Virus record (IMG/VR): IMGVR_UViG_3300038525_000015 | Coordinates: 16,980-80,979 of that record | Source: a virus | Lineage: Duplodnaviria > Caudoviricetes | Length of the DNA: 64,000 nt | Strand: one strand, 5' to 3' | Part shown: one piece after another, positions 1 through 64,000 of the stretch | Position numbering within the stretch: the first letter of the stretch is position 1 | Layout: the number at the start of each line of letters is the position of its first letter | Program-made: the position numbers and the translations under genes | The notes under the pieces: model-generated | Told to the model about the DNA's origin: nothing | Seen by the model: the letters and a program-made list of their open reading frames with translations, nothing else | Databases searched by the model: none

Positions 1-216
1 GCGTCCCTTCGAGGCATACAGCTTCCCTGCTGCCGCCTCTCGCGCCACCTCAGCGCCAGCCTGCACAACGGCGTCCGGCACCTGGTCGAACGCGGGCAGC
101 CGCTTGCCCATCAACCAGGTGTTGGCCATCAGCACCGCGCGGGCAGGGTCGCCCGTACCGGCCCATCCGGCGCCCAGCAGGTCGTCCACCTGCGCGATGG
201 TGATGTACTCGGTCAT
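1..216 (-). CDS. Head-completion/adaptor-like protein (DnaT-like family), truncated by window edge
   Basis: ATG at 216 overlaps upstream stop (TAATG); reads MTEYITIAQVDDLLGAGWAGTGDPARAVLMANTWL...; position after capsid. Confidence 0.65.
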   Translation of the reverse strand, partial: MTEYITIAQVDDLLGAGWAGTGDPARAVLMANTWLMGKRLPAFDQVPDAVVQAGAEVAREAAAGKLYASKGR

Positions 217-545
217 TACTCGGCGCCTTCCAGCAGTTGCTGCAGGGTTTCCAGGGTGGCGTCAGCCGGGACCTCGACGCCCTTCTCGGTCAGCTGAGCC
301 TTGAGGGCTTCGATCTGCTCGGCCTTTTCCAGCAGGGCCTGCAGCTCGGGCTTCTTCGCCTTGGGATCGAACTCGATGCCCTTGGCGGTCAACGCATTGC
401 GGATCTCGGCGATGCTCACCTTGCCGTCGCCGTTGGTGTCGGCAGCGTCGAGCCGCACATGCAGTTCGGGGTCGAAGTCCTCGGCGTTGATCAGAACAAA
501 GTCACCTTGGCCCTCGCCCCACGGCTTAACCTTGATGGTATTCAT
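216..545 (-). CDS. HeH/LEM-like head accessory protein with EF-hand-like loop
   Basis: 109 aa; two 'L..KG(I/V)E......K/L..L..LL' repeats; DTNGDGKVSIAE loop. Confidence 0.75.
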   Translation of the reverse strand: MNTIKVKPWGEGQGDFVLINAEDFDPELHVRLDAADTNGDGKVSIAEIRNALTAKGIEFDPKAKKPELQALLEKAEQIEALKAQLTEKGVEVPADATLETLQQLLEGAE

Positions 546-591
546 GGAATTCTCCGGGTGATGCCGGGGCCGAAGCCCCGGCGGTTGCGGG

Positions 592-1746
592 TTAGCCCAG
601 CAGCAGGGCGATGTGTTCCGGCTTCACGGCAGCGCAGCCCCAGGCCACGGCGATTTCGTACTGGATCTGGCGGTACTGCTTGTACAGCGAGACCTCGAAC
701 GACAGCCCGGACACCGGGTCGGTGATGATCATGCGGTCGGATGCGCTGTCGCCGCCGTCCGGCAGTGCCGGGGCGCGAGTGGCCAGGGCGATGGCCGAGC
801 GGCTGAACGCCATGTTGCGGCTGGTCGCGGCAATCACGGTGATGGCCACGGCCGAGGCCGGCAGGGCTTGGCGCAGGCCGGGCGCAGCGATGGTGATGGT
901 GCCGCCACCGGATACGTCAGCATCGCCGGAGACCACAACGTACTTGTTCGGGTCGTTGGCGAAGGTGATCACATCGCCGGCCAGGATCGTGCCGGTGCCG
1001 GCCGAGGCCAGCGCGATGGTGGTCGCGCCGACCGCATAGCCGGCGGTGCCGGTGGTGGCGAGCGCGCCAGTGCCGGCGGCGTGGGTCTTGATCTGCGCGG
1101 ACTCGCGGATAGCGAAGCCGTGCAGGTCGGTCAGCACGCCGCGACGCAGCAGGTCGTCGCCGCCAGCCTCGTTGACGCGGGTCAGGTTGGCCAGGGTGCG
1201 CAGATTGGCGCCGGCAGTGGTATCGATCACCAGTTGCAGATCGCCCATCGGGGCGCCGTTGTCAGCGAGGATCTTGCGCGCCTGAGCGGAGTCGCCCAGG
1301 GTCGAGGCGAACGGCACGGTGCCAGCGGCGCCGGCGGCACGGGACGCCTTGAGGTGCAGGGCGGCCAGGTCGCCTTCGATCTCGTTGACCAGCGCGCGCA
1401 TGGCCTGGGCGAACTGGTCGCGCAGGATGACGTTGTAGCTGGCACCGTTGTTGTCGAGGCTGCGCTTCTCTTCACCGTTCCAGCGCACCGGAACACGGCG
1501 AGCCTTGGTGATGGTCATGTCGACCTTGCCGATCACCTGGTTGCCGTCGTCCGGCGCGGTGACGGCCGGGGTGATATCGGTCGCAGCGGCGGCCGGAGCC
1601 ACCGGAGAGGTGACGGTCTGGCCGACAGCGGCACGGTCGTAGGTCATGTCGCTGGAAACGGCCGGGATGAAGCCGACCAGTTCACGGGACACGACATCCA
1701 TGGCGTTGTACAGGGTGGTGGTCAAGCCGGTGAGGGTGTTGCTCAT
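592..1746 (-). CDS. Major capsid protein (P22 coat-like)
   Basis: 384 aa, AGGAG RBS, follows scaffold; MSNTLTGL..LYNAMDVVSRELVGFIPAV start and terminal 'WGCAAVKPEHIALLLG'. Confidence 0.9.
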   Translation of the reverse strand: MSNTLTGLTTTLYNAMDVVSRELVGFIPAVSSDMTYDRAAVGQTVTSPVAPAAAATDITPAVTAPDDGNQVIGKVDMTITKARRVPVRWNGEEKRSLDNNGASYNVILRDQFAQAMRALVNEIEGDLAALHLKASRAAGAAGTVPFASTLGDSAQARKILADNGAPMGDLQLVIDTTAGANLRTLANLTRVNEAGGDDLLRRGVLTDLHGFAIRESAQIKTHAAGTGALATTGTAGYAVGATTIALASAGTGTILAGDVITFANDPNKYVVVSGDADVSGGGTITIAAPGLRQALPASAVAITVIAATSRNMAFSRSAIALATRAPALPDGGDSASDRMIITDPVSGLSFEVSLYKQYRQIQYEIAVAWGCAAVKPEHIALLLG

Positions 1747-1760
1747 GGATTTCTCCTGAA

Positions 1761-2513
1761 TCAGTCAGTGACCGCGCCGCCGGAACGGATGTATTCCGCC
1801 TTGCCAACGGGGTCGAGCTGGTCGAAAGCGGCGCGATTGATGGTTTTCTTGCCCTTGGCGCCGCCGTTCGGTTGCGAGCCGCCGCCGTTCGCGGTTGCCG
1901 GCCACCAGTGGGGCGCCTTGTCTTTCATTTCCGCCATCCACTCCTTGAGGGTCAGCGGCTTGCCGTCCTTGCCGAACAGCCCTTCGGAGGCGACGGGATT
2001 GCCGTCCTCGTCGAGCTGGAACAGGGACTGAGCCCGGAACAGCGCGTCCTCGACGGCGTGCTGGTGGATGCCGGCGGCGGACGCCTCGGCGCGGATGCTG
2101 TTTTCCAGGACGCGGCGAGTGAACTTCTCGGCGCGCTGCTCGGCAGCCTCGCGAGCCTGGCGCTCCTTGGCGGTTTCCTGCTCGAAGCCCTGTTTCATGC
2201 GCTCGGTGCGCTTGTTGAGCACCTCGTCGATCTTCCCGGAGGCGATCAACTTGGCCTCTTCGTCGTCACTGAAGCGTTGCAGGATGGTGCGCACGGCGTT
2301 CGGGTCGATACCCTCGAACTCCTTGAGCTGGTCGCCTGCGGTCTTGACCTTGCCCAGCAACTCGGCGTTCTTGGCCTTGAGGCCCGTCACTGCCTGGTTT
2401 ACCTGGGCGTCGATCAGCGCCTGAATCTCCGGGGTGATCTGCGGCCCTTGGCCACCGCCGCCCTCTGCGCCTTCGCCGGCTTCCTGCATGAACAGTTGCT
2501 TGAGTTTGAACAT
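1761..2513 (-). CDS. Capsid scaffolding protein
   Basis: 250 aa coiled-coil, 'GLKAKNAELL', C-terminal 'APHWWPATANGGG', directly upstream of capsid. Confidence 0.85.
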   Translation of the reverse strand: MFKLKQLFMQEAGEGAEGGGGQGPQITPEIQALIDAQVNQAVTGLKAKNAELLGKVKTAGDQLKEFEGIDPNAVRTILQRFSDDEEAKLIASGKIDEVLNKRTERMKQGFEQETAKERQAREAAEQRAEKFTRRVLENSIRAEASAAGIHQHAVEDALFRAQSLFQLDEDGNPVASEGLFGKDGKPLTLKEWMAEMKDKAPHWWPATANGGGSQPNGGAKGKKTINRAAFDQLDPVGKAEYIRSGGAVTD

Positions 2514-2583
2514 TGGTTGATCCCCTTGGGACGATGGCGGCCTGGCCGCGTTGGTTGGGCGCCGGCTTTACCGGAGCCAGAAA

Positions 2584-2612
2584 CGAAAAAGCCCCGGCAG
2601 GTGCCGAGGCTC
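2584..2612 (-). terminator. Intrinsic terminator-like hairpin
   Basis: GCCTCGGCACCTGCCGGGGC followed by TTTTTCGTTT on minus strand. Confidence 0.65.
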
Positions 2613-2664
2613 TTGTGGGGTTGCGCCACGTTTTGCGCTGATCGCGTTTCGTGGCGCGAAAATG

Positions 2665-2687
2665 AAAAACCCGGCACGGGGCCAGGT
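2665..2687 (-). terminator. Second terminator-like hairpin
   Basis: ACCTGGCCCCGTGCCGGGT followed by TTTTCATT on minus strand. Confidence 0.5.
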
Positions 2688-2708
2688 CTGGATGTCAGGC
2701 GTTAGGGG

Positions 2709-2840
2709 TCACTCTTCCTCGTCGAACAACGGGTCGACCTCGTCTTCCCCATCGTCGAGCCAGTCATCACCCTCAGGCAACGTGCCGTCATCCAGCAGGT
2801 GTTCGTGTTCGGGCTCGAAATCTTCGTCGCGCTCAGTCAT
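2709..2840 (-). CDS. 43-aa highly acidic peptide (not in ORF track)
   Basis: AAGGA RBS; MTERDEDFEPEHEHLLDDGTLPEGDDWLDDGEDEVDPLFDEEE; 22 of 43 residues D/E. Confidence 0.65.
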   Translation of the reverse strand: MTERDEDFEPEHEHLLDDGTLPEGDDWLDDGEDEVDPLFDEEE

Positions 2841-2901
2841 CGGCGTGTCCTTGGAGAGTCGTGAGCGCAAGGTTACCCGCGACCTGCGGATGCCGGCCAG
2901 C

Positions 2902-3156
2902 TCAGCACAGCACCACCCTCTCGCCCTTCATAAAGCACGACGCGCACAGGATCTGCTTCGTCCCACCGCTCGCCTTCCCGTTCTTGTAGAACATGCCGAT
3001 CTTGGTCTCGATGACCTCGCGCGAGCCGCACCGGTAGCACTGAATCATGTGCGCCGGCTTGGGCATCGCTCGGACGCGCTTGCGGGCCTGCTCCAGAGGG
3101 GTATCCGGGGCATGTGTTCCTTGGATGACGTGCAGCTGGGGTTTCTGGTCGCTCAT
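2902..3156 (-). CDS. Small zinc-ribbon protein, 84 aa
   Basis: ATGA overlap with MuF gene stop; CYRC...CASC. Confidence 0.75.
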   Translation of the reverse strand: MSDQKPQLHVIQGTHAPDTPLEQARKRVRAMPKPAHMIQCYRCGSREVIETKIGMFYKNGKASGGTKQILCASCFMKGERVVLC

Positions 3157-4277
3157 GCTGCCAGCATACCAGCTCTCTCGAAAGCGGCAGCGTCTCGCTC
3201 GCGGAGTTCGTCGAGCGTGAGATACCGGCCCTTGTCGTTGTAGAAGCGGTCGAGCTGCAAACCGCCCTCGCGGAACAGCTTGCCACGCTCCGGGCCGAGC
3301 ACCTGATCCTGACGCTTGGCGCTCTGCTTCTTCAGCCACTGCGCATAGGTCGTGTCGGCCGGCACTTGGCCGTCCATGCTCGCCCTGGTGCCGGGATCGA
3401 TCTCGTCAGGCGAAAGGCCCAACTCCTGCCAGGCCTTGATGACCGGCGTGCTGGTGGATCGGCATTGCCAGTGGATACGGCCAGGCCCGGCACCCCAGGG
3501 CACCTGGTGGCCGACCGGCCGGTGATCGCCGGCGGTGTACTTCAGGCCGTCACGCAGTCGGCACGGCTCGCTGGTCCTGGAATCGAGCGTGCTGTGCCAG
3601 ACCTCGCCGGCCATCAGATCCTCGTTGGCCAGGTAGAACGCATCCCGCGCAACGCCTGCCGTGTGGCTGATCGCCGTGCGCACCATCGCCTCAATTTCGA
3701 GCCTGCCGCGCTGCAGTTGACCATCGGCGAAGCTCTCAGCCCGAATGCCCATGACGCGGCGCACGATCTGGTCGGTGGTCATTCCCTCGACAACGCCCAT
3801 GCGGACAGCATCGCGGATGCGTGCGGCGCGCCCGGACTCCAGGTCTGACAGCCATTCCTTGAGCAGGCGCCCCTGGAATGGCCGGGACATTGCCGCCGCG
3901 CGGACCTGGCCGAGATTGGCGTTCGCCAGCGGCACAGCCACCAGCACAGGGCCGGGTAGCGTCGCCGTGAACAGCGCCTGCTGGTAGGCCAGCTCGTAGG
4001 CCGCCAACTCGCCCAGCGTCTCGGTGAACTGCTCGCCGATCTCGGCATAGATCGCCTTGTTCAGCTCGCGCACTGACTGCAGCACGGTGTTCATGTGCGT
4101 GACGGTGAAGCGATCAGTGCCCATGCGCTCGACAGCTTCGAAGAGCCGCTGCCGCAAGTCCGCATCGGCGCGGTTCAGCAGGGCGATGATCTTGCGGACC
4201 TCGCCATTGCTGTAATGCTGCAGGTCGATGGCGTGGGCGACAGCTGCGTCAGCCAGGCGCTCGTTTACGGTGGGCAT
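3153..4277 (-). CDS. Head morphogenesis protein (SPP1 gp7/MuF family)
   Basis: 374 aa; 'VRTAISH', 'WHSTLDSRTSEPCRLRDG', 'PGRIHWQCRS'. Confidence 0.92.
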   Translation of the reverse strand: MPTVNERLADAAVAHAIDLQHYSNGEVRKIIALLNRADADLRQRLFEAVERMGTDRFTVTHMNTVLQSVRELNKAIYAEIGEQFTETLGELAAYELAYQQALFTATLPGPVLVAVPLANANLGQVRAAAMSRPFQGRLLKEWLSDLESGRAARIRDAVRMGVVEGMTTDQIVRRVMGIRAESFADGQLQRGRLEIEAMVRTAISHTAGVARDAFYLANEDLMAGEVWHSTLDSRTSEPCRLRDGLKYTAGDHRPVGHQVPWGAGPGRIHWQCRSTSTPVIKAWQELGLSPDEIDPGTRASMDGQVPADTTYAQWLKKQSAKRQDQVLGPERGKLFREGGLQLDRFYNDKGRYLTLDELRERDAAAFERAGMLAA

Positions 4278-4279
4278 AA

Positions 4280-5056
4280 CTACTCCTGTGCGTAGACAGC
4301 TTCACCGCTCTTTATGCGGAGCACCACCCAGTGAACGCTCCTTCCCAGCGCGGCGGCCGCCTCGGTCTGGCTCGCGTAACGCTTACCATTGAAAATGACT
4401 GGCTTGACCAGCCCCGCCATTGTTCGCCTTTCGCGGCTTTCCTCAGTCCAGCCCTTGCCTTTCTTTGCTGCGGATATTCGCGCCTTCCGCTCATCAGACA
4501 TCGGGCCGTACTTCCGGCCGGTAAGCTTTGCTGATCGCTTCGCGATCGCCTCAGGCGTTAGCTTCCTTCCGGTATTGGCCGCAATAAGCCTAGCGATAAC
4601 TTCCGGCCCAACTGGGCGACCCTTTTTCGCCTCAGAGATTCGTCTGCGACTTTCCTCGGTGTGCCGAAATCCCTGCATCTGAGCGGAAATTTGCGCTCTT
4701 TGCTTGTCGCTCATCGGGGGGCGAACAGATCCCTTTGATGACCCGGCCATTGGCAGCATGTTATAACCGCGCATTCCGAATGCGCCGAGCGCATCAATAT
4801 GATGTTGCTCCCTCGCTATAAGAGCCGACTCATCAGATACGCGCTCAATCACAACAAACTCAAAGGCGTCAGCGCCGTTTTTTGACCATGCGCGCTGAAG
4901 CTTTATGCTGTGGTGCTTTCCACGCTCAAGCAGCCTCTTGTGCGCCATCAGGCGCCGTCTCATGTTGTCCGAGCTGCCAACGTACATCGACCCGCATTGT
5001 TTGCTCCGTATGGCGTAAATGCCAGCCTCAGATAGAATATTGCCAGCCATTACCAT
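4280..5056 (-). CDS. Free-standing GIY-YIG homing endonuclease with NUMOD3 repeats
   Basis: 'GIYAIRSKQCGSMYVGSS..RR..H', repeated 'H/LT.E....S..K.G' NUMOD3-like units; lower GC; AAGGAG RBS before ATG 5056. Confidence 0.9.
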   Translation of the reverse strand: MVMAGNILSEAGIYAIRSKQCGSMYVGSSDNMRRRLMAHKRLLERGKHHSIKLQRAWSKNGADAFEFVVIERVSDESALIAREQHHIDALGAFGMRGYNMLPMAGSSKGSVRPPMSDKQRAQISAQMQGFRHTEESRRRISEAKKGRPVGPEVIARLIAANTGRKLTPEAIAKRSAKLTGRKYGPMSDERKARISAAKKGKGWTEESRERRTMAGLVKPVIFNGKRYASQTEAAAALGRSVHWVVLRIKSGEAVYAQE

Positions 5057-5082
5057 GACTCCTTGCAGTCTGGTTGTGGTTA

Positions 5083-5130
5083 GGGTCTGCCGGCGCTGAT
5101 AACACCGGCAGACCCGAACATTATAGCGAG
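5083..5130 (-). promoter_or_regulatory. Putative HEG promoter (-10 TATAAT) followed by leader hairpin
   Basis: TATAAT at the portal stop; perfect 11-bp stem GGGTCTGCCGG/CCGGCAGACCC with loop TGTTATCAGCG; no good -35 seen. Confidence 0.5.
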
Positions 5131-6497
5131 CCAAGCTGCGGCCCTTGCCGCTCAATCTCTTCTGCTTCTTCGTCCCAGTTGAATTCGTCTGATACCACTC
5201 CGCGCCGCTGCATTTCGCTAAATAGCGTTCTCTTTGACAGGTATCCCGAATCACACATGCCCTTCAGAATTGGCAGTGATTGCTCGGGCATATAATCCAT
5301 ATCGAAGTTGCCGCGCACCTCAACCGATCCGCCATCTGCGATGCCTCGGTAATCGGCCATGAACTGCAGCAGTTGCGCCAGCGCATCGGCGAACTGACCA
5401 GCCATGCGAGCCAGCGGGGACAGCTCTTGTGCTGCCTCTTCCTCGGCCTGGGTCGCGGTCTTGGCCTGCTGCTTGTCCTTCTGGAGCAGCATCGCGCGGG
5501 CCATGCGCATCTCGGCGAGCAGGTCTTGCAGCGCCTGCCGGCCAGCCTCGACCGCCGCGCCGGTGTGCTCGACGAACTTCATGTCGCCGCCCTGGGGCAG
5601 GTCCGTCAGCGTTCCGGCGCCGACCTTGAACTCATTGGGCAGCGGCTGGCCATTCGGGTCATAGCGCTGCTCCATCCCGATGCGCACCAAGATCGGCACG
5701 CGGATGGTGTGCAGGATGTTGTCCTGGTCGCTCTGGCTCTGCCAGTGCTTGACGTTGAGGTGGGCCAGCTCGATCAGCGGAGGCCGGGCCGTCATGAAGC
5801 CAGTGCGACCGGTGTAGAACGTCACCAGAGGGATGCGGGACAGGCTGGTGGCGCCTTCCTCGTGCATGTGCCACTTGCCGTCCTGGTCCTGGCGGTAGAC
5901 CTTCCAGCTTCCCGGCTCCAGTACGCGGACCTGATCCACGGTCGCAACGCCGAACTCGCCATCGGCCTCCTCGACCGCTTCCAGATAGCGGAACTGCGTC
6001 AGCTGGCCGCCCTCGCTACGCCAGCCCAGCACCTGCTCGGGCTTGATCAGCACGGCATAAGGGCGCAGGCCAGCGGCAATCTCGTCGGCACGGGTGCGAA
6101 CGCCCTCGGCTCGCGGGTACTCGACCAGGGCGTGGCAGATGCCGTGCGAGAGCCCAGTCCTGAACCAGTCCACCGCCCAGGCGTTCAGGTCATTGCCGGC
6201 GCGGTCCACGTCGAGGCACCACTGCGCAATTTCTTCCGGTACATCGTCACCGATCTGCAGCGGCTCGGCGAACACGCGGTCGGCCATGTTGCTGACCGTC
6301 TCGCTGTAGGCCGGCAGCAGCGTGGACTGAGCCAGGCGCTGCTTGTAAACGTCGGCCTCTTCGCCCGGGTACTGCGGCAGCAGGGCCTTGCCAGCGGCGC
6401 GCATGGCCTTTGTGCCGCCCATCAGCGGCGCAACCACCGCCCAGTCGGCGCGCATTGCGTCCACGGCCGGGAGAGTGATGCTCGGGTTGTCGCTCAT
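5121..6497 (-). CDS. Portal protein (DUF4055-like)
   Basis: 458 aa between TerL and MuF; 'LMGGTKAMRAAG..LLPQYPGE...Y..RL', 'PPLIELAHLNVKHWQSQSD'. Confidence 0.9.
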   Translation of the reverse strand: MSDNPSITLPAVDAMRADWAVVAPLMGGTKAMRAAGKALLPQYPGEEADVYKQRLAQSTLLPAYSETVSNMADRVFAEPLQIGDDVPEEIAQWCLDVDRAGNDLNAWAVDWFRTGLSHGICHALVEYPRAEGVRTRADEIAAGLRPYAVLIKPEQVLGWRSEGGQLTQFRYLEAVEEADGEFGVATVDQVRVLEPGSWKVYRQDQDGKWHMHEEGATSLSRIPLVTFYTGRTGFMTARPPLIELAHLNVKHWQSQSDQDNILHTIRVPILVRIGMEQRYDPNGQPLPNEFKVGAGTLTDLPQGGDMKFVEHTGAAVEAGRQALQDLLAEMRMARAMLLQKDKQQAKTATQAEEEAAQELSPLARMAGQFADALAQLLQFMADYRGIADGGSVEVRGNFDMDYMPEQSLPILKGMCDSGYLSKRTLFSEMQRRGVVSDEFNWDEEAEEIERQGPQLGSL

Positions 6498-6501
6498 GGG
6501 G

Positions 6502-7776
6502 TTACATCCGTAGGGGTTGGGTCGTGGTGACGGGCCGGCTGATCGGATACAGGAACGCCAGTGGGTAGCCGGCCGCGTCGTTCAGGTGGTCGTGGCCACT
6601 TTTCTTGTCCGGCATTCCGTTCTTGTCGTATGCCTGCTGCTCGAGCCCGTCAGTGAGGTGCGGGCAGCGAAGGGTGTTCACCTTTAGGCGCCGTACCCCA
6701 TCCCCGTTCATGATCAGGGCATTGACCGCGTTGACCCGATCCGCAATGGCCGGGTTGGTGCTGTTCACGCGGATCGCGAAGCCGGCCTGCTTGAGAATGC
6801 TCAGGTCCGACTCGCTCGCGTTCTTGCTGCTGGAGTTCTGGCCGCTGGCGTCCGGGAAAATCTGGATCGGGTGACCCTTGCCGGCGTACCGCTCGCGGAT
6901 CAGCTTCGCCATGTAGGGCGTGTCGCGACCGTCGGTGATTTCGGCTACCGCCACAGGCCAGCCTTCACGCATCACGTACACCACCGCACTCATCTTGAGG
7001 CGGTTGAAGTCCATGCCAATCAGCAGTGGTTCGCGCTCGCGCTCAACCTCATCGCTATGGTTCAGCTTCCGGCAGAAGTCGGGGTAAACGCTGCCGCTGT
7101 TGAGGTTGGTGAAGCGGCCCTCGATGTAGGCGCTGATAAGCCCGGCCGGGTAGCTGTCCCGCAAGCTCTGGACATAGTCATCCGGCAGGAACGGGTTGGT
7201 GTACGTCGCCGCCTGAACCATCACATAGCCAGGCTTGGGGTTGCGGCCCCAGGTGTCGTAGACGAATCGATAGCCTTCCGGCGTGGTGTACGCGGACACC
7301 CGGTTGAACGGCTCAGCAACGCCGGCTGGCTTCTGCCGGTTACGGGCAATGATCTTTCGCCAGACTGCTGCGGCCTGGTCCTTCTTGAGCGTGTCGATCT
7401 CGTCGATGTGCGCCCGGTAGGACTCGTAACCGACGATGCGCTCGGGGTTCTCCAGGGTGCGCAGGATGAAGTCCCCGCACTGGCTGGAGCTGGTGTAGAT
7501 CGCCTTGTCCTGCTGGTGGAATTTGCAGCGGATGCCCAGATCGGTGAGCTTCTCCAGCATCCGCGGCACAAGGATCGTCTTGACCAGGTCGTAGGTCGGC
7601 TCGTAGAGCGCGATCAGCGCCGAGGACGACTCCAGGGCATCGCGGACCGCACAGTTGGCCAGCGTCTCGGTCTTGCCGGTGCCGAAGCCGCCCACAAACG
7701 CCGGGTATTTGTCGCGCAGCTGGAAGAACCTAGCCTGGGGCTCCGTCATTTGGAGCCGAAGCACTCGCCCTTCCAC
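6502..7776 (-). CDS. terL: Terminase large subunit
   Basis: Walker A GGFGTGKT, 'IDEID' Walker B, nuclease 'IGMDFN' and 'HDHLNDAAGY'. Confidence 0.95.
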   Translation of the reverse strand: MEGRVLRLQMTEPQARFFQLRDKYPAFVGGFGTGKTETLANCAVRDALESSSALIALYEPTYDLVKTILVPRMLEKLTDLGIRCKFHQQDKAIYTSSSQCGDFILRTLENPERIVGYESYRAHIDEIDTLKKDQAAAVWRKIIARNRQKPAGVAEPFNRVSAYTTPEGYRFVYDTWGRNPKPGYVMVQAATYTNPFLPDDYVQSLRDSYPAGLISAYIEGRFTNLNSGSVYPDFCRKLNHSDEVEREREPLLIGMDFNRLKMSAVVYVMREGWPVAVAEITDGRDTPYMAKLIRERYAGKGHPIQIFPDASGQNSSSKNASESDLSILKQAGFAIRVNSTNPAIADRVNAVNALIMNGDGVRRLKVNTLRCPHLTDGLEQQAYDKNGMPDKKSGHDHLNDAAGYPLAFLYPISRPVTTTQPLRM

Positions 7777-8269
7777 CTACCACCTCGATCTCGATCTTGG
7801 CCACAGGCTGTTCCTGTGGCGGATTGTTCTTCAGCAGCTCGGCGCGGGTGCGCTCCAGGCTTTCGATGCGCGCGGTCAGGCGGTCAATGACGCTGTTGTA
7901 GTCCCGGACCTTACTGTTGCGCGTGATCTTCTCGACGCCTTCGAGGGGCTTGCCTTCTACCTCAACTGGCTCGACCTTCTCGCTTTCCAGCTCCAGCGTG
8001 TTGCCGAACTCGTTTTCACGAGCCAGGGCACGCATCAGGCGGATGCGGGTCAGGCGCAGCTCCTCATCGACGGCGCCGAGCTCCAGCGTGTGCCAGATCT
8101 CGCGCTCTTCATCGGTGAGGTGGGCCGAGTAGATCCCGTGGGTTCGGGCGTTCTGGTTGCCCTGGTGCGTCTTGGTGGCGTTGCCGCCGTGCATGCGGCA
8201 GCGACCATTGGGCATTGCCTTCGCCTGGCAAGGATGGCCGCTGCGGGTTCTGGCTCCGCAGGTGGCCAT
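7730..8269 (-). CDS. terS: Terminase small subunit
   Basis: N-terminal 'CGARTRSG.PC...AMPNGRCRMHGG', 'GNQNARTHG'; upstream of TerL. Confidence 0.8.
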   Translation of the reverse strand: MATCGARTRSGHPCQAKAMPNGRCRMHGGNATKTHQGNQNARTHGIYSAHLTDEEREIWHTLELGAVDEELRLTRIRLMRALARENEFGNTLELESEKVEPVEVEGKPLEGVEKITRNSKVRDYNSVIDRLTARIESLERTRAELLKNNPPQEQPVAKIEIEVVGGRASASAPNDGAPG

Positions 8270-8377
8270 GGGTTACCTCGCAGGGGATTGCATGGGGTGT
8301 TTCGCTTTCGTAGGGGTTGTCTTGTGCGCGATGGGGCGTGAGGCTCCCGAGGGGAACTACAACCAGGAGCCAACAAG

Positions 8378-8692
8378 ATGCAGCAGGAATTCCGCGACGC
8401 CACCGTCACGATTGAGACCAGCCGGCCTGAAGATGCTGTGCTTGGAGGGTTATCTGGCCACTTCACTCAGGCCGAGCCGAATGTGCAGCCCGGAAGCTAC
8501 ACAGTCACTAATAACCGGGCCGGCGTGCTTTGCATTGAAAGCGAAACCATCCCGGGCTACCTCAGCGCCTACGCAGTCACCGTGAAGGATGAAGGGACGG
8601 GCGAGACGATCCGCTACGAGGTGCTATTCCACAACGGCAGGCCGTACGTCAAGAACGGATGCACTTACTTCCAGGCGCGAGTCAGGCCCTAA
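8378..8692 (+). CDS. Moron-like hypothetical protein, opposite strand
   Basis: 104 aa, AGGAG RBS, convergent with neighbours. Confidence 0.7.
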   Translation: MQQEFRDATVTIETSRPEDAVLGGLSGHFTQAEPNVQPGSYTVTNNRAGVLCIESETIPGYLSAYAVTVKDEGTGETIRYEVLFHNGRPYVKNGCTYFQARVRP

Positions 8693-8907
8693 CACCTCGC
8701 CGGCGAGTGGCTGCCCCGAATCGCCATCATCCGCGCCGTCTCCTCGTGAAAATGCCCAGCCATGATGGCCACGATCAGCCCTTGGGGCACGCCAGCCTCC
8801 CGGGCCTGGTCGAGGGCTGCGACCACCTGGGCGCCCAAGGCATCCAGCGCACCAGCAACCTCGGCGCTGACGGGCTTCTCGGAGTAGATGCGGCTGATAT
8901 TGCTCAT
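8689..8907 (-). CDS. Hypothetical phage protein, 72 aa
   Basis: ORF in late-operon direction with helical composition. Confidence 0.6.
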   Translation of the reverse strand: MSNISRIYSEKPVSAEVAGALDALGAQVVAALDQAREAGVPQGLIVAIMAGHFHEETARMMAIRGSHSPARC

Positions 8908-8925
8908 CAGTAATCTTCCCAGCCG

Positions 8926-9093
8926 TCACGCATCACAGCCCTTCCACATGATGCCGAACAGGCAGTGCCAGTTTCCGCAGCGGGTGCATGGCTGCCATCC
9001 CAGGATGCTCAGGATCCGGGCGCGCCCGCAGGTGACGAACACGATTGCTCCCATCAGCCAGATGCGCACCCTTACCTTGGAGGCAGATGCCAT
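8926..9093 (-). CDS. Small Cys-containing protein, 55 aa
   Basis: TGATG coupling; 'CTRCGNWHC'. Confidence 0.45.
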   Translation of the reverse strand: MASASKVRVRIWLMGAIVFVTCGRARILSILGWQPCTRCGNWHCLFGIMWKGCDA

Positions 9094-9215
9094 CACAGCT
9101 CCGCCTTGCGCTTTGCCTGCTCTATGGCGTCGCGCTTGCACTTGGCACACCAGATATGCGGGCGGCCCATCGCGCCACCACACTGCTTGCAGGTGAAACC
9201 CTTCGCGACGGTCAC
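9093..9215 (-). CDS. 40-aa zinc-finger peptide (not in ORF track as called)
   Basis: GTGA overlap; MTVAKGFTCKQCGGAMGRPHIWCAKCKRDAIEQAKRKAEL. Confidence 0.55.
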   Translation of the reverse strand: MTVAKGFTCKQCGGAMGRPHIWCAKCKRDAIEQAKRKAEL

Positions 9216-9382
9216 GGCCGGCCATCCTTTGGCACGCAGGCGTAGCGCATGCTGGTCACCATCGAGTCGAGCTGCTTGGCTTCACGCCCCGCCGTCTCGC
9301 AAGCTGCCTGGGTGCCGAACTCCTGCATAGCAATGCTCCCGCCGTGCGATCCAGTTAGCACCAGTATCAGTATCCAAGTCAT
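9212..9382 (-). CDS. 56-aa membrane-anchored/secreted peptide (not in ORF track)
   Basis: TGATG overlap with holin; MTWILILVLTG...AACE.A...YACVPK. Confidence 0.6.
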   Translation of the reverse strand: MTWILILVLTGSHGGSIAMQEFGTQAACETAGREAKQLDSMVTSMRYACVPKDGRP

Positions 9383-9765
9383 CACAGCCCCGCTCCCCGC
9401 TTGCGCTCCAGCACCGCATCCACGATCTCGGTAATCTCGCGGTCCTTCTTCGCCTCACTCCAGGCGAACAGCGCGCGAACCAGCACCCAGGCTGGCAGGC
9501 CGCAAACGAAGATCACGCCGCCGATGGCGATCATGCCCAGGTCGTCATTCACCCAGTGGCCGAGCTCGAACCAGCGGATCACGAACGCCCCGCCGCCGAT
9601 ACTGGAGACAGTGGTACTGACCATGGCGACTACGAACTCGCGAACGGTGCGCGGCAGTGTCATTGCCATCACGACAACGGCAGCCAACACGGCCATGAAG
9701 CCAAAGGCGCCCAGCTTGTACAGGGCAATGCCGCCTGCAGCGGTCAGCGGGCCTGGCTCGGACAT
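9382..9765 (-). CDS. Holin-like membrane protein
   Basis: 127 aa, 3 hydrophobic segments, MSEPGPLTAAGGIALYKLGAFG start, basic C-terminus; possible upstream start at 9789. Confidence 0.7.
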   Translation of the reverse strand: MSEPGPLTAAGGIALYKLGAFGFMAVLAAVVVMAMTLPRTVREFVVAMVSTTVSSIGGGAFVIRWFELGHWVNDDLGMIAIGGVIFVCGLPAWVLVRALFAWSEAKKDREITEIVDAVLERKRGAGL

Positions 9766-9949
9766 GATGGAGATTCCAGTGGGTTTCATGTGGCACTCCC
9801 GGCCAGGGCCTGGTGGTGTCGTGTAGAGCCGGCTCTCCATGGCCTGGCATCCGCCGGAGAGCAAGGACGCAGGCATGGGAGCCGGAAGGGGTGGATCGTC
9901 GTGCATCCGGGAAAGCGGCCAGCACGTAGCGGCTTTCCTCGGCGGCACA

Positions 9950-9975
9950 GAAAAGCCCGGATTCGCCGGGCTTCT
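9950..9975 (-). terminator. Terminator-like hairpin
   Basis: AAGCCCGGCGAATCCGGGCTTTTCT on minus strand. Confidence 0.6.
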
Positions 9976-9990
9976 CCATCGCAGGCAGTG

Positions 9991-10278
9991 TCAGTAGGGC
10001 GTCGCGCCGTCCGTGTCGGGCAGCGGCTTGGCCGTGACCATCACGAAGTGGTTGCTCATGGCGCGCAGGTTGCTTTTCGGTGCCTGGTCATCGACCGAGC
10101 CGCCGGCGCGCCACATGGCCAGGCCTAGCTCCATTCGGGTGTACGCGACACCCTGCGGCTCGCTGGCGATGAAGGCGGCGCGGTAGGCGTAGATCGCCGG
10201 CTCCGCGAGCGCGGGCAGTACGGCAAAGCAGGACAGGCAGGCGGCAAGCGCGCAGCCCAGGTACTTGGTGATTCGCAT
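9991..10278 (-). CDS. Hypothetical protein with signal peptide, 95 aa
   Basis: GAGGAG RBS; MRITKYLGCALAACLSCFAVLPALA. Confidence 0.6.
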   Translation of the reverse strand: MRITKYLGCALAACLSCFAVLPALAEPAIYAYRAAFIASEPQGVAYTRMELGLAMWRAGGSVDDQAPKSNLRAMSNHFVMVTAKPLPDTDGATPY

Positions 10279-10566
10279 GCGATGCTCCTCGATTGTTGTG
10301 GCACGGAAACGAAAAGGCCCCGCACATGGCGAGGCCGATAGATAGAGCCCGACTCCCCGCACGTCTACGGGGCGATACCTGTGCTCAGGTCGCGCAGTGT
10401 GCTGCGTGTGGCGCGTAGCCAGTCGCAAGCAGGCCGGGATAGGGCTGGGCGCATGGTGGCGAGCCATTCACACGGCCGTTGGCGCCCGGGAACTGGTGGT
10501 GCTGGAAACCGAGCGAAACCGGCTCAAGCCCAGCAATCACGCGGCTTTGTGCCGGTGCTGAAACTC

Positions 10567-10602
10567 AAAAGCCCCGACCAGATTGCTCTGAGCCGGGGCT
10601 TC
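10567..10602 (-). terminator. tR'-like terminator of late leader
   Basis: AAGCCCCGGCTCAGAGCAATCTGGTCGGGGCTTTT downstream of putative late promoter. Confidence 0.6.
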
Positions 10603-10649
10603 ATTCGTTTAATCGTCAATCCTCAACGCGCAAGATCGACAGGATGGGC

Positions 10650-10681
10650 GTAGTTTGTTGCACGGTTGCCTGCCGTGTCAA
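10650..10681 (-). promoter_or_regulatory. Putative late promoter (pR'-like)
   Basis: TTGACA overlapping the Q-like gene stop; -10 weak (CAAACT). Confidence 0.45.
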
Positions 10682-11253
10682 GCGGCAATGTCCAGCAGCA
10701 CACCCTCTGCGCGCAGAATCACCTCAACCTCGGCCAGCGCCTCCTTCACCATGCCCTCCAGCACCGACTCGACGCCCTTGCGCCATCGCCAGTAGGTCGT
10801 CCGGTTCAGGCCTTGGCTGTCCCAGGTGTTCAGGTCGTAGAACTCGGACGGCAGGATGATCATGTCCGTCGAACGCTTGCCGGATGCGCCTTTGAGCTGC
10901 GGGATTGCCCAAGCGGTGACGGCCTTGTAGACGAACAGGCGCGGCGCGTGACTGGCGATCAGCGGCACCAGGGCGCCAATGGATCCAACCTTGTGCGCCT
11001 TGTGCGTGCTGTACCGGGCGACCAGCGCATCCCAGTGGCGCGGCTTGAGTTGGCTATGCAGGCGGGAGTAGACCCAGCAATCCGCATCCTGCCGACTGAT
11101 CGCACCAGAGCGCGCCGCGCGCACCAGGCTCGCCAGATCACCAGCCTCCCCGCTCGACTGATAGAGCTTCTGCCAGGCCTGCTTGCTTGTCGAGTCGATG
11201 CACTCGGCCGCCAGGGCGGATACCACTGCCGCCAGTACGCTGGTGTAGATCAT
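10678..11253 (-). CDS. Late-gene antiterminator Q-like protein
   Basis: 191 aa, last gene of Nin region before late leader; C-terminal HTH-like 'RTTYWRWRK'. Confidence 0.7.
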   Translation of the reverse strand: MIYTSVLAAVVSALAAECIDSTSKQAWQKLYQSSGEAGDLASLVRAARSGAISRQDADCWVYSRLHSQLKPRHWDALVARYSTHKAHKVGSIGALVPLIASHAPRLFVYKAVTAWAIPQLKGASGKRSTDMIILPSEFYDLNTWDSQGLNRTTYWRWRKGVESVLEGMVKEALAEVEVILRAEGVLLDIAA

Positions 11254-11837
11254 GCCACTCCCCCTTTCTTCAGCTCCCGGAGCTTCGCCCGGTACTCCGC
11301 CTTGATGGCCTTCAAGTCTTCGATCGTGTAGCGCTTGGGCTCGTGCGTCCCTTCCAGCCAGGCAACCCGGTCGGCGCCGATCTTCGCCACCAGGTTGATC
11401 CGGTAATTCACGATGTCGCCGGACTTGTGGTTATTGCAGGGCGCGCATTGCTTGTGGACGTTGAACGGCTCGAACCGCAGTTCCGGGGTCGATCCCACTG
11501 TGCGGTAATGGCCAGCGTGGTACTGGCCCTGGTGGTGCCGGCCGCAGCTGATGCAGGGCTGGTCCCGGTCACGCTCGCGCACCCAGGCGTTGAACACGGC
11601 CTGCGCCTCGCGCATGTGGTCGGCCCTGGTCTTGAGCCGTTGCTTGGCAGCGCGGATCTCCTTCCGCTCCATCGTGGCCAGCGCCTTGCGCTCTCGATCC
11701 TGCTTCGCCCGGGTCAGGGACAGAGCGCACGGGACGCTGCAGGCGACCTGCAGGGGCTTGGACGGGGTGAACTGCTCGCGGCAGTGCCGGCACTTCTTGG
11801 AGCGCGTCGCCTTACCGGCCTGTACTGCTTGCCTCAC
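11250..11837 (-). CDS. ninG: NinG recombination protein
   Basis: 'KKCRHC', 'RERDRDQPCISCG', 'HAGHYR...ELRF...NVHKQCAPCN..KSGD'. Confidence 0.92.
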   Translation of the reverse strand: MRQAVQAGKATRSKKCRHCREQFTPSKPLQVACSVPCALSLTRAKQDRERKALATMERKEIRAAKQRLKTRADHMREAQAVFNAWVRERDRDQPCISCGRHHQGQYHAGHYRTVGSTPELRFEPFNVHKQCAPCNNHKSGDIVNYRINLVAKIGADRVAWLEGTHEPKRYTIEDLKAIKAEYRAKLRELKKGGVA

Positions 11838-12039
11838 TCCCCGCCCTCCTCGCCAGCGCCGCCACAACAGCATCCCGGGCATCCTCGGCCACAGCTGCCA
11901 GCAGCCGGCGCGCTTCCGCCTGCCGCTCCTTGCCCTTGAGTTCCCGGCACTTCCACCGGATCAGGCACGCCTGCTTGTCGGCCTCGATCAGCGCCCGATC
12001 CGTTGCTGGCAACAAGGCCAAATTGCGCGAGCCAGTCAT
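11812..12039 (-). CDS. Hypothetical Nin-region protein, 75 aa
   Basis: GAGGG RBS; 'DRALIEADKQACLIRWK'. Confidence 0.6.
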   Translation of the reverse strand: MTGSRNLALLPATDRALIEADKQACLIRWKCRELKGKERQAEARRLLAAVAEDARDAVVAALARRAGSEASSTGR

Positions 12040-12114
12040 GGCCGACACCCTCGTAATGCTCGCCTGTGTTGCCGTTCTGGCCGATCACGTCGATTCGGCT
12101 GATCTTCATTTCCC

Positions 12115-12213
12115 TCACCGCCCCCACTCCAGCCAAGCGCCCAAGCACACGCAGCCCATCGCGAACAACGGCTGCCCGAAAAACAGGAACAGGAACGCGA
12201 ACAGCCAGATCAC
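12115..12213 (-). CDS. 32-aa hydrophobic peptide (not in ORF track)
   Basis: GTGA overlap with ninB stop; MIWLFAFLFLFFGQPLFAMGCVCLGAWLEWGR. Confidence 0.45.
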   Translation of the reverse strand: MIWLFAFLFLFFGQPLFAMGCVCLGAWLEWGR

Positions 12214-12614
12214 GCCGCAATCCCCCAGTGGTCAGCCGTGGTGAACTTCACGCCCTGCTCGGCGGCGAACGCCTCCATCACCTCGAACATGTCCGAGAAC
12301 CACTTCTTGCTCTGCTTGCGGGTCGAGATGCCCAGCACCACGAAGCCGCCATCCAGGCCAGGTACGGCGCGCTGCTTCTCCACCGAGGCGCTGAAAATGT
12401 GCTTCCAGTCCTCTTCCTTGAGCTTCTGGCCGTACCACTCAACCTGGCGGCTGATGTCGCGCAACATGGCCCACATGCGGCGGTTCTGCGGGTCGCTTCG
12501 GACCTCTTCGCGCATGGTCCAGGTCCAGCCGGCGGAGAGGTCCACCTTCTGCAGGATTGCGATGGCGCGCTGGCGATCAATTTCGCTGCGGAGCGGGAAT
12601 GTCGGATTACCCAC
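12210..12614 (-). CDS. ninB: NinB recombination protein
   Basis: 'RSDPQNRRMWAMLRDISRQV.W.G.KL..EDWKHIF', 'VPGLDGGFVVLG.ST'. Confidence 0.92.
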   Translation of the reverse strand: MGNPTFPLRSEIDRQRAIAILQKVDLSAGWTWTMREEVRSDPQNRRMWAMLRDISRQVEWYGQKLKEEDWKHIFSASVEKQRAVPGLDGGFVVLGISTRKQSKKWFSDMFEVMEAFAAEQGVKFTTADHWGIAA

Positions 12615-12873
12615 GGCGATGCCTCCCCTTCTCGTCCTCGACCTCCTGGCACGGCGCGCAGCGGATCGCCCAGGGCGCAGCGGCACGGCGGGCGGCCGGG
12701 ATCTGGCAACCACAATCCTCGCAGTCGTCCTGCCCGGCGCCCTGCATCTGGGCGCGCACAAGGGCAACGCCGCCCAGCTCGGCCAGCGTCGCGTTGGCAG
12801 ACGCTTTGTCTGCGGGGTCGGCGGCGGTACGGGCCAGCTCAAGGGCTTCGGCCATTTCGGTTCGGTCAGTCAT
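12607..12873 (-). CDS. TraR/DksA C4 zinc-finger protein
   Basis: 'CEDCG..IP.ARR.A.P....C..CQ' motif. Confidence 0.85.
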   Translation of the reverse strand: MTDRTEMAEALELARTAADPADKASANATLAELGGVALVRAQMQGAGQDDCEDCGCQIPAARRAAAPWAIRCAPCQEVEDEKGRHRRG

Positions 12874-13558
12874 GGGCAGCACCACCTGCACCACCTGCAC
12901 CACCTGCAGGTTTCCGCTGCTCCTGCATGACCTGCAGCTTTTCGCGCAACCTGCTGGTCAGCGGCGGCGCCTGCAAAACGGGCAGCTCCTGCTCAACCAG
13001 CACCAGCGCGATACACAGCCCCTGGAGCAAGGCGCTCTCGGTTGTGCCTTGCGGCTCAGGTGCCGGCAATGTCGCCCCGGCAGCCCTCAGTTGGTCGCGC
13101 ACCCGTTCCAGGGCCGCCGCAAGCCGGTCGCGGTCAGCTGCCAGTGCCGCCCAATGCTCTGCCGCCTTCGGCCCATGCAGTAGCTCCAGCAGTCGCAGCC
13201 GCTTGACCTCTGCCCGGAGCTTTTCCGCCTCGGCCGACCAGTCAAGCCAGGCGTCGAGATCAAAGTCACCCCTGACGCCTTCGCGCAGCCGCTTGTTTTC
13301 GGAGCGCAACTTGGAGACTTCCGCGCGCAGGTCTCGCATTTCGCGAGCCTCAGTCTCCTTGTGCATCTTGTAGAGCCCGGCCAGCGCCTCGTTTTGCTCA
13401 ATGAGCTTGAGCACAGCGGCCGGGCTGACTGCCTCGGCGAATGCCTGCTCCGCCGGGGACAACCCGAACGATGGCTGCCAGTCATTCGGATCGCCGTACA
13501 TGGCGTTATCCGTGCGCGCAGCCTCGGCCAGCGCCTTCAGCTTCTCGATATCAACCAC
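12866..13558 (-). CDS. Ead/Ea22-like coiled-coil protein
   Basis: 'DIEKLKALAEAA', 'AVSPAAVLKLIEQNE'. Confidence 0.7.
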   Translation of the reverse strand: MVDIEKLKALAEAARTDNAMYGDPNDWQPSFGLSPAEQAFAEAVSPAAVLKLIEQNEALAGLYKMHKETEAREMRDLRAEVSKLRSENKRLREGVRGDFDLDAWLDWSAEAEKLRAEVKRLRLLELLHGPKAAEHWAALAADRDRLAAALERVRDQLRAAGATLPAPEPQGTTESALLQGLCIALVLVEQELPVLQAPPLTSRLREKLQVMQEQRKPAGGAGGAGGAAHD

Positions 13559-13661
13559 GATCAAACCCCTCTTCGCGGAATACCCGCACTGCAAACTCGA
13601 TGTAGCCGGTGATGCCGGCGGCGGCGATCCAGCAGAGGGCCTGAAATGCGTACTCAGCCAT
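13551..13661 (-). CDS. 36-aa hydrophobic peptide (not in ORF track)
   Basis: TGATG overlap with dnaB stop; MAEYAFQALCWIAAAGITGYIEFAVRVFREEGFDRG. Confidence 0.45.
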   Translation of the reverse strand: MAEYAFQALCWIAAAGITGYIEFAVRVFREEGFDRG

Positions 13662-15001
13662 CAGAAATTCACCTCGACGTCATTGCTGCTGCGGAAGTGC
13701 TGGGCGAGCGGAACGAACCTGGAACAGGACCCCTGGAACGCGGTGAGCACGGTGTCGATCTCGCCGTCACGGTTCTTGCGGATCAGGACTTCGCCGATAC
13801 CCTTGTCCTGGGTGTTCGGGTGGTAAACCTCGTCGCGGTACACGAACATCACGATGTCGGCGTCCTGCTCGATGGCGCCGGACTCGCGCAGATCGGAAAG
13901 GACCGGGCGCTTGTCGGGGCGAGACTCGCAGCCACGATTGAGCTGGGCCAGGATGATCACCGGGCAGCCGATCTCGCGAGCCAGTAGCTTGATCTGGCGT
14001 GACATCGCGGTGACATCCTCAACTCGGCCGGCGCCCTCGCCCTCGATAAGGCCCAGGTAGTCGATAACCACCAGGCCCATGCCACCCATGCGGTGCTTCT
14101 GCCGGCGCACAATCGAGCGGATGCGCGGCATGGTCATCACCGGAACATCGGATACCGCAATGGGCGCCTCCGAGATCTTGTGGGCGGCACTCGTGAGCTG
14201 CGCGGCGTAGTCGTTGCAGCACTCGCCAGTTTTCAGCGATGGGAGCGGTATCCCGCCAACCGCCGCGATGAGGCGATCCATGAGCTGGGTCTTGCTCATT
14301 TCCAGGCTGATGACGGCAACCGGCTTGCGCTGGTTGATGGCCGCGTCAGCGGCTATGTTCATGGCCAGCGTGGTCTTGCCCATCGCAGGGCGACCGCCGA
14401 TGACGATCATCTGCCCCGGCTTCATTCCCTGAAGACGCCGATCCAGGTCAGGAATGCCAGTGCCCAGGCCGTCGATGGTTTCACCCTTGGCCAGGCGGTC
14501 GTTTCGCTCCTGCAAAATCTCGATGTGCTCGCGCAGGATGTCACCCACCATCTGGCACTCGACATCTGCGCCGCTGGCATCCAGAGCGAGGATGGTCGAT
14601 TGCGCCTGGGCAATCTTGTCCTCAACGGCTGCCTGCTCGTGGGCGATCTCGTGGATTCGCTCTGCTGCGGCCGCGATCTGCCGGCCAACGGCGCGGTCAC
14701 GGATAATCTGCGCGTAGACCTTGGCGTTTGCGGCGCTCGGGGTGTTCTTCTGGATCTCGCCCGCATAAGCCATCGTGCGGGTGCCGCTTGGCAGTTCGGT
14801 GCGGCGCTCGCCCAGGGTAATCACGTCAACCGGCTGCCCATCGTTGTGTAGCTCGAGGATCAGGCGGTACAGGTCGGCGTTATCCTGGTATGCGAACGCT
14901 TCAGGCGACAGGTCATCGCTCAGGACGTCGATCAGGTGCGGCTGCTTGAGCATTGCGCCGATGACGCCGTGCTCCGCTTCCAGGCTGTGAAGTTCGATCA
15001 T
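13661..15001 (-). CDS. dnaB: Phage replicative DNA helicase (DnaB family)
   Basis: 'GGRPAMGKT', 'VVIDYLGL', 'LAQLNR', 'DLRESGAIEQDAD'. Confidence 0.97.
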   Translation of the reverse strand: MIELHSLEAEHGVIGAMLKQPHLIDVLSDDLSPEAFAYQDNADLYRLILELHNDGQPVDVITLGERRTELPSGTRTMAYAGEIQKNTPSAANAKVYAQIIRDRAVGRQIAAAAERIHEIAHEQAAVEDKIAQAQSTILALDASGADVECQMVGDILREHIEILQERNDRLAKGETIDGLGTGIPDLDRRLQGMKPGQMIVIGGRPAMGKTTLAMNIAADAAINQRKPVAVISLEMSKTQLMDRLIAAVGGIPLPSLKTGECCNDYAAQLTSAAHKISEAPIAVSDVPVMTMPRIRSIVRRQKHRMGGMGLVVIDYLGLIEGEGAGRVEDVTAMSRQIKLLAREIGCPVIILAQLNRGCESRPDKRPVLSDLRESGAIEQDADIVMFVYRDEVYHPNTQDKGIGEVLIRKNRDGEIDTVLTAFQGSCSRFVPLAQHFRSSNDVEVNF

Positions 15002-16035
15002 TGCTGCGCCTCCGAGATTTCACGGAACACGGCGCGGCTGACCAGGGCTTCGAGGCGCGGAACGACGTTCTGGCCGCGGTAGAACACCTGGGAGCGGTTG
15101 TTGGCCTTCTGGAAGAACGGCAGCCAGAAATCCTTGCCGCTCTGGTGCTCCGGCGATTCGTTCCAGCGCTCGACAATCATGCTGCGAAGCGCCTTGTCGG
15201 CCTTCACGGTCACTGCCGGCAGGTTCGGGCAAACACGGTGGTACAGGTCGATGATCTGATCCACCGGGACGTCAGCTTCGCCGGCTTCCGGTGCGGACGG
15301 CTGGACTGCCGCACGGACCTTCTCGGACTTCACCCACTTGACCAGGCGGTTGCACCAGCCAGCAGCGGTGTCGCATACCGTGGCATGTGCCGCCCAGTGG
15401 CAGACAAACCCGGCAATCAGCTCGTCGGTGAACGCCTCGAGCTGCACGCCCTGCATGGTGGCGTAGGTTTTCAGCGTTGCAGCGTCCGGCTTCCAGCCAA
15501 GCGTCATCGGCCGGTACTGGCTCCCCTCGAAAATGTCAGCGACCTTCGCGCCGGCGCCCTGAGCAGAGCCTGAAGTAATCTCTGTAGTAGTCTCTGTAAT
15601 AGATTGGCGTTTTCCGCCATCACAGACTGGCGCTTTCGTGCAATCCAGTTTGGCGCTTTCCGCCATACTGGATTGGCGCTTTTGTACATCCAGGCAATCA
15701 ATGACCTTTTCCAGGTTGACGCGGAAGTAGGTCTTGCACGGAACGCCCTTCTTCAGCTCTTCGACCAGACCCAGGGCCTTAAGCTTTGCCCTGGCGGTTT
15801 CCTGCTCGCGTCGCGTGAGGCCGGTCTCGGCCTCCCATTCGGCCTGGGTCTTGTAGAACCAGCCATCGGTGTCGCTGGTGCGACTAGACCAGTAGACGGC
15901 CTGGGAAAGCATCAGGGCGCCCGTAACGCCAGCGCCCAAATCAACGAACTGGCGGTGATAGGCTACTGGCCGCTCGAGCATCGATTGCAGCGGCATAGTG
16001 TCCTGACCTCGAATGACAGAAACTCGAGTATTCAT
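14998..16035 (-). CDS. Replication initiator (lambda O-like)
   Basis: N-terminal wHTH 'WFYKTQAEWEAETGLTRREQ', internal iterons, next to DnaB. Confidence 0.88.
   Translation of the reverse strand: MNTRVSVIRGQDTMPLQSMLERPVAYHRQFVDLGAGVTGALMLSQAVYWSSRTSDTDGWFYKTQAEWEAETGLTRREQETARAKLKALGLVEELKKGVPCKTYFRVNLEKVIDCLDVQKRQSSMAESAKLDCTKAPVCDGGKRQSITETTTEITSGSAQGAGAKVADIFEGSQYRPMTLGWKPDAATLKTYATMQGVQLEAFTDELIAGFVCHWAAHATVCDTAAGWCNRLVKWVKSEKVRAAVQPSAPEAGEADVPVDQIIDLYHRVCPNLPAVTVKADKALRSMIVERWNESPEHQSGKDFWLPFFQKANNRSQVFYRGQNVVPRLEALVSRAVFREISEAQQ
15603..15689. repeat. Four iterons (phage replication origin)
   Basis: TGGCG(C/T)TTT at 15605, 15628, 15651, 15674, exactly 23 bp apart, inside initiator gene. 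Confidence 0.85.
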
Positions 16036-16622
16036 GCGTCAGCCCTCTCGACAATCAGAGCCAGCGAACGCTTTGGCTTGATAGGGCACTCGGCGGGCAG
16101 GTGCTCGAGCAGGATGCTTTTGGATACGGCGGCAGCACTTATGATCCATTGCGGGACCAGGCTGATCGGGCAGCTGAAGCGAACTTTTTCTTCTTCGCGC
16201 CACATTGCTATGCCGCACTGAAACCGAGCCATCTCGGCGAACAAGCGGACGCGCTCTGCATCGGATTCAGCGCTTCTTATCTTGGCGAGATCCATGTCGA
16301 CTGCGAGGTAGTAACTGCCGTCGCTGGTTGTCACGCACGAAGTACAGAGCTCGCTAATCGTGCTGATAAAAGTCTCGAGCGACCCACGAAAGAATTCGCG
16401 CCCATCATTGATGCGCTCGAGCTCGAACATTTCATGAATTTCGCGCTCTACGGCGAGCGGATCCTCCACCTCGCCATAACACAGCAAATCGAATGGCATG
16501 GGGGCACTGGTCGAACTAGACAGCTCATGGACGCGCTGGCTCGGGGCGCGCTCAGTCATGCCGATCTTGAAAATGCCCGGCATAGCTTGATTGCCCAAGC
16601 AGTAGATAAAACCGAATTTCAT
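16032..16622 (-). CDS. T5orf172/MUG113-type GIY-YIG nuclease family protein
   Basis: 'GFIYCL.N.AMPGIFKIGMT..P..RV.EL...T..P.PF', 'R.N.GREFF'; lower GC. Confidence 0.88.
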   Translation of the reverse strand: MKFGFIYCLGNQAMPGIFKIGMTERAPSQRVHELSSSTSAPMPFDLLCYGEVEDPLAVEREIHEMFELERINDGREFFRGSLETFISTISELCTSCVTTSDGSYYLAVDMDLAKIRSAESDAERVRLFAEMARFQCGIAMWREEEKVRFSCPISLVPQWIISAAAVSKSILLEHLPAECPIKPKRSLALIVERADA

Positions 16623-16625
16623 GGC

Positions 16626-16874
16626 TTATACTTCCTCCGTCATACGTACTTCTGTGCTCACTTCGGTTGCAGCCGAAGCGCACAACGAGGCCCGCAGATG
16701 CGCCAAACACGCACTGCGGGCTTTCTTTTTGCCGTCCGCGCTGTAGCTCGCTCGCACCTGGCGGGCAAACTCCATTGCATGGGCCTGGTGTTCTTCCCGG
16801 CTGGCCATTGCGACCAGTGCCGGATTACCCATCCCGGAAAGCGCCTTGGTCAGCGTCCTGTTGATCTGTTCCAT
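16626..16874 (-). CDS. Hypothetical protein, 82 aa (cII position)
   Basis: ORF between cro and replication genes. Confidence 0.55.
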   Translation of the reverse strand: MEQINRTLTKALSGMGNPALVAMASREEHQAHAMEFARQVRASYSADGKKKARSACLAHLRASLCASAATEVSTEVRMTEEV

Positions 16875-16980
16875 TCCGAACCCCTGGAAACCACTGGATA
16901 ACCGTCCACCCAACCCGGGCGACTACTCCTGCCCTCCCCATCCCCGCAGAATGCGAGGCATGGAAAAGGCAGCCCTAAAT

Positions 16981-17298
16981 TCATCCCGCCAAACGATCAG
17001 CCAGCTCGACTGCCTTCTCTCCGCATTCGCGCAGGGCCTGGATTTCGTTGCCGGTGGGATCGGTGGTGCGGCGGCCGCGACGGTCGTCGGGGGCGAGTTG
17101 GGCGCGGCGGCCGGAGCTGGGCGCAGCCTCACGCTGAGCGATGACCTTGAACTTGCCCTTGGTGATGACCTGAATCTGGTACTGGCGCGCCTCGGGGACT
17201 TCCTCGCCCCACATGCTCACAGCGCTCGGCTGGATGCCCAGGGCCTCGGCCAGCTTCTTTTTCCCGCCGAAATGGGCGGCGACGTCTGCAGTCTTCAT
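16981..17298 (-). CDS. cro: Cro-like HTH repressor with C-terminal extension
   Basis: MKTADVAAHFGGKKKLAEALGIQPSAVSMWG..VPEARQYQI; divergent from cI. Confidence 0.9.
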   Translation of the reverse strand: MKTADVAAHFGGKKKLAEALGIQPSAVSMWGEEVPEARQYQIQVITKGKFKVIAQREAAPSSGRRAQLAPDDRRGRRTTDPTGNEIQALRECGEKAVELADRLAG

Positions 17299-17324
17299 TT
17301 CGTCTCCCGAATCTGACTGGACGC

Positions 17325-17400
17325 ATTTCAGCATGCTTAATTTACAGGGTCAACAAGCCCCGCAGACTCAATGCATACTTAATTTCAGTTCACTTAACAT
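17325..17400. promoter_or_regulatory. OR operators and pR
   Basis: ATTTCAGCATGCTTAATTT (17325) and ATTTCAGTTCACTTAACAT (17382); minus-strand TTGACC-17-TGAAAT. Confidence 0.75.
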
Positions 17401-17407
17401 CAACGGC

Positions 17408-18160
17408 ATGGAACGCCACGAACGCATCGCAAAGGCCATCGCGGCCAGCGGCAAGAAGAAGGGGGAGATTGCAGACGCTTGCGGCGTCGCAGCCTCTGCC
17501 GTCACTCAATGGATTAACGGGACAAGCAAGAGCTTGCGACCCGAAAATCTGTACGCCCTGGCGAAAGTCACCGGGTTTCGTGCTGAGTGGCTCGCCATTG
17601 GAGAAGGCCCGGAGCGGGAGGCTGACTCCTCGCCCCCTCCCAAACCCATCGAATCGAACGCCCAACTGATCGGCATGATGTCCGGCTGGGACAGCAGCAC
17701 GCCGCTACATGACGACGAGGTAGCCATCCCCTTGTTCAAGGAAGTCGAGTTGGCCGCCGGCCATGGCGCCACTGAGGTCGTGGAAGTGCCGGGGCGCCTG
17801 CTGCGGTTCGCCAAATCCACCCTGCGCGAGGCCGGGGTCCAGGAGCACAACGCCGCCTGCGCCACGATCAGCGGCACCAGCATGGAACGCCTGATCATGG
17901 ATGGCGCAACGATCGGGATCGACCGGGGCACCACGAACATCATCGATGGCGAGATCTACGCCTTCGACCATGACGGCATGCTGCGCGTGAAGTACCTCTA
18001 CCGCATCCCTGGCGGTGGCCTGCGCGTGCGCAGCGAGAACAGCGAGGAGTACCCGGACGAGATCATCGAGCCCGACCAGCTCAGCCACGTCCGCATCCTG
18101 GGCTGGGTGTTCTGGTGGTCAACGATCCGGCGCCGGAACGGGCTGAGGCTGGCGAAGTAA
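17408..18160 (+). CDS. cI: CI repressor (HTH plus S24 autoprotease)
   Basis: HTH 'GEIADACGVAASAVTQW'; 'AAGHG' cleavage site; 'GTSME' Ser and 'RVKYL' Lys. Confidence 0.95.
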   Translation: MERHERIAKAIAASGKKKGEIADACGVAASAVTQWINGTSKSLRPENLYALAKVTGFRAEWLAIGEGPEREADSSPPPKPIESNAQLIGMMSGWDSSTPLHDDEVAIPLFKEVELAAGHGATEVVEVPGRLLRFAKSTLREAGVQEHNAACATISGTSMERLIMDGATIGIDRGTTNIIDGEIYAFDHDGMLRVKYLYRIPGGGLRVRSENSEEYPDEIIEPDQLSHVRILGWVFWWSTIRRRNGLRLAK

Positions 18161-18193
18161 TCGCGCAGCCAGACATAGCCATAGGAGTTGCAC

Positions 18194-18499
18194 ATGGAAG
18201 ATAGAGCCGGCATGCCAATTACGCAGGATGACGTGACATTCACGGTCAGTGAATTCATGGAGTTCCTGGCTGCTACCGGGCGCAGCAGCAAGTGCCCGGT
18301 CTGCCCACACCAAGGCGACTGGATCTTCCACACCATGCCCGACAACGAAACGGTGGCGATCTACGCCGCCAAGCACTTTGGCATGGATGATGGCTATATG
18401 CCTGTCGCCTACATGGAATGCCCTACTTGCGGCTTTCTACAGCAAACCAGCCTCTTTGCTGTGATGTGCCATAGAAAAGGAGTTCGCAATGAGTCGTGA
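18194..18499 (+). CDS. Zinc-ribbon protein downstream of cI
   Basis: 'CPVC' and 'CPTCG'; AGGAG RBS. Confidence 0.75.
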   Translation: MEDRAGMPITQDDVTFTVSEFMEFLAATGRSSKCPVCPHQGDWIFHTMPDNETVAIYAAKHFGMDDGYMPVAYMECPTCGFLQQTSLFAVMCHRKGVRNES

Positions 18500-18809
18500 C
18501 CTGCGCCTGGCGGTCAACAATGTGCGGCACGGCGAGTGGACCGAAACCGCCCTGCGGCGCCATACTGGGGGAAATCCACCGGGAGGTGATGGAATGGATG
18601 GCCGCATCCGAGACCTTGAGCGCGACATGACCGACGTGAAGGTGGCGCTCGGCAAGGTGGAGACTCGCCTTGCGAACATCGAACAGAACATGCTCACCAA
18701 GGGCCAGATGGCGATCTACGCCCTGATGGGCGGCATTGCTGTATTCGGCGCCGGCTGGTGGGTTGTTCAGCAGTACCTGGCTCCGCTGGTGGCGAGCCTG
18801 CCGAAATGA
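18489..18809 (+). CDS. Coiled-coil protein with C-terminal transmembrane helix
   Basis: 'RIRDLERDMTDVKVALGKVETRL' then 'IYALMGGIAVFGAGWWVV'; AGGAG RBS. Confidence 0.75.
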   Translation: MSRDLRLAVNNVRHGEWTETALRRHTGGNPPGGDGMDGRIRDLERDMTDVKVALGKVETRLANIEQNMLTKGQMAIYALMGGIAVFGAGWWVVQQYLAPLVASLPK

Positions 18810-18850
18810 TTGATTGGCAAGTCGAGCCTCATCGCGCGCAAACATAACCA

Positions 18851-18941
18851 AGCCCCGCACCTCGCGGGGCTTTTTGTTTCTGCGCCACAGCCACCGCCTG
18901 ACCCGACACCCTTCCCCGGCCCGCATTGCGCGGGCTTTTTT
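18851..18941 (+). terminator. Two tandem intrinsic terminators ending the cI operon
   Basis: GCCCCGCACCTCGCGGGGC-TTTTT (18852) and GCCCGCATTGCGCGGGC-TTTTTT (18919). Confidence 0.8.
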
Positions 18942-18981
18942 GTGCCCGTGAGACGCACCTTCCCCCTCTGCTGAAGAATTA

Positions 18982-19034
18982 ATTTCAGTTTGCTTAATTT
19001 TCTTCTTGACGGACGATTTCAGATTGCTTAATTT
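18982..19034 (+). promoter_or_regulatory. OL operators and pL
   Basis: ATTTCAGTTTGCTTAATTT (18982) and ATTTCAGATTGCTTAATTT (19016), same consensus as OR; TTGACG-17-TAATTT. Confidence 0.8.
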
Positions 19035-19167
19035 TCACATCAACGCCGGCACACACCGGCAGGCCGAAAGGTCACGCACAGCTCTGGTGAAGACGCCAGA
19101 TAGCAAGGGGGCAGCGAAATGCCTTCCCGGCCCCGAAGAGGGATCGACCGGATCTGGCAGACAGATA

Positions 19168-19178
19168 GTTCTTTGACA
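19168..19178 (+). promoter_or_regulatory. nut boxA-like element
   Basis: GTTCTTTGACA resembles lambdoid boxA GCTCTTTAACA, ~130 nt after pL, followed by hairpin. Confidence 0.5.
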
Positions 19179-19289
19179 TGCGTTGCGCCGCCCAAGAGGC
19201 CAGTAGCTGCGGGCGGCGAGCAAGACAGACGATTCCTCGGTGCGCCTCAAGCGGGGCGCATCAGGGGGAATCCACTGGAGGGAAACAGA

Positions 19290-19502
19290 ATGCAAATCGC
19301 GGTACTCAACTTCGACTGCAGCAAGCTCGACGCCACCCCGGCAAGCCGCACCCTGATGGGCGTTTCGGCTTACGACGCGGACGGCGCCACGGTGCTGGAG
19401 AACTTCAACATCGAGCAGATCGTTGACCACTTCGGCATCGACGACCTGCTGGACGAGATTGGCGAGGAGGTAGCTCGCCGCCACTTCGAAATCGAGGGGT
19501 GA
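19290..19502 (+). CDS. Acidic hypothetical protein, 70 aa
   Basis: GGAGG RBS; first gene of pL operon. Confidence 0.7.
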   Translation: MQIAVLNFDCSKLDATPASRTLMGVSAYDADGATVLENFNIEQIVDHFGIDDLLDEIGEEVARRHFEIEG

Positions 19503-19505
19503 ACG

Positions 19506-19712
19506 ATGGCTAAGTTCGACATCGATAGCCACATAAGCAACGGCAAGCGCATCGACTGGCTCGCCCTGCCGGATCAGGGCGAGTCTGTCACGGACACAGT
19601 CACCCAGGTGAAGCAGGCGGCAATGACCAAGTTCGGCATTGATGCCTTCCTGGCTCGCTGGTCGCACGTCGTGGCCAGCAATGGGTTCGTGACCGTGCAG
19701 ATGCACACCTGA
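19506..19712 (+). CDS. Hypothetical protein, 68 aa
   Basis: GAGGGG RBS, operonic. Confidence 0.7.
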   Translation: MAKFDIDSHISNGKRIDWLALPDQGESVTDTVTQVKQAAMTKFGIDAFLARWSHVVASNGFVTVQMHT

Positions 19713-19776
19713 CCGCTTCACTGGATGCCCTTCTCACGAGGGGCATCTGGGAAGCCTTTCCACGGAAGACCCCGCC

Positions 19777-20148
19777 ATGACCGATTACATCGAACTCGCC
19801 GGCTGGCGTGTCCAGCTGGCCAACCGCCTGACTGCGAAGGAAGGCGAGGCCGTTGCGCTGGCCGCCGCCGGCAATACGGCGAAGGAGTCAGCGCGCGCCC
19901 TGGGAGTTTCTCAGGACACCGTCAAGGACCGCTGGCTCAATGCTCGCGACAAATTCGGCTACATCGGTAGCCTTCGCGAGCTACTGGTGCATATGGCCCT
20001 GAAAGGCCTCATCGCCCCGCTCTGCCTGATGCTCACCCTGGCTGGCCCGTTCCAGCAGCAGACCCAGCCGGTGCGCCGGCCGGAGGCGCCGCGCTCGGCG
20101 CAGATGGTGCGCGTGCAGCGAATCGAATTCACCTATCTGGCCGCGTGA
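19777..20148 (+). CDS. LuxR-type HTH protein, copy 1
   Basis: 'LTAKEGEAVALAAAGNTAKESARALGVSQDTVK'. Confidence 0.85.
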   Translation: MTDYIELAGWRVQLANRLTAKEGEAVALAAAGNTAKESARALGVSQDTVKDRWLNARDKFGYIGSLRELLVHMALKGLIAPLCLMLTLAGPFQQQTQPVRRPEAPRSAQMVRVQRIEFTYLAA

Positions 20149-20181
20149 GGCGGGGCCAGGCATCACTCAAGAGGAAAGGAC

Positions 20182-20442
20182 ATGCCTGAACATGCGAAAT
20201 GCCGAGGATGCGGAAAGAAGCTCGGCGGCACGCCATACCATCTAGGCGGCCATGCGTACGATCCGGACACGGGCGAGGCTGTTAAGGCCTGCCACTACGG
20301 CGGATGGGTTTGCTCACGGGAGTGCGACGTTCGGGCCTGCGTTGAGCTTGAGGGGACCATGCCTGGGTGCAGAACAGTTAACCAGTTCGACCGGCTCAGC
20401 TGCTTTGCAAAAGACCGCATTCGAGATAACTGGCGCGACTAA
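20182..20442 (+). CDS. Cys-rich hypothetical protein, 86 aa
   Basis: 'CRGCG', 'CHYGGWVCSREC'; GAGGAAAGGA RBS. Confidence 0.75.
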   Translation: MPEHAKCRGCGKKLGGTPYHLGGHAYDPDTGEAVKACHYGGWVCSRECDVRACVELEGTMPGCRTVNQFDRLSCFAKDRIRDNWRD

Positions 20443-20507
20443 CCCGCCCACCCTGCCGGTAGCAGGCCCACACGCCAACCACACAAGAACAAGAGGCGAA
20501 CCCCGCC

Positions 20508-20879
20508 ATGACCGAATACATCGAGCTGGCCGGCTGGCGAGTTCAGCTCACCAACCGCCTGACCGCGAAAGAGGCCGAGGCCATTGCCCTGGCTGCGGCC
20601 GGCAAGACGGCGAAGGAAGCCGCCCGCACCCTGGGCGTATCCCCGGCCACGATCCAAGACCGCTGGCTGCATGCCCGCGACAAGCTTGGGTATCTCCCCA
20701 GCCTGCGCGATCTGCTGGTACAGGCGGCACTGCGCGGGCTGATCGCCCCGCTCTGCCTGATGCTGGCCATGGCCGGCCCGATGCAGCAGCAGACCCAGCC
20801 GGTGCGCCGGCCGGAAGCGCCGAGGTCGGTGCAGATGGTCAGGGTGCAGCGGATCGAATTCACCTATCTGGCCGCGTGA
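20508..20879 (+). CDS. LuxR-type HTH protein, copy 2
   Basis: 100/123 residues identical to copy 1 (hand count). Confidence 0.85.
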   Translation: MTEYIELAGWRVQLTNRLTAKEAEAIALAAAGKTAKEAARTLGVSPATIQDRWLHARDKLGYLPSLRDLLVQAALRGLIAPLCLMLAMAGPMQQQTQPVRRPEAPRSVQMVRVQRIEFTYLAA

Positions 20880-20911
20880 GGCGGATCAGGCATCACTCAA
20901 GAGGAAAGGAC

Positions 20912-21202
20912 ATGAGCGAACAGCTGACGCTGGATGGCAAGCCGATCGAGAAGACCATAACCATGCACTGTTACTTGGTGGGTGATCACGATTACTACGC
21001 CGCTACCTCTGGCGACGAAGCAGAGCGCCTGCATCTTGATCTCCTCGGACTGGATGACGACGAGCGCGAAGAAGCGCAGCTGGTCATCGGCGAGCTTCTG
21101 GATAAACCATGGGTTGATGAAGACACCCGAGAGCCTTGCGGAACCCTTCGTCAATGGCTTGCCGAGGCTACTGAGCCTGGCTGGCTCGCTGGCACCGAGT
21201 GA
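20912..21202 (+). CDS. Acidic hypothetical protein, 96 aa
   Basis: Same GAGGAAAGGA RBS block as 20182 gene. Confidence 0.75.
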   Translation: MSEQLTLDGKPIEKTITMHCYLVGDHDYYAATSGDEAERLHLDLLGLDDDEREEAQLVIGELLDKPWVDEDTREPCGTLRQWLAEATEPGWLAGTE

Positions 21203-21400
21203 CCGCCCCGCGTGGCCGTTCGCCATGCTGCTGAGTTAGCGCCGGCATACACCACCGGCAGATCGTGGGGCCAACCATGGATCAAAGCGCTCGGCAGTGA
21301 ATAAACGGCAAGCCAGGGCGGCCGGTGAATGCCGGCGACCCCTGTAACGCAGTAGCCGCGCTGCGGGCGAAAGAGCGGCCCGATTCACCCAGCAGGGCGG

Positions 21401-21542
21401 ATCGGGAATGGATGAATGCGCAGGCTGATGCGCGGGGGCCTGTAACTGCCCATATGGCGGTCGCTCAAAAGTGGCTGAGGTGTAATGACTCAGGCTCTTG
21501 TTCCCAAAATGCCAGGATCAGCTCTGGCCATCCATTCCCGAT
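21401..21542 (+). ncRNA. C4 antisense-RNA-like structured RNA
   Basis: Perfect 14-bp closing stem ATCGGGAATGGATG/CATCCATTCCCGAT enclosing GCGCAGGCTGATGCGC and GCCAGGATCAGCTCTGGC hairpins; family match from memory, not searched. Confidence 0.55.
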
Positions 21543-21577
21543 GCGTCCTGCATCAATCCCAACCCCCGGAGACCACC

Positions 21578-21826
21578 ATGCTCCTGATCATCCTGATCGG
21601 CGCAGCCCTTCGCCATGCGCGTCCCGAAAGCGCGCCTGACGCAAAGAAGGCTGACGCCGATGTGCTGCGGCATTGCCCGCCTTGCGAGCGATGTACCAGC
21701 GGGGTCGCAGTCGTTCGGGCGACGGCCTCCCCGCCAAGAAACCCCGTACCTCGGGTGGATACCACGTCCGCTCACGCCTGGGGACGAACTGATGGAGCGA
21801 TTCGGTCCGGTTGGCGCCCGGTTTAG
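21578..21826 (+). CDS. Hypothetical protein with hydrophobic N-terminus, 82 aa
   Basis: GGAG RBS; MLLIILIGAALRHARPE. Confidence 0.45.
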   Translation: MLLIILIGAALRHARPESAPDAKKADADVLRHCPPCERCTSGVAVVRATASPPRNPVPRVDTTSAHAWGRTDGAIRSGWRPV

Positions 21827-21991
21827 GACTCAGCAGCCATTACGCACCAGTCCCTGGGCATGGACAGAAAAGGCCCGCCTCAACACCAATCCCCTCGCCT
21901 CCTTCCTGCTGGTCACTGGTCTCCATCAACGAAACCAGGGTCCGCGATAGCCAGTGCCCAGCAGAAAGGACGCGACCACGGAGGACACGCC

Positions 21992-22390
21992 ATGTCCATG
22001 TACGCAGCAATTGCCCGCAGCAGCCATTCGATGCGCCTGGCGCAGATTGCCCATGACAACGCCGATCCGCCGGAGGAAGTGACGCCCTGGCTGGAAACCA
22101 CCGAGGGCGCCAACTGGCTGCACGGCACGGCGCTGGATCTTCGCCACGGCCGCGACTTCAAGCTGGACGGCAAGGTGAAGGTTTCGGTTCGCGCCTTCCT
22201 GCTGGAGTTTGCGCCAGCCGCCTCCGAGCTGATGGCTGCAGATACCGACTTCGAGCTGGAGCAGGACCTGGCCGCCGGCCGCCCGCCGCGCACGGAGCGC
22301 TTCGAGAAGCTGGCCCAGGAGATCGCCGAGCGCCTGGTTGCGCCGCACGCCGACGAGGCCGAACAAGAACTGCTGATGGAGATGTTCTAA
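21992..22390 (+). CDS. Hypothetical phage protein, 132 aa
   Basis: GGAGG RBS; 'RLAQIAHDNADPPE'. Confidence 0.75.
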   Translation: MSMYAAIARSSHSMRLAQIAHDNADPPEEVTPWLETTEGANWLHGTALDLRHGRDFKLDGKVKVSVRAFLLEFAPAASELMAADTDFELEQDLAAGRPPRTERFEKLAQEIAERLVAPHADEAEQELLMEMF

Positions 22391-22677
22391 TGAGCAAGGA
22401 AGTGAAGCGGTACAACTTCGACGTGGACAAATTCGGATCGCCGCGCGCGTACGAATCTGAACACGGCCGCTGGATGAAGCGCGCCGACTACGACGCCCTG
22501 CTCGCTGAGCGGGATGCTCTGGCAAAGGATGCGGAGCGGTATCGGTGGCTGCGCAATCCAGATCAAGACGTGGCCCTTGTGCTGGACAAGATGGTCAGCT
22601 CGGGGGTGTACGAATATCGCGCCGGTGATGAGCTTGACGCAGCTATCGACGCCGCAATGCAAGGAGATCAGCAATGA
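22390..22677 (+). CDS. Hypothetical phage protein, 95 aa
   Basis: 'KDAERYRWLR', 'LDAAIDAAM' motifs. Confidence 0.75.
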   Translation: MSKEVKRYNFDVDKFGSPRAYESEHGRWMKRADYDALLAERDALAKDAERYRWLRNPDQDVALVLDKMVSSGVYEYRAGDELDAAIDAAMQGDQQ

Positions 22678-22892
22678 CCACTCCCCTCATCCCCTCTTTG
22701 GTAGACGACCAGCTGGCCGAACTGGACAGCTACGACACCCAGGAGGCAGTCGGCGAGACGCCCGAGGCCGCCATCCGTGCCGCCGAAGGACTTGGCCTGG
22801 ATGGCTGGCCCCGCAGTGCCTCACGCGAAGATCGGGAGGGTCGGATGCTGTGGGTTCACCGGTACGAGCGGCCGGAGGTGCGCCGTGCCTGA
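22674..22892 (+). CDS. Hypothetical phage protein, 72 aa
   Basis: ATGA coupling; 'TTPLIPSLVDDQLAEL'. Confidence 0.65.
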   Translation: MTTPLIPSLVDDQLAELDSYDTQEAVGETPEAAIRAAEGLGLDGWPRSASREDREGRMLWVHRYERPEVRRA

Positions 22893-23037
22893 CAAAGAAC
22901 GCGCCCGCACCCACTTCGAGGCCCGCGCCATCGTCTACGGCCTCGACATCGCCAAGTGCACCAACGGCCACGACTACGACAACGACGAGACCCAGCGCTA
23001 CTGGCTGGGTTTCTGCTGGGCGCTCGGCCTGGCCTGA
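22885..23037 (+). CDS. Hypothetical phage protein, 50 aa
   Basis: GGAGG RBS, GTG start; 'YDNDETQRYWLGF'. Confidence 0.6.
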   Translation: MPDKERARTHFEARAIVYGLDIAKCTNGHDYDNDETQRYWLGFCWALGLA

Positions 23038-23053
23038 ATTCAAGGAGTGCAAG

Positions 23054-23623
23054 ATGGAGATCGACTGTAGCAAGGCGCCGGAAGGGGCGACGCACTGGGG
23101 GCCGGAAACGGATTGCCATTGTGAGTCATGGTACGAAGTGAAGGATGGCGCGATAGTCCGGTTCCTCCCGGCGGACGAGGCTGCGCAACCAATGCGCTAT
23201 GCCGAGCATGGGCCGGCGTACTACCACTCAGTAAGTGATTTGGTAGCTCTTCCGGCCGCATGGACCGGCGCCGGCCTGCCACCTGTTGGCGCAAAGGTAG
23301 TCCTCAGCGACGCAAACCACGATGTCTTTGAGCCCTACAAGGAGATGATCGGCGTTGAGGTAGCGGTAGTCGCTTCGTTCGCATCCCCTGCCGGCTTTGA
23401 CATGATCGCATGCGCGCTGCCTGACGGCCTGTGCGGCTGCTTCAGAGCCGACATGGCTCGCCCCATCCGCACGCCTGAGCAGATCGCGGCGGAAGAGCGG
23501 GAGCGCGCCATCGACGACCTGTGCGCTTCCATCGTAAGCCACTACGAAGCGCCGAAAATGTCCGAGCATTACCTCGGCCTGGCCAGGGCCCTGCATGACG
23601 CCGGCTACCGCAAGCAAGCCTGA
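23054..23623 (+). CDS. Hypothetical phage protein, 189 aa
   Basis: 'KAPEGATHW', 'WTGAGLPPVG', 'RPIRTPEQIAAEERERAI', 'LHDAGYRKQ'. Confidence 0.8.
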   Translation: MEIDCSKAPEGATHWGPETDCHCESWYEVKDGAIVRFLPADEAAQPMRYAEHGPAYYHSVSDLVALPAAWTGAGLPPVGAKVVLSDANHDVFEPYKEMIGVEVAVVASFASPAGFDMIACALPDGLCGCFRADMARPIRTPEQIAAEERERAIDDLCASIVSHYEAPKMSEHYLGLARALHDAGYRKQA

Positions 23624-23688
23624 CCCCCCCTCCCTCTCAATTCACCGAATGCGCGGCGCCGTAGGGGTTGCTGCGCGTGGAGAAAAGC

Positions 23689-24462
23689 ATGACCGACCTT
23701 ACCGCCGCTGCCCCGCAGCAGGGGTTCAGCCTCACCCCGAAATCCCTCGACGAGGCCATGCGCTTCGCTGACATCCTGGCTAAGTCCAGCATCGTGCCCA
23801 AGGACTTCTCCGGCAACCCCGGCAACATCCTGGTGGCCATCCAGTGGGGTCTGGAGCTGGGCCTGCAGCCCATGCAGGCGATGCAGAACATCGCGGTCAT
23901 CAACGGCCGCCCTGCTCTCTGGGGCGACGCGGTAATCGCCCTGGTTCGCAGCTCCCCGCTGTGCGAGTACATCTACGAGACCGACGACGGCGAGACGGCC
24001 ACCTGCCGGGTGAAGCGCCGTGGCGAAGAAGAGCAGGTCCGCACATTCAGCATGGCCGACGCGAAGGTCGCTGGCCTGCTGGGCAAGGCTGGCCCCTGGA
24101 CGCAGCACCCCCGGCGCATGCGCCAGATGCGCGCCCGGGCCTTCGCCCTGCGCGACGTGTTCCCGGACGTGCTGCGCGGGATGCCGGTAGCCGAGGAAGT
24201 GCAGGACATGGTTCCGGCGGAGCGCGACATGGGCTCGGTACCGCGCACCACGCCGCAGCAAAATCAGCTCCCCGCAGCTCTGCCGGCTTACCCCGACGAG
24301 AAGCTGGCCGAGATGCTGCCGGCCTGGCAGGCCGCTATCGCGGAAGAGAAAACCACCCCCGAGCGGATCATCAAGATGGTGCAGTCGAAGCACGTCCTGA
24401 CCGATGACCAGCGCCAGAAGATCATGGACCTACAGCCGGCCCTGGAGGGCTCCGCACAATGA
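23689..24462 (+). CDS. recT: RecT-like ssDNA annealing protein
   Basis: 'IQWGLELGLQPMQAMQNIAVINGRPALWG', 'PRRMRQMRARAFALRDVFPD'; paired with YqaJ. Confidence 0.85.
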   Translation: MTDLTAAAPQQGFSLTPKSLDEAMRFADILAKSSIVPKDFSGNPGNILVAIQWGLELGLQPMQAMQNIAVINGRPALWGDAVIALVRSSPLCEYIYETDDGETATCRVKRRGEEEQVRTFSMADAKVAGLLGKAGPWTQHPRRMRQMRARAFALRDVFPDVLRGMPVAEEVQDMVPAERDMGSVPRTTPQQNQLPAALPAYPDEKLAEMLPAWQAAIAEEKTTPERIIKMVQSKHVLTDDQRQKIMDLQPALEGSAQ

Positions 24463-26021
24463 GCATGACCATTCATGACGTAGCCCAAGGCACCCCGGAG
24501 TGGCACGCCCTGCGCGCCGATCACTTCACCGCCTCCGAGGCGCCCGCGATGATGGGCGCCTCGAAGTACCAAAGCCGGACCGAGCTGCTGCAGGCGAAGA
24601 AGTCCGGCCTGGTGCCGGAGGTGACCCCAGCCCAGCAGGCGCTGTTCGATCGCGGCCATGAAACCGAGGCCCTGGCCCGCCCCATCGTCGAAGAGACGCT
24701 GGGCGAGGACCTGTATCCGGTGGTTGGCACCAGCGGCAACCTGCTGGCCAGCCTCGACGGCCTGACCATGCTGGGCGACGTCATCTTCGAGCACAAGTTG
24801 TGGAATGAAGAGCTGGCCGCCCAGGTGCGCGCCGGCGAGCTGGATCCGCACTACTACTGGCAGCTTGAGCAGCAGCTGCTGGTCAGCGGCGCCGAGCGGG
24901 TGATCTTCGTGGTATCGGACGGCACCCGGGAGCGCTTCGCTCACATGGAATACCGCCCGGTGCCTGGCCGCGCCGAGCAGCTGGTGGCCGGCTGGAAGCA
25001 GTTCGAGCAGGATCTGGCCGCATTCGAAGTGCGGGCGCCGGCCGAGCCTGCCGCCGTTGGCCGCGCACCCGACGCACTGCCGGCCCTGCGCATCGAAGTC
25101 ACCGGCATGGTGACTGCCAGCAACCTTCAGGCCTTCCGTGATCACGCCATGGCTGTGCTGGGCGGCATCAAGACCGAGCTCGCCACCGATCAGGACTTCG
25201 CGGACGCCGACAAGACGGTCAAGTGGTGCAAGGACGTCGAAGATCGCCTGGCAGCGGCCAAGAGCCATGCCCTCAGCCAGACCGCCAGCATCGACGAGCT
25301 GTTCCGCACGCTCAACGCAATCGCCGACGAGACTCGGGCCAAACGCCTGGAGCTCGACAAGCTTGTGAAGGCCCGCAAGGAAACCATCCGCCTGGATATC
25401 AAGGCCAAGGCGGAAGCCGCGCTGGCCGCGCATATCACCGAGCTGGAAAAGGGCCTGATGCCGGTTCGCCTGCCCCGCACCACTGCCGACATTGCCGGCG
25501 CCATGAAGGGCAAGAAGACCGTCGCCAGCCTGAAGGATGCTGCTGATACCGAGCTGGCCAAGGCCAAGATCGAGGCCGGCGCCATCGCCGAGCGGATCGC
25601 TACCAACCTGCGCACTGTCCGCGAGAAGGCGCCCGATCACGGCTTCCTGTTCAACGACCTGCAGGAGCTGGCCCAGAAGGATCCCGAGGCGGTGGCTGCC
25701 ATCGTGGCCCAGCGCCTGGCCGACCACCAGCAGGCCGAGCAGCGCCGCCAAGATGTCGAGCGCGAGCGCATCCGGGCAGAGGAGCAGGCGAAGCTGGCCA
25801 AGCCGGCGCCCGCTCCGGTGATGGACGACGAGCCGTTCGTCTCCCAGCTTTCGGAGCAGATCGGTCTGGCGCCGCGCCGTTCGGCTCCGGCGGAAACCAT
25901 CACCATCACCCGCGCCGAGTACGACCAGCTGCTGGCAGATCAGCGCCTGCTGCGCGCCCTGCAGGCTGCCGGCGTGGATAACTGGGATGGCTACAGCGAG
26001 GCGCTGCAGGAGGTCGCCTGA
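24459..26021 (+). CDS. YqaJ-type viral exonuclease with coiled-coil extension
   Basis: 'QGTPEWHALR...TASEAP', 'LASLDGL', 'FEHK', 'YYWQLEQQLLV'. Confidence 0.92.
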   Translation: MSMTIHDVAQGTPEWHALRADHFTASEAPAMMGASKYQSRTELLQAKKSGLVPEVTPAQQALFDRGHETEALARPIVEETLGEDLYPVVGTSGNLLASLDGLTMLGDVIFEHKLWNEELAAQVRAGELDPHYYWQLEQQLLVSGAERVIFVVSDGTRERFAHMEYRPVPGRAEQLVAGWKQFEQDLAAFEVRAPAEPAAVGRAPDALPALRIEVTGMVTASNLQAFRDHAMAVLGGIKTELATDQDFADADKTVKWCKDVEDRLAAAKSHALSQTASIDELFRTLNAIADETRAKRLELDKLVKARKETIRLDIKAKAEAALAAHITELEKGLMPVRLPRTTADIAGAMKGKKTVASLKDAADTELAKAKIEAGAIAERIATNLRTVREKAPDHGFLFNDLQELAQKDPEAVAAIVAQRLADHQQAEQRRQDVERERIRAEEQAKLAKPAPAPVMDDEPFVSQLSEQIGLAPRRSAPAETITITRAEYDQLLADQRLLRALQAAGVDNWDGYSEALQEVA

Positions 26022-26359
26022 TGCACCTCTCCGCCTGGTACCGAGGCAAGCGCGTCACCGTGCCGGTTGAGGCGGTGACGCACTTCCTCGCCGACTGTAA
26101 GTACGTGGCCGCCCACCACCCTGGCGGCGTGCTGATCCTCACCGATTCGCTGACTCGACTGGAGCGAGAGCTGCCGGAGTTCATCCGTCTGCACCGTGGC
26201 GCCCTGGTGCGCCGCTCGCTGGTCACCGGCTTCCGCTCCCAGCGCATCAATGGCGATCGCCGTCTGATCGCCTTCGTCTCATTTCAGGCTGCGCCCATCA
26301 CTGTTGGTCCCACCCGGGCCGATCAGGTGGCGCAACTGGTCCTGCAGCGTGCCGCCTGA
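26021..26359 (+). CDS. Stand-alone LytTR DNA-binding protein
   Basis: 'THFLADCKYV', 'SLTRLE.ELPEFIRLHRGALV'. Confidence 0.85.
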   Translation: MHLSAWYRGKRVTVPVEAVTHFLADCKYVAAHHPGGVLILTDSLTRLERELPEFIRLHRGALVRRSLVTGFRSQRINGDRRLIAFVSFQAAPITVGPTRADQVAQLVLQRAA

Positions 26360-26388
26360 TGCGCGGCGCGCCTACTGGAGAACAACTA

Positions 26389-26766
26389 ATGCAAATCTGC
26401 ACCATCACCCCTTCACAGCGTGAGGCCGACGCCGCTTGGCTGGCCGAGCGCATGGCCTCCTACACCGGAGCGATCCAACGCCTTCCGGGGTTCGAACGCG
26501 CCGCCCCGGCGCCCAGCCGGCCCAACTGGATAGACCCCGAAACCAAGCTGCGTCGCCGTCGCAACGTCTCGCCCGGCCGCAACCTGGCGCAGCGCATCAA
26601 GGCCCTGGCTCAGATCGAAATCGACGGCGTGACGATCGCGCGCAGCGCTGCCGAGATTGCACGCCAGCTGCGTGCGGACGGCATGCGCATCACCTCGACC
26701 CAGGTTGAGATCACTGCTGCGCGCAACGGTATCGAGCTGCGGGAGCTGGGCCGTGCGGTTCGCTGA
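26389..26766 (+). CDS. Hypothetical protein with HTH-like C-terminus
   Basis: GGAG RBS; 'SAAEIARQL'. Confidence 0.7.
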   Translation: MQICTITPSQREADAAWLAERMASYTGAIQRLPGFERAAPAPSRPNWIDPETKLRRRRNVSPGRNLAQRIKALAQIEIDGVTIARSAAEIARQLRADGMRITSTQVEITAARNGIELRELGRAVR

Positions 26767-26911
26767 TCCGCTGGACGCGGTACGGCATGCGGCCTACCGC
26801 GCAACGGTTACCGGCCAGCCCTGGGGCGTCTACGACCTGGGCCGGCGCGTCATCACCGCCCTGCTCGGCCGGATCAGTGCTGAGCGCCTGCTGGAGACCT
26901 GCCATCCATGA
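26753..26911 (+). CDS. Hypothetical protein, 52 aa
   Basis: GTG start; MRFADPLDAVRHAAY...LLETCHP. Confidence 0.55.
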   Translation: MRFADPLDAVRHAAYRATVTGQPWGVYDLGRRVITALLGRISAERLLETCHP

Positions 26912-27045
26912 CGGCCATGACACAGAAGGAACGCAGCGCCAAGTCAGCCGCAAAGCGCGCTGCAGCCGGCGAGCGCGAGCTGCGCATCCGCGCGAGCTGG
27001 ATAGCGGCGCGGCCTCGGTGGACGATGAGTAGGGAGCGAGCATGA
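26908..27045 (+). CDS. Basic peptide, 45 aa (not in ORF track)
   Basis: ATGA coupling on both sides; 'TQKERSAKSAAKRAAAGERELR'. Confidence 0.45.
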   Translation: MTAMTQKERSAKSAAKRAAAGERELRIRASWIAARPRWTMSRERA

Positions 27046-27827
27046 CCCGCAGCACATCCAACCCCTTCACGCAGCTCACCCTGCCGACGACCCTCTCTGA
27101 TCTGATCGTGGCGCGAGAAAAGGCAGTCAGTCTTCACCGGCAGGCGCGCAAGCTGAACGAAGCAGCCGAGGATCTGCTCGGCCAGGTCGGCAGCTACCTG
27201 ATGCCGTTCAGTGCGCAGTTCCGGGATTCCGATCTGCGCTCAGTTCGAGAGCTGGACGGCAATATGTGGCGACGCGCGTTCGACCTGACCGGTTTTCGCC
27301 AGTTGATGGATGCCGAGACGGTCTCTGAGTTTGAGCGAGGCCTCGCGCCAGAACCGCCAGAGTTCACTGAGGACAACATCCGGGCCACGTTCATCGACCT
27401 GCACCAGCGGGCCGGCGAGATGTTCCGGCGCGGCGTGGTCAACGTGTTTCGCGGCCTGTCCGACGCCTACCGCACCAATGCCAACGAGCCGTTCCGCATC
27501 GGGCGCAAGGTCGTGATGGGCTACATGATTCAGCTCGGCTGGACGCGCGGCCTGCAGGTACGCCACGGGCCCGGGCAGGACAAGCTCAACGACATTGACC
27601 GCGTTATCAAGACACTGGACGGCAAGCAGTTCAAGGCGCGCGATCTTGAGGCGTCCATGAATGCGGCCTTCCAGGACTGCGCGGTTTTCGAGGACGCCTA
27701 CTACCGGGCGCGCGCGTTCAAGAACGGCAACATGCACCTCGAATTCCTGCGACCAGACTTGCTAGACCTGCTCAACGAGCAGATTGCTGAGCATTACGGC
27801 GAAAGTGCCCTGGCGCATGCGGTGTGA
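27042..27827 (+). CDS. DUF4942-like protein
   Basis: 'WRRAFDLTG', 'EFTEDNIRATF', 'FKNGNMHLEF.RPDL'. Confidence 0.75.
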   Translation: MTRSTSNPFTQLTLPTTLSDLIVAREKAVSLHRQARKLNEAAEDLLGQVGSYLMPFSAQFRDSDLRSVRELDGNMWRRAFDLTGFRQLMDAETVSEFERGLAPEPPEFTEDNIRATFIDLHQRAGEMFRRGVVNVFRGLSDAYRTNANEPFRIGRKVVMGYMIQLGWTRGLQVRHGPGQDKLNDIDRVIKTLDGKQFKARDLEASMNAAFQDCAVFEDAYYRARAFKNGNMHLEFLRPDLLDLLNEQIAEHYGESALAHAV

Positions 27828-27846
27828 GCCGAATCCTGGAGAGGCC

Positions 27847-28767
27847 ATGAACAGCCCGCCCCACCGCCTCGCCCTCACCGGCATAGCGCTCATGCTGTCC
27901 AGCGTCACAGTGGTTTCGGTATGCCTGGCCATCCTCGCGCTGATCACCGACCCGGTTCTGCGCTGGCTGTTCGCCGGCGGAGCGGTGCTGCTGGATCTGG
28001 CCAAGTACCTCTCGTGGCCACTGACTGCGCACCTGATGTCCGCCGGCCGCCAGTGGCTCGCCGCGGCGCTGATTGTCTGCGCCCTGGTGCTGGCCTCAGT
28101 GTCTGGCTGGGCGACCTATGACCGGCTGATGGCCGGGATGCTTGGCGGGTACGGCGCAGCAGCGGCAACGCAGCAGCGGATCGCAGACATTGAGGCGGCC
28201 AGACAGATCGACCTGGCGCACCTGGCTGCGCTGGACGCCGAGCGAGCATCCACGCAGATGCAGGCGGGTGCGCTGCGGCAACGCGGGATCGCCAGCAAGG
28301 CCCAGCAGCTTGAGGATGCCAAGGACGCGCAGCGCGAGAAAGCACGCCAGCGGCTGGATGACAGCTCCCGCGAGCTGGCCGAGCTGCGCGCCGTGCCTGC
28401 CAGGTCGGCCAGCCTGCCGCCGGGCTTGGCCGCCCTGCTCTGCATCGGGTTCGCGCTGGCCCTGGAGCTTGTTCCGGCGCTGTTGCTGGTCGCCCTGCGT
28501 GGCGTTGCCGGAGAGAAACAGCGCGAGAACACCCCGGAAACACAGCCGGCAACGCCGGAAACGCAGCCGGAAACAGATGCTGACGATGACCCCATGCTGC
28601 ACGCGCTGCTGCGGACCATCACCAGCGCTGGCCCTGGCTCGCCTGTTGTCCTGCGCGAGTTCGTGCGCTCGGCTGGGGTCGGAAATGCCCGGGCCAAGCG
28701 GCTGTTCCAGGCCGCAGAAGAGCGCGGCGCGCTGAAACGGACGGCTACTGGGTACGTGGCCGCCTGA
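27847..28767 (+). CDS. Membrane protein with coiled coil and C-terminal HTH-like domain
   Basis: Three N-terminal TM segments, coiled coil, fourth TM, 'GVGNARAKRLF'. Confidence 0.75.
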   Translation: MNSPPHRLALTGIALMLSSVTVVSVCLAILALITDPVLRWLFAGGAVLLDLAKYLSWPLTAHLMSAGRQWLAAALIVCALVLASVSGWATYDRLMAGMLGGYGAAAATQQRIADIEAARQIDLAHLAALDAERASTQMQAGALRQRGIASKAQQLEDAKDAQREKARQRLDDSSRELAELRAVPARSASLPPGLAALLCIGFALALELVPALLLVALRGVAGEKQRENTPETQPATPETQPETDADDDPMLHALLRTITSAGPGSPVVLREFVRSAGVGNARAKRLFQAAEERGALKRTATGYVAA

Positions 28768-28787
28768 TCGAAATTCGAGAGAACACC

Positions 28788-28904
28788 ATGAATCGACCAA
28801 CGTACTGCAGGACGACCGGCCAGCGTGTCGGCGTCTGCGCCTGTTACAGGTGCAAGCCGGCAGAGACTGATCGCGCCCAGGTGGCGCAAGGGGAATGGAA
28901 GTGA
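28788..28904 (+). CDS. 38-aa Cys-rich peptide (not in ORF track)
   Basis: MNRPTYCRTTGQRVGVCACYRCKP. Confidence 0.55.
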   Translation: MNRPTYCRTTGQRVGVCACYRCKPAETDRAQVAQGEWK

Positions 28905-29596
28905 GCGAATTCAAAGTGCCGAACGGCTGGAAGCTGGCGCCGGAAGAGCCGACGCGCGAGATGTTCGTGGCTGCCAACAAGGCGGACGACAAGGCCTATG
29001 CTGGCGGCTGCCACCACGGCGCAGACAATGAGGATATTTGGCACGCCATGCTCGCCGCCGCCCCTGCTGCACCGACTGCGGACGGAACCACCAGCGACAA
29101 ATACCGCGCCGAGCTGTACGACGAGGTTTGGCAGCGAGCGCGTGATATGGGCTATGGGAACGTGACTGATGCGCTGGTCGAGCTAGAGCGCATGAAGGCG
29201 GCTGCGCCGGCAGTGCAGGCCGATGAGGAATGCGCTCACGAGTTTGTGCCGTTCCGTTCCGGCTGCACGAAATGCGGCGAACCATACGCTGCGCCGGTAG
29301 TGCAGGCAGAGCAGGAGCCGGTGGCTTGGGACGTGTTCTATAGCGATGACGACTGTCTCGCTCGCACGGCGCGCACCAAGAAAGAGGCTGAACACTATTC
29401 AGGCATGGCCTACTACGTGAAGCCGCTTTATTACGCCGCCCCGCCTGCCCATCCTGACGCCGCGCTGGTGGAGGCGCTGGAGCGTGCTTCGAAGGTGATG
29501 TGGTCGGCCGAATGCAATCTCGACGTTGAAGCACAGGAGATTGAACGTGTCCTGACGGCCTATCGCGCCGCCCTGGCCGGCAAAGGAGGTGAGTGA
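28901..29596 (+). CDS. Mosaic hypothetical phage protein
   Basis: 'VPNGWKLAPEEPTREM', 'WHAMLAAAP', 'QEPVAW' modules. Confidence 0.8.
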   Translation: MSEFKVPNGWKLAPEEPTREMFVAANKADDKAYAGGCHHGADNEDIWHAMLAAAPAAPTADGTTSDKYRAELYDEVWQRARDMGYGNVTDALVELERMKAAAPAVQADEECAHEFVPFRSGCTKCGEPYAAPVVQAEQEPVAWDVFYSDDDCLARTARTKKEAEHYSGMAYYVKPLYYAAPPAHPDAALVEALERASKVMWSAECNLDVEAQEIERVLTAYRAALAGKGGE

Positions 29597-29868
29597 TGGA
29601 GAAGATGAGTGAAGTGGAGAAGATGCGGGAAGAGTTTGAGGCGTGGGCGGGACAGTACGGTTACAGCCTGGAGCGCGACAGCGAGGCCGGCGGCTACTAC
29701 GCAGACAGCGCAGACTTGGCTTGGCCAGCCTGGCAAGCCTCCCGCGCCACCCTGGTGGTGGAGCTGCCGGAAACAAGCCTGACCGGATCTATCGGAGTAG
29801 CGCACAAGGCGGTCACGAAGCGATGCCGAGAGGCAATCGAAGCCGCCGGCGTGAGGGTCAAGGCATGA
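29596..29868 (+). CDS. Hypothetical phage protein
   Basis: 'MREEFEAWA', 'WQASRATLVVELP'. Confidence 0.75.
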   Translation: MEKMSEVEKMREEFEAWAGQYGYSLERDSEAGGYYADSADLAWPAWQASRATLVVELPETSLTGSIGVAHKAVTKRCREAIEAAGVRVKA

Positions 29869-30281
29869 CCCGCCGCCTCATCCACGCCGAGATCGAAGCC
29901 CAGGCCGGGAAGCGCTGGGCGGACTTCATCCTGCAGGAAGGCGAGTTCGGCGGCCCGCGCGACAGCTACCCGCCGAAGCCGAGACCGGTGATGGCAGACC
30001 AGCCGGAGCCGCAGATGCTGGACCGCTCGCCGATCGCCAGCCGCCACATCGCCGAAACCGGCGAAACGGTGCTGGAAACGGCACGCCGCTACCGGGCGCA
30101 GGGCGTGCGGATCTCAACCGCAGCGGCTCGCATCGGATTTGCCCACGGCGGCGCCCTGCGGGACTACATGAAGCGCAGCGGACAGGAGTGTCCGTGGCCG
30201 TCTCGGCGGAAGGCGCAACCAATCTCCGCACCGACCATCACAGCTCCGCCCTGTCCCGCTCATCCGTCATCAAGATCTTGA
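29865..30281 (+). CDS. Hypothetical protein with HTH-like segment
   Basis: ATGA coupling; 'STAAARIGF'. Confidence 0.55.
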   Translation: MTRRLIHAEIEAQAGKRWADFILQEGEFGGPRDSYPPKPRPVMADQPEPQMLDRSPIASRHIAETGETVLETARRYRAQGVRISTAAARIGFAHGGALRDYMKRSGQECPWPSRRKAQPISAPTITAPPCPAHPSSRS

Positions 30282-30486
30282 GCCGGTGAAGCGCGACCAG
30301 ATCGCCGCCAACCTGTTCGCGCCAGGCGTCGTGGATGGTCTTGTACATCTGGTCTATCTCGCGGATCACGCGCCGGTAGCGCTCGACCTCTAGCGTCAGG
30401 CGGCGCACGTCTTCAGCGCGGGGCTCGGCCCACATGCGACGCATCTCGCTTCGCGTGACGGGCCGGAACTCAGGAAGTTTGTTCAT
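30238..30486 (-). CDS. Hypothetical protein, opposite strand, 82 aa
   Basis: GAGGAG RBS; amphipathic helices 'VRRLTLEVERYRRVI'. Confidence 0.75.
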   Translation of the reverse strand: MNKLPEFRPVTRSEMRRMWAEPRAEDVRRLTLEVERYRRVIREIDQMYKTIHDAWREQVGGDLVALHRLKILMTDERDRAEL

Positions 30487-30569
30487 GGCAGCTCCTCTGT
30501 GCGGAGCTTGCCATATCCCTTTTTCACATCACACAGACTGCCGGCTCCGGTCGGCGGAGAGGTATTGCT

Positions 30570-31169
30570 ATGCCAACCGGATACACCGCCGCCATCAAGG
30601 ACGGCATCACCTTCGAACAGTTCGCCATGAACTGCGCCCGCGCATTCGGCGCTTGCATCACCCTGCGCGACGAGTCTGGCGGCGGCGAGAAGATCCCGGA
30701 ACGCTTCGAGCCGAGCGACTACCACCAGCGCAAGTTGATCGAGGCTCGGGATCAGATCGCCGAGATCGACGCATTAACGCCGGATGAGTGCGAACAGCGC
30801 GCAGCGGAAGAACACCGCCAAAACGAAGCGCTCCGTTGTGAGCGCCTGCGCGAGAACAAGGCCCTGCAACAGAAGTACGACCAGATGCTCGACTCTGTGA
30901 ACGCCTGGATACCGCCCAGCGCGGACCACCTCAAACTGCGGGAGTTCATGCGAGATCAGATCCAGCAGAGCGCCAAGTTTGATTGCGACACCGAGTTCTA
31001 CAGCAAGCCCACGCAGAGTCTGAACGGAACTGAATGGAAGGCGCAGCGCATCGCGAAACTCCAACATGACATCGACTACCACGCCCGGGAACAAGCCGCC
31101 GAAGTCGGGCGCACCAACCAGCGCAACGAGTGGATCCGCCTGCTGCGCGAGAGCCTGCAGCCCGCTTAA
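30570..31169 (+). CDS. Conserved-looking phage hypothetical protein, 199 aa
   Basis: GAGG RBS; MPTGYTAAIKDGITFEQFAMNCARAFGA. Confidence 0.8.
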   Translation: MPTGYTAAIKDGITFEQFAMNCARAFGACITLRDESGGGEKIPERFEPSDYHQRKLIEARDQIAEIDALTPDECEQRAAEEHRQNEALRCERLRENKALQQKYDQMLDSVNAWIPPSADHLKLREFMRDQIQQSAKFDCDTEFYSKPTQSLNGTEWKAQRIAKLQHDIDYHAREQAAEVGRTNQRNEWIRLLRESLQPA

Positions 31170-31223
31170 CCCCACCCCATCGCATTCCCCCGGCCAGGCG
31201 CCGGGGTGGAGAGGTATTGCCCA

Positions 31224-31430
31224 ATGGAACCGATGTTTCTCAGCCAGGAAGAAGTGCGCGAGCTGACGGGCGCCGGGACGAAGGCCGGCCAGATCCGCAC
31301 CTTGCGCCAGAACGGCATCCGGCACACGATCAAGGCAAACGGCTGGCCTTGCGTCCCCCGCGCCGCTGTACTCGGCCAGCATCACCAGCCGCAAGAAAGC
31401 GCCACCTGGAAGCCTCGAAAGGCCGGATGA
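31224..31430 (+). CDS. Excisionase-like protein (DUF4224 type)
   Basis: 'FLSQEEVRELTG....Q...L...GI......GWP.V'; directly upstream of int. Confidence 0.8.
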   Translation: MEPMFLSQEEVRELTGAGTKAGQIRTLRQNGIRHTIKANGWPCVPRAAVLGQHHQPQESATWKPRKAG

Positions 31431-31431
31431 C

Positions 31432-32466
31432 ATGGGAAGACGACCGACAAAGCCGGGCGCGATCGCTCGGCTCAGGGAGCGCCGCAAGCCCAGCGGCAAG
31501 GTGTATTACTACTACGACGCTGGCGGGAAGCCTCGCCGGGAAATCCCGCTGGGCAGCGACTACGGCATGGCCATCGTCAAATACGCCGAGCTCGAGCGCG
31601 ACCGGACGGCGGACGGCATTCGCCAGGCGGTGATCACCTTCGCCTACGTCGCGGACCAGTACCTGATCGAGATCGTGCCCACCAAGGCGCCGGGCACCCA
31701 GGACAAGAACAAGCAAGAGCTGGCCCGTCTCAAGGAGTTTTTTTGCGACCCGCCTGCGCCGCTGGAGGCCATCCAGCCGCAGCACGTCAAGCAGTACCTG
31801 CGTTGGCGGAAAAGCGCGCCGGTATCCGCGAACCGCGAGAAGGCGCTGTTGTCGGCCATCTGGAATTACGCCCGCGAAGCTGGATATACCGCGCTGGCCA
31901 ACCCCTGCGCCGGGGTCAAAGGCAACAAGGAGAAAGGCCGCGTCAACGTATACATCGAGGACAGCATGTTCCAGGCAGTCTACCAGGTGGGATGCGCCGG
32001 CTTGCGGGATGCCATGGACCTGGCCTACCTGACCGGCCAGCGCGTTGGCGACACCCTGCGCATGGATGAGCGCGACATCCGAGACGGACACATCGCGATC
32101 ACCCAGGCCAAGACCAAGGCGAAACGGCGAATCGAGATTGCCGGGGAACTGGCCGCGCTGGTCGAGAGGATCAAGGCGCGGAAGGCGGGTCACAAGGTCC
32201 GCTCAACGCGGCTGGTTGTGACAGAGGACGGCGCACCCATGACGGCGGCGATGCTGCGGGGCAGGTTCGACAAGGCCAGGGAGGCTGCCGGAATCCCGAA
32301 AGCTGAATTCCAGTTCCGCGACCTACGGGCCAAGGCCGGCACCGACAAGGCGGAATCGAGCGGCGACATCATGCAGGCTCGCGATCAGCTCGGGCACACC
32401 AGCGTGGTGATGACCGAGCAGTACATCCGCGAGCGTCGAGGGAAAAAGGTCTCGCCAACGCGGTAA
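31432..32466 (+). CDS. int: Tyrosine integrase
   Basis: 'LTGQRVGD', 'FRDLRAKA', 'LGHTSVVMTEQY'. Confidence 0.97.
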   Translation: MGRRPTKPGAIARLRERRKPSGKVYYYYDAGGKPRREIPLGSDYGMAIVKYAELERDRTADGIRQAVITFAYVADQYLIEIVPTKAPGTQDKNKQELARLKEFFCDPPAPLEAIQPQHVKQYLRWRKSAPVSANREKALLSAIWNYAREAGYTALANPCAGVKGNKEKGRVNVYIEDSMFQAVYQVGCAGLRDAMDLAYLTGQRVGDTLRMDERDIRDGHIAITQAKTKAKRRIEIAGELAALVERIKARKAGHKVRSTRLVVTEDGAPMTAAMLRGRFDKAREAAGIPKAEFQFRDLRAKAGTDKAESSGDIMQARDQLGHTSVVMTEQYIRERRGKKVSPTR

Positions 32467-32481
32467 AAACGCTCGATTTCC

Positions 32482-32576
32482 GGTCCGCAATTTTTTCAGA
32501 CCCCGCGCCGCACGCGGCTTTGAAAGGGGCAAAATCAGCTCCGTTGCGGACCAAAAAATGCCTCAAGCCATTGATA
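32482..32576. promoter_or_regulatory. Prophage 1 att arm: inverted integrase arm-type sites and IHF site
   Basis: GGTCCGCAA (32482) and its inverse TTGCGGACC (32544); TATCAATGGCTTG on minus strand (32564-32576) matches WATCAANNNNTTR. Confidence 0.65.
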
Positions 32577-32591
32577 TTGCTGGATTTGTCT

Positions 32592-32651
32592 GGAGACTTA
32601 AAATCTCTCGCTCGCAAGAGTGTGCCGGTTCGAGTCCGGCTTCGGGCACCA
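32592..32651 (+). pseudogene. 3' fragment of tRNA-Leu(UAA); att site of prophage 1
   Basis: GGAGACTTAAAATCTCT, long variable arm, GGTTCGAGTCC, CACCA end; 5' half replaced by phage DNA. Confidence 0.9.
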
Positions 32652-32786
32652 GAATATCCCTCGCCCCAACGGCACCTCCGCCCCCCAGAGGAGATGCTGA
32701 GCCTCCCCTCAATCCTGATCCCTCGCCATAAATGCCAGCGCGCGCAAGTGCCGGGGAAACGATTGGGAATTATTGATACGCAAATG

Positions 32787-32820
32787 AAAAAGCCCCGTAG
32801 ACCTGAATCTACGGGGCTTT
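32787..32820. terminator. Bidirectional terminator between the convergent tRNA ends
   Basis: AAAAAGCCCCGTAGA-CCTGAA-TCTACGGGGCTTT. Confidence 0.8.
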
Positions 32821-32827
32821 CCAATAG

Positions 32828-32874
32828 TGGAGGCCGAGGTCGGAATCGAACCGGCGTACACGGATTTGCAATCC
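32828..32874 (-). pseudogene. 3' fragment of tRNA-Cys(GCA); att site of prophage 2
   Basis: GGATTGCAAATCC-GTGTAC-GCCGGTTCGATTCCGAC-CTCGGCCTCCA; 5' half absent. Confidence 0.9.
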
Positions 32875-32891
32875 GACGAACAACCCTTTAA

Positions 32892-32990
32892 TTTCAATAC
32901 GTTAGCCGATTTTCGTTTCCGCAATCAAGCGCTTTCGTGGCGTTTCTAGGCCGCCAAGGGCGCGGGTCTGGCTTTTCGATGCGGAAACGA
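32892..32990. promoter_or_regulatory. Prophage 2 att arm: IHF-like site and inverted arm-type sites
   Basis: TTTCAATACGTTA (32892); TCGTTTCCGCA (32913) and inverse TGCGGAAACGA (32980). Confidence 0.6.
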
Positions 32991-33022
32991 TTTCGGCTCC
33001 CCCTTCTCCCGCTCTGGGCACC

Positions 33023-33190
33023 TCATTTGCACCACGTCTCATGCAGCGGCTGACGGTTCGGGCGGCACTGGCTCAGCTCAATGATGTGCGCTGCGCCCTC
33101 CCGAACCGCAGCAACCTCACGCGTGCCCATTTCCCGCAGTAAAACCATACCCAGCAGCATCAGGACGCCGATCAAAATCGGGATTTTCAT
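33023..33190 (-). CDS. Small membrane-anchored protein, 55 aa
   Basis: GGAG RBS; MKIPILIGVLMLLGMVLL. Confidence 0.55.
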   Translation of the reverse strand: MKIPILIGVLMLLGMVLLREMGTREVAAVREGAAHIIELSQCRPNRQPLHETWCK

Positions 33191-33342
33191 GAAGGAGCTC
33201 CGTTGTGGGGGAGCCAGGATGGTATGCCCCGCCGCAGGGCCTGTCCGCAATCCGCGATGTCGAATAATGCCCGATGCCCGTCGTGCCCCCGCACACAGGC
33301 CGGGGTAATATCGCGAGGCCACCATTACAAGGAGCCTCGTTC

Positions 33343-33939
33343 GTGAAGAAAGGAATACTTGCCCTGGCAGCAGCCTCCCTCGCGCTGGTCGGATGTGCCA
33401 GTACGAAGCTGACCGCCTACACCGATCCAGCTTTTCAGAACGCTCCGTACAGAAACTTTGTCGCTCACGCGACAAATGGAGATTTGGAGACGCAACGTCT
33501 ATTTTCCTCGAAGGCCTGCGAGGCACTCCGATCACGGAAAGCCACCTGCACGCCCGCACTGGATATCTTTCCTCCAACGCGCCAGTACACCGATGGCGAA
33601 GTCACGAAAACGCTCAAGGCACGCGGAGTTGATGGCTACCTTTTGATTGCCATCGGGGGAGGCTCCAGTTCCAGCCAATACCTCGGCAGCCAATCTCTGG
33701 CTACGGTCAACGCTTACGGTACGAGTATCAGCAGCACGAACGTGGCTGCGTACTCACATGCTCGCCAGCAGAGCTATGATCTCGTGCTTATTGATATCGC
33801 AACGCAAGAGCGGGCCTGGGTAGGCGGCGCACGGGTTTCTGGCCAGGGAGCTCTCAACGTTACCGACGAAGCATTTGCTTCTAGCCTGAGCATCGAACTG
33901 GTAACCGCTCTTAGAAAAGCCGGCCACATCACCAAGTAA
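33343..33939 (+). CDS. Moron lipoprotein, 198 aa
   Basis: AAGGAG RBS, GTG start; lipobox LVGC; lower GC; opposite to late genes. Confidence 0.85.
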   Translation: MKKGILALAAASLALVGCASTKLTAYTDPAFQNAPYRNFVAHATNGDLETQRLFSSKACEALRSRKATCTPALDIFPPTRQYTDGEVTKTLKARGVDGYLLIAIGGGSSSSQYLGSQSLATVNAYGTSISSTNVAAYSHARQQSYDLVLIDIATQERAWVGGARVSGQGALNVTDEAFASSLSIELVTALRKAGHITK

Positions 33940-33985
33940 AACCTGTTGGCATGCCCGTCCCTCGCAATCCCCTCCCCCTGTCGGT

Positions 33986-34228
33986 ATGTTCGAGGACATG
34001 GACATCCAAACCCTCATCGGCGCGGCTCTCGGCCTGCTGTTCCTCGGCGCCCTGGTTATGACTCAGATGCCGAAGGAGTGGCAGACCATAGGCGGCTGGC
34101 TCCTGGTCAGCCTGGCCGGTATCCCCCTGTTCGGGGTCGTCCTCGCCGTTCTGATCAAGGTCCCCCTGCTGCTATTCGGCGCAGTGGCCTGGGCCTGCTT
34201 CCATGCAGGCCGCAGCAGCCGGCGCTGA
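33986..34228 (+). CDS. Small multi-TM membrane protein, 80 aa
   Basis: Almost entirely hydrophobic, basic tail. Confidence 0.7.
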   Translation: MFEDMDIQTLIGAALGLLFLGALVMTQMPKEWQTIGGWLLVSLAGIPLFGVVLAVLIKVPLLLFGAVAWACFHAGRSSRR

Positions 34229-37200
34229 TCACTCCCTCGCGCGAGCCTCCTCGATCCGCTTCCCTGCCCTCTCGGTCAGCCGGCTCTTGATGGCCTGCAA
34301 CCGATCCAGCTCCCGCCGCTTGCGCTCGCCGTCCCAGTCGCTGCGGCGCACCATATCCATGCGGGCATTGATGCCGCTGAGTTGCTTCTGCACCTCAGCC
34401 AGCGGTTTACGCATTGCCAGCACCTGCCGCTTCTCCTGAACCAACTCCCTCGCTTCATCCTTACGCCCCAGCTCCTGGAGACGCTTCGCGTCGGCATACA
34501 CCCGCCCGGATTCTTTCAGGCCTTCATAGAACAGCGTGCTGTAGCGGTCATACGGCGCCGGCGCGCCCAGGTCGCGGTAGAACCGCCGGATCGGCTGGTA
34601 CTCGTGCCAATGCTTCGCCGGCTCGCTCTCGCCGCCCGCTGCGCGCCAGACCGTATCAGTGATGCCGGCGCCCCAAGCGCCAACCTGACCGAGGTAGCCC
34701 CTGATCAGGTGATCGGCCTGCAGCGACGAGAGTGCGAATTCTTCGCCCAGCACTGCGGTGGCCGAGGAAATCGCTTTCGCCGGCGCAGTGCTGCTCGCTC
34801 GATCGCGCAGGGTTGGGCTCACTTTCTCCATCCCGGCGCTCTCGATAGGCCGGCCGGTGAAAGCATCCCTGTTCGAGTACACATCCAGCGCTGGCTGGAA
34901 CATCTGCGGCACCGGACTGAAGCTGAACGTTTGGGTGAGCATCGCCCACAGCCGCTCGCGAAACAGCTTGCCGCTGGCCTTGTCGTCGACTGCCTGTTCA
35001 GCCAGACGCTCCACCAGCGTGGAAATGGCACCCACCTCGAACGGCTTGGGCAGGAAGAAGGCGTTATCCCCGACGCGGAAGAACCAGAAGCTGTCCTTCT
35101 GCCAGTCCTCGAGCTTGCGGTACTCCTCGTCGTCATGGTTCGCCAGGAAAAGCGCCAAGCTGGCCAGCGCCAGCGCACCGGTCACCGCGGCGAACCGGGC
35201 GGCCGCCACCTTGTCGCTGTTGGTGCCCTTGCCGAAGGCAACCTTGACCGCCGGCTTGAAGCCCGAGCGATACAGTTTGTCGAGGCCCTGCAGGCGAGCA
35301 TTTAGAAATGGCACAACGCGAATCAGGAAGCGCACCGCCGGCCAGGCGCCTTCCTGGCTGAAGTCCATCAGATCGCGCGCCTCGTAGGCGGCGCGCAGCG
35401 CACCCTTGTCCTTGTTCTGCAGGAAAGCCGCCGCCCGATTGGCGTTTTCGGCGGTGTTAGCCGCCTCGTTGTAGGCGTCCCAGCCGGCCACCAGCAGCTT
35501 CGGCACCAGGGCGGGAGCGTCCAGCAGCTTCGCGCCGCGCAGGGAGCGCTTGAGCCCGGCCTTCACCTCCTCGGGATCCGCACCGTAGATATGCCCGAAG
35601 CTGAATGCACCACCACTGGCCAGCATCTGCGCCCTGGTCTTCTGATCGCGGAAGGACTTCAGGCCCTGAAACATGTTCGCTGGCACGTTCTTGCTCACCG
35701 GCGTGGTGGCGGCGGCCTGCATCGAGTCGCGCAGGAAGTTGGCGATGATGAACTGCGGCGTGATGGTGGTCATGTTGGTGAACACCCGCTTGAACTTGGC
35801 CATGGTGCGCACGGCGAAGTTGTTGAGCCCCGGGTCGGCCAGCGAGCTCAACGCCTCGAACACCAGGGCATCGTCCACCTCGTACCAGACCTTATCGCCC
35901 TTCTCCAGAACGAAGGTGCTGGTCTTGGGATCGCGTGCTGCCTCTGGGACCTTCCGCGCAATCTGCAGGCGCTCAGCGTTGGCGATGGTTTGCGCCGCGG
36001 CCTGGTTCTTCAGGCTGGCCGTCAGCAGGTGGTGGAAGTTCATCAGGGTGTTTTCCAGCAGGTCATTCAGATTCTGCTTCCCGCCCTTGAGCTTCTTGTA
36101 CGCCTCCTGCCGACTCAGCCCCTTGGACGAAACCGGGCCCTTCGCCTTGGCCTCTTCATCCATGACCCGATAGAACGGGACGTAGAACTCGTCCCGCCAC
36201 ATGGCACGGTTCTCGGAGCTGATAATGCCGGTCTGCTCAGCAATGGCCAGCACGTCGTCGCGGTACTGCTGGAACTCCTTGAAGACCTCATCGTAAAGCG
36301 ATGCACGGGTGCGGCCGTCTTCAGTGACACCCCTGTTGATCCCTTTCAGCGCCTCGATGTCCTGGGCGGTGAACAGGTTTTCCCTGCCCTCTGCCGCGAG
36401 CTTGGCCGCCCGATTGCCGGCCACCCAGCCGAAGAAGCGCTCGATTTCCTTCGCATCCCCAAGCCGGCCCAGCACTTCACCCAGACCCATACTGCCGTCT
36501 TCGCGCATGCCGATCACTTTCTGCTGCGGATCGAGGACGATGCGGCCGTTGTGCATCATGGCGTTGAGCGCACCGGCGGCCGCCGGCGCCATGCGGGCCA
36601 GTACCCAGGCGCTGCTGGTGATCGAAGTGTCGAGGAAGTCGAGGCCGTGAGCCTTCTCGTCGAGTTCCTTCAAGGCGGCGTAGCGATCGACCAGGCCCTG
36701 GCGGATCTTGGTCATAGCGCGGTCGGCGCGCTCGCGGAACCAGAGCGTTGCGCGCTGGCGAGCAGTCGGGGGAGCGATCTTGCCCAGCGCATCGCGCTCG
36801 GCCTGGCTGAGATCGGCGAAAGCTTCGGAAACGTGGGGGCGCGTCGACCGCAGCGAGTAGCGGGTGTCTTCGGAGGGGTCTACAGGTGCTTCAGTTCCGG
36901 ATCGATCGCCAGTTGCTGCTTGGCCCACTCGGAAGAGGCCTTCATCTCGCGCCGCAGAGATTCGATCTCGGATTTCGTCAGGCGATAGTTGCCCTTTGTC
37001 GAACGTGAGGAGGGTTCGAGCTTCGGACTGGGTGAGCCCTTCGAAGCCATAACCGAAGGTTTCACGCCACCAGGGTTCGATATCGCTGTACTTGCCACGG
37101 ACTTGCGCCAAGGTGTCGGGATCAATCGCAAGTTTCCGTGAGTAGTTCTTGCCGGTCAAGGCAAGCGCTGCCAGCACCTGGCCGCCGTTGTCCTCGATGT

Positions 37201-40200
37201 GCGTCTTCAACTGCGCCAGAGTTCCACCCTGGGTCAGGGTGTCGTCGAGGAGCAGGTACTCAGCGGCGACCACGCCACCATCGAAGGTCGGCTGATTGGC
37301 AATGCGCTCCAGAGCATTTGACTGGGTCCGACCAACCTTCTGCGCCTGCATCACATTGGTGTCGGTCTCCAAGCCCAGGCGCTGCGCCAGCACCTCGGCA
37401 GCCATCAGCGGAATCCGATTGTCCCCCGCACCCTCGCGCGCCAGCACCGGCACGATGCGCGGCAAGCTGCCCTCCGGAATCAGCGCTCGCACCCGCTCGA
37501 TGAACTCCGGCGTTACAGCATCGCGGGCGACGCGCAGCGCGGCCGCGTCGTCGCCGGCCTTGGCTGCGGCGTAGTCGGGGTGGTTGTTCAGGAAGCTCAG
37601 GGGGTGCGCCAGCACCGTATCGGGGAAATCCGCCGCCCAGCCTCGACGGGAGTAGAGCTGGTCGGAACCAGACAGGTTCGCGCGCTGCGCACGCAGCCAG
37701 TCCCGCGACTGCTCGATCAGGGCCAGCACGTCGGTGTAGGTCCAGTTCACCTGGGGGAACAGCTTGCGCAGCAACTCGCGGATCTTCGACGCCACACGCT
37801 GAAGCACGGTCGGTCGGTCGCCCGACTCGGCCAAGTGGGCAATGATCTCCTCGGCAATCAGCAGGCGCTGCTCCGCTGCGCTCTTGCCTTGGAGCACGGC
37901 GGCGTAGTGCTCGCGGATCTGCGCCACCCGCTGCCGGCCGGTGGTGCGGGCCATCTCGCTGGAATAGATGCGTTCCAGCGTGCCGTCGAGCTGATCACCC
38001 AGCAGGCCGCGAATGCCCTGGTGGCCAACCATCTCGTGCACCGCGGTGCGGATGGCTTCTTCCAGATCCTGCTGGTTGTCGGCGACCAGGTACTGCGCAT
38101 CCGGCCGAAACACACCGCGGACATCATGGGACCGCACACCATCACGCTCAGCGCGGATTCGCACCGACAGAGGCAAGTCGCCAAAGGCCTGCACCACTTG
38201 GATGCTTGCTAGCTCAGGATGCTTATCGATCTCCGTTTGGATTTCCACCGCCGACACCTGGCCACGGCCGTCTAGGCGGTACATTTGGACGCCACTATCC
38301 GTCTCGCGCGTTTCGATGATGCCGAAGAGCTCATCAAACGCAGCACGCACTGAAGGGAGCTCTGCAGCTGTTAGGTAGGGGTAACGATCCGGGTCGCTGT
38401 ATGCCGTCTCCGATACGATATTCGCCAGGTAATCGCTGCTAATACCAGCGTCCTGCAGCTTGGCTATGACATGGCTTTCGAAGGCGCGAGCCGACATTTC
38501 CAGCGCCGTTGACCAGTAATCCTTGCTGCGTGTTGCGTCTAATTGCTCGGAACGCTTCTGCAAGTCTGTCGCCCTGAGCGCACTCATCAGACGACTGAAG
38601 GCTTCGATGAGCTCGGGGCGTACACCCTCACCGCGCTTGTAAGGCCGCTCAGTGAGATAAGCATCCGGCTGACTTCTGGCCCGACTGAGGTAGTTGTCGA
38701 AGGCATGCCACCACTCATGCGCCAGCGAGCCAGCACCGTTCCCCTTGGTCAGGTTAATGACAGTCTCGCCCGACTCGTAATGCGCTTTTGCCGGGTCAGG
38801 CCCACCTCTACCACGCGCACCGAACGCTAAAGCGAGCTCTCCATTGAGCGACAGAGCCTTGGCCGGGATGTTCAAGATGCCGGCCAAATCACTCAGCGCG
38901 TCGAATGCTTCGTTGAGCTCTTGCTGCCGACGGTTGTTTTCAACGTAGTTGCCAAACTGCACACCACGAAAACCGAAGGTCTCGCTGAACAGCTCGGGGG
39001 TAACATCCTGGCCATTCCGGTAGTCGACCCCAACCCGAGGCGCGTTGCCTTCACCTCGGTGCGCGGGCACCTCTTTTAGCGCGTCGTACTGCCTTTCTAG
39101 CGAACTCTGATTTTCGCCCAGATACTTGCGTGCCTCTGCCAAGCTGTCGAACGATCGAAGCCGCGCAACGCGCTTGCCATTTTTTTTCCCAATGAAATAG
39201 CCGCGCTCGCCACGCTGAGAGAACACATCGAAGCGGATGGCGTTGTCGGCTTTTTTCTTCACAGACTCGAGCTTGGCATGTACCTCCGCAAAGGCGTCCA
39301 AGGCTTCCTGCTTGGTGTTACCGGAGGCCAATTCTTGCGGCCAATTACTCAGCGCCGTAGCTTTTGCATCCTTGCTGGCAATCCATTTATTGACGTTTTT
39401 CTCGCCTCGATACATCGAGAAATAGCGCTCGGCGAACGTAATGCCCTTGAGCGAATGCGCATGTCCAAAGCGCTGATACAACTCCACCCGGCCAGCCAGA
39501 CCGCGCAACGCGGGGTGGTCGTCGTAGAGGCTTGAGCGAACCTCTTCGGTGAGTTCGCCGTGATCCAAAATCCGGCGCGTCGCATTGCGCAAAAGATCAA
39601 CCTGGTCAGCCCACCGACTCAGCTTGTATGGATTGCTGGGTTTGGTGGGCACCTCATCTCGGGCAGCATGTGCAAAAGCAACCGCCCAACGGTCACCACC
39701 CTGATCCAGAAGTGCCTGATAGTCCGGTTCAGGCCAAGACTTAGACAGCGGTACCGCTTTCACGTCCGCTTGCATCGCCACGTCGAGCTGCTGCGTATAG
39801 GACGAAAACTTGCGCGCGCCCTCGATTCGCTCTCCGAAGTCGTCGATCTTCTTTGTTGGCTTGGGTGTAGCGGCTGGTTTTTCGGCGACTACCTGCTTGG
39901 CCGGCAGAGTGTGTTCCACTTGGTCGCGCTTGGCGGGAGCGTTGCGCTCCGCGCCCGATGCCAGTTTTTGCTCAGCTGAAGAGCCGGAGGAGGTGTCGCT
40001 TACGCGGTCGGTTGCTGCAGGGCCTGCTTCGCTTGCCGACGAGCCAGGCGCTCCTGCGTCGCTTGCTCGATGCGCGCCTGCAGCTCGTTCTGGCGCCTTT
40101 CCAGCTCCACTGGATCGCTGGTCCCGAAGTGCTCGATCGCTCGTTGGAGCCTGGCTTCCGCTGACATGCTGGGTACCTTTTTTGCTCTGATCCATCGCCC

Positions 40201-43200
40201 TATCGGCGGCGTTCATGACATCCGCAGAAGTGAGGCCTGCTTCGATCGGGGAAACCCCCAGATGCAGCCCCACGCCACGTTTGGACTCGTCGTCAGGATG
40301 CTTCGGGTGGACGATCTTGTCCAGCCCTTCCCGGCGCGTGTAGGCCTTGGCGGCCGCCTGGCCACGCTCCAGGGCCGCCTCGACTGCCGCTCGCTCGCCG
40401 CCAATCACCAGCACGCCGAACTCGTCGCCGCCGGTGCGGAAGCCTTCGACATGGCCGACCGCGCCCAGCTCCTTGCGCACGATGTCCGCCAGCGCCCGGT
40501 AGTGCTTGTTGGCGTCCCGAGCCACGTTGTTGAAATGCGCGTTCAGTCCACCCAGGTTAGCGATGTCGGCGCTCACCCAGTACGCCTCGCCGTCGGTGGC
40601 GGCCACGTACTCGATGGCTCGGCCAATGGCGCGCTCAGTGTCAGTGCTGCCGTCTTCCGCTTCGCGCCGGCCCTCGAACAGTCCGGTGGTGGCATCGATG
40701 GGTGCGGAGAAGCGCGACTTGCTGGCCAGGCGCTCGGCCACGTCCGGGGCCACGCCGTCGGCGATGTACTCGTCGATAACGGCCTGGCGGTAGGAGTCCG
40801 CATAGGGCGTATAGCCAGCAGCCGGCCCCTGCTCGGCGCGCCCTGCCTGGGCGAGATCCTGGGCCGGCTTGGTCAGGTCTCCCTTGAGCCAGCGCTTGAA
40901 CTGCTCGACCGGCATGGCCGTGACCTCGCCCACCTTCCAGTCCGGATCGAAGTTGGAACGGTAGGCCTCCACCGCCGCGGCCTGGTCGGGATAGCCCAGC
41001 ATCACCTTGTGCTCATCGAAGCTGCCATCCTGCTGGTGGAGCTGGTCAACGATGAACACCTGGTCGCTGTCTTCCTGCGGCCCTAGGTACACGTCGACCT
41101 GCTCTTGGTCGGCGCCAACGGTGCGCTTGATGTAGCCGTAGTGATCGCTCATGGTGTGACGCCACTCGGTACCATCCGGGCGCTTGCCGCTGCGCTCGGA
41201 GCCGCGCGGATTCTCAACAGCGATATCCAGGCCGGCGACGCGCACATGCCCCTTGCGGTAGTTGCCGGTCTCAATCTGCGCCGGCGTGGGCGCCGGCAGG
41301 TCGTTGTTCGGGGAGGTGGCCGCCTGATCTGCCTGTTGGTCGATCGGACGTGCCGGACGCAACGGCTGCGGTTCCTGCTGCTTGGGCACTGCAACGGCCC
41401 AGCCATCACCGTGGCGCACGATCTGCGGCTGCTCGCCAGCCTTCGCCGCCTCGCGATACAGGAGGCTCGCGCGCGCATCGCCGCGCCCCTGGAACGGCTT
41501 GCCGTTCTTGCGCAGCCGAATTTCCAGATCCGGCGCGCCGCTGGCGTCAGCAGTTGGAGCGTGCTGGTCCATCCCGCGCCCGCCCGGCAGCGGCCGTTCG
41601 GGATTCGGAGCCACGAACGGCCCGGTCGGCCCCCGCTGAGCATTGCCCTGGCTATCCACCACGATGCTATCCGGGGCGGGCAGTGCCTGGCGCTCCGGTG
41701 CGGCGTCGACCGTGGCAGGCTCCGCGGCTGCGCGCCCAGGTGCCGCCGGCCGACTGCCATACTGGAACTCGCCAGCCAACGGCGCCGGTTCGCCTCGCGG
41801 GGTCGGCTGATCCATACCCGGCCCACCGGGCATGCGCTCCGGATCGTTCTGCGGATTGACCCACTGGCGTGCCTGCAGATCCGGCCGCTGCTCGCCGTCC
41901 ACGTTGCGCACCGGCCCGGTGTCTTGCACGTTGCCTTGGCTGTCGGCATAGAAGACCTTCTCGGGCGCCGGCAGTGCCTGGTGCTCAGGTGCCGGCAAAG
42001 CGCCGGGCTCGGGGGTGTTCTCGAAGGTGGCTTCGGGGGTCGCGAGATCCTGGGCTGCAGCGCTAGCAGGCCTGACGCGCGGCGTGGCCACCGCACCCAG
42101 CCCCCCACCCATAACAGCGCCAGTGGCGAGGCCGCCAAGCCCTGCGTTCAGCACGCCAGCGCCAAGCTTTCGATTCGGGTCGGCGTCCTGCATGGCGTAG
42201 TTCTCTGCCACCTGCTGCCCAATCGACTGCGGCAGCTCTTCCAGCAGGCCTTCGCCAACCGCGCCCTTGGCGATACGCCCGCCGATACCCGCTGTCACCC
42301 TGCCAGTCAGCAGGTTGGCCAGCGCACGGTCGCCCATGCCGCCGAAAACACCCGTGGCCGCGCCAGCTATGAGCAGGCCTTGGGTGGCAGAGTCCTCAGC
42401 CAGTTGCGCCCGCGCTTCCTCCGGCTTAAGCCCCTCTTCCAGCAGCGTCTGAAACGCCTCGGACTGCTGCAGTTGCTCCAGCGGCATGGCGGCGATCTGG
42501 TCGCGCACCTGGCGCGCCGTGTCCGCTCCGCCCAGCAAGCCCTCGGAAACGCCGCCGGCCACGGTCGCCATGCGTGCGGCGGCCTTCGCCGCCACTGCTT
42601 TATCCCCCGTCTTGGCCAGCGCGCGAGCATAGGCGCCCTTGGCCAGCCGGCCCGCCGCGCCCATGGTGATGGCCATCTCCGGCAGCGACTGGATGATGCC
42701 GCTGGCGTAGGCGCGCGGATCAGTCCAGGCCGAGCCGAGCGAACCGGTTTCCTCATCCCACCACAACTTCTGCTGCGCGCCACGCATCTCGGGGGTCAGG
42801 TTCTGCTGGTACTTCTGCTCGTTTTCCCGCAGCAGCGTTTCGGAGTCCTTGCCCGACAGGAAGCGGTCGGCGGCATCACCCGCCGCCAGCAACCCTTCGC
42901 CCACCACCGGGATGCGCCCCACCAGCTCGCGCACGTTCTGCGCCGCGCGGTTGACGCCTGCTGCCAGGAGGTTGCCTGTGTCGGTGAGCAGATTGCCGCT
43001 TTCCGGGGATTCCGCATCAGCCCCAAGGGTCGACCGACCAAGCGTGCTCTGCGTGTCCTGGTCGAACAGCTCGCGGGCACGCGGCTCCATGCCTGCTGGA
43101 ACCCGAGGCATAACCACTTCTTGGAAGTAGAGTTCGCGAGCACGCTCTTGGCGTTCGGGCGCCAGCGCGCGGAATTGCTCGCTGGCAGCCACCTCCGCCC

Positions 43201-43231
43201 AGCGGCGGGGTTGGCGGGTTTCGTTCTGCAT
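34229..43231 (-). CDS. Giant polyvalent virion/ejection protein (3000 aa): InPase-like, GGDEF, LPD5/LPD1-like, zincin metallopeptidase, PRTase-like, LPD38-like domains
   Basis: 'GNYRKGH..YGYI..T.GAD..VDVY..FDEHKVMLG' (~40880-41290); GGDEF at 40418-40432; 'KKIDDFGERIEGARK'; 'GSLAHEWWHAFD'; 'AVHEMVGH'; 'LLLDDTLTQGGTL'; C-terminal 'FFLPKPFEVG'. Confidence 0.92.
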   Translation of the reverse strand: MQNETRQPRRWAEVAASEQFRALAPERQERARELYFQEVVMPRVPAGMEPRARELFDQDTQSTLGRSTLGADAESPESGNLLTDTGNLLAAGVNRAAQNVRELVGRIPVVGEGLLAAGDAADRFLSGKDSETLLRENEQKYQQNLTPEMRGAQQKLWWDEETGSLGSAWTDPRAYASGIIQSLPEMAITMGAAGRLAKGAYARALAKTGDKAVAAKAAARMATVAGGVSEGLLGGADTARQVRDQIAAMPLEQLQQSEAFQTLLEEGLKPEEARAQLAEDSATQGLLIAGAATGVFGGMGDRALANLLTGRVTAGIGGRIAKGAVGEGLLEELPQSIGQQVAENYAMQDADPNRKLGAGVLNAGLGGLATGAVMGGGLGAVATPRVRPASAAAQDLATPEATFENTPEPGALPAPEHQALPAPEKVFYADSQGNVQDTGPVRNVDGEQRPDLQARQWVNPQNDPERMPGGPGMDQPTPRGEPAPLAGEFQYGSRPAAPGRAAAEPATVDAAPERQALPAPDSIVVDSQGNAQRGPTGPFVAPNPERPLPGGRGMDQHAPTADASGAPDLEIRLRKNGKPFQGRGDARASLLYREAAKAGEQPQIVRHGDGWAVAVPKQQEPQPLRPARPIDQQADQAATSPNNDLPAPTPAQIETGNYRKGHVRVAGLDIAVENPRGSERSGKRPDGTEWRHTMSDHYGYIKRTVGADQEQVDVYLGPQEDSDQVFIVDQLHQQDGSFDEHKVMLGYPDQAAAVEAYRSNFDPDWKVGEVTAMPVEQFKRWLKGDLTKPAQDLAQAGRAEQGPAAGYTPYADSYRQAVIDEYIADGVAPDVAERLASKSRFSAPIDATTGLFEGRREAEDGSTDTERAIGRAIEYVAATDGEAYWVSADIANLGGLNAHFNNVARDANKHYRALADIVRKELGAVGHVEGFRTGGDEFGVLVIGGERAAVEAALERGQAAAKAYTRREGLDKIVHPKHPDDESKRGVGLHLGVSPIEAGLTSADVMNAADRAMDQSKKGTQHVSGSQAPTSDRALRDQRSSGAGKAPERAAGAHRASDAGAPGSSASEAGPAATDRVSDTSSGSSAEQKLASGAERNAPAKRDQVEHTLPAKQVVAEKPAATPKPTKKIDDFGERIEGARKFSSYTQQLDVAMQADVKAVPLSKSWPEPDYQALLDQGGDRWAVAFAHAARDEVPTKPSNPYKLSRWADQVDLLRNATRRILDHGELTEEVRSSLYDDHPALRGLAGRVELYQRFGHAHSLKGITFAERYFSMYRGEKNVNKWIASKDAKATALSNWPQELASGNTKQEALDAFAEVHAKLESVKKKADNAIRFDVFSQRGERGYFIGKKNGKRVARLRSFDSLAEARKYLGENQSSLERQYDALKEVPAHRGEGNAPRVGVDYRNGQDVTPELFSETFGFRGVQFGNYVENNRRQQELNEAFDALSDLAGILNIPAKALSLNGELALAFGARGRGGPDPAKAHYESGETVINLTKGNGAGSLAHEWWHAFDNYLSRARSQPDAYLTERPYKRGEGVRPELIEAFSRLMSALRATDLQKRSEQLDATRSKDYWSTALEMSARAFESHVIAKLQDAGISSDYLANIVSETAYSDPDRYPYLTAAELPSVRAAFDELFGIIETRETDSGVQMYRLDGRGQVSAVEIQTEIDKHPELASIQVVQAFGDLPLSVRIRAERDGVRSHDVRGVFRPDAQYLVADNQQDLEEAIRTAVHEMVGHQGIRGLLGDQLDGTLERIYSSEMARTTGRQRVAQIREHYAAVLQGKSAAEQRLLIAEEIIAHLAESGDRPTVLQRVASKIRELLRKLFPQVNWTYTDVLALIEQSRDWLRAQRANLSGSDQLYSRRGWAADFPDTVLAHPLSFLNNHPDYAAAKAGDDAAALRVARDAVTPEFIERVRALIPEGSLPRIVPVLAREGAGDNRIPLMAAEVLAQRLGLETDTNVMQAQKVGRTQSNALERIANQPTFDGGVVAAEYLLLDDTLTQGGTLAQLKTHIEDNGGQVLAALALTGKNYSRKLAIDPDTLAQVRGKYSDIEPWWRETFGYGFEGLTQSEARTLLTFDKGQLSPDEIRDRISAARDEGLFRVGQAATGDRSGTEAPVDPSEDTRYSLRSTRPHVSEAFADLSQAERDALGKIAPPTARQRATLWFRERADRAMTKIRQGLVDRYAALKELDEKAHGLDFLDTSITSSAWVLARMAPAAAGALNAMMHNGRIVLDPQQKVIGMREDGSMGLGEVLGRLGDAKEIERFFGWVAGNRAAKLAAEGRENLFTAQDIEALKGINRGVTEDGRTRASLYDEVFKEFQQYRDDVLAIAEQTGIISSENRAMWRDEFYVPFYRVMDEEAKAKGPVSSKGLSRQEAYKKLKGGKQNLNDLLENTLMNFHHLLTASLKNQAAAQTIANAERLQIARKVPEAARDPKTSTFVLEKGDKVWYEVDDALVFEALSSLADPGLNNFAVRTMAKFKRVFTNMTTITPQFIIANFLRDSMQAAATTPVSKNVPANMFQGLKSFRDQKTRAQMLASGGAFSFGHIYGADPEEVKAGLKRSLRGAKLLDAPALVPKLLVAGWDAYNEAANTAENANRAAAFLQNKDKGALRAAYEARDLMDFSQEGAWPAVRFLIRVVPFLNARLQGLDKLYRSGFKPAVKVAFGKGTNSDKVAAARFAAVTGALALASLALFLANHDDEEYRKLEDWQKDSFWFFRVGDNAFFLPKPFEVGAISTLVERLAEQAVDDKASGKLFRERLWAMLTQTFSFSPVPQMFQPALDVYSNRDAFTGRPIESAGMEKVSPTLRDRASSTAPAKAISSATAVLGEEFALSSLQADHLIRGYLGQVGAWGAGITDTVWRAAGGESEPAKHWHEYQPIRRFYRDLGAPAPYDRYSTLFYEGLKESGRVYADAKRLQELGRKDEARELVQEKRQVLAMRKPLAEVQKQLSGINARMDMVRRSDWDGERKRRELDRLQAIKSRLTERAGKRIEEARARE
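36880..37050 (-). CDS. Putative nested small gene (+1 frame) after PRTase-like domain, 56 aa
   Basis: MASKGSP...YRLTKSEIESLRREMKASSEWAKQQLAIDPELKHL; GC3 bias shifts into this frame. Confidence 0.55.
   Translation of the reverse strand: MASKGSPSPKLEPSSRSTKGNYRLTKSEIESLRREMKASSEWAKQQLAIDPELKHL
40000..40167 (-). CDS. Putative nested small gene (+1 frame) after GGDEF domain, 55 aa (not in ORF track)
   Basis: AAGGT RBS; MSAEARLQRAIEHFGTSDPVELERRQNELQARIEQATQERLARRQAKQALQQPTA; GC3 bias shifts into this frame. Confidence 0.6.
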   Translation of the reverse strand: MSAEARLQRAIEHFGTSDPVELERRQNELQARIEQATQERLARRQAKQALQQPTA

Positions 43232-43269
43232 CGATGCCTCCCGGCAGTGATGATGTGTGGTGCTGAGGC

Positions 43270-44484
43270 TTACCAGAGTCCCCGCAACTGCTGATCGTCA
43301 TCAGCCTGAGCCGGCGCCTGGCCGCTCTGTTGTGCCTGCTGTAGCCAAGGGGCACCCAGTTGCTGCAAAAGCGCACCGGGCTTTCCGTTCGGTGAGGCCT
43401 GTTGGCGGCCGGTACCGGTGGCGGGCCGGCGCTGACCTTCAGCGTTCAACCGATCATACAGCTGCAAGCCTGCCTGGAATGCTTGGTCGGCCGACAGCTG
43501 CGTATCACCCAGCGGGTCCTGATTGCCCATGGTCATCTTCGCGTAATCCATCGCGAAGTCCTGGCGCGACTTGCCCTTGGCGGAGCGCACCATATTCCAG
43601 GCATCCTCCTCGCTGGAGGCCACCCCATTGGCTAGCAGCCAGCTCGCGGTCTGGACTTCTGCCGGCGCGGAACGCCCGTTAACACCACCCGGCTCGCGTA
43701 CCACCGCTTCCTTGCCGTCCTTGGTGTTGCGCTGCATACGCGTGCCGTCCGACAGCTCGAAGGTCTCCCACCGCCCCTCTTCCTTGGGTAGGTAACCGGC
43801 CCCGCGTAGGTACCCCAGCATCTTGTCCCGGTTGGTGCCCAGCGCCTGGTATAGCTGCTTGGCACCCATCACCGGACTGATCGCCTGCTCGATGTCGTAC
43901 TGAGCGACCTCGTCGTCTTCGTCGGCGGTGCCGCGATTTACCGTCATCGGCGCGTTGTACTTGAAGCCCTTGTCGTCTTCGACCTCCAGGTCGAACACCA
44001 GGGTGCCTTCACGCTGCCCTGGATAGATGCCGGCCAGGCGCTTCTTGCCGCCCTTACCCCGGCCAACCCGGGGTGCATAGAAGTCGTTCATGGCTGTGAC
44101 CGTCTCCTGGCTGAAAAGGCGGCCTTCCCCACCAGCCAGACGCTCCGCATACGATACGGCCGCTTCGGTTTTCGGGTTGAGCAGGTGTACCGGGTCTGCC
44201 ATTGGATTGCGCTTGAAAACCGCTTCCAGCTCTGGAGTGATCGGCACTTCGATTTCGTTAGCCCAGCCTTGGTAGAACTGACTGATCTGCTGCTGATCCT
44301 GCTGCCGCTGCCGATCCTCCTGCTGCGCCGCGAACTCCTGTTCACGCATCTCCTGGTTGCGCATCTGCAGTCCCATCTGCTGATCGGCGCGCTCGTTCTG
44401 CTTCTGCTGCTGCAGGAAGCCATTCATCATCCCGAAGCCCTGAACGAAGCCATCGTAGGCTCCGCGCGTATCCAGTCCCGCCAT
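43270..44484 (-). CDS. Internal virion/ejection protein, 404 aa
   Basis: GGAG RBS; MAGLDTRGAYDGFVQGF, Q-rich coiled coil; position before giant protein. Confidence 0.8.
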   Translation of the reverse strand: MAGLDTRGAYDGFVQGFGMMNGFLQQQKQNERADQQMGLQMRNQEMREQEFAAQQEDRQRQQDQQQISQFYQGWANEIEVPITPELEAVFKRNPMADPVHLLNPKTEAAVSYAERLAGGEGRLFSQETVTAMNDFYAPRVGRGKGGKKRLAGIYPGQREGTLVFDLEVEDDKGFKYNAPMTVNRGTADEDDEVAQYDIEQAISPVMGAKQLYQALGTNRDKMLGYLRGAGYLPKEEGRWETFELSDGTRMQRNTKDGKEAVVREPGGVNGRSAPAEVQTASWLLANGVASSEEDAWNMVRSAKGKSRQDFAMDYAKMTMGNQDPLGDTQLSADQAFQAGLQLYDRLNAEGQRRPATGTGRQQASPNGKPGALLQQLGAPWLQQAQQSGQAPAQADDDQQLRGLW

Positions 44485-44602
44485 CGTGTTGTCTCCCGAC
44501 AGTACGAAATTTGATTCACCCAGCCGGGCATTTTCCCGGACTTCCCAACCCTGGCCAGGTAACGTCTTCGTGTTCCGCCCTGCCCCCGCAAGGCGCGGAA
44601 CC

Positions 44603-44640
44603 GGAGCCCCCGAGGGCCTTCCCAACCCCTCGGGGGCTCC
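44603..44640. other. Strong GC hairpin between ejection genes
   Basis: GGAGCCCCCGAGG...CCTCGGGGGCTCC 13-bp stem; no U-tract. Confidence 0.5.
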
Positions 44641-44641
44641 A

Positions 44642-44893
44642 CTACATGAACGAGCCGATCAGCAAGCCAACGCCAGCACCCACAGCGGCGCCACCCGGAC
44701 CGCCCACGCTCATGCCCAGCATTGCCCCCGAGGTGGCCATGCCGACCTGGGACTGCTTCCGCTGGGCCTTCTGCTGCTGCTCCATCTGGTCGTTCAGCGC
44801 CTTGTTCTGCTGCTGTTGCTGGCTGTACTGCTGCAGCCCTTGCAGCGCTTCGCCCTCCATGCGGCTCTTGAGGCCAAGAAGTCCGTAGCTCAT
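44642..44893 (-). CDS. Small ejection protein with glycine zipper, 83 aa
   Basis: Q-rich helix then 'GAMLGMSVGGPGGAAVGAGVGLLIG'. Confidence 0.75.
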   Translation of the reverse strand: MSYGLLGLKSRMEGEALQGLQQYSQQQQQNKALNDQMEQQQKAQRKQSQVGMATSGAMLGMSVGGPGGAAVGAGVGLLIGSFM

Positions 44894-44896
44894 GAA

Positions 44897-45424
44897 TCAG
44901 CCCTGCCCTGTAGTGGGTAGATTGGAAAGGCCCATACCGCCGGCCAGGATCTGGTCTTGCAGATCGCGGGCGGAAATCTTGGCCTGGTTGTACGCGCTGG
45001 CCGAATCGGCCGCCCGGCCCAGCGCCAATTGCCGGGTCTCTGCTGATCGCTGCGCAGGCGTCAGGTTAAGGCCCATGCCCTGGCGCTGCATCTGCAGGCC
45101 CTGCGCAGTGTTCGCGTAACTGGTGTTGACCGCGGCGGCGGCGGTCTCCCCCTGTCCGGCGGCGTAGGTCTCATCCGAGGCGAGGTTGGCCAGCTTGTCG
45201 ACGTAGGGTGAGAAACGGGTTTTCCAATCCTCCCACTGCGCGCGATACAGCTGGCCGAGCACCGTCGAGGCGCCTTGATCACCACTGAAGGCGGCGTTTG
45301 GGTCGACATACAGCCCATTCCCTCCTCCTACGGACGCGGCCTGCTGCAAGGCGGCCGCCTGCTGCTGTTCCGCCATCGCTTTCCGGCGCCGATCAATGGC
45401 GCCACCACCTCCTCCACCTGCCAT
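44897..45424 (-). CDS. Internal virion protein, 175 aa
   Basis: Gly/Ala/Gln-rich, operonic. Confidence 0.7.
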   Translation of the reverse strand: MAGGGGGGAIDRRRKAMAEQQQAAALQQAASVGGGNGLYVDPNAAFSGDQGASTVLGQLYRAQWEDWKTRFSPYVDKLANLASDETYAAGQGETAAAAVNTSYANTAQGLQMQRQGMGLNLTPAQRSAETRQLALGRAADSASAYNQAKISARDLQDQILAGGMGLSNLPTTGQG

Positions 45425-45426
45425 GG

Positions 45427-46128
45427 TTAACCCCCGTACCTAATGCCGTTGAGCGAGCTGCCGCTCAGCCCATATTGGCCGTTGTCCGCCCAGGAGGGCA
45501 TGGAAATCCCTGCACCCGACAAAGCCGTTTGAGTTTGCGCTCCATCGGCCTTCAGTCCTGTCAGGTAGTCGGCACCCAGCCCAGCGGCGGCACCCCCGGC
45601 CGCTCCCAATAGCTGCAGGTTCGCCGACTTGCGGTTGAAGCTGCTGACCGCATCGCTGCGAGCCGTGGCCGCCGACTGGGCAGCGATGTCACCGAGGCCC
45701 GCCTGCGCTTGGGTCGACTGCCCCGCGCCCATGGCTACGATGTTCTGCAGGCCGGTAATCTTCTCGGCGCCCTGCTGGAACTGCGCGCGTCCAAGCGTCT
45801 CGCCACTCTGATGGGCGCTCTGCTCGGCGAAATCGGTCTGGGTGCCCGTCCAGCGCCCGCTGCTGGGGTTGATACCAGCCAGACCAAGCTGGTTATCCAC
45901 CTGCTGTATGCCCTGGCTCAGATTGCCCATGGATGCCTGGTTGGTTGCCCCGCGGATGTAGCTCATGCGCCCGGCCGAATCCATGTCTTCGACGTTGGCC
46001 ATGTACTGGTTTTCCAGGGGCGCCAGCTTCTCCTGGGAGAAGTTCCACTTGTCCGCCGCCACCTGAGCCGCATAACGCTGCTCGGGCGTGTCTTTCACCG
46101 TCGTGTCGCCGCCACCGCTGCCGCTCAT
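45427..46128 (-). CDS. Internal virion protein, 233 aa
   Basis: MSGSGGGDTTVKDTPEQ start, Gly/Ala/Gln-rich. Confidence 0.7.
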   Translation of the reverse strand: MSGSGGGDTTVKDTPEQRYAAQVAADKWNFSQEKLAPLENQYMANVEDMDSAGRMSYIRGATNQASMGNLSQGIQQVDNQLGLAGINPSSGRWTGTQTDFAEQSAHQSGETLGRAQFQQGAEKITGLQNIVAMGAGQSTQAQAGLGDIAAQSAATARSDAVSSFNRKSANLQLLGAAGGAAAGLGADYLTGLKADGAQTQTALSGAGISMPSWADNGQYGLSGSSLNGIRYGG

Positions 46129-46625
46129 ACTGGCTCACCCGCGCGCGCCACATCCGCGGTGTCGTCCCGACCGTGCCGTAGCTCTCCCAGGTAGTCGGCC
46201 AGTGCTTCGTCGTGGAAATAGCGACGGATCTCCGCGCCCACCTGCTGCATCCAGTCGAAGCCACCGACCAGGCCGGCGCACTGCACCACCAGGCCAGTGA
46301 GCTGGTCACGCAGCACGAACGCCAGTGTGCGGCCGTGGTGATCGCCGGCGCGCTCTAGCGATACGCTGTCACGCCAGTCCTGCAGGGCTGACGCCATCAG
46401 CGGCCGTAGAAACGGTTCGTACTGGCGGTAGAAGGAATTGGCCGGCAGCCCAATCAGCGCCTCCCAGAACGCTTGGAAGATGAGCTCGCCGGTGACCGGC
46501 TTGTCGCCGTCGATCAGGTCGTCGAGGGTTTGCGAGATGCGAAACAGGGCTTCGCATAATTGAATGGCCGGGCCATGGCTCTGCAGCACATGCTGCAGAA
46601 AGGCCCGCTCGTTAGGCTGTTGCAT
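46125..46625 (-). CDS. Helical protein with DDxxD motif, 166 aa
   Basis: 'ISQTLDDLIDGD'; GGAG RBS before ATG 46625. Confidence 0.75.
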   Translation of the reverse strand: MQQPNERAFLQHVLQSHGPAIQLCEALFRISQTLDDLIDGDKPVTGELIFQAFWEALIGLPANSFYRQYEPFLRPLMASALQDWRDSVSLERAGDHHGRTLAFVLRDQLTGLVVQCAGLVGGFDWMQQVGAEIRRYFHDEALADYLGELRHGRDDTADVARAGEPV

Positions 46626-46673
46626 ATCGTTGTCTCCCGACATGGATAAGCGAAGGGGGAATAGGTTCCGGCT

Positions 46674-47399
46674 TCAAAGCTCGGAAACATCTGCGACCAG
46701 CATTGTCAGTGGGGCTGCTCCATTCGGCGAGTAGTTGAAGTTACCCTGGCTGCCGATATAGCGCACGGTCCCCGTCCACAGCAGCCCGGAAGCAAACCGG
46801 CCCAGCGTATCGATGTGCATGGTCCGCATATGCCGCCAGGTGTCCGTGAAGATCCGGCCACGCTGCGGGTCTATGAATTGCTGGCTAGTCCAGTAAACTC
46901 GTGTGTTGCCTATGGCGAAGGCCAGCGAGCTGCCACTGAACGGGAGGGCGCGCACCATCGTCTGATAGCGCCGCCAGCCCGTCTTGCTGTTTAGGTACTC
47001 GAAGGCGTCGTCGGTGACGGAAACGCGGCCCAGCAGTTGCAGAAACGGACGGGCCGTGTTGAAGGTAAGCACGCCTTCAGGGGAATAAATTTCCAGGCCG
47101 TAGCGCCCCGACGTGGCCGGCGGTGACACAGGCCCAAAGCTCCAGTATTCGACCTGGCCGGCCTGCCCCTGCGAGTCGGCAGTATTTCCGTTGGCACCGG
47201 ACAGAAATATCCGACCACCAATAACCGCCATCGGAAGAGCCGACCGATAGAAATTCATCACCCCGCCGCTGGCCATGGGCACCGCAAGTCCCGTCGTGGG
47301 AACATTGACCTGTCCTTTCCCATAGAAGCATAAGTTGGGCAGGTCATTGCCAGCGATCTTGTATCCCTGATCGTTGAATACTTCAAAGCCGACCGTCAC
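46674..47399 (-). CDS. Tail-tip/receptor-associated protein, 241 aa
   Basis: GTG start overlapping upstream stop; 'GFEVFND.G', 'YGLEIYSPEGVLTF' repeats; lower GC. Confidence 0.65.
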   Translation of the reverse strand: MTVGFEVFNDQGYKIAGNDLPNLCFYGKGQVNVPTTGLAVPMASGGVMNFYRSALPMAVIGGRIFLSGANGNTADSQGQAGQVEYWSFGPVSPPATSGRYGLEIYSPEGVLTFNTARPFLQLLGRVSVTDDAFEYLNSKTGWRRYQTMVRALPFSGSSLAFAIGNTRVYWTSQQFIDPQRGRIFTDTWRHMRTMHIDTLGRFASGLLWTGTVRYIGSQGNFNYSPNGAAPLTMLVADVSEL

Positions 47400-47683
47400 C
47401 GAATAAACACCGTGATGCGCGCGTCGCCGGCAAACTCCGGCCAAGTGTAACTGTCGGCATACTCCCAGAAAAAAGTCGAACCAGACTGGGTGACAGTCAG
47501 TACGCGCTGGCGGCCCTGCGTGACAATGGCCTGAATATCTTCCGGGGAGAAACTGGGGAATGACTTCGAGCCCGGCACGCCAGTAGTGTACGGGTCGAAA
47601 ATATCGATGATCCGGGCGTAGCGCCCCGATCCGTCCATGATCAGTTTCCCGTCCGGGGCAAATATTTCGATCCCGTACGGCAT
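47396..47683 (-). CDS. Tail-tip-associated protein, 95 aa
   Basis: MPYGIEIFAPDGKLIMD. Confidence 0.65.
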   Translation of the reverse strand: MPYGIEIFAPDGKLIMDGSGRYARIIDIFDPYTTGVPGSKSFPSFSPEDIQAIVTQGRQRVLTVTQSGSTFFWEYADSYTWPEFAGDARITVFIR

Positions 47684-47684
47684 G

Positions 47685-48886
47685 TCACCAGCTCCCCATG
47701 CGGATCATGAGTTGACCATTGGGATACCACATGCGAACGCCGGTATCGCCAATCTCCAGGCGCCCATTGTCGCCTGATCCATTGATGGCTAGCCCACCGC
47801 TCTTATCGAGCGCCCAGCGCGGTCGACCTTGCTTGTCCACCGCAGTCGACTTGATCACTCCGCTGATATTGCCATCCCCAACCCGCAGCTCATCCACATC
47901 AAGCATGTCCGCACGCAGCTTCCCAGCCAGGGTGGTAACCGGCTTGCCGGCGGCATCGAGGATCTTGCCGAAGGTGATCGGACCGAGGTGGCCTTCCTGA
48001 ATCGAGGCTTCCCGAATGAAGGCGCTGTCGATGTAGACCTTGCCGTCCAGCACCATGAACGGTTTGACCGCCGAGCTGGCGGCGCCAGGCCGAGCAATCC
48101 AGAAGCGGTCAGCCAGCACGGCGAAATCAGCCACCTTGCCGTCGTTGTGGGTGCCAAACCCGGACACGTAGCCGTTCACATCGGTGGTCAGCGTGAAGGA
48201 CGCCGATAGACCCTGTACCACCTCGGACTGTTGACTGATGCTCGTGCCGAAGCCGTTCAGGCGCTGGCGTAGCTTCTCTTCCAGAACGGACTCGCCGAGC
48301 TGGCCAGAGAGCTGACCCAGCAGATACGCAGCATCCGGCAGCGGCCGGGCAAAGGCGCCCGCCGCCGAGTTCGGCGGGCCTTCCATGCCGGCGGCCGAGC
48401 TGAAGGTGATCCAGTAGTAGAAGCCCGGCAGGTTCAGCGGATCCTCGGCCACCGTGGCGTCATCGCGCACCAGGTCGCTGTAAAACGCCCCTGCCTCGCG
48501 GCCAACCATCACCGCTGTGGCGAAGTTGTCCTCTTCCGAGCGGTAGATGTTGGTGAAGGCGTGGTTGTTGTAGAGGGTTTGCGGGCGCTCCCAGCTCAGA
48601 TGGACCATGCCGAAAAAGCTGCCGACTGCGGAAAAGCCCACCGGACGCGGAGGGACGGTCATGTCCTGCTGCTGGCTGGGCGACACCACGCCGGCATCCG
48701 GGTTGCCGGGTACGCGCAGCCTGGCCACACCGCCATCCAGCAGGTCGCGCAAGGTGAGCTTGCGGTCGAGCTTATCGCCGCGCAGGCCTTCACCGGTTTC
48801 GATGATCTCGGCAATGGCCGCCATCAGTGGGCGCAGCTCTGCCGGCACCTTCGCCGACAGAGGCGGCAAGGATTTGCGTTTCGACA
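47685..48886 (-). CDS. Tail tip/fibre protein with DUF1983-like domain
   Basis: FN3-like segment; 'TTDVNGYVSGFG', 'DFAVLADRFWI', 'KPFMVLDGKVYID.AFI'. Confidence 0.8.
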
Positions 48887-48917
48887 TTCTGGTGCCTCCC
48901 GGCATGCAGTCGAAGGT

Positions 48918-50543
48918 TCAGACGATCTCGCTTGGCGAGGATGCGATCTGCACCGATTGTACTTCGTGGATACCCTCCACCTCGACCTCCCAGTCTCGGC
49001 AGCTGGCATACCCTGCTGGCAGCCGGAACAGGTCGCGGCTTTCCACCGGCTGCTCGAGCACGGTCTCCCCGTCTGCGAAAAGGCGCAGCGTCACTGGGTA
49101 CTGTCGGGCGATCACCTTTCCGCAGGAGAAGCCAGCCGCGCCGGGCGGAATCTCGTGCACCTTGGAGCGCCAGCGCATCGTCAACGGCTCACCCCTGCCC
49201 CAGGCAGTGATCTGGTTTCCCTGGATCAGGCACAGCGTGTCGTTGCCCAGGTCGTACCAGCCAGATGTCGCGCTCACATCGTAGAACTCGAAACCCTCAC
49301 CCGGCGTGAAAGCGAAGCAACCGCCATCGTAGAAGGCCAGGTAGCGGCCGTCGTAGCGGTAGGCGTGGATCGTATGCGGCTTGAGCGCCTGCCACTGCGC
49401 CTTGGAGATGACCTCACGGGTCAGCACCTGCGCCTCGCCTCCGCCGACCGCCACGAGCCCGTTTGGCGAGGCGTAAACCGCATAGGCCCCCATGTCCACC
49501 AGGGAGCAGCCGGAGACGCAGGGCTGGTCCTCATTGAGCAGCATGTCGGCCATGGCCGCCGGCGACGAGCCGGTGATCATGTGCGGGCGGCCATTGGTGG
49601 CCACCACCAACCCGCCGGCCACTGCGGCGATGCCGACAATATCCTCGCTGAAGGCTAACTGATAGGCCACCGGCCAGGCGTGCGGGTACCAGGCTTCGGA
49701 GAAGCACAGCGTGTTGCCGAAGTAGCCGGCCAAAAACCCGCCCGGCATCGCGGTCAGACCCACCAGTCGGTCGTCCGGCATGTCCCAATCGGTGGACGGC
49801 AGAGCCAGGCCAAGGTTCTCGCTCAACACGCTGTCGGTGAAGCTGCCCTGGGCCGCCGGAACATCCGCAACGTGCTGGAACACCCCGGATAGCTCGGCCC
49901 GGTAGATGCGCTTGGTGACGATGTCGTGGGCACCGCTGGGGATGGCTGGCAGCGCCAGCACTACGCCGCCGCCGGCCGGCGCGTCGTCCACCATATCCCA
50001 GCGCAGGATCGGCTCGCTCGGCAAGCTGGGCGGCCCCTCTTCGCCGAAGCGGGTCACGCAGGTAACCGCGTAGGACGTGCGCACCGCCGTCAGCGGATAG
50101 TCGCTCTCGCCCGGACGCCCAGGCTGCACCGAGGCGAAGGGAGCCGAAGCGGGCGCCGGCACGCCCAGTCGAAAGCTTCGCGCCGGGTACGGCTGCGCAC
50201 CGCCAGTGATTTCGGCGATGCCGCCCATCTTGGGCGCGCCGTCACCCGTCCAGTACACGCGTTCCCAGGCATCGTCAGCGAGTGGCGACTTCACGACATG
50301 CACCCGCTTGCCGTTGCCCCAGACCATCCAGAAACCGGCGCCGTTGTTGCCGTTCGGGTAGCGGTAGATGGATGACGGCGCGATTACGTTCAACAGGCCT
50401 GCGAGCACATCAGGAGCGCGCTCGGGCTTCAGCGTGCCGCGCCGCAGGTAGACGTTGCGGGCCGCCTGGGCGTTCTGCTCAGGCAGCAGGCGCTCATCCA
50501 GGATTGGCAGTTCGCCACGGAACCCGGCGAAGGCGAGCTTCAT
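48918..50543 (-). CDS. Tail nozzle/stabilisation-type protein, 541 aa
   Basis: 'FAGFRGELP', 'LCFSEAWYPHAWP', beta-propeller-like spacing. Confidence 0.7.
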   Translation of the reverse strand: MKLAFAGFRGELPILDERLLPEQNAQAARNVYLRRGTLKPERAPDVLAGLLNVIAPSSIYRYPNGNNGAGFWMVWGNGKRVHVVKSPLADDAWERVYWTGDGAPKMGGIAEITGGAQPYPARSFRLGVPAPASAPFASVQPGRPGESDYPLTAVRTSYAVTCVTRFGEEGPPSLPSEPILRWDMVDDAPAGGGVVLALPAIPSGAHDIVTKRIYRAELSGVFQHVADVPAAQGSFTDSVLSENLGLALPSTDWDMPDDRLVGLTAMPGGFLAGYFGNTLCFSEAWYPHAWPVAYQLAFSEDIVGIAAVAGGLVVATNGRPHMITGSSPAAMADMLLNEDQPCVSGCSLVDMGAYAVYASPNGLVAVGGGEAQVLTREVISKAQWQALKPHTIHAYRYDGRYLAFYDGGCFAFTPGEGFEFYDVSATSGWYDLGNDTLCLIQGNQITAWGRGEPLTMRWRSKVHEIPPGAAGFSCGKVIARQYPVTLRLFADGETVLEQPVESRDLFRLPAGYASCRDWEVEVEGIHEVQSVQIASSPSEIV

Positions 50544-50920
50544 TACGGCCAGCCCTGTTCGAGCATTGCCGGCGTGAGCATGCCACTATTCAGACTGATC
50601 AATAGCTCGGCCTCCCGGTCGAAGCATACTTGAACGTGGGCACGCACCGCGCGGGCAATACCGATAATCTGCGCGGCATCCAGCTCGATGAAACCGCCAC
50701 CTGTTTTCCAGCGCAGGGTGTAATTCGGATCCAGCATAGCCTCTACCGCCGCGCCGTTAATCAGCAACTTACTACGGTCGTCTGTCTCGACCCGTATCCC
50801 TCCCACTGTGATTCCGTCAGTCTCGGCTTTCCAGCGACGCGTTGCGATTTCGGCAATTAGGGAGGCGTGGGCATCCGCAACTTTATCCTCGGCGGTTTTC
50901 ATCTTGCTCCAGTCGATCAC
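50543..50920 (-). CDS. Tail fibre assembly protein (DUF4376-like)
   Basis: 'IA.RRWKAET.GI', 'TDDRSK', 'WKT..GF..L', 'HVQ.CF.RE'. Confidence 0.8.
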   Translation of the reverse strand: MIDWSKMKTAEDKVADAHASLIAEIATRRWKAETDGITVGGIRVETDDRSKLLINGAAVEAMLDPNYTLRWKTGGGFIELDAAQIIGIARAVRAHVQVCFDREAELLISLNSGMLTPAMLEQGWP

Positions 50921-51207
50921 TGAGGCAACTCCACGGGGCCATCGGCCACCACATGAATAAGCTCGGGGAATGCCACGCTACGCGATGGATTTGGACCGTG
51001 CGGAAGGCATAACGTCAGGTGGAGTTCCCCGTTAATACGTTCAACCGGACCAATAAAGTGTTCGGATGCAATAGCCTCATTGGGGAGAGTTGCCCCATCC
51101 GGTAGAGGGGAGAAATCGTAATTGGTCCCATTTAAGATAAGAGTATCACCGCTTTTATAGACACTCAGCGTACTGTCCATACGGACAGGGGACAGTGTGA
51201 TTTTCAT
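50917..51207 (-). CDS. Tail fibre accessory protein, 96 aa
   Basis: MKITLSPVRMD...DFSPLPDGATLP...LTLCLPHG. Confidence 0.75.
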   Translation of the reverse strand: MKITLSPVRMDSTLSVYKSGDTLILNGTNYDFSPLPDGATLPNEAIASEHFIGPVERINGELHLTLCLPHGPNPSRSVAFPELIHVVADGPVELPQ

Positions 51208-51217
51208 ACAATCCTCC

Positions 51218-52555
51218 TTAGTACCAGCGCCCTACAGCAATAATATTTAGGATGCGGCTCGTGATGCTGACAGTTGGCGTAAAGTAGACAATGGTACATC
51301 CTGCCATAACAGACCCTGATTGCGGGTGGCTTGCCCCAAGCCACCCAGTTGCAGCGTTATCACGACCATTACCGCTTACAACAGGTTCGGATATGAATTG
51401 ATGCGGATACGTCCAGGGAATGCTCGCAGTGCGGAAGGAATCCGCCCCGTATTGCGCAGTTGACGTTGCACCTCCAGAACTGTACTGGTGGCATATCAGG
51501 GTTCCGTCCGCAAACTTCACGTACTGACCGTTTGCGTTCGATCCACGCTCAATGATCGCGCCCGTTGGTACTCCACCAGATTGTCCAACAGTCCCAAGGA
51601 TACTTTTACGTCCGTAAAGCTTTTCCCAAGCTACAGCTCCCATTGAAGCTTGATACCACCCCACGAACGTACCTTCGAGTGGGAACGTTACGATGTAGAG
51701 ACGGTCCGAGGAGTAGGCCATGCACGTACAGGTAAACCCTTGGGCGATACCCGAAGTACCAGTTGGCCCATTCGCCACCTCATTCGCCACTCCACGATAC
51801 AGCCCAGCCGGATTTCCAGTAGCGAAATCAAAGATCGTAGGGGGTTGAAGAGTATCGATACCTGTAGAACCAATCCCGAAAGCACCAACTTGGAGCAATC
51901 TTCCAAGAGTGGTATCTGTGTTGGTAGTTACAACATTGCGTTGCGAAGCACTCAACAGTCCCAACGTACTCCGCATTTCCGCTGCATCGGAGTCATCCAG
52001 CAATACACGTGCAAATTCCGTCAAAGTGGTGAGCGACAACGCCCCGGCATCGGTGAAGTACGGCAGACGATCAGCATCACCACTAAGGCTCACCAGAGCC
52101 GTCAGGTTGGCGTTGGCCAGCTTGTCCTTCTCGGTGGTGGTGTAGTCGTGGGTGGAGAGACCCTTGCCAGTGACCTTATCGACCTTGCCACCCAGAGCAG
52201 TCTCAGCCTCCTCTCGCAACCCCTCCAGCGAAGAGACGTCGGCCTTCTGACCCAGCAACCGCTCCAGCTCGCCGGCGGTCAGCGCCTGGTAGCAGAACGC
52301 AACGCCGGTCCAGTCGCGCGCCGTGGTCCCCTCTTGGGCGCGGCTTACCTCGTAGAGCGCCAGCCCGCTACGCCAGCCATAGCGGATCACCTCCAAGACA
52401 CTCGGCCGGTACGGACTGTCGGTCAACACCAGCACGCCGCCGCCTTCGGCTGGCAAGCGGTGCGGTTCATCAGCCGCGAACAGCCCGATTTCGGTGGCGG
52501 CAGCCGTGAAGGGCGTTACCACCCGGCACTGCACGAAGTTTTCGAAACTACTCAT
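51218..52555 (-). CDS. Tail fibre
   Basis: 'DKVTGKGLST.DYT', 'GAIIERGSNANGQYVKFADGTLIC'; low-GC distal half. Confidence 0.88.
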   Translation of the reverse strand: MSSFENFVQCRVVTPFTAAATEIGLFAADEPHRLPAEGGGVLVLTDSPYRPSVLEVIRYGWRSGLALYEVSRAQEGTTARDWTGVAFCYQALTAGELERLLGQKADVSSLEGLREEAETALGGKVDKVTGKGLSTHDYTTTEKDKLANANLTALVSLSGDADRLPYFTDAGALSLTTLTEFARVLLDDSDAAEMRSTLGLLSASQRNVVTTNTDTTLGRLLQVGAFGIGSTGIDTLQPPTIFDFATGNPAGLYRGVANEVANGPTGTSGIAQGFTCTCMAYSSDRLYIVTFPLEGTFVGWYQASMGAVAWEKLYGRKSILGTVGQSGGVPTGAIIERGSNANGQYVKFADGTLICHQYSSGGATSTAQYGADSFRTASIPWTYPHQFISEPVVSGNGRDNAATGWLGASHPQSGSVMAGCTIVYFTPTVSITSRILNIIAVGRWY

Positions 52556-52869
52556 TTATCGCGCACCTTCACCTTGAATTCGATTTCCTTCTGGCGGTCC
52601 TGCTGGGTGATCACCACGCAGGTCACCACGTAATCCACATAGTTGGTGCCACCGCCCAACCAGAGCTTGAAGCGCACCGGACGCACGCCGATCACCACCA
52701 GCGGCAGGTGGGGCGGCGGCCCCACCACCAGGGTCGGCTCGAGCTCGGCAAGGCTCGAAACATGTACCTCCACCGACTGGATGTCGTCGTCGGGCAGCTC
52801 GGAAAACCAGTCGGACATGTCCACGTCGTAATCGAGGACGTCCCGGGGCTGTTTGGTGAACGTGGTCAT
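52552..52869 (-). CDS. Fibre adaptor-like protein, 105 aa
   Basis: 'FTKQPRDVLDYDVDMSDW'. Confidence 0.65.
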   Translation of the reverse strand: MTTFTKQPRDVLDYDVDMSDWFSELPDDDIQSVEVHVSSLAELEPTLVVGPPPHLPLVVIGVRPVRFKLWLGGGTNYVDYVVTCVVITQQDRQKEIEFKVKVRDK

Positions 52870-54266
52870 GCCACCCCCTCGCAGAGCACGGTGATCAGTC
52901 TCGTCTGGTGGTCGAGCATCAGCAGGCGCTGCGATGCGCTGACCGACAGGGTTCGGCAGTCGGGTGCCGGCGACAGGTCGTTGACCTGGTTGAAGCCGAC
53001 CGCCAAGGCCTGTGCCGTGGCTTGGCCGCTGGCAAGCACGACACGCCGCCCGACAGCACTCCCGCCGGCCTGCGCCATGGCGATCTGGGCGCCAAGCAGC
53101 AGATGCGTCGCGCCGGCCTGACCCGATGCCTGAGCAGCTGCACGGCCAGCGTCATGGGTCACCCGGTTGCCGTACTCGACGCCAGCGGCCTGGCCAGTGG
53201 CGCGGTGCTCGCCGGCACCAACCAGGCGCACGCCCATGCCGCTCCCTGCGGCCGCAGCCTGGGCAGGTATGCCGAACGCCCGAGTCTGGATGACAACGCC
53301 CTGCCCTTCGCCCTGCGCAATCGCCGTGCCGTGGCCAGCAGCACCGGCCAGGTAGTGGGCGCGCCCCTGTGCGGTCGCATGGACATTGGCAGGCTCGCCA
53401 GTTACGCCAGTGGCGATAACCAAACCCTGACCGCCGGCCTGAGCCCGAGCATTCACCTTTCCGGCAGCACCCACCATATGCACGGCAGTGGCCATCGCCG
53501 AGGACCCGGCGCGGCCGGTTTGCGACTGGTAGATCTGCAGATGGGTCAGTCGTCCGCTGGCAACGGCATCGGCCGTGCCGAAGCATTCGAACTTCCGCAC
53601 CCCATTCCGGGTGACTGCGGCGTCCGCCCAGCCGGCTGCCGTGGCGTTGGCCTGGCCGAGGCCGCAGGCCTCGTAGTGCAGATTGCCGGAGGCCTGCGCA
53701 TCGGCCCAGGCATGACCCGCACCACCCGCCTCGAGCAGCGGGACACCTTCGCCGACGGCGAGTGCACTGGCGACCCCGTAACCGAGCACGTGGGTGGTGC
53801 CGTAGCCAGTCGCCCGGACCAGCGCGGGCCGCCCATAAGCCAGCTCGTAGATGTAGCCCTCGGCCTCGCCGAACGCGAACGCCTTGGCGGCCGGGGGACG
53901 CAGGCGCACAGTGCGCAGTGGAGCCCCCGCCATACTGCCCGAGGCCTGTGCCTGCCCGTAGCCGCAGAACTCGGCGCGGGATTGGCCGGCTGCCTCAGCA
54001 GCGGCAAGTGACAGGCCAGCCGCCCGATAATTCGCTGCCGGAGCGCCAACGGCGGTCGCAGTGCCCTGGGCCGTGCTTGGGAACACGGCCGCCATGCGCC
54101 TGCCATACCCCCCGGCTTCCCCGCCCGCCTGTGCCTGCCCGGCAACGAATTTGATGACCTCGCACTGGCCGGAGGCCGAGGCCGCCCCGCCGGCGGCGCC
54201 CGCGGCGAACACCAGGCTGGCGACCAGGGCCCCGCCAAGGAGGGTGCGTCCGATGTGCACCGTCAT
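52866..54266 (-). CDS. Ala/Gly-rich repetitive virion protein, 466 aa
   Basis: Repeated 'G.A.A.A.G' units. Confidence 0.7.
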   Translation of the reverse strand: MTVHIGRTLLGGALVASLVFAAGAAGGAASASGQCEVIKFVAGQAQAGGEAGGYGRRMAAVFPSTAQGTATAVGAPAANYRAAGLSLAAAEAAGQSRAEFCGYGQAQASGSMAGAPLRTVRLRPPAAKAFAFGEAEGYIYELAYGRPALVRATGYGTTHVLGYGVASALAVGEGVPLLEAGGAGHAWADAQASGNLHYEACGLGQANATAAGWADAAVTRNGVRKFECFGTADAVASGRLTHLQIYQSQTGRAGSSAMATAVHMVGAAGKVNARAQAGGQGLVIATGVTGEPANVHATAQGRAHYLAGAAGHGTAIAQGEGQGVVIQTRAFGIPAQAAAAGSGMGVRLVGAGEHRATGQAAGVEYGNRVTHDAGRAAAQASGQAGATHLLLGAQIAMAQAGGSAVGRRVVLASGQATAQALAVGFNQVNDLSPAPDCRTLSVSASQRLLMLDHQTRLITVLCEGVA

Positions 54267-54270
54267 GGCG

Positions 54271-54675
54271 TCAGCTCAGGGTGATGATCAGCGAGCCGAC
54301 CGGGAAGCTGAGCACGTCGGTGGGGTCGAGGGTTTTCGGGTTCTGCATCGGCGCGTGGTACAGCAGGTTGCCCGCCGTCTGCGCATCGAAGATGCCCCAG
54401 TGGGTGATGGTCTTCTGCGCGTCAACGATCGCAGGGAACACCAGGTTGCGCGCGTTGGAGCTGGATCCATTGGATGGCACGGTGAAGCCGTCGGAGGGAA
54501 TGGTCGCATGGGCGCGCTGGCGGACATAGGCGCTGTCGTCCAGCTCCGCACCGGTGCCGGCATCGGTCGGGTCGGAGGTGAACAGGGCGACATAGACGCC
54601 GCCGCCGGTATAGGCCGCGCCGCGCAGGGTGGCGTTGATCAGGGTGTTTTCGAGGTAATCGCTGAATGCGGACAT
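54271..54675 (-). CDS. Virion structural protein, 134 aa
   Basis: 'SDYLEN.LIN', 'YVALFTSDPTDAG', 'ITHWGIFDA.T.GNLL'. Confidence 0.8.
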   Translation of the reverse strand: MSAFSDYLENTLINATLRGAAYTGGGVYVALFTSDPTDAGTGAELDDSAYVRQRAHATIPSDGFTVPSNGSSSNARNLVFPAIVDAQKTITHWGIFDAQTAGNLLYHAPMQNPKTLDPTDVLSFPVGSLIITLS

Positions 54676-54719
54676 CGTCGGCCCTCCCGGGCTGGACTGT
54701 GGGGTATGGAATCAGGGCT

Positions 54720-55283
54720 TCAGGTAAAGCGCGGGTGCACTCGGTAGGTGCCGGCCTGGTAGCCCTCGCGGGCCAGTTGCCTGGCATCGCTCTGCGCAGC
54801 CAGGAACTGACGGCGGTAGAGCTCGGCTAGCTGTGGGTTCTGCCAGGGCTGCGGTAGCAGCAGCAGGCGGTAGCGGGCACCATCCATGAGCGCCCCGCTC
54901 CAGCGCGCCAGCAGCTCGGCCGGCATGTCCTGGCCGTGGGCCGGGCGGCAGGCCATCGAGCCCAGCAACGTAATGCTGTCCGGCCGGCCCCGCAGGAACT
55001 CGACGCCGTTGCTGCCGGTTTGCAGGTAGTCGTAGCCGGGCTTCAACGTCTGGCCGCTGGGGAGACGCAAGTCGATCAGGCGCAGGGCTTCGGCGCCGGA
55101 GGGCACTTCCACCTCGGCATAGGGAGTGTTCGCTCCCACCACCACCGGGCCATCGTTGAAGATCCACGCGTTTCCTTCGGTGCACAATTCGCGCTGCGCC
55201 CAGCGGAGCATGTCGCGGATCAGGGGGCGTGGGCAGCCTGGCACTTCCAGCACCAGGGCATCCACCATGTCGTCGAGCCTCAT
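54720..55283 (-). CDS. Head-tail adaptor-like protein, 187 aa
   Basis: 'EVPGCP', 'ELCTEGNAW', 'QPWQNPQLA'. Confidence 0.7.
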   Translation of the reverse strand: MRLDDMVDALVLEVPGCPRPLIRDMLRWAQRELCTEGNAWIFNDGPVVVGANTPYAEVEVPSGAEALRLIDLRLPSGQTLKPGYDYLQTGSNGVEFLRGRPDSITLLGSMACRPAHGQDMPAELLARWSGALMDGARYRLLLLPQPWQNPQLAELYRRQFLAAQSDARQLAREGYQAGTYRVHPRFT

Positions 55284-55936
55284 GCGGAACCGTCTCCGGC
55301 CGGACTACTACCGGCATCAGCCTGGATCTTGAGACCCAGCGCCGCCTGGGCGGCCTGCGCGTGCAGGCTCGCCCGTGCCAGATTGGCTTGCGACTCGGCG
55401 TCCTTGGCGAAAGCTCGGGCCAGCACCAGATCAAGCACTATGGGCGTATAGGCGTCAGGCAGGCGCAGAGGGTCGTTGGAGTTGGGCGATGCCTCGGCTT
55501 CAGCATGCCGCTCAGGGAGTTGTGCGACGATGAGGTTCAGCCGGACGCCAACTTTCGCCGGCGGGTACACCCAGAAGCTGCGCGGATTCAGGTCCTCGAA
55601 CATCCAGTGTTCAATCGCATCGGTCTGCGGCTCGGCCTGCCAGCGCCTGCAAACAGCGTCCATCGTGCCCCGCGCCACGCGGGTAACTCCAAGACCAGAC
55701 ACTGTGCCGATGACGTCGATCAGTTGCTCGGCACCATCAGGGATGGCCTGCTGCGCGCCAGCCTGGCATGCCATCTCCACGGTCGTCGCGAAGGCGCTCG
55801 GCCGAATACTCAGCAGCGCGGCATAGGCCTCATTGAGCCAGTCCAGCAGCTCCTTGTTACTCCAGCGCGTGCCGTCCTGGCTGCGCTCCTGTAGCACCGT
55901 CCGTGCACGTCGCAGGATCTCCCCGACGGTTGCCAT
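55280..55936 (-). CDS. Head-tail adaptor/tail tubular A-like protein
   Basis: 'RW...ELLDWLNEA', 'RSFWVYPP', 'RAFAKDAE'. Confidence 0.75.
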   Translation of the reverse strand: MATVGEILRRARTVLQERSQDGTRWSNKELLDWLNEAYAALLSIRPSAFATTVEMACQAGAQQAIPDGAEQLIDVIGTVSGLGVTRVARGTMDAVCRRWQAEPQTDAIEHWMFEDLNPRSFWVYPPAKVGVRLNLIVAQLPERHAEAEASPNSNDPLRLPDAYTPIVLDLVLARAFAKDAESQANLARASLHAQAAQAALGLKIQADAGSSPAGDGSA

Positions 55937-55939
55937 GGC

Positions 55940-56353
55940 TCACAACTCCTTCATGTGCGGCAGCGCGGCGAGCTCCGGCGACCAGGCGAACTGGCGCTTG
56001 TTCTCGGTGTTCAGCAGCATGCGCTGAGCTTTGGCCGGCTCGGGCTCCTCCGCCTCGTCCTCCTCAAGCGAGGGCAGCGACACGGCAGCCTGACCGGCCT
56101 CTGACGCCTGCTCCGTGATCTGGCCAGCCGCAGAGGGGGCGGTGTTGGGCGCGAGCTCGGTGTTGCCACCCTGTTCACCAGTACCAGCACCGGCCTCGGA
56201 CTCAGCACCCAGCCCCTTCAGCACTTCGGCGCGCAGGGTCTCCAACGCCTTGCGTTTGTCCAGATCGATGCCCAGGTACTCCTTCACCAGCGATTCCAAC
56301 GCATCCTTGGTGGCGGCAGCCTTCACCGCCGTGATCAGTTCGTTCAGTCCCAT
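55940..56353 (-). CDS. Head accessory protein, 137 aa
   Basis: GGAG RBS; 'LGIDLDKRKALETLR'; follows capsid. Confidence 0.7.
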   Translation of the reverse strand: MGLNELITAVKAAATKDALESLVKEYLGIDLDKRKALETLRAEVLKGLGAESEAGAGTGEQGGNTELAPNTAPSAAGQITEQASEAGQAAVSLPSLEEDEAEEPEPAKAQRMLLNTENKRQFAWSPELAALPHMKEL

Positions 56354-56409
56354 GGTTGTCTCCCGACAAGGAACGCCGCCCCGAAGGGCGGCAGGAATGG
56401 CGCTACCGC

Positions 56410-57333
56410 TTAACCCTTCTTCGCCACCAGATGGCCCATGGCCTTCGGGTCGATGACCTTGTAGCCATAAACGTTCAGGCCGCGAATGAGGTTGCCGAAC
56501 TTGGTCGGGTTCTTGAGGGTTTCCAGCTTGGTCAGCTGGCTGGCGAAGGTCAGCGACTTCTTGTGGCCGAACACGATGTTGGTGTTGCCGCCCACCACCG
56601 ACATGTTGTTGCTGACGTAGGTGGTGAAGTTGTCGAGCACACCGATCTTGCCGTTGCGGATGACACTGGTGTCGTCGCCGGTGATACCCGCGTCGCGCAG
56701 ATCCGACTTCTTCAGCAGGTTCTTCACCCAGGCCGGGATCACCAGCCAGCGGCCGTCCTCGGGCACGTTCTGCTCGTCCAGCACCGAGCCGATGTCGGCG
56801 ATGTAGTCGAGCACGTTGTCCTTGGTCAGCGTCACCGGCGCGGCGGCGGTGCCCAGGTCGTAGGCGGACGACTTGGCACCGGCGGTAGCCCCGGCGTTCT
56901 CGGCGCCGGCATCGGCGTAGATGGTGGCCAGCACCGAGGTGTCGATGCTGATCTTCATTTGCTGGCCGCCGTCTTCGGACCAGCTGTCCATCAGCTTGAT
57001 GTCCGACTGGTAGGACGCCACGTCGTCGCACTCGAAGGCAAAGTACTTGCCCTTGTCGATGCGCAGCTCAACGGGCGGCGATTCCGGCTGTTCGTAGGTC
57101 AGCGTCGCGCCCATCTTGTGGTCACGAATGGTCAGGGACGGCGTGGTGCGGATGATCACCGTGTCGCCCTGGTTCTTGATCTCGCCCTCGTAGTCGGTGT
57201 TGGCGATCTCAGCGAAGCAGGTACGGGCGTACAGCTTCTCGATCAGCTTGCCCGACCAGATCTGCGGGATGAAACGGCTGGTGCCGTTGGAGCCGTAATC
57301 GGCCTGGCCGGTTTCGACTGGATAAACTGCCAT
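56410..57333 (-). CDS. Major capsid protein, 307 aa
   Basis: 'FIPQIWSGKL', 'NTDYEGEI...GDTV.I', 'GLNVYGYKV'. Confidence 0.92.
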   Translation of the reverse strand: MAVYPVETGQADYGSNGTSRFIPQIWSGKLIEKLYARTCFAEIANTDYEGEIKNQGDTVIIRTTPSLTIRDHKMGATLTYEQPESPPVELRIDKGKYFAFECDDVASYQSDIKLMDSWSEDGGQQMKISIDTSVLATIYADAGAENAGATAGAKSSAYDLGTAAAPVTLTKDNVLDYIADIGSVLDEQNVPEDGRWLVIPAWVKNLLKKSDLRDAGITGDDTSVIRNGKIGVLDNFTTYVSNNMSVVGGNTNIVFGHKKSLTFASQLTKLETLKNPTKFGNLIRGLNVYGYKVIDPKAMGHLVAKKG

Positions 57334-57374
57334 GATGAATCTCCTAACGCCTCACGGCGTGGGGTTGGGCGGTC

Positions 57375-58328
57375 TCAGCGGACGCGCCCGGATGCGGTGG
57401 CGGCGAAGATGTCGGCCTCAATGCGCTCTGCCTCTTCCCGTGAGTACTTGCCGCGCGCCTTGTCCTGGTAGAACGCGGAGATTTCCGCGCCCGTCCAGAT
57501 CTTGCCGGCGGCGGGTGCTTCGGTGCTGCGGGTCTGCTTCGGCTGAATCGCCTCGGCAGGGACTTCACGTTTCGGGGCCGGCGCTGCGCCGGTTTCTTGG
57601 TGGTAGGCGTTGAAAATCGCGATCACCCGTTCCGCGCTCAGCGCCTGCTGGGCCTGCACCAGCGCCTGCTGACGCTGCAGCCCACTGAGCGGGTCGAATT
57701 TGGCCAGCCAGGCATGGAATGCCGGGTCGGCGTTGATCGCCTCCAGACGCGGGATGCCGGCATGCAGGGCGGCCCAGAATCGAGCCTCGGCGTCCTGGCG
57801 GCTTTCCTCCTGACGCTGCTGCTCGGCCTGCTCAAGGCGCTCCAGTTTCTGCACCAGCTCGGGATCAGGCTGCTGAGCCTGGCCGATGCGGCGCTGAATC
57901 AGGGTCTCCACCATGGCCAGCATTTCCGGGCCGAACTCCGACAGCTGCTCGTCACTGAGCTGGCTGATAGTGTCCAGCGCGTCGCGCGCACTCGGAGCGG
58001 CCGCCGCGGGGGCTGCCTTGGCGTTGGCCAACTCGGCCTCCAGCTCGCGCACCTTGGCGGTCAGCGCCGGCACCTCGGCGTTGTACTTGCCCTGCAGGGT
58101 CTGGAAACGGTGACGCCAGTAGGCGGCATCCTCATCCTGCTTGGGCGGCACAGCCGGTTCGGTAGCGGGTTGCTGCTCGCCATCCGGCTTGGCCGGCTCG
58201 GGCACCTTTTCCGGCTCCGGCAGAGCCGCCGGATCAGCCTCGGAGGGCTGCTTGGCGGGATTCTCCAGGCTCTGGAAGTGCTGGTTGGCTTGCTCGATCT
58301 GCTTGCGCAGCTGTTCGGGTAATTGCAC
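57375..58328 (-). CDS. Capsid scaffolding protein, 317 aa
   Basis: AGGAG RBS, GTG start; 'W.HRFQTLQGKYNAEVP', terminal 'I..A...GRV'. Confidence 0.8.
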   Translation of the reverse strand: MQLPEQLRKQIEQANQHFQSLENPAKQPSEADPAALPEPEKVPEPAKPDGEQQPATEPAVPPKQDEDAAYWRHRFQTLQGKYNAEVPALTAKVRELEAELANAKAAPAAAAPSARDALDTISQLSDEQLSEFGPEMLAMVETLIQRRIGQAQQPDPELVQKLERLEQAEQQRQEESRQDAEARFWAALHAGIPRLEAINADPAFHAWLAKFDPLSGLQRQQALVQAQQALSAERVIAIFNAYHQETGAAPAPKREVPAEAIQPKQTRSTEAPAAGKIWTGAEISAFYQDKARGKYSREEAERIEADIFAATASGRVR

Positions 58329-58473
58329 GTTGTTCTCCTGACGTCTCTCGACGTTATTGCGTGAGCCGGATGCCCGGGATTCACCATGGTTGCGGGAGGA
58401 TTCGCCGGCCTGGCCAAGGCCCGGCGAGCACCCACAGGAAAACCGCTCGTGCGGAGCGGCTTTGCTGTGCGCC

Positions 58474-58692
58474 CTACCGTTTGACTGCTGCAGCGAACAG
58501 CTCCAGCAGCTCATTCAGCATCTGCGCCCGCCCCTGCAGTTGCCGGAGCAGGCGGTCATCAGCGCAGGAAACCAGGCTGGCCTTGTGGGTGGCCAGCTCC
58601 TGCTCCAGCAGGCCCCGGAACTCCTGCCAATCGGGGGTCGCTTCCCGCTCCAGGCGCGCCAAAGCCTGGAGCTGCCGGTCGTTGCACCGCAT
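58474..58692 (-). CDS. Hypothetical protein, 72 aa
   Basis: 'LRQLQGRAQ.L.EL' motif, between portal and scaffold. Confidence 0.75.
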   Translation of the reverse strand: MRCNDRQLQALARLEREATPDWQEFRGLLEQELATHKASLVSCADDRLLRQLQGRAQMLNELLELFAAAVKR

Positions 58693-60769
58693 TCATGCCT
58701 CCGATGAGGGTCATCAGGCGCTCCACCTGGAGCATCAGCAGGGCGGTCTCCGCCCGGGTTTTCTCGGTGTCGGCCTGGGCGTCCTGCGCCTTGGCCTGCT
58801 TCAGCGCGGCCTCGATCTCGGCCATCTGCTGCTGGATCTGCTGGGTCTGGGCATTGGCCGCGTTCTGCTGCTCCAGTTGCTGCCTGACCTGCTCGTCGTC
58901 CGGCACCAAGTCGGGCATATCCAGTCGATCGAACACGGAGCGCAACAACGCCGCGACCTTCTCCGGCCCCAGGATCTGCTGCACCAGCGGACTGTTGAGC
59001 GCCAGCTGCAGGGCTTCCTGGCGCAGCACCTGGGTGCGCTCGCGGTTGAGCATGGCGTTGGAGCCTCGCGCCACCGCGCGGCAGTCGCCCTTGATGGTGC
59101 TGTCGTCGCTGTAGCGCATGTTGAAGAGCCACATGGCTTCAATCACCCGGCGCAGCACGCCGCGATCCACATGGCGGATGGCATCGCGAATGCCCTTGTT
59201 GGCCGACTCCATCAGCATCGACAGACCGCTGGCCGTGTTGCCGGCGCCACCGACGCGCTCGTTGCCATACAGGTAGCGCGGCACGTTGGTGGCGTCGTCG
59301 GCCTTCTGCTCGAACTTCTCGTACAGGGCCATCAGCTCGGCGATGTTCGAGCTGGGCTGGAAGAAGCGAATGGCTGGGTCGTTGTTGCTCACCATCGAGG
59401 ACTTGGTACGCCAGACCTTCCAGGGGAACGGCCGACCATCCTCCTCCGGTTGCAGGCGATCCCAGTTCACTTCGATCTGTGGGCCACTCGCCACCGCCAT
59501 GTTGTTGATCATGGCGCGCGCCGCGGCGTTGCAGGTGTCCTGGATGTCAGCCATCAGCTCTGGGATCGACTGTCCCCAGAACGAGCCCGGCACCGGCTGG
59601 AAGCTGGCCTTGTGGTATGGCCGGCGGCCCAGCGGATCTCGATTGATCACAGCGCGAATCACATGGCGGCCGACCAGAATGGCCTCCACCTCATACTCGC
59701 CAAGTGGATCCTCCACCGCCTCGGCCGGCATGCCCCACTGCAACAGCGAAACGCCTTGGGCGCTGCCGTGATACAGCAAACCGTCGATGGTTTCCGCTGG
59801 CGACAGCAGCGCATCCCGGCGCCCTTCCAGCGAGGCGCGTTCACCGTCGGTCCACAGCCAGTCGCGCAGGCCGCCCTGGCCGTAGTCGCGCAGCACCGCC
59901 TCCAGGGCCGCGTCGGAGTAGCCCGGCACGCCGCCACGCAACTGGTTGAGCTGCGCCCGGGTGTAGCGCACGCGCTCCAGCAGGTAGGCGCCATCGTCGA
60001 TGGTCACCGCATCGGGCGAGGGGTACAGGTCGAACGGCGCCACGCGCTCAAACTCCGGCCGTACCTCCTGGGTTTCGACCAGGTTCCATCCCTCGGTCCA
60101 CTTGAACGACGGCACGCGGCGCAGGACCGGCGCCCGAAGGACTGCCGCCGGAAAGGTCACGAAGTCGTCGAGGAACGACTCGAAGGCCTCATCCCAGCCA
60201 CCCTCGGCCAGTTGGTCAGCGATCACCTCTTCCATGGCATCCGCTGCAGTCCGGGCGCGCTTTTGCACCTCGCGCAGGATGATTTCCTTGATCCGCTCGC
60301 GGCTGGGCATTTCGACCTGGCCGCCCTGCCCGGCCGCCTGCTGCAGCTGTGCCTGCAGGCGCTGGCCGAAGGCCTGGATGTACTCCAGCGGCACGTCCGG
60401 CAGCGGTGTCGGGTCGAGACCCCAGGGCCGCTCATTGGTCGGCATGAGGATCTCGCGCAGCCAGGCAGCCGCCGCTCGGCACTTGGTGGCGGTCAGCATC
60501 ATGTAGATGGCCGACCCACCCTGCTCGGCTATGGCCGCAAGCTTCTCCGCGTCGTACTCGCCCTTGCGCCGGCGCAGGCAGTCCAGCATGCGCTGCTCAA
60601 CAGGCTGCTTCGCCTGCTTGGCCGACTCCCAGCACCGGCGAATGTGCGCAGCCAGCGAGGACTCGAACACACGCTTGCGGGCGTCCTCCTGCAGGCGCAG
60701 CTCTTCCGCCTGCTGCTCGGCCACCAGCTCACCGGCAGACTTGAACGAGAACAGCCCCAAGTCAGCCAT
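58559..60769 (-). CDS. Portal protein, 736 aa
   Basis: Follows TerL; 'MLTATKCRAAAAWL', 'SFWGQSIPELM.D.Q', 'TASGLSMLM'. Confidence 0.9.
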   Translation of the reverse strand: MADLGLFSFKSAGELVAEQQAEELRLQEDARKRVFESSLAAHIRRCWESAKQAKQPVEQRMLDCLRRRKGEYDAEKLAAIAEQGGSAIYMMLTATKCRAAAAWLREILMPTNERPWGLDPTPLPDVPLEYIQAFGQRLQAQLQQAAGQGGQVEMPSRERIKEIILREVQKRARTAADAMEEVIADQLAEGGWDEAFESFLDDFVTFPAAVLRAPVLRRVPSFKWTEGWNLVETQEVRPEFERVAPFDLYPSPDAVTIDDGAYLLERVRYTRAQLNQLRGGVPGYSDAALEAVLRDYGQGGLRDWLWTDGERASLEGRRDALLSPAETIDGLLYHGSAQGVSLLQWGMPAEAVEDPLGEYEVEAILVGRHVIRAVINRDPLGRRPYHKASFQPVPGSFWGQSIPELMADIQDTCNAAARAMINNMAVASGPQIEVNWDRLQPEEDGRPFPWKVWRTKSSMVSNNDPAIRFFQPSSNIAELMALYEKFEQKADDATNVPRYLYGNERVGGAGNTASGLSMLMESANKGIRDAIRHVDRGVLRRVIEAMWLFNMRYSDDSTIKGDCRAVARGSNAMLNRERTQVLRQEALQLALNSPLVQQILGPEKVAALLRSVFDRLDMPDLVPDDEQVRQQLEQQNAANAQTQQIQQQMAEIEAALKQAKAQDAQADTEKTRAETALLMLQVERLMTLIGGMNAVQRPAAPGFGAPGAGSDPRLAGVPGPAGAGAGHPQGQPGFLR

Positions 60770-61100
60770 GCATCACCGCCATTACAGACGTCAGGGTTTC
60801 AGTGCGGGCACGCTGAGCGCGGTACCGCAGTGCGTTGAGCTGGGTGAACTGCTCGGCCAGGCAGCGCGCCGGATCTGCGGCAAATTCGTCCAGGCGAACG
60901 TGCAGGGTCACGCCGAACTCCTCAGCGATGTCGAAGGTGAAGCGCATGCCGGGGAATTCCCGGGCGCCTTCGGTGATCCTCACCGGGTCGATCTGCACAG
61001 GCCCAACGTCCGACCGATTGCGCTGGGTGGGCACTGCGATACGACCCAGTTGGCCAGCAATGAACGCCGCCGCCTGCCGGGCTTCCAGCTCGATTCTCAT
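60762..61100 (-). CDS. Hypothetical protein, 112 aa
   Basis: ATGA overlap with terL stop; GGGAG RBS. Confidence 0.7.
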   Translation of the reverse strand: MRIELEARQAAAFIAGQLGRIAVPTQRNRSDVGPVQIDPVRITEGAREFPGMRFTFDIAEEFGVTLHVRLDEFAADPARCLAEQFTQLNALRYRAQRARTETLTSVMAVMHG

Positions 61101-62746
61101 GTGAACGCTCCCCAGCCGGCTTGTCGCCCGCCGGTGTGTACTGTCGACGCACTGCCGGTCGCTACCGGCCCGCGCGCCATGACGGAAAAGATGTTGGCCC
61201 TGGCCAGGGTTTCGAAGGCCTTGGCGCCGTGGGATGCCCAGTCGTGCCGGGGCGTGCTCTTGTAGACGCCCATCTTGTCGTCCCACTCCTTGCGGTAGTT
61301 GTCGAGGCAGTCCACCAGGCGATCGACACCGGTGCGCTGCTCCGCTTCCTGATCCGCCTCGGCGAACCAGCAGCTCGGCAGAAACTGGCGCACCGCCTGA
61401 ATGCCCTCGGCATGGCTGGAAATACGCGGCACGATCTCGAAACGGATGCCGTACTTGGCCGCAGTCTCCAGCCGGGAGACGCCGGTACCGATCTCGCGTA
61501 CAGCCAAGTCGTGCGGGCCGTAATGGCCGCCGTAGACATAGCCCTTCTTGTGCAGCTCGCCGGCGTAGTACTCGATCCCTTCGCCGCTGCCTTCCATGTA
61601 GTCGATCAGATGGACCTCTCGGCCGGCGACCTGGGCAAACACGATGGACATCGAGTCGCTCATACCCAGATCCCAGGCGGTGATCACCGGCAGCGACGGG
61701 TTGTAGGCCACCTTCCTGGTGATCCGCCCGTTCTTGCGCAGCCAGCGCATCTGCTGCATGTAGTAGGCGCCCTCGACGCTCTGGGCGAAGGCTTCATCCG
61801 GCGTCGACGGGTACTCCCGCTTCATGTCGTCCTTGAGCACTTCCGCCTTCTTGGCGTACCAGGCGCGCTGGCCCTGGTCGAGCTTGATGCCGTGCTTGGC
61901 CTCCAGCTCGGCGAAGTACTCGAACAGCCAGCTGGGGATGTCGACGCCCTTGGCGTCCAGCCGGTAGGCCGGGTCCTGAAACCAGGGGAAGAAGTGGAAA
62001 CGGAAATCCAGCTCCGTGACGGTCTTGCCGGCATCCCGCAGCCGCTGCGCGGTCTGGGAGTACTCGAAGAAATAGCCTTCGCGTCCCTCAGCGGTGCTTT
62101 CAAGGGTGATCCGGTTGCCCAGTCCTACCGCTTCGAAGGCACCGGTGACGATCTCCTGGGCCTTGTCCGGGTACTTCCGGCAGATCTTCCCGAACTCGGA
62201 CACATGCAGGCGCTGCAGCGTGCCGCCCCGGTAGCTGGTCGATACCTTGATGCTCGACCCGTTGTCGAACACGTAGCCCTGGTCCTTGTCGGACAGCGGC
62301 TTGGGGAGGCGCAGACCGATCAAGGCGAAGATCGCCATCCAGGCGGCGTCCTGCGCCAGCTGCTGGAAGGCGAACTTGATCTTGTTCCGGAAGATGTCCT
62401 TCGCATCGTCGAGGGTATGCGCGATGCAACCGGCCGAGAAGTTCTTGCCGAAGAGGCAGTCGTCCAGCGCGTCAATCATCTCGAAGGTGGTGAATCCCAA
62501 CTGCCGGGCCTTAAGGATCAGATCGCGGCAGTGCTGCTCGATGAAGCGCGCCCGCTGGGCGGCATTGGGCTTGAAGCGCCGGACCCGCCCGCTTTTGTCC
62601 TTGATCTTGTAGAGCGTGTTCAGCCGGTACCACTTGTTGGCCAGCGCCCTGATCAGATCCTCGCGTGTGGTGAGCTTCCCTTCCCGGTGCAGGCCCAGCA
62701 GATGCTCACCCTGGAAGACGATTGCCGCGTATTCAATCGTCATCAC
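61097..62746 (-). CDS. terL: Terminase large subunit
   Basis: 'ILKARQLGFTT', 'LHVSEFG', 'ESTAEG', 'WDLGMSD', 'HDWASHGA'. Confidence 0.95.
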   Translation of the reverse strand: MMTIEYAAIVFQGEHLLGLHREGKLTTREDLIRALANKWYRLNTLYKIKDKSGRVRRFKPNAAQRARFIEQHCRDLILKARQLGFTTFEMIDALDDCLFGKNFSAGCIAHTLDDAKDIFRNKIKFAFQQLAQDAAWMAIFALIGLRLPKPLSDKDQGYVFDNGSSIKVSTSYRGGTLQRLHVSEFGKICRKYPDKAQEIVTGAFEAVGLGNRITLESTAEGREGYFFEYSQTAQRLRDAGKTVTELDFRFHFFPWFQDPAYRLDAKGVDIPSWLFEYFAELEAKHGIKLDQGQRAWYAKKAEVLKDDMKREYPSTPDEAFAQSVEGAYYMQQMRWLRKNGRITRKVAYNPSLPVITAWDLGMSDSMSIVFAQVAGREVHLIDYMEGSGEGIEYYAGELHKKGYVYGGHYGPHDLAVREIGTGVSRLETAAKYGIRFEIVPRISSHAEGIQAVRQFLPSCWFAEADQEAEQRTGVDRLVDCLDNYRKEWDDKMGVYKSTPRHDWASHGAKAFETLARANIFSVMARGPVATGSASTVHTGGRQAGWGAFT

Positions 62747-63314
62747 CGGCCACCTCGGCCATCAGCTCCTCCAGGCTCTTGCCGTCGCCCTGCCCGGTCC
62801 CCTCGGCATCCAGACCGTAGGCCTGTCGCTCCATCCGAATGGTCCGCTCCAGCGCGATGGTGGCGTTCCCCAGCGTCTTGCCGGCGTAGTCCAGCGGGAT
62901 GTCGATCTCCGCTACGGCGCCGCCCTTCAGCTGAACGCTGATGGTGCCCTTGGCCAACTGGCTTTCCAGGCGATCCATCAGCGTCTCGGCCAAACCCTTA
63001 GCCTTGCGCAGCAGCACCTGGTGACCGCGCACGATGCCGGCGCCAACCTCGGCGGCCTGCTCGACGATCTCCGCGTCGGTCTCGGCCTTGACCAGCTCCT
63101 GGGCGATCGCTCGGCCAGTCTTCTCGCGCACGCGCTGGCGGATCTGCTCCGACAAGTCACGCTGCCAGTTGCCGTCGGCGGCGCGCTTGCGGATCGCACC
63201 TTCGGAGGGCCCGTGCAGGCGTGCCAGCTCGCGGTTGCTGTACTGGCCGGTACGGTAGTCCCGCTCGATGGCTGCCCAGTCGTAGCGGGTGGCACGGCTC
63301 TTCTTCTCGCTCAT
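62733..63314 (-). CDS. terS: Terminase small subunit
   Basis: N-terminal HTH 'DWAAIERDYRTGQYSNRELA..HG.SEGAIRKRA', 'ERQAYGL'. Confidence 0.85.
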   Translation of the reverse strand: MSEKKSRATRYDWAAIERDYRTGQYSNRELARLHGPSEGAIRKRAADGNWQRDLSEQIRQRVREKTGRAIAQELVKAETDAEIVEQAAEVGAGIVRGHQVLLRKAKGLAETLMDRLESQLAKGTISVQLKGGAVAEIDIPLDYAGKTLGNATIALERTIRMERQAYGLDAEGTGQGDGKSLEELMAEVAGDDD

Positions 63315-63550
63315 GCCTGGCTGACCTCTTGCAGCAGGCGGTAGACGCCCCCGGTCAGCGTGATGGCGCCAGACATGACCGCGAATTCCCGGGTGACGTA
63401 CATCTCCGGGCCAGACGCCACGGTGCAGATAGCCACGCCGCGAATCTCGCCTTTTTCGATGGCGTCTGCGGTCTGCCTCAGTGAGCGCGCCAGATCCAGC
63501 ATGGCTTCGCTGACGATGACCGGCGGAACTTCCAGCCTCTGGACGCTCAT
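63311..63550 (-). CDS. Hypothetical protein, 79 aa
   Basis: ATGA coupling; 'LRQTADAIEKGE'. Confidence 0.65.
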   Translation of the reverse strand: MSVQRLEVPPVIVSEAMLDLARSLRQTADAIEKGEIRGVAICTVASGPEMYVTREFAVMSGAITLTGGVYRLLQEVSQA

Positions 63551-64000
63551 CGCAGGCACACCCCAGTGACGTACTCCTGCAGGCCCAGGATCATCTGGCG
63601 GCTCAGGGCGAGCTCGTCGCGGAGGGCGAGATAATCCTGTCGAGCCTGGGGAGTGAGTTCGGGGGTTCCTGCATCAGCCACGCGGGCGGCGCCGGTGGAG
63701 TCGGGCGCTCGAGTGCAGGTGGCGTTGACGCGCAGCCGCTGCTCACCAGCAGCAAGAGCAGCGCGCAGGCGGTTGTTTTCAGCTTGGGCATGGTTGAGTT
63801 CCTGGGTATGGCGGCCATCCAGCGCTGCGGTCTCGCTCGCCAGTTCACGCTGCAGTCGCAGGGTTTCGGCCAGGCTGTCCGCGCGGGCGGCAGCCTGCTG
63901 CTGTTTCTGCTGGGCGGCACCGAGCGCGACGGTTTTCGAGTCGTAGGCGGCATACAGGGTGTACAGCGCCAGAGCCAGAGCGGCGCAGAGGATGGCCAGG
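63547..64000 (-). CDS. i-spanin (Rz-like), 5' end outside window
   Basis: N-terminal TM, coiled coil 'HTQEL.HAQ.EN.RL', 'LRVNATC', 'GLQEYV..VC'. Confidence 0.85.
   Translation of the reverse strand, partial: LAILCAALALALYTLYAAYDSKTVALGAAQQKQQQAAARADSLAETLRLQRELASETAALDGRHTQELNHAQAENNRLRAALAAGEQRLRVNATCTRAPDSTGAARVADAGTPELTPQARQDYLALRDELALSRQMILGLQEYVTGVCLR
63603..63791 (-). CDS. o-spanin (Rz1-like) lipoprotein embedded in Rz
   Basis: Lipobox 'SSGC', Pro-rich 'PTPPAPPAWLMQ.P'. Confidence 0.85.
   Translation of the reverse strand: MPKLKTTACALLLLLVSSGCASTPPALERPTPPAPPAWLMQEPPNSLPRLDRIISPSATSSP

Follow-up and report, generated by a model that had tools for sequence, protein, structure and literature searches.

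A 3000-residue polyvalent protein with InPase, GGDEF-fold, zincin and PRTase-like modules encoded at the end of a podovirus-like late operon

Gene and genomic setting

The window analysed (64,000 nucleotides; positions 16,980 to 80,979 of IMG/VR record IMGVR_UViG_3300038525_000015) contains a reading frame, uninterrupted over its whole length, for a product of 3000 aa, here termed P0001 (table 1); a GGGAGG Shine–Dalgarno site lies 6 nt 5′ of its ATG. The P0001 gene closes a podovirus-like late operon, and the virion genes that immediately precede it, all on the minus strand, encode the small and large terminase subunits, the portal, head proteins, an internal virion protein and tail fibres. 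This prophage is cut off where the record ends; back to back with it lies another prophage, which is complete. The integrase at 31432–32466 was considered as the phage's own (attP–int arrangement) and rejected; directly after it, 62 nt exactly repeat the 3′ part of a tRNA-Leu gene (full gene at 992–1077 of the record), and the integrase is therefore assigned to the complete prophage on the left. The phage encoding P0001 was probably short-tailed and temperate, with a host of the Pseudomonas lineage.

Table 1. Features of the P0001 gene and its upstream operon (residues of P0001; positions in the window).
Feature	Residues	Position (nt)	Strand	Basis
Upstream late operon, same prophage		43270..63314	(-)	PHROG matches
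Whole P0001 gene, 3000 codons + stop		34229..43231	(-)	ORF call, Pfam, PHROG matches
N-terminal Gly/Ala-rich module, candidate packaging/ejection module	1-400	42032..43231	(-)	PHROG, DNA similarity
Pro/Ala/Gly-rich linker	401-640	41312..42031	(-)	read from translation
InPase domain, family I pyrophosphatase-like, polyvalent-protein clade	651-783	40883..41281	(-)	Pfam PF18823
GGDEF-fold nucleotidyl cyclase-like domain	800-1030	40142..40834	(-)	family profile, AlphaFold/Foldseek
GGDEF motif (RTGGDEF 932-938)	934-938	40418-40432	(-)	sequence read
Ser/Ala/Gly-rich low-complexity linker	1031-1125	39857..40141	(-)	left edge of cassette breakpoint
LPD5 / HEWWH zincin (CLCA_X-type) / LPD1 module	1126-1645	38297..39856	(-)	Pfam, NCBIfam NF041907
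HEWWH	1505-1509	38705-38719	(-)	sequence read
Second zincin, HExxxH type (predicted)	1660-1860	37652..38254	(-)	alignment A4, AF2
HEMVGH	1732-1737	38021-38038	(-)	sequence read
Type I PRTase-like domain	1869-2094	36950..37627	(-)	phrog_22413, family profile
PRPP loop LDDTLTQGGT	1995-2004	37220-37249	(-)	sequence read
Conserved C-terminal module, defining family core	2114-3000	34232..36892	(-)	Pfam LPD38, phrog_18222
Hydrophobic segment, candidate transmembrane helix just before LPD38	2677-2699	35135..35203	(-)	Kyte–Doolittle
LPD38, in C-terminal module	2701-2879	34595-35131	(-)	Pfam PF18857

Domain assignment

Domains were sought with Pfam on the whole protein, with PHROG and NCBIfam, with family profiles searched against PDB sequences, and with AlphaFold models submitted to Foldseek. 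All seven motifs named in the original prediction (ejection-type N-terminus, InPase-like, GGDEF, HEWWH, HEMVGH, LDDTLTQGGT and LPD38-like) were found, in the order given there. Profile search had been set beforehand as a check, and InPase, LPD5, LPD1 and LPD38 scored over their Pfam thresholds; with the named domains passing a profile or fold test, the assignment to the phage-type polyvalent proteins was upheld. At least six distinct domain families, some of them enzymatic, are joined in the one chain. The original prediction had recognised no DarB-type helicase or methyltransferase motifs, and the Pfam search of all 3000 aa likewise returned no helicase or DNA methyltransferase family at E ≤ 1.

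N-terminal and C-terminal modules

Residues 66–525 matched PHROGs built from giant podoviral virion proteins (phrog_10089 'DarB-like', phrog_938 and phrog_2206 'virion RNA polymerase'), and at the DNA level the N-terminal module was similar to the DarB-like gene of Serratia phage Parlo. The PHROG label of DarB-like anti-restriction was rejected for P0001, as the match is limited to this module. The N-terminal module is variable (present in 18 of the best 120 of more than 1100 relatives, the set to which all fractions of 120 below refer); the linker that follows it contains two repeats of about 100 aa (ALPAP...DSQGN.Q) and a small basic segment and is conserved in 47/120.

The C-terminal module is common to the more than 1100 relatives (120/120), and was found in at least 583 IMG/VR loci and in 51 cultured phage records, from phages of Vibrio, E. 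coli, Bacillus and Pelagibacter. It includes a PIRRFY ('PLxRFG') motif and the phage-specific domain LPD38, which scored 139 bits against a cut-off of 27 (E 2.4e-40). The hydrophobic segment preceding LPD38 was the sole window of P0001 with a mean of at least 1.4 in a Kyte–Doolittle scan.

InPase and GGDEF-fold modules

The InPase domain scored 183.9 bits against a Pfam cut-off of 26.8 (E 1.6e-54), and its acidic residues E673, D708, D713, D729, D739 and E740 were at least 95% conserved among 53 sequences. It occurs in 52/120. The same domain is found at the C-terminus of the Pa193 portal gp19 (PDB 9b41; E 3.2e-27), a fusion that places the module in the virion.

Single-sequence searches of the GGDEF and PRTase segments gave sub-threshold Pfam scores and chance PDB matches and were discarded in favour of family profiles. 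GGDEF stayed below threshold in the Pfam search of whole P0001 (E 0.036), and the isolated segment did not reach the curated score (19.9 bits versus a PF00990 gathering value of 23.8). Family profile A1, searched against PDB sequences, matched GGDEF cyclases only (best E 1.2e-7); 14 of 19 family members matched Pfam GGDEF at E ≤ 0.01 (best 1.4e-13); and the AlphaFold model (pLDDT 90.2) gave 97 listed Foldseek matches at E ≤ 0.001, all of them GGDEF domains (best E 7e-10, probability 1.00). In the A1 alignment D889, N897, R932, G934, G935, D936 and E937 are invariant, as is a C-terminal Lys.

Several features set the family apart from canonical cyclases. Where these have DxDxFKxxND the family has DIxNLGGLN (DIANLGGLN at 889–897 in P0001, with DIANLGG at 889–895), so that the FK is absent; the guanine-reading pair (N335/D344 in PleD) is incomplete in the alignment to DgcB, with the Asn kept (N897) and the Asp replaced by N908, Asn being the family consensus; an invariant, family-specific insert HPKHPGD is carried (HPKHPDD at 975–981 in P0001); the signature ends in varying residues (GGDEF/L/I/V/M); and P0001 has no RxxD I-site. 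With Asn at the guanine-reading position and FK missing, GTP is not assured as the substrate, and the altered motif, the substitution and the insert together mean that sequence does not fix the product or even the type of reaction. GGDEF enzymes act as dimers. Pfam searches of ten mid-sized GGDEF-like representatives revealed no MuF or portal fusion. The module is scarce in the LPD38 family, being present in 3/120 of the best relatives, in 0/79 IMG/VR loci and in 0/14 of the closest genome loci.

Two zincin modules

LPD5 (1282–1418, E 1.4e-34) and LPD1 (1564–1641, E 4.4e-17) were both detected by Pfam. The original prediction had treated HEWWH as an LPD5/LPD1-like motif; the motif and both domains are present, but HEWWH sits between the two domains and is a zincin signature in its own right. 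NCBIfam CLCA_X (NF041907) matched residues 1399–1621 (E 6.5e-42) as a domain-type match over profile positions 3–229 of 250, at 143.7 bits against a full-length cut-off of 260. LAHEWWHAFD and E..ARAFE were invariant among 20 sequences, and the downstream Glu helix of this zincin (ALEMSARAFE) falls inside LPD1. With HEWWH read as a zincin signature, P0001 has two metallopeptidase-type modules. The CLCA_X-type profile gave no match to PDB sequences. A tie to the CLCA self-cleaving proteases, which we presume from the NCBIfam name and the HEWxH motif, serves as a lead only.

The second module had been called a zincin from HEMVGH. The motif and an invariant Glu are present; the motif is, however, of the HExxxH and not the HExxH type. 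H1732, E1733, H1737 and E1795 (E154 of A4) are invariant in alignment A4 (29 sequences), and the AF2 model (pLDDT 88.2) predicts a three-stranded sheet (strands 36–39, 63–67 and 72–75) with two long helices (82–119 and 144–162). The features given by Iyer et al. for zincin-like MPTases, a helix with HExxxH, a Glu on the next helix and a three-stranded sheet, are all seen in the alignment and the model. Foldseek returned no match at E ≤ 0.001; a VIA wide fold search gave Z ≤ 4.9, with YbeY, 3e11 and Wss1 (Z 3.4–4.5) among tied weak rows; the family profile had no meaningful match among PDB sequences; and a peptide-pattern scan of IMG/VR yielded no matches. The module is present in 101/120, and one solo homologue fragment was found. 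On its invariant residues and predicted secondary structure the segment is a predicted HExxxH zincin, for which the fold searches gave no confident placement.

PRTase-like module

The PRTase-like segment matched phrog_22413 (E 3.2e-58) and did not reach the curated score of Pribosyltran PF00156 (12 bits versus a cut-off of 26.3). Family profile A2 matched 28 PDB chains, exclusively of the PRT superfamily (APRT, ComF, PRPP synthetase, PurR, HGPRT and OPRT; best E 6.4e-5), and the PRPP-binding loop, an acidic pair followed by T-x-GGT, sits within the PRT-type profile match in P0001. In the alignment D1996, D1997, G2002 and T2004, with the GGT loop, are invariant, and one Arg is nearly so. Solo homologues of the domain are named phosphoribosyltransferase, and a few carry PF00156 in precomputed annotation. 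The domain is present in 23/120.

Exchange of cassettes among relatives

Among relatives that share the C-terminal module the middle cargo is swapped cassette by cassette. Besides P0001, only its two nearest relatives, P0002 and P0003, were found to have the trio of InPase, GGDEF and PRTase; the order InPase–GGDEF–zincin–zincin–PRTase–LPD38 was seen only in P0001 and P0002, with P0003 having the same order minus the first zincin. P0003 is 97% identical to P0001 yet lacks exactly residues 1096–1658, the whole LPD5/HEWWH/LPD1 module, and P0004 is a near-identical variant without the PRTase. PRTase occurs without InPase in P0047, P0054 and P0056, and InPase without GGDEF or PRTase in many relatives, so that the three are not an obligate unit. 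Searches of the Atlas matched no clusters other than unnamed ones and LPD38 clusters.

Proposed role

We consider it likely that P0001 is a giant late polyvalent protein, packed in the capsid and ejected with the DNA, in which a fixed frame carries exchangeable cargo enzymes; packaging and delivery to the host are probable on the evidence of homologues and gene position. The frame would consist of the Gly/Ala-rich N-terminal module and the 900-residue LPD38 module with its one hydrophobic helix, and would most likely serve packaging and ejection or membrane passage. Between these the cargo cassettes, parted by floppy linkers, would follow in the order InPase, GGDEF-fold cyclase directly after it, CLCA_X-type zincin, HExxxH zincin and PRTase-like domain. 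In the mechanism that we find most likely, one or both zincins would cleave the chain at the linkers after delivery. From two NTPs the GGDEF-like domain would then make a cyclic dinucleotide, and a phosphoribosyl nucleotide would be used or made by the PRTase-like domain; PPi would be released in each case, and the InPase would remove it and thereby drive both reactions. Host nucleotide signalling or pools may thus be altered in the first minutes of infection. Self-cleavage, substrates and products are putative throughout this scheme. The original prediction that P0001 targets PPi, GTP and PRPP goes beyond what the modules reveal: Asn replaces the guanine-reading Asp, and the PRTase clade has no known substrate.

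It is unlikely that P0001 acts chiefly as a structural protein for ejection or as a conduit, forming an internal core with which the short tail reaches across the envelope, with peptidases acting on the cell wall or on P0001 itself and nucleotide enzymes as passengers of little consequence. This reading would account for the C-terminal 900 aa being the sole universally conserved part, across cultured phages of very different hosts, and for the hydrophobic helix before LPD38; it is also the role that the phi24B authors propose for gp47, and Pfam found no lysozyme or other wall-cutting domain elsewhere in P0001. However, in hundreds of diverged sequences the InPase, GGDEF-like and PRTase-like domains have invariant catalytic residues, which argues for a selected enzymatic function, and the zincins are cytoplasmic-style minimal peptidases that nothing ties to peptidoglycan. 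Structural and effector roles are not mutually exclusive.

A more specific form of the effector role is speculative and rather unlikely: that the adjoining InPase and GGDEF-like domain form a virion-delivered signal-nucleotide synthase, which within minutes of entry would make a cyclic nucleotide of mixed or non-guanine type that jams, pre-empts or mimics host cyclic-nucleotide immune signalling, with the PRTase feeding or draining the pool and the pyrophosphatase pulling both reactions. A specificity other than for c-di-GMP is suggested by the exchange of the guanine-reading Asp for Asn and by the phage-only, invariant HPKHPGD insert. The same two features, together with the replaced FK, the sub-threshold Pfam score and the variable final signature residue, could also point to a nucleotide-binding or repurposed palm domain (a sponge for host signalling nucleotides, or another nucleotidyltransferase) in place of a cyclic-dinucleotide synthase; we find this quite improbable, as the family never departs from the metal-binding Asp, the Asn, Arg-x-GGDE or the C-terminal Lys, and the significant fold matches are all active-type diguanylate cyclases. 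That P0001 is a DarB-like anti-restriction protein guarding incoming DNA by modification or helicase action is very improbable, since the best PHROG label and the nucleotide match to the Parlo gene that favour it concern the N-terminal Gly-rich module (PHROG match confined to residues 66–525) and Pfam returned no helicase or methyltransferase family at E ≤ 1 anywhere in the chain.

A literature search found no assay of GGDEF-type, PRTase-type or InPase-type polyvalent cargo. Polyvalent proteins count as some of the largest phage proteins and as some of the least tested. P0001 is a compact test case, with three nucleotide enzymes of intact motifs in one chain and with natural deletion controls, P0003 for the first zincin module and P0004 for the PRTase. 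If the GGDEF-like domain were active on entry, the phage would bring its own second-messenger synthase into the cell. The finding itself is a well-supported annotation rather than a new principle.

Comparison with known systems

The GGDEF-like domain shares with PleD, WspR and DgcB (PDB 1w25, 3i5b and 6tts) the fold, the RxGGDEF active-site hairpin, the Asp that binds metal and the Asn that contacts the base; unlike these enzymes it has DIxNLGGLN, Asn for the guanine-reading Asp and the HPKHPGD insert, and has neither the RxxD inhibition site nor a sensory partner domain.

Gp47 of Stx phage phi24B (2811 aa; bioRxiv 10.64898/2026.04.10.717836) contains LPD5, LPD1, LPD38 and a metallopeptidase; it is abundant in virions by mass spectrometry and missing from the cryo-EM map, and its authors favour a role as structural conduit. 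Like the inferred phage of P0001, phi24B is a temperate podovirus; its host is enterobacterial, and in contrast to P0001 no InPase, GGDEF or PRTase is reported for gp47. LPD5-type genes of Stx phages, taken as gp47 homologues, were about 34% identical to residues 1129–1869 of P0001 (E 2e-81), whereas the C-terminal similarity of P0001 to gp47 was too weak for tblastn.

Bcep22 gp75 and JC1 gp69 (Lessieviruses) share the N-terminal module (phrog_10089) and, as with P0001, are encoded by a giant last morphogenesis gene followed by two small genes on the opposite strand. JC1 gp69, of the Bcep22 gp75 type, was represented by 51 unique peptides in CsCl-purified virions (PMC9144972). These proteins are longer (4500–4600 aa) and have a helicase-type region (HepA match in JC1), unlike P0001 with neither helicase nor methyltransferase.

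A prophage protein of Aquipseudomonas alcaligenes NBRC 14159 (locus L082) and P0005–P0014 in Pseudomonas have the P0001 frame, with InPase, HEWWH zincin, LPD1, zincin 2, PRTase and C-terminal module at 76–83% identity; the L082 protein has no GGDEF-like module or recognisable LPD5 and carries another segment after InPase.

Iyer, Burroughs, Anand, de Souza & Aravind (2017; PMC5512222) described InPase, GGDEF, PRTase, LPD1, LPD5 and LPD38 in polyvalent proteins, InPase and LPD38 being phage-only, listed the zincin MPTase including its HEXXXH form, and proposed delivery followed by MPTase processing. The reading of HEWWH between LPD5 and LPD1 as a zincin, with LPD1 supplying the Glu helix, was not found in the text of PMC5512222. 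The cargo, called unusual in the original prediction, is so in the rarity of the trio (GGDEF in 3/120) and not in its module types, all of which they listed. Like their polyvalent proteins, P0001 joins many unrelated domains in one chain among virion genes; it is a further polyvalent protein of short-tailed phages, unusual only by its combination of InPase, GGDEF-type cyclase and PRTase.

Gene and domain architecture

The gene of P0001, the giant polyvalent protein, is a single open frame of 3000 codons on the minus strand (43231 to 34229), with a Shine-Dalgarno sequence (GGGAGG) 6 nt 5' of the ATG and the end of the preceding gene 38 nt upstream. A small hairpin (TGCC-GGGA-GGCA, 43235-43246, minus strand) encloses the Shine-Dalgarno site. 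P0001 consists of a fixed N- and C-terminal frame with exchangeable enzyme cassettes between low-complexity linkers; its catalytic motifs are intact and its gene has a late-operon position. All motifs named in the original prediction were found in the claimed order, and the claimed lack of helicase and methyltransferase domains was borne out, as Pfam matched neither at E <= 1 over all of P0001.

Features of P0001 (residues, aa) and the neighbouring integrase (window positions)
Feature	Position	Basis or remark
N-terminus	aa 66-525	PHROG families of giant podoviral virion proteins
InPase	aa 651-783	Pfam, E 1.6e-54
DIANLGG	aa 889-895	motif
GGDEF	aa 934-938	motif
GGDEF		Pfam, whole protein; weak match, E 0.036
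LPD5	aa 1282-1418	Pfam
HEWWH	aa 1505-1509	motif
LPD1	aa 1564-1641	Pfam
HEMVGH	aa 1732-1737	motif
PRTase-like	aa 1869-2094	unnamed 242-residue PHROG family
LDDTLTQGGT	aa 1995-2004	motif
C-terminal part	aa 2114-2962	unnamed PHROG family
Hydrophobic helix (one)	aa 2677-2699
LPD38	aa 2701-2879	Pfam
Integrase	31432-32466	belongs to left prophage

Nucleotide-related domains

The GGDEF-like family was collected by exhaustive HMMER search with P0001 residues 800-1035, which gave 385 cluster representatives (238 at < 1e-10); 67 of the best 150 were at least 1500 aa long. D-I-x-N-L-G-G-L-N, R-x-G-G-D-E and H-P-K-H-P-G-D were invariant in the family alignment. P0001's own sequence scores under the Pfam gathering threshold; Pfam GGDEF was matched by 14/19 family members, the family profile matched near-exclusively GGDEF cyclases in the PDB (best 1.2e-7, all matches at E < 0.5 being GGDEF-domain proteins), and an AlphaFold model (pLDDT 90.2) retrieved only GGDEF domains in Foldseek (probability 1.00). 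Because these profile, Pfam and model results agree, the module is assigned as a true GGDEF-fold domain with catalytic hairpin. By its alignment it belongs to a separate, largely phage-borne lineage of the fold: compared with canonical GGDEF cyclases, it lacks the FK of DxDxFKxxND and the RxxD site, carries an Asn (N908) where the guanine-reading Asp aligns, and has an extra invariant His/Lys insert.

Solo homologues of the PRTase-like module are ~240 aa long and some are named phosphoribosyltransferase by NCBI. The DD pair and the GGT loop are kept in the family alignment, one Arg is near-invariant, and the family profile matched PRT-superfamily chains only, ComF among them. The acidic ligands of InPase are conserved. 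The same domain forms the portal C-terminus (residues 636-761) of gp19 from Pseudomonas phage Pa193 (PDB 9b41 chain L), where the cryo-EM map does not resolve it and the model spans portal residues 94-528 only; Pa193 is a contractile-tailed phage.

The two zincins

NCBIfam CLCA_X matched P0001 aa 1399-1621 (E 6.5e-42). In an alignment of zincin 1, the HEWWH module, with 19 solo bacterial copies, LAHEWWHAFD was invariant and was followed ~70 residues downstream, within Pfam LPD1, by E-x-x-ARAFE, a pattern that reads as a gluzincin-type signature. Since the invariant HEWWH is thus joined by a downstream Glu inside LPD1, the LPD5 end, HEWWH and LPD1 look like one metallopeptidase-type domain, a small gain for annotation. 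Pseudoalteromonas, Ferrimonas, Agarivorans and Alishewanella commonly carry stand-alone chromosomal CLCA_X proteins with the same invariant residues (L097-L160, ~220-245 codons each; ~35% identity to P0001 residues 1399-1640).

The zincin 2 motif, HEMVGH, is of the form HExxxH. Both His, the Glu and a further Glu 58 residues downstream were invariant among 29 aligned sequences, and the model (pLDDT 88.2) contains a sheet of three strands plus two long helices on which these residues lie. Fold searches with zincin 2 gave no confident match; its core and HEXXXH variant are those of the polyvalent-protein MPTases of Iyer et al. (PMC5512222).

Cassette exchange among relatives

A word-indexed search returned 1115 relatives of 1650-5250 aa, the best 120 of which were compared with P0001 segment by segment using BLAST. 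The C-terminal 900 aa were present in all 120, zincin 2 in 101, HEWWH/LPD1 in 74, LPD5 in 55, InPase in 52, PRTase in 23, the N-terminal module in 18 and the GGDEF-like module in 3; in other relatives the alternative cargo is ART, ParB-like, RadC, MuF-C or helicase domains. The C-terminal module is encoded at no fewer than 583 IMG/VR loci (at least), and among the best 79 of these, InPase occurred in 13, PRTase in 3 and the P0001-type GGDEF module in none; nor was the latter found at the 14 closest genome loci. Zincin 2 and the C-terminal module are direct neighbours, in that order, at most loci; P0001 has the PRTase inserted between the two. Among cultured phages, 51 records contain the C-terminal module, in many cases as a fusion with methyltransferases; they include phages of Vibrio and Pelagibacter, E. 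coli PTXU04 and Pondi, and Page-like phages of Bacillus.

Exchange of cassettes is recent and clean by sequence comparison. P0003 and P0004, which come from separate assemblies, are nearly identical to P0001 except for whole cassettes. The relative P0003 is 97% identical to P0001 over 1659-3000 and 88% over 81-1095, with aa 1096-1658 wholly absent; P0004 lacks aa 1096-1671 and the PRTase and has a MuF-C-type domain (PF18819). The breakpoints of these differences lie within low-complexity linkers. As relatives carry each enzyme singly, InPase, GGDEF-like and PRTase-like domains do not form an obligate set.

Genomic context

The P0001 gene closes a podovirus-like late block: upstream of it, on the same strand, lie genes for both terminase subunits (small and large), the portal, head proteins, an 'internal virion protein' and tail fibres. 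The window covers bases 16980-80979 of an IMG/VR record of 80,979 bases. The left side is occupied by a complete lambdoid prophage of ~48.5 kb that ends with the integrase, as the region is bracketed by a full tRNA-Leu(UAA) gene (record 992-1077, L002, the IMG/VR record) and an exact 62-nt copy of its 3' part (~32592-32653). Assignment of the integrase to the P0001 phage was rejected, the tRNA-Leu copy lying directly after it. Genes of the left prophage include repressor, RecE-like, O-like and DnaB-like genes. The 520-aa RecE-like exonuclease (24459-26021, plus strand; phrog_7655, E 2.5e-210) has a C-terminal 40-residue stretch matching 'host RecBCD nuclease inhibitor' PHROGs.

The P0001 gene belongs to a second prophage, back to back with the left one and cut by the record end. 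ARAGORN called no tRNA within the window; read by eye, approximately 32830-32900 (minus strand) resembles the 3' part of tRNA-Cys, with a GCA anticodon loop and a T arm. This sequence and the tRNA-Leu fragment face each other over ~180 bp that include a hairpin terminator; the tRNA-Cys-like sequence is probably what remains of an att site of the second prophage, which starts near here. Just past the P0001 gene lie two small opposite-strand genes (33344-33939 and 33990-34230, plus strand), one for a lipoprotein with signal MKKGILALAAASLALVGC and the other for a protein of ~80 aa containing several hydrophobic helices; the stop of this other gene abuts that of P0001. In Bcep22-like phages the giant gene is likewise followed by two small reverse-strand genes (PMC9144972). 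Aquipseudomonas alcaligenes NBRC 14159 and Pseudomonas spp. carry the genome copies closest to P0001, so the host is very probably a Pseudomonas-lineage bacterium.

Proposed working and comparison with known systems

The frame, with its hydrophobic helix, would serve packaging and passage, and the zincins would cleave at the linkers. The GGDEF-like domain may then produce a cyclic dinucleotide and the PRTase-like domain make or consume a phosphoribosyl compound, while PPi from both reactions would be removed by InPase, which directly precedes the GGDEF-like domain. JC1 gp69 (Bcep22 gp75 type), which has the N-terminal PHROG in common with P0001, is virion-associated by mass spectrometry (PMC9144972). 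So is phi24B gp47, with LPD5, LPD1 and LPD38 as in P0001; it is missing from the virion cryo-EM map, and its authors therefore propose a location inside the capsid (bioRxiv 10.64898/2026.04.10.717836). Iyer et al. argue for injection of polyvalent proteins, with subsequent cleavage by the MPTases that they carry (PMC5512222). No experimental test of polyvalent-protein GGDEF, InPase or PRTase cargo was found in the literature.

P0001 belongs to an already known class of polyvalent proteins: Iyer et al. 2017 describe every module type, propose delivery with later self-processing, and explicitly include GGDEF, InPase and PRTase among nucleotide-related cargo (PMC5512222). Peculiar to P0001 are the nucleotide-enzyme trio in one chain, the GGDEF cassette, rare within its LPD38 lineage, and the natural single-cassette variants.

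Follow-up and report, generated by a model that had tools for sequence, protein, structure and literature searches.

Two Probable Small Genes Nested in a Second Frame Behind Enzyme Domains of a Giant Phage Protein

Introduction

Can the DNA that encodes linkers of a giant phage protein also encode small proteins of its own? The question is raised by two open reading frames (ORFs) in a 64,000-nucleotide stretch of viral DNA, referred to here as the window. Both are read in the +1 frame relative to a single giant gene (P0001), on the same minus strand, and each is found at the end of one of its domains, GGDEF-like or PRTase-like. The ORF behind the GGDEF-like domain is called n1, and that behind the PRTase-like domain n2. 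According to the original prediction, each is a hidden same-strand gene that travels with its enzyme domain and encodes an inhibitor of it. The features of the locus are collected in Table 1.

Table 1. Features of the giant gene and its nested ORFs (positions in the window).
Feature	Coordinates	Strand	Basis or remark
Giant polyvalent-protein gene P0001, 3000 aa	34229..43231	minus	ORF and translation; ends the tail/structural module
GGDEF-like nucleotidyl-cyclase domain, RTGGDEF motif, C-terminal end ADRAMDQSKKGTQHV	40163..40753	minus	PF00990 profile match
A6 run, proposed slippery site	40178..40183	minus	Present; not conserved in homologues
Shine-Dalgarno (SD)-like AAGGT, within the final codons of the GGDEF-like domain	40175..40179	minus	7 nt before the n1 ATG
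n1, 55 codons, +1 frame, starts MSAEARLQRAIEHFGTSDP	40000..40167	minus	ATG and SD-like element; conserved ORF
PRTase-like domain, PRPP loop LLLDDTLTQGGT	37052..37594	minus	Adenine PRTase profile match
n2 as first drawn, 56 codons from the ATG at 37050	36880..37050	minus	That ATG is not conserved in relatives
SD-like AAAGGG directly upstream of the n2 core	36992..36997	minus	Precedes the core-start ATG in other lineages
n2 conserved core, NYRLTKSEIESLRREMKASSEWAKQQLAIDPELKHL + TAG	36880..36990	minus	+1-frame conservation and frame-specific selection

The Giant Gene and Its Domains

P0001 is a phage "large polyvalent protein", virion-associated and multi-enzyme. Its size of about 9 kb, its virus record, and its LPD-type domains fit the definition of this class. 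Pfam matches cover an InPase domain (residues 651-783), LPD5 (1282-1418), LPD1 (1564-1641), and LPD38 (2701-2879). A tail-fibre gene lies upstream on the same strand (47685-48905). Polyvalent proteins of phages and conjugative elements have been described by Iyer, Burroughs, Anand, de Souza, and Aravind (2017, PMC5512222), and P0001 is a typical case, with InPase, GGDEF, PRTase, and LPD1/5/38 domains that are all described there. It differs in its nested genes: such genes at domain borders are not in the described anatomy, and the words "frameshift" and "overlapping" are absent from that paper.

The GGDEF-like domain scores 20.7 bits against PF00990 (E 3.9e-4), under the cut-off of 23.8 bits, with its signature motif present. 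The same profile matches all 10 aligned relatives, with E-values up to 0.1 and a best of 2.4e-10, and the domain profile matches the diguanylate cyclase 3ign in the PDB (E 0.0016). By its sequence, the domain of P0001 is placed in a divergent clade. After the first metal-binding Asp, NLGGLN presumably replaces the usual motif. Domains of this clade are also carried by a WXG100-type Streptomyces protein and by a HopBF1-kinase giant protein adjoining a type III export gene.

In the PRTase-like domain, the PRPP loop LLLDDTLTQGGT aligns to the adenine PRTases 6fsp and 5zgo (E 2e-4). The last helix (...LSPDEIRDRISAAR) reaches about 36950, where it already overlies the first part of the n2 core. The domain has 105 viral relatives among those found, and a MuF-PRTase relative (L155) reaches 16.9 bits against PF00156 (E 0.004; cut-off 26.3 bits).

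Composition of the Nested Frames

Both predicted ORFs, 40167-40000 and 37050-36880, were found, in one shared alternative frame. Their length alone is not beyond chance, because 15 ORFs of 45 aa or longer occur in the +1 frame of P0001 on its own strand. Among these 15, a coding-type GC pattern is seen in n1 only, and n2 is intermediate at its full length. By codon position, the nested frame of n1 has GC fractions of 0.76/0.45/0.78, compared with 0.79/0.75/0.45 for the giant frame over the same stretch; for the final 38 codons of n2 the corresponding values are 0.58/0.37/0.79 (nested) and 0.77/0.56/0.36 (giant). The entire giant gene has 0.69/0.47/0.77. The third-position values reproduce an earlier count by hand of about 78-79% (nested) and about 36-45% (giant).

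In a sliding scan, giant-frame GC3 falls below 0.5 in P0001 only at the n1 and n2 stretches, and CGA, CTA, and other rare codons are abundant there in the giant frame. The claim that each enzyme module travels with a nested gene holds for the GGDEF-like and PRTase-like domains, but not for every module: the InPase and LPD5/LPD1 modules have no nested coding signal in the composition scan or the list of +1 ORFs, and in one locus (L012) n2 comes after a MuF_C domain and not a PRTase domain.

Conservation of the Nested Genes

The n1 ATG stands at an identical place (giant codons NAT GTC) in all 10 GGDEF-bearing giant genes read, followed by an ORF of 47-59 codons. Identity of the GGDEF-like domain goes down to 33-44% across these genes, which differ in architecture and include one for an N4-type vRNAP protein and one from a Sinorhizobium fredii prophage. 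The AAGGT ribosome-binding site of the original prediction was located, and purine-rich AAGG, GAGG, or GGGAG lies 6-12 nt upstream of the ATG in 12 of 12 family members, free-standing ones included. The elements that a start at n1 requires, an invariant ATG and an SD-like element, are present across the family.

Two n1 homologues (P0021 and P0022) are free-standing, with upstream stops in all frames, and begin at the same Met as the nested n1. Nine contigs carry P0022, within a P4-type integrative element. No GGDEF gene was found near the free-standing homologues in those elements, and the n1 profile gave no matches in about 190 loci beyond the known members. Two giant proteins (L025 and L026) carry a second GGDEF copy without an intact n1. 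Where recombination has broken the locus, the breakpoint is within the nested gene or beyond its end, and the 5' half of n1 stays with the GGDEF domain. The n1 protein is predicted by AlphaFold2 to form a short helix, a turn, and a long helix (pLDDT 89.8).

In each of the 80 viral PRTase loci (46-84% identity; 54 distinct cores) an n2-like ORF is present, always exactly in the +1 frame. In both families the nested ORFs remain uninterrupted and keep their borders among diverged homologues, and co-occurrence with the adjacent domain, proposed as a check on the original prediction, was found throughout the two sets. The extent of n2 was only partly right as first drawn. Its last 36 or so codons (36990-36883) are conserved and under selection, but the 20 codons between ATG 37050 and the core are not conserved and show no nested-frame selection by pN/pS. 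The core is predicted to be a single long helix (pLDDT 92.7).

The start of n2 is less regular than its core. At the core start the window reads CGC, at a position occupied by ATG in other lineages, and several lineages have an ATG with an SD at the core or 1-2 codons before it. The upstream ATG at 37050 has no SD, and some relatives (L106-L108 and L130) have no in-frame ATG for n2 at all. As judged from these alignments, the start codon varies among lineages and is uncertain in the window. Ahead of the core, nearly all loci have some 55 codons of +1 frame without a stop. In three of the 80 PRTase loci (L153, L155, and L158) n2 is a gene in its own right: the stop of the MuF-PRTase gene falls within n2, whose own ATG is preceded by an SD, and the two genes form an ordinary overlap. 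A free-standing n2 homologue (L071) adjoins an integrase, and no PRTase gene was found near it in that element.

Selection in Two Frames

Comparison of dN/dS in both frames, also proposed as a check, favours the nested frame for n1 and n2. Over n1, pN/pS is 0.4-0.5 in the nested frame versus 1.0-1.6 in the giant frame, and the GGDEF domain upstream has giant-frame values of 0-0.5. Over the n2 core, nested-frame values are 0.03-0.75 versus at least 1.8 in the giant frame over most of the core, and they switch at the core borders in two clades. In both cases, purifying selection acts on the nested frame between the nested start and stop, and on the giant frame on either side.

Synonymous codon choice in the giant frame is constrained as well. 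Every sequence read has NAT, not NAC, ahead of the n1 ATG, compared with a background NAT use of 0.35. Likewise, over the nested S-E-I-E of n2, the giant R-D-R codons are CGA in 68 of 69 sequences, GAT in 57 of 59, and CGA in 51 of 68, compared with a background use of 0.10 for CGA and 0.34 for GAT. Although the DNA changes, divergence at the level of the nested proteins is conservative. Records at the RNA level consist only of metatranscriptome contigs of a variant. Conservation and frame-specific selection bear out the prediction of hidden genes rather than chance ORFs, and point to n1 and n2 being, very probably, real expressed overlapping genes.

Partners of the Adjacent Domains

The best explanation as a whole, which we consider moderately probable, is that n1 and n2 are two real embedded genes, old partners of the adjacent domains, which they likely act on. 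In this model, n1 would be an old partner gene of the GGDEF-like domain and n2 of the PRTase-like domain. The ancestral layout would be an enzyme gene, a stop, and a small downstream gene overlapping the 3' end of the enzyme gene, an arrangement found today in MuF-PRTase genes. Next, the enzyme would be fused to further modules, so that the giant frame reads across the small gene in another frame. The small gene would retain its own constraint after the fusion. The linkers of the giant protein over n1 and n2, which are of low complexity and poorly adapted, would then be the younger frame overlaid on older partner genes, because the fusion ran the giant frame over them.

In the producing cell, the small proteins may act on the adjacent enzyme domain, presumably by binding it. 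They might do so by holding the enzyme inactive, in the manner of an immunity protein or antitoxin, until the giant protein is delivered without them. For both n1 and n2, the small gene lies directly downstream of the enzyme-domain segment and moves with it. This pattern suggests that the enzyme and its small partner pass from one phage to another together. On balance, we lean towards a functional partnership with the adjacent domain. That the small proteins are specifically inhibitors is a more doubtful proposal. By analogy, an inhibitor or immunity role would fit their position. The products, at 30-55 aa, are small for immunity proteins, and searches of known families and folds gave no match.

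Another explanation, which we regard as rather unlikely, is that n1 and n2 are expressed yet independent of the adjacent domain, for instance as regulators, anti-defence factors, or packaging chaperones. The link would then be a neighbourhood frozen by fusion. This would account for free-standing copies in integrase-bearing islands without nearby GGDEF or PRTase genes, for the n2 behind MuF_C, and for the second GGDEF copies without n1, and it agrees with the lack of any family or fold match pointing to an inhibitor. However, linkage to the domain is kept over very deep divergence and in many architectures (10 of 10 giant genes; 80 of 80 PRTase loci), and the breakpoints are placed such that the 5' half of the nested gene moves with the enzyme. 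Such tight linkage in mosaic phage genes is, we infer, usually functional. Because the free-standing homologues have no GGDEF or PRTase gene nearby, n1 and n2 may be able to work without the domain, or against an incoming one.

Translation of the Nested Genes

As embedded partner genes, n1 and n2 would be translated by internal initiation on the giant mRNA. Internal initiation is indicated at n1 because its ATG is invariant and has a Shine-Dalgarno element.

The original prediction also named an alternative, in which the A6 run feeds a +1 frameshift. Programmed +1 ribosomal frameshifting would yield truncated giant isoforms that carry a helical tail directly behind the GGDEF-like or PRTase-like domain and end there. 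The run is indeed present, 11 nt before the n1 ATG, and the giant frame over both genes is rich in rare codons (CGA, CTA). Moreover, n2 has no convincing start at its conserved core in the window, and the open +1 frame ahead of that core would allow such a product. The run is not conserved, however. The sequences compared read CAAAAAAG, CAAGAAAG, or CAAACGAG, and one homologue (L015) has a nested-frame stop 7 codons before the n1 ATG. The ATG and its SD are invariant, with the start Met shared by free-standing homologues. As for n2, the lineages with an ATG and SD at or just before the core, its existence as a separate gene in three loci, and the lack of a conserved slippery motif ahead of the core all speak against frameshifting, which we consider highly improbable.

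Least probable of all is that neither ORF is translated now, both being chance ORFs of a GC-rich gene, relics of separate genes, or junction signals in DNA or RNA: comparable +1 ORFs do arise by chance in P0001 and both sites coincide with mosaic junctions, but frame-specific purifying selection is ongoing among present-day fused genes, giant-frame synonymous sites are fixed to suit the nested frame, the stop codons and the n1 start codon are conserved, homologues occur as ordinary genes, and the nested proteins change conservatively as the DNA changes.

Comparison with Known Systems

An example of a nested phage gene is found in the Rz/Rz1 spanin genes of phage lambda, where Rz1 lies wholly inside Rz in the +1 frame and the two products bind each other. 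Two embedded partner genes in P0001 would resemble this pair: a longer phage gene wholly encloses a short one of the same strand and the +1 frame, which at least for n1 has its own start, and the two products presumably work together. In contrast to Rz, the host gene here is 9 kb long and multi-domain, with two embedded genes that are each tied to one internal domain. The frames of n1 and n2 also look older than the overlying linker frame, and their products have no lipoprotein or membrane signals.

Another example is comS, which lies inside srfA of Bacillus subtilis. There too, a complete small gene occupies another frame of a giant multi-domain gene. Unlike comS, n1 and n2 are in a phage, belong to no known family, and are each coupled to a specific enzyme domain.

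In the MuF polymorphic toxins of temperate phages, immunity genes are reported to lie directly downstream of the C-terminal enzyme domain (Jamet et al. 2017, PMC5576092; PMC12226406). PRTase and GGDEF are not mentioned in PMC5576092. A protein of the L155 type, with MuF and PRTase domains followed by a small n2 gene, has that gene at what would be the immunity position on the same account, and the two apparently move as a joint cassette. In the window, by contrast, the enzyme is internal, which puts the "immunity" position within the enzyme's own ORF, in the other frame. A further difference is that the n1 and n2 products have only 30-55 aa.

Implications

A broader proposal, slightly more tentative than inhibition itself, is that injected phage multi-effector proteins carry antidotes in their own coding sequence. 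The antidote gene would be overprinted by the linker behind a dangerous enzyme domain, and only the effector would be delivered. If this is true, effector and antidote would recombine as one indivisible cassette. Likewise, the free-standing copies in resident integrative elements would be orphan immunity genes against the effectors of incoming phages.

The giant gene and its domains

The window belongs to an 81 kb virus record from a terrestrial metagenome. Its giant gene lies in the structural module, downstream of a tail-fibre gene. Pfam finds InPase, LPD5, LPD1, and LPD38 in the product (P0001), which makes it one of the "large polyvalent proteins" defined by Iyer et al. 2017 (PMC5512222). 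A divergent domain of the GGDEF-like kind, with the motif RTGGDEF, occupies about aa 826-1022 between InPase and LPD5. It scores slightly below the PF00990 threshold in the window, 10/10 aligned relatives match PF00990, and its profile gives weak matches to solved diguanylate cyclases. Further along, at about aa 1880-2095, lies a PRTase-like domain; its PRPP loop can be aligned with adenine phosphoribosyltransferases.

At the DNA level, BLAST of the region against phage and plasmid records gave no match, and the GGDEF segment found only remote Firmicute matches among genome contigs, which were set aside. The same GGDEF-like clade occurs in P0013, a WXG100-like Streptomyces protein of 4422 aa, and in P0008 (locus L026), which adjoins a Bac_export_2 gene and has a weak Pfam match to the HopBF1 kinase. 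Both look like secreted toxins or effectors; the clade is not limited to phage virion proteins. In the homologous loci L012 and L013, a 113 aa Imm_superinfect (PF14373) gene directly precedes the giant gene.

Two small genes in the +1 frame

The original prediction placed a small same-strand gene in the +1 frame behind each of these two domains: n1 behind the GGDEF-like and n2 behind the PRTase-like domain. Both ORFs are reproduced, and the hand-counted GC3 proved nearly exact on recount: 0.78 in the nested and 0.45 in the giant frame for n1, and 0.79 and 0.36 for the last 38 codons of n2. An ORF of this size is uninformative by itself, because the giant gene, in 64% GC DNA, has 15 same-strand +1 ORFs of at least 45 codons. 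Composition separates n1 and n2 from the others. GC by codon position is 0.69/0.47/0.77 for the whole giant gene; among the 15 ORFs the canonical pattern is seen in n1 alone (0.76/0.45/0.78), and across the whole 9 kb the giant-frame GC3 falls below 0.5 only over the n1 and n2 stretches. The broader claim, a nested gene for each enzyme module, holds for the GGDEF-like and PRTase-like modules and fails for InPase and LPD, which have none.

Coordinates of the genes and ORFs discussed (window positions unless a locus is named)
Feature	Position	Strand	Remark
Giant polyvalent-protein gene	34229-43231	minus	single ORF, 3000 codons; contains both n1 and n2
n1	40167-40000	minus	+1 frame
n2 as first drawn	37050-36880	minus	+1 frame
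Part of n2 upstream of core	37050-36990	minus	no nested-frame selection detected
n2 core	36990-36883	minus	last ~36 codons, conserved
Imm_superinfect gene	L012:2459-2800		strand opposite to giant gene
Imm_superinfect gene	L013:2458-2799		strand opposite to giant gene
Giant gene of Sinorhizobium fredii CP003563	L025:501-8189
Free-standing n1 homologue	L017:6001-6219
Free-standing n2 homologue	L071:8569-8913	minus
ORF with n2-like units	L132:~2000-2400		+1 frame

n1 and the GGDEF-like domain

Comparison of homologues shows n1 to be conserved as a gene and coupled to the GGDEF-like domain. Among close homologues (P0002-P0004 and a short contig with P0019), no stop breaks the nested frame: the ATG, set within the giant codons CAT/AAT GTC, the length of 55 codons, and the TAA stop are all kept, although many bases differ. 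In the window the first of these giant codons is CAT (40168-40166), and n1 reads MSAEARLQR... from its ATG. Amino acid differences in the nested frame number about half those of the giant one (7 vs 16, 16 vs 27, and 12 vs 19). Two unlike polyvalent proteins of the ART/helicase/Eco57I type (4573 and 4676 aa), whose GGDEF-like domain is only ~50% identical, have an ORF of 48-50 codons at the n1 position, beginning MSQE[AS]RLKRAQKL.GTTD. The predicted co-occurrence extends down to 33-44% domain identity and across varied architectures: an N4-type vRNAP giant protein, a Sinorhizobium fredii prophage protein, a giant protein with the weak HopBF1 match, and a GGDEF + LPD38 protein all have n1 at the same spot. 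A purine-rich SD-like element stands 6-12 nt before the ATG in every family member.

Two loci contain repeated domains. The S. fredii gene has two near-identical tandem GGDEF-like domains, with an intact 56-codon n1 after the first; the second keeps the ATG and a degenerate 37-codon ORF. L026 also has two GGDEF copies, with n1 after the first only.

It appears that n1 is read by internal initiation, since its ATG and SD are invariant, homologues start at the same Met, and one locus (L015) has a nested-frame stop 7 codons upstream of the ATG. The same observations disfavour the alternative first offered, a frameshift at an A6 run as the route into the n1 frame, as does the run itself, which is not conserved.

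In a search of 1.8 billion representatives, the n1 profile finds small proteins with gene calls of their own. Two of them, P0021 and P0022, are free-standing homologues with stops in all frames upstream; P0022 lies within a P4-type integrative element present on 9 contigs. P0020, a repetitive match of 556 aa, was dropped as a probable spurious repeat protein. The profile gave no further matches over ~190 fetched loci, pattern scans of viral and metagenome contigs confirmed nothing, and tblastn found no match for n1 in phage records or for P0021 in plasmid records.

n2 and the PRTase-like domain

Homologous loci indicate that n2 is also a real gene, in need of corrected borders. The nested gene as first drawn is conserved only in its core, NYRLTKSEIESLRREMKASSEWAKQQLAIDPELKHL. 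A profile scan of viral contigs found 80 PRTase-bearing loci at 46-84% identity, and the co-occurrence expected of n2 is complete: 80/80 have an n2-like ORF, always in the +1 frame (54 distinct sequences). Its signature is (R/M)LTPSEIESL, followed by an amphipathic helix of 20-30 residues and the stop. The first dozen core codons overlap the last conserved PRTase helix (giant ..[LV]RDRI.A..), and both frames are constrained there.

The start of n2 varies. At the core itself, an ATG is present in nine distinct variants, and others have it 1-2 codons upstream; in a large clade the nearest ATG is 30 codons upstream, in the window and several relatives 21 codons upstream, and a few relatives have none. 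The window has CGC at the core, where L110-type sequences have ATG, and its upstream ATG (37050) lacks an SD and is only a tentative start for n2.

An example of a simpler arrangement is found in L153, L155, and L158. Here the enzyme gene encodes a 556-aa MuF + PRTase protein whose stop lies inside n2, while n2 (MLTPSEI...) starts at an ATG preceded by an SD and extends ~40 nt beyond that stop. The arrangement is an ordinary two-gene overlap. A free-standing n2 homologue adjoins a P4-type integrase in L071, and three more are called as separate proteins on short contigs. A scan of metagenome contigs with the C-terminal 20-mer of n2 gave 54 loci, of which only L071, L087, and L100 are real; the other 51 are chance DPELKHL matches within unrelated genes. 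No in-frame n2 fusion was found among longer proteins, which is weak evidence.

Further variation is seen around n2. In L132, a PRTase relative, a +1 ORF of ~100 codons or more contains three tandem n2-like units (PTLSELKSLQ / LTPAEIEDLRR / LTPSEIESLQQ), over which the giant frame is low-complexity. In two runs, variant contigs show an inserted and a deleted nucleotide within the core, 7 nt from each other (window 36941 and 36948), besides 24 further differences; the two reading frames recover two codons later. An L012-like variant is also represented by a contig from an RNA library, which covers 36765-36988 and is silent on transcription start, strand, and translation.

Selection in the two frames

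Selection follows the nested frame inside both n1 and the n2 core. In a sliding analysis within the close group of n1 homologues, giant-frame pN/pS is 0-0.5 in the upstream GGDEF domain, with changes concentrated at giant position 3. Between the start and the stop of n1, pN/pS is 0.4-0.5 in the nested and 1.0-1.6 in the giant frame, and the two converge again downstream. For n2, selection changes frame at the first core codon and reverts after the stop, independently in two clades; in one example the nested value is 0.03 with zero giant-synonymous changes.

Codon usage in the giant RDR over the core is also skewed. The first Arg is CGA in 68/69 distinct sequences (background 0.10), the Asp is GAT in 57/59 (background 0.34), and the second Arg is CGA in 51/68. 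Because these are exactly the codons that spell nested S-E-I-E, giant-frame codon choice over this part of the core is dictated by the nested frame.

Function of the peptides

Across the homologous loci, the link between each peptide gene and its nucleotide-handling domain is tight and ancient. The peptides may thus act on the adjacent enzyme domain. The favoured reading, a tentative one, is that they neutralise it in the producing cell, because n1 and n2 occupy the position of MuF-toxin immunity genes and the GGDEF-like clade occurs in proteins resembling secreted toxins. Relative to the enzyme domain, this position is equivalent to that of immunity genes in MuF polymorphic toxins, as described in PMC5576092 and PMC12226406.

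Alternatively, the peptides could be independent small proteins that do not act on the adjacent domain. Several findings complicate a neutralising role: free-standing homologues of both occur with no enzyme nearby, n2 stands behind MuF_C in L012, second GGDEF copies lack n1, InPase and LPD modules have no nested gene, and the peptides are very small. The free-standing copies in L017 (n1) and L071 (n2) are possibly orphans, each found in an island that also has a P4-type integrase (Arm-DNA-bind_3 / Phage_int_M); neighbours in L017 include AlpA, DUF3631, and candidate cargo genes.

Models show n1 as helix 3-14, a turn, and helix 19-51 (AlphaFold2, pLDDT 89.8), and n2 as a single long helix (pLDDT 92.7). 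ESM Atlas searched with n1, Foldseek searched with its model, and Pfam, PHROGs, and NCBIfam gave n1 no fold or family match; n2 and the other peptides searched have no credible family in the last three. Two weak leads, not counted as evidence, are a VapB_antitoxin match to P0021 (E 0.074) and, in 6/30 members of the n2 family, matches to NCBIfam NF010250 (PRK13696, "hypothetical protein"; best E 0.0016).

Origin of the overlap

Taken together, four observations indicate that the small genes are probably an older layer than the giant frame over them: n2 forms a separate gene behind MuF-PRTase, free-standing relatives exist, the nested frames are better adapted in codon use, and the giant frame is unconstrained. 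In this model, modules fused and the giant ORF would have formed by reading across the small genes in another frame, making the "linker" of the giant protein an overprinted newcomer.

Mosaic breakpoints fit such an origin. The GGDEF domain keeps the 5' half of n1, with variants diverging at ~40032, where L012/L013 exchange the downstream module relative to the window and L011. Position 40032, within the 3' part of n1, is exactly where contigs from two other metagenome runs part from the window, and homology between L012 and the window starts exactly at the n2 core.

Significance

Nested +1 genes are already known, for instance lambda Rz/Rz1 and comS in srfA. A full-text literature search found no description of embedded genes of the n1 or n2 kind; overlapping genes and frameshifts are unmentioned in the polyvalent-protein paper (PMC5512222), as are PRTase and GGDEF in the MuF-toxin paper (PMC5576092). 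The two families and their domain-specific coupling therefore appear undescribed.

Among the "first-strike" weapons of phages and plasmids, polyvalent proteins form a major class that has had little testing, and each is annotated as one ORF. Here, two unannotated small-protein families lie in the linkers of such genes, in ~100 phage contigs and a rhizobial prophage. Each is locked to one nucleotide-handling enzyme, giving a direct experimental handle on the roles of the GGDEF-like and PRTase-like domains. They would also show how an older gene can be buried by fusion under a new linker frame, and they are a caution that, in giant genes of mobile elements, a "low-complexity linker" between two domains may have arisen as a by-product of a second gene. 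Should the peptides prove to be antidotes, embedded immunity genes could be sought by the same logic in further multi-domain toxins.

Follow-up and report, generated by a model that had tools for sequence, protein, structure and literature searches.

Introduction

Canonical GGDEF cyclases (PleD, WspR, DgcB, and Idiomarina PadC; PF00990) are among the closest described counterparts of the domain reported here, which matches their palm fold with Z scores of 16-18 and has, like them, the D-x-x-T-G, a metal-binding Asp, a sugar-face Asn, R-x-GGDEF, and a C-terminal Lys. It differs from them, however, in being only 14-24% identical and below the Pfam cut-off, in having an Asn for the guanine-reading Asp, no RxxD, and an added HPK loop, and in being embedded, with no sensory/receiver domain, in a phage protein of 3000 aa, while its clade shows DIxNLGGLN for DIDxFKxIN and GGDE in nearly all intact copies (no third-position Glu among the variants listed). 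At the base-reading position, c-di-GMP cyclases have Asp and Hypr enzymes have Ser (PMC6456294), and the Hypr GGDEFs that make 3',3'-cGAMP (GacA, Bd0367) resemble our domain in pairing a base reader other than Asp with GGDEF, not GGEEF, a combination that fits the "Goldilocks" rule for such enzymes (PMC6456294). Compared by sequence and structure, the domain departs from the Hypr enzymes in having Asn instead of Ser/Thr and in being devoid of a Rec domain; its matches include the Geobacter Hypr structure 6d9m.

GGDEF domains in polyvalent proteins were already predicted by Iyer, Burroughs, Anand, de Souza, and Aravind in 2017 (e.g., Acetonema longum WP_004096050.1) and termed "not very widespread" (PMC5512222), so the idea itself is not new. 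As set out in the relevant passages of that study, the concept is the one met here, i.e., a cyclic-nucleotide-generating GGDEF fused to unrelated enzymes in a phage/prophage giant protein predicted to be delivered upon invasion, and the proteins described likewise hold InPase, PRTase, MPTase, and LPD domains (PMC5512222). What goes beyond those passages is a clade of 388 cluster representatives whose signature can be defined, whose specificity residue is altered, and in which tandems are frequent. Stand-alone phage GGDEFs (Bacillus phage SP-15, phage G gp350, and Bordetella phage CN1) are the top BFVD structural matches to the domain, but each of these is a small protein of its own, 14-19% identical and annotated as an ordinary diguanylate cyclase, and not a domain of a virion-module giant protein. 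Finally, the N4 virion RNA polymerase, which is ejected in multiple copies (PMC13434306), P1 DarB, and the "DarB-like" protein of phage Parlo are giant proteins (3000-3800 aa) encoded at the end of a structural module and have an N-terminal region in common with the protein analyzed, whereas their cargo differs: RNA polymerase, or methyltransferase and helicase, in the N4/DarB-type proteins, as opposed to InPase, GGDEF-like, and PRTase-like domains here.

The Giant Protein and Its Surroundings

In the 64,000-nt window (the whole stretch of DNA analyzed), the gene for the giant protein comes after internal-virion, tail-tip, and tail-fibre genes and closes a podovirus-like structural module, a layout also seen in Serratia phage Parlo. 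Close relatives of the protein were not found among 50,697 GenBank phage records, and the record encodes neither a PilZ nor an EAL partner. Pfam and PHROG matches are spread over its full length (Table 1). The N-terminal region, which matches phrog_10089 (1.8e-146) and phrog_2206 (4e-15) and shows a 70.7% DNA match to the Parlo giant protein, includes a Gly/Ala-rich hydrophobic stretch (aa 356-381), and another hydrophobic segment (aa 2680-2698) precedes LPD38, both as judged by hydropathy. The zincin-like region, with matches to LPD5 (1.4e-34), LPD1 (4.4e-17), and NCBIfam CLCA_X (6.5e-42, under the cut-off of that model), is a candidate self-processing peptidase.

PRTase domains have been described in polyvalent proteins, and LPD38 and InPase are, in the passages concerned, reported only from phage-type polyvalent proteins, which are thought to be packaged (PMC5512222). 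With its membrane-like N-terminus and InPase, GGDEF-like, HExxH, PRTase-like, and LPD38 parts, the protein is a phage-type polyvalent protein. The preliminary description of this DNA had placed the domain within a probable injected protein next to an InPase-like domain: the InPase is real, and the domain indeed resides in a giant phage protein, one that agrees with virion-delivered polyvalent proteins in its position and domain content, while packaging and ejection into the host are what we infer from the gene position, the N-terminal region, and the LPD38/InPase content.

Table 1. Features of the giant protein gene and of its GGDEF-like domain (positions in the window)
Feature	Position	Strand	Basis or remark
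Polyvalent protein ORF P0002, 3000 aa	34229..43231	(-)	final gene of phage structural operon
N-terminal region, aa 66-525	41657..43036	(-)	common to DarB-like giant phage proteins and N4-type virion RNA polymerase PHROG N-terminus
InPase (type I inorganic-pyrophosphatase-like) domain, aa 651-783	40883..41281	(-)	PF18823, E 1.6e-54
GGDEF-fold nucleotide cyclase domain (predicted), aa 843-1019	40175..40705	(-)	motifs, profile, AF2, structural alignment
DATTGL, aa 846-851, counterpart of domain-opening DxLTGL	40679..40696	(-)	alignment
D889-I-A-N-L-G-G-L-N897, in place of canonical DIDxFKxIN	40541..40567	(-)	aligned to solved GGDEFs
Asn908, Watson-Crick-face base-reading position (PleD D344, GacA S348)	40508..40510	(-)	HMM alignments
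VGHV at RxxD I-site position, aa 925-928, -9 to -6 from first G of GGDEF	40448..40459	(-)	
R932-T-G-G-D-E-F active-site hairpin (GGDEF = aa 934-938 = 40418-40432)	40418..40438	(-)	
H975-P-K977, clade-specific near-invariant motif	40301..40309	(-)	well-ordered loop, pLDDT 96-98
Lys1017, counterpart of phosphate-binding PleD K442, in AD..m..sK helix	40181..40183	(-)	
Ser/Ala/Gly/Pro-rich linker following GGDEF-like domain, aa 1020-1110	39902..40174	(-)	composition
Zincin-like region with HEWWH (aa 1505-1509 = 38705-38719)	38369..39037	(-)	overlaps LPD5 and LPD1
Phosphoribosyltransferase-like domain (putative) with LLLDDTLTQGGT PRPP-loop motif (aa 1993-2004)	36950..37627	(-)	phrog_22413 3.2e-58 and motif
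LPD38 domain	34595..35131	(-)	PF18857 2.4e-40

A Complete GGDEF-Type Domain

All four motifs named in the preliminary description are present in the minus-strand translation in the order DATTGL, SADIANLGGLN (aa 887-897), RTGGDEFGV, and ADRAMDQSK (aa 1009-1017), with the GGDEF lying at 40418-40432, the sole GG[DE]EF across the six frames of the window. Reading the plus strand of the domain was ruled out, as its translation is meaningless and the gene lies on the minus strand. Alignment pairs D889 with the metal-binding D327 of PleD and N897 with its sugar-face Asn (N335), and residue correspondence with solved GGDEFs makes Asp936 the Mg-binding residue and Glu937 the counterpart of the general base. 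As that description had also stated, the I-site position reads VGHV and the I-site is absent. Judged by its residues, the domain is thus a complete GGDEF-type domain with the catalytic residues intact and no RxxD, as had been proposed. It occurs in one copy only, so activity would need dimerization. The canonical Phe-Lys of DIDxFK is Leu-Gly in this domain.

The fold itself is, according to the AF2 model (pLDDT 87.7, pTM 0.79), a true GGDEF fold: the model superposes on WspR, the Idiomarina cyclase, PleD, and DgcB with a VIA-align Z of 18.1 (rmsd 2.3-2.7 A over 151-160 residues), and every one of the best Foldseek matches listed is the GGDEF domain of a diguanylate cyclase (probability 1.0), with Cas10 or mCpol chains absent among the best 50 matches listed in the structure/sequence comparison. 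Of the 30 PDB matches to the family profile, almost every one carries the name GGDEF or diguanylate cyclase; the best, at E 9.8e-6, spans the domain from end to end, and D889, N897, N908, GGDE, and K1017 align with residues of known function. Pfam GGDEF scores 14.3 bits on the whole protein and 20.1 bits on the isolated domain, both under the gathering cut-off of 23.8, with an alignment confined to the profile's C-terminal half; TIGR00254 gives a weak match to the isolated domain, also below its cut-off. When 20 family members were searched with Pfam GGDEF, 14 matched at E<=0.01 (best 1.4e-13).

A Distinct Clade with an Altered Base Reader

Clustered at 50% identity, the clade numbers 388 representatives, most of them giant proteins, and it is virtually confined to giant polyvalent proteins that phages and other mobile elements encode; 240 homologues were retrieved at E<=1e-10. 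Its members are marked by the signature D-I-x-NLGGLN, A-N, R-x-GGDE, HPK, and K. Conservation was counted over 197 domain copies and over 114 single-copy members, and in the latter, although they are overall only ~30-45% identical, the catalytic positions are 97-100% conserved: D889 in 113/114, N892 and N897 in 114/114, the hairpin R in 111/114, GGDE in 113-114/114, and Lys1017 in 111/114. Across the 197 copies, the opening motif is kept at D846 in 183, T849 in 174, and G850 in 164, and the HPK at H in 173 and K in 182. An RxxD I-site was found in 0/197 copies, and its absence is, by itself, unremarkable. Two tandem copies are present in 52/158 proteins, the first often degenerate: D936 is kept in 22/41 first versus 35/41 second copies, and D889 in 25/41 versus 35/41.

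Three independent HMM alignments pair the family A-N with the canonical G-D, placing Asn908 at the base reader, a position occupied across family copies by N in 76% and by D in 22%. The domain had been called diguanylate-cyclase-like; its GGDEF type stands, whereas the name diguanylate cyclase is not established, since the guanine-reading Asp is replaced. Going by this residue, Asn908 could read G or A and the product may differ from c-di-GMP, with c-di-GMP and a mixed or adenine-containing purine dinucleotide seeming about equally probable, which makes the earlier remark that some GGDEFs make cGAMP an apt one. The chemistry could also differ given that the invariant HPK has no counterpart in the studied enzymes.

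Selection on the Domain

The giant protein is 94.5% identical to its homologue P0006, with a dN/dS of 0.16 overall, 0.07 in the InPase domain, and 0.31 in the GGDEF-like domain. Among the folded domains, the GGDEF-like one evolves fastest (85.9% identity vs. 94-99% elsewhere). Substitutions in it are concentrated at aa ~955-1010; its catalytic two-thirds show no differences. Linker aa 1020-1110 (61.5% identity, dN/dS 0.99) is, by this comparison, evolving neutrally.

Discussion

On balance, we regard it as fairly probable that this is a catalytically competent GGDEF-fold (palm) nucleotide cyclase of a distinct clade, residing in a probably injected polyvalent protein and working by the steps outlined below. 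That the motifs merely resemble GGDEF by chance in a low-complexity giant ORF, for which just the sub-threshold Pfam score speaks, is practically inconceivable and was rejected by the homologue search, the PDB profile matches, and the structural alignment, as 0.003 GGDEF pentapeptides would be expected from the composition of the protein, and there are the 240 homologues and a fold Z of 18. Degenerate receptor GGDEFs are common in nature, and they typically keep RxxD and lose GG[DE]EF. A non-catalytic role as a nucleotide-binding, sponge, or scaffold domain having the GGDEF fold only, for which the frequency of such receptors speaks, could also account for the scores under the thresholds of curated GGDEF models, several altered canonical positions, and a dN/dS above that of the other domains; it is nevertheless quite improbable, as the domain is the opposite of such receptors (GGDEF kept, RxxD absent) and all the residues of catalysis are present and conserved among the single-copy members.

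Other chemistry on the same fold, yielding a linear dinucleotide (pppNpN), a short cyclic/linear oligonucleotide, or NMP transfer to another acceptor, seems unlikely, if less so. Here an asymmetric pair would be at work, as in Cas10-type or class III cyclases, and the tandems, whose degenerate first copy, with its catalytic Asp often lost, is the pattern expected of a one-active-site pseudo-dimer, are in its favor, as are the Asn base reader and the clade-specific invariant HPK and NLGGLN, which have no known role. Yet the best matches listed are all diguanylate cyclases, Cas10/mCpol being missing from the best 50; two features typical of dinucleotide-forming GGDEFs, the general-base Glu and the DxxTG at the start, are conserved; and a single copy with a fully intact site favors a symmetric homodimer. 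A little more plausible, though still rather doubtful, is an active cyclase that is no injected weapon and acts late in the producing cell or in a lysogen, the protein remaining unpackaged or the domain being removed beforehand. The gene is co-oriented with late structural genes, so new protein would accumulate in the cytoplasm before lysis, and Pfam detects neither a MuF nor a portal fusion in it; against this stand its LPD38 and InPase, an N-terminus resembling virion RNA polymerase and DarB-like proteins, hydrophobic segments at both ends, like those of ejection proteins, and a gene position matching that in Parlo.

In the mechanism of the favored injected cyclase, the giant protein would be made late together with virion proteins. 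As with other giant proteins encoded at the end of podovirus structural modules, packaging and then ejection into the next host would probably follow, as the gene position, the N-terminal region common with virion proteins, and the LPD38/InPase content suggest, whereupon the zincin-like HExxH region may cleave it into modules. Two single GGDEF-like domains would then pair antiparallel, each binding one purine NTP via Asn897, Asn908, Asp889/Asp936-Mg, and Lys1017, and Glu937 would activate the 3'-OH of the partner to give a cyclic dinucleotide and 2 PPi, a scheme drawn from the residue-for-residue correspondence with solved enzymes. Lacking an RxxD I-site at the sequence level, the cyclase would be under no product feedback. 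Candidate effects on the host are second-messenger flooding for takeover, exclusion of rival elements, and jamming of nucleotide-based defence; those put forward in the preliminary description would touch motility, pili, biofilm, and immunity.

The neighboring InPase may plausibly clear the PPi, a pairing that is not conserved: single-sequence phmmer found InPase in only 9/158 family proteins, either before or after the GGDEF-like domain, so the proposed PPi-removal coupling driving the reaction does not hold in general, and the adjacency may be a local convenience but is no functional unit.

The domain at 40175-40705 and its fold

The preliminary description had placed a GGDEF-type domain at 40175-40705, and this observation is correct: the motifs it listed (DATTGL at aa 846-851, SADIANLGGLN at 887-897, RTGGDEFGV at 932-940 and ADRAMDQSK at 1009-1017 of the 3000-aa polyvalent protein P0002) are all encoded on the minus strand, and the minus-strand check also bore out the GGDEF pentapeptide at 40418-40432. 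Reading the same interval on the plus strand was rejected, as its translation is meaningless and the feature belongs to the minus-strand ORF at 34229-43231. The number of GGDEF pentapeptides expected from the composition of P0002 is 0.003, and translating the 64-kb window in all six frames yields no GG[DE]EF other than that of P0002. The signature carries an Arg at -2 (R932-T-GGDEF, aa 932-938), and the opening motif, compared with DxLTGLxNR, reads D846-A-T-T-G-L...G-R-R, where the D, T and G are kept in the clade of similar domains and Gly-Arg-Arg stands in for the Asn-Arg pair.

Generic family models detect the domain below their cut-offs: PF00990 scored 14.3 bits on the whole of P0002 and 20.1 bits (E 5.7e-4, profile positions 77-157 only) on the isolated domain against a gathering cut-off of 23.8, and TIGR00254 scored 19.5 bits on the domain against 37.4. 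A single-sequence phmmer search of the domain against the PDB found no GGDEF protein (it gave nothing but a spurious BMC match, E 0.31), so a family profile was needed. When built from a 20-sequence alignment of clade members (A1), such a profile matched 30 PDB sequences, almost all of which bear the name GGDEF or diguanylate cyclase, with DgcB (6tts, E 9.8e-6) at the top in an alignment spanning the whole domain, and PF00990 itself matches 14 of the 20 A1 members at E<=0.01 (best 1.4e-13). The AF2 model of the domain with A1 (pLDDT 87.7, pTM 0.79) shows a palm fold with the GG[DE]EF beta-hairpin; the best PDB matches listed by Foldseek are all diguanylate cyclase GGDEF domains (probability 1.0), VIA-align superimposes the model on WspR, Idiomarina PadC, PleD and DgcB (Z 18.1, rmsd 2.3-2.7 A over 151-160 residues), and a protein-language-model atlas returned GGDEF clusters only. 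No Cas10/mCpol protein, whose palm is of the GGDD type, appeared among the 30 PDB sequence matches or the best 50 structural rows, which list GGDEF cyclases, a result that still leaves room for distant kinship. Taken together, the profile, the relatives, the AF2 model and the structural matches make the assignment of aa 843-1019 to the GGDEF fold secure.

Features of P0002, of the active site of its GGDEF-like domain and of the surrounding record (active-site correspondences are from alignments to solved enzymes, roles of the positions from PMC6456294, and fractions from the 114 single-copy clade members)
Feature	P0002 residues	Window position (strand)	Characteristics
P0002 polyvalent gene		34229-43231 (-)	3000 aa
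N-terminal region	66-525		Common to DarB-like giant proteins and the N-terminus of the virion RNA polymerase PHROG; Gly/Ala-rich hydrophobic stretch
InPase	651-783		E 1.6e-54
GGDEF-like domain	843-1019	40175-40705 (-)	
Metal binding	D889		PleD D327; 113/114
Sugar-face base contact (guanine)	N897		PleD N335; 114/114
Watson-Crick-face base reader	N908		PleD D344 / GacA S348; N in 76% and D in 22% of clade copies
Signature hairpin	R932-x-G-G-D936-E937		Mg-binding Asp and general-base Glu acting across the dimer
Phosphate binding	K1017		PleD K442; 111/114
Linker	1020-1110	39902-40174 (-)	Ser/Ala/Gly/Pro-rich
LPD5, HEWWH zincin-like region, LPD1			After the GGDEF-like domain
PRTase-like domain			Loop motif LLLDDTLTQGGT
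C-terminal region (~850 aa)	Hydrophobic segment 2680-2698		LPD38 and the strong hydrophobic segment
Head-gene set 1		592-7776 (-)	Major head (phrog_283), scaffold, head morphogenesis, portal (phrog_145), terminase
Homing-endonuclease-like ORF		4280-5254 (-)	phrog_314, 1.4e-30
RecE-like exonuclease		24459-26021 (+)	phrog_7655, 2.5e-210
Integrase		31432-32466 (+)	
Head-gene set 2		55280-63314 (-)	Portal (phrog_332), large and small terminase, structural genes leading to the polyvalent gene

A poorly annotated clade and its distribution

A phmmer search against 1.84 billion cluster representatives gave 388 matches at E<=1e-3 (240 at E<=1e-10), these being representatives of 50%-identity clusters from Proteobacteria and Actinobacteria, and 197 domain copies were cut from 158 representative proteins and aligned. 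What emerges is a large, poorly annotated clade, defined here, with an altered base reader and a new invariant motif. Where canonical enzymes have DIDxFKxIN and G-D344, the clade has DIxNLGGLN and A-N; the third residue of the signature is Asp in 171 of the 197 copies, with no Glu among the variants listed; and an H-P-K motif (H in 173/197, K in 182/197), lying in a confidently modelled loop, has no counterpart in the studied enzymes. The absence of the inhibitory site was also noted correctly in the preliminary description, as positions -9 to -6 relative to the first Gly, where PleD-type enzymes carry RxxD, read VGHV (aa 925-928). In I-site-regulated GGDEF proteins RxxD lies five residues ahead of GG[DE]EF, whereas none of the 197 clade copies has it there, and the missing I-site is thus a trait of the clade and not a quirk of the P0002 gene.

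At E<=1e-3, tblastn of the domain matched none of 50,697 GenBank phage records and none of 72,556 plasmids, so that none of these can serve as a reference, and a single-protein search of viral contigs returned one weak locus. The best viral structural matches are small phage GGDEF proteins that stand alone (phage SP-15, phage G and Bordetella phage CN1) and are only 14-19% identical. Scanning species-representative genomes with one pattern yielded 21 loci, which is a lower bound, and these include ORFs of >6800 aa in Nocardia and of 4200-4500 aa in Trinickia and Variovorax, loci in Xanthomonadales MAGs and ~570-660-aa tandem stand-alone forms. The relatives sampled from NCBI carry the names of other domains (NUDIX, Fic, PP2C, methyltransferase). 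The Nocardia, Trinickia and Variovorax loci (L003-L017) are chromosomal frames of 4200 to >6800 aa with tandem copies of the GGDEF-like domain, and these giant frames may encode polyvalent proteins that belong to integrative elements in Actinobacteria.

Catalysis, product and partners of the domain

Were the domain a relic, its catalytic positions would hardly be expected to stay near-invariant in proteins that are only about 30-45% identical, which argues for catalysis: beyond the residues tabulated, N892, G934 and G935 are found in all 114 single-copy members, D936 and E937 in 113 and R932 in 111. We predict with considerable confidence that the domain is active as a nucleotide cyclase. Comparing the P0002 gene with that of P0006, a metagenomic homologue of the same architecture and 94.5% identity, the GGDEF-like domain shows 85.9% aa identity and a dN/dS of 0.31, with the InPase, LPD5, PRTase region and LPD38 at 96.6-99.3% and 0.015-0.11. 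The substitutions concentrate at aa ~955-1010, a stretch covering the helix that follows the signature as well as the final strand and loop, and the four closest homologues do not differ in the catalytic two-thirds of the domain; the domain is under constraint, with one variable face. The linker that follows it shows 61.5% identity and a dN/dS of 0.99, such a neutral main frame being expected from a plain linker and from an overprinted gene alike.

Which nucleotide would be made is a separate matter. P0002 shares D889, D936, E937 and N897 with the c-di-GMP-specific diguanylate cyclases but differs from them in the Watson-Crick Asp: three HMM alignments match the A-N of the clade to the canonical G-D, so that the c-di-GMP-type Asp (PleD D344) is not present and Asn908 stands in its place. 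With the guanine-reading Asp replaced, c-di-GMP cannot be assumed to be the product, and we consider it, as the specific product, rather doubtful. An Asp-to-Ser change at this position (344/348) converts a diguanylate cyclase to a Hypr enzyme that makes cGAMP, and the enzymes with Ser/Thr there are always GGDEF and never GGEEF (PMC6456294); P0002 agrees with the Hypr pattern in being GGDEF but departs from it in having Asn instead of Ser/Thr. Asn908 could, in our reading, hydrogen-bond either guanine or adenine.

Two tandem copies are found in 52 of the 158 clade proteins. Where both copies of a tandem pair could be aligned, the first has often degenerated (D936 kept in 22/41, D889 in 25/41) and the second is mostly intact (35/41 for each), which suggests that the degenerate-first forms are pseudo-dimers in cis that share one active site; part of the clade might make a non-symmetric product, and these forms represent a natural experiment on GGDEF dimers turning asymmetric. 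In P0002, hmmsearch --max found no second, degenerate GGDEF-like copy that could act as a partner in cis, and its single-copy domain, which has every catalytic residue, would have to pair with a second molecule, diguanylate cyclases proper being antiparallel homodimers of two GGDEF domains.

The suggestion that the neighbouring InPase would remove the PPi released by the cyclase fared less evenly. The InPase is a real domain, lying 59 residues upstream, and PPi removal is chemically sensible given that spacing, as Iyer et al. have also suggested for the InPase domain (PMC5512222). As a general feature the coupling did not hold up: an obligate partnership was rejected, since an InPase is detectable in only 9 of the 158 clade proteins (by single-sequence phmmer, a lower bound), may precede or follow the GGDEF-like domain in those 9 and gives way in other relatives to NUDIX, Fic, PP2C, methyltransferase or SLT domains. 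On these sequence comparisons, the pairing does not appear to be a conserved unit.

The giant protein and its putative delivery

P0002 combines InPase, GGDEF-like, HExxH/LPD5/LPD1, PRTase-like and LPD38 domains in one 3000-aa protein, as a phage-type polyvalent protein does, InPase and LPD38 being polyvalent domains of the phage type only; a metallopeptidase has been proposed to cut such proteins into units after delivery (Iyer et al. 2017, PMC5512222). Upstream, on the same strand, lies a structural neighbourhood that comprises small conserved genes and those for a tail fibre, tail tip, internal virion protein, portal and terminase. The same layout is seen in Serratia phage Parlo, where a 3764-aa "DarB-like" protein ends the structural module, and megablast of the whole P0002 gene matched only a 6% stretch, in Parlo. 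The comparable giant protein of N4 is ejected in several copies (PMC13434306). The position in the structural module, the Parlo layout and the N4 parallel make it reasonable to infer that P0002 is packaged and delivered into the host.

We thus arrive at an I-site-less GGDEF-fold cyclase, very probably active, within a giant protein that is probably virion-delivered, and the full scenario of an injected protein making a cyclic dinucleotide seems somewhat favoured. Neither a phage-encoded PilZ receptor nor an EAL phosphodiesterase was found in the 81-kb record (an 80,979-bp IMG/VR virus), in which the phage of P0002 is represented by its ~30-kb late region only. Phages destroy or sequester host immune nucleotides; virion-delivered messenger synthesis would be the opposite tactic, and, to our knowledge, no virion-delivered second-messenger synthase has been demonstrated experimentally. 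That the clade constitutes a new class of invader-delivered nucleotide synthases with a product other than c-di-GMP is a tentative and rather speculative proposal; were it true, the product could be an adenine-containing or mixed dinucleotide or, where the first of two tandem copies is dead, an asymmetric or linear product, and the injected enzyme would mimic, jam or pre-empt nucleotide immune signalling, or steer host physiology within minutes. The clade signature is clean and testable. The idea of GGDEF domains in polyvalent proteins per se has already been published (PMC5512222), and what is new here is the definition of the clade, the tandem pseudo-dimer forms and the demotion of the InPase coupling.

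Organization of the source record

The record holds two complete head-gene sets and has the appearance of either a pair of neighbouring prophages or a chimera. The phage of set 1 also has a lambda-like replication/cI/RecE/integrase region, and the polyvalent gene lies ~1.8 kb from the integrase end of this first phage. Its homing-endonuclease-like ORF is flanked by the portal and head-morphogenesis genes and overlaps the last part of the portal ORF, and the last ~40 aa of its RecE-like exonuclease match host RecBCD-inhibitor PHROGs. Two independent metagenome contigs carrying P0006 and P0002 (L023 and L024, respectively) both end ~180-515 bp downstream of the giant gene, an arrangement that would be compatible with a genome terminus, att site or repeat at that location.
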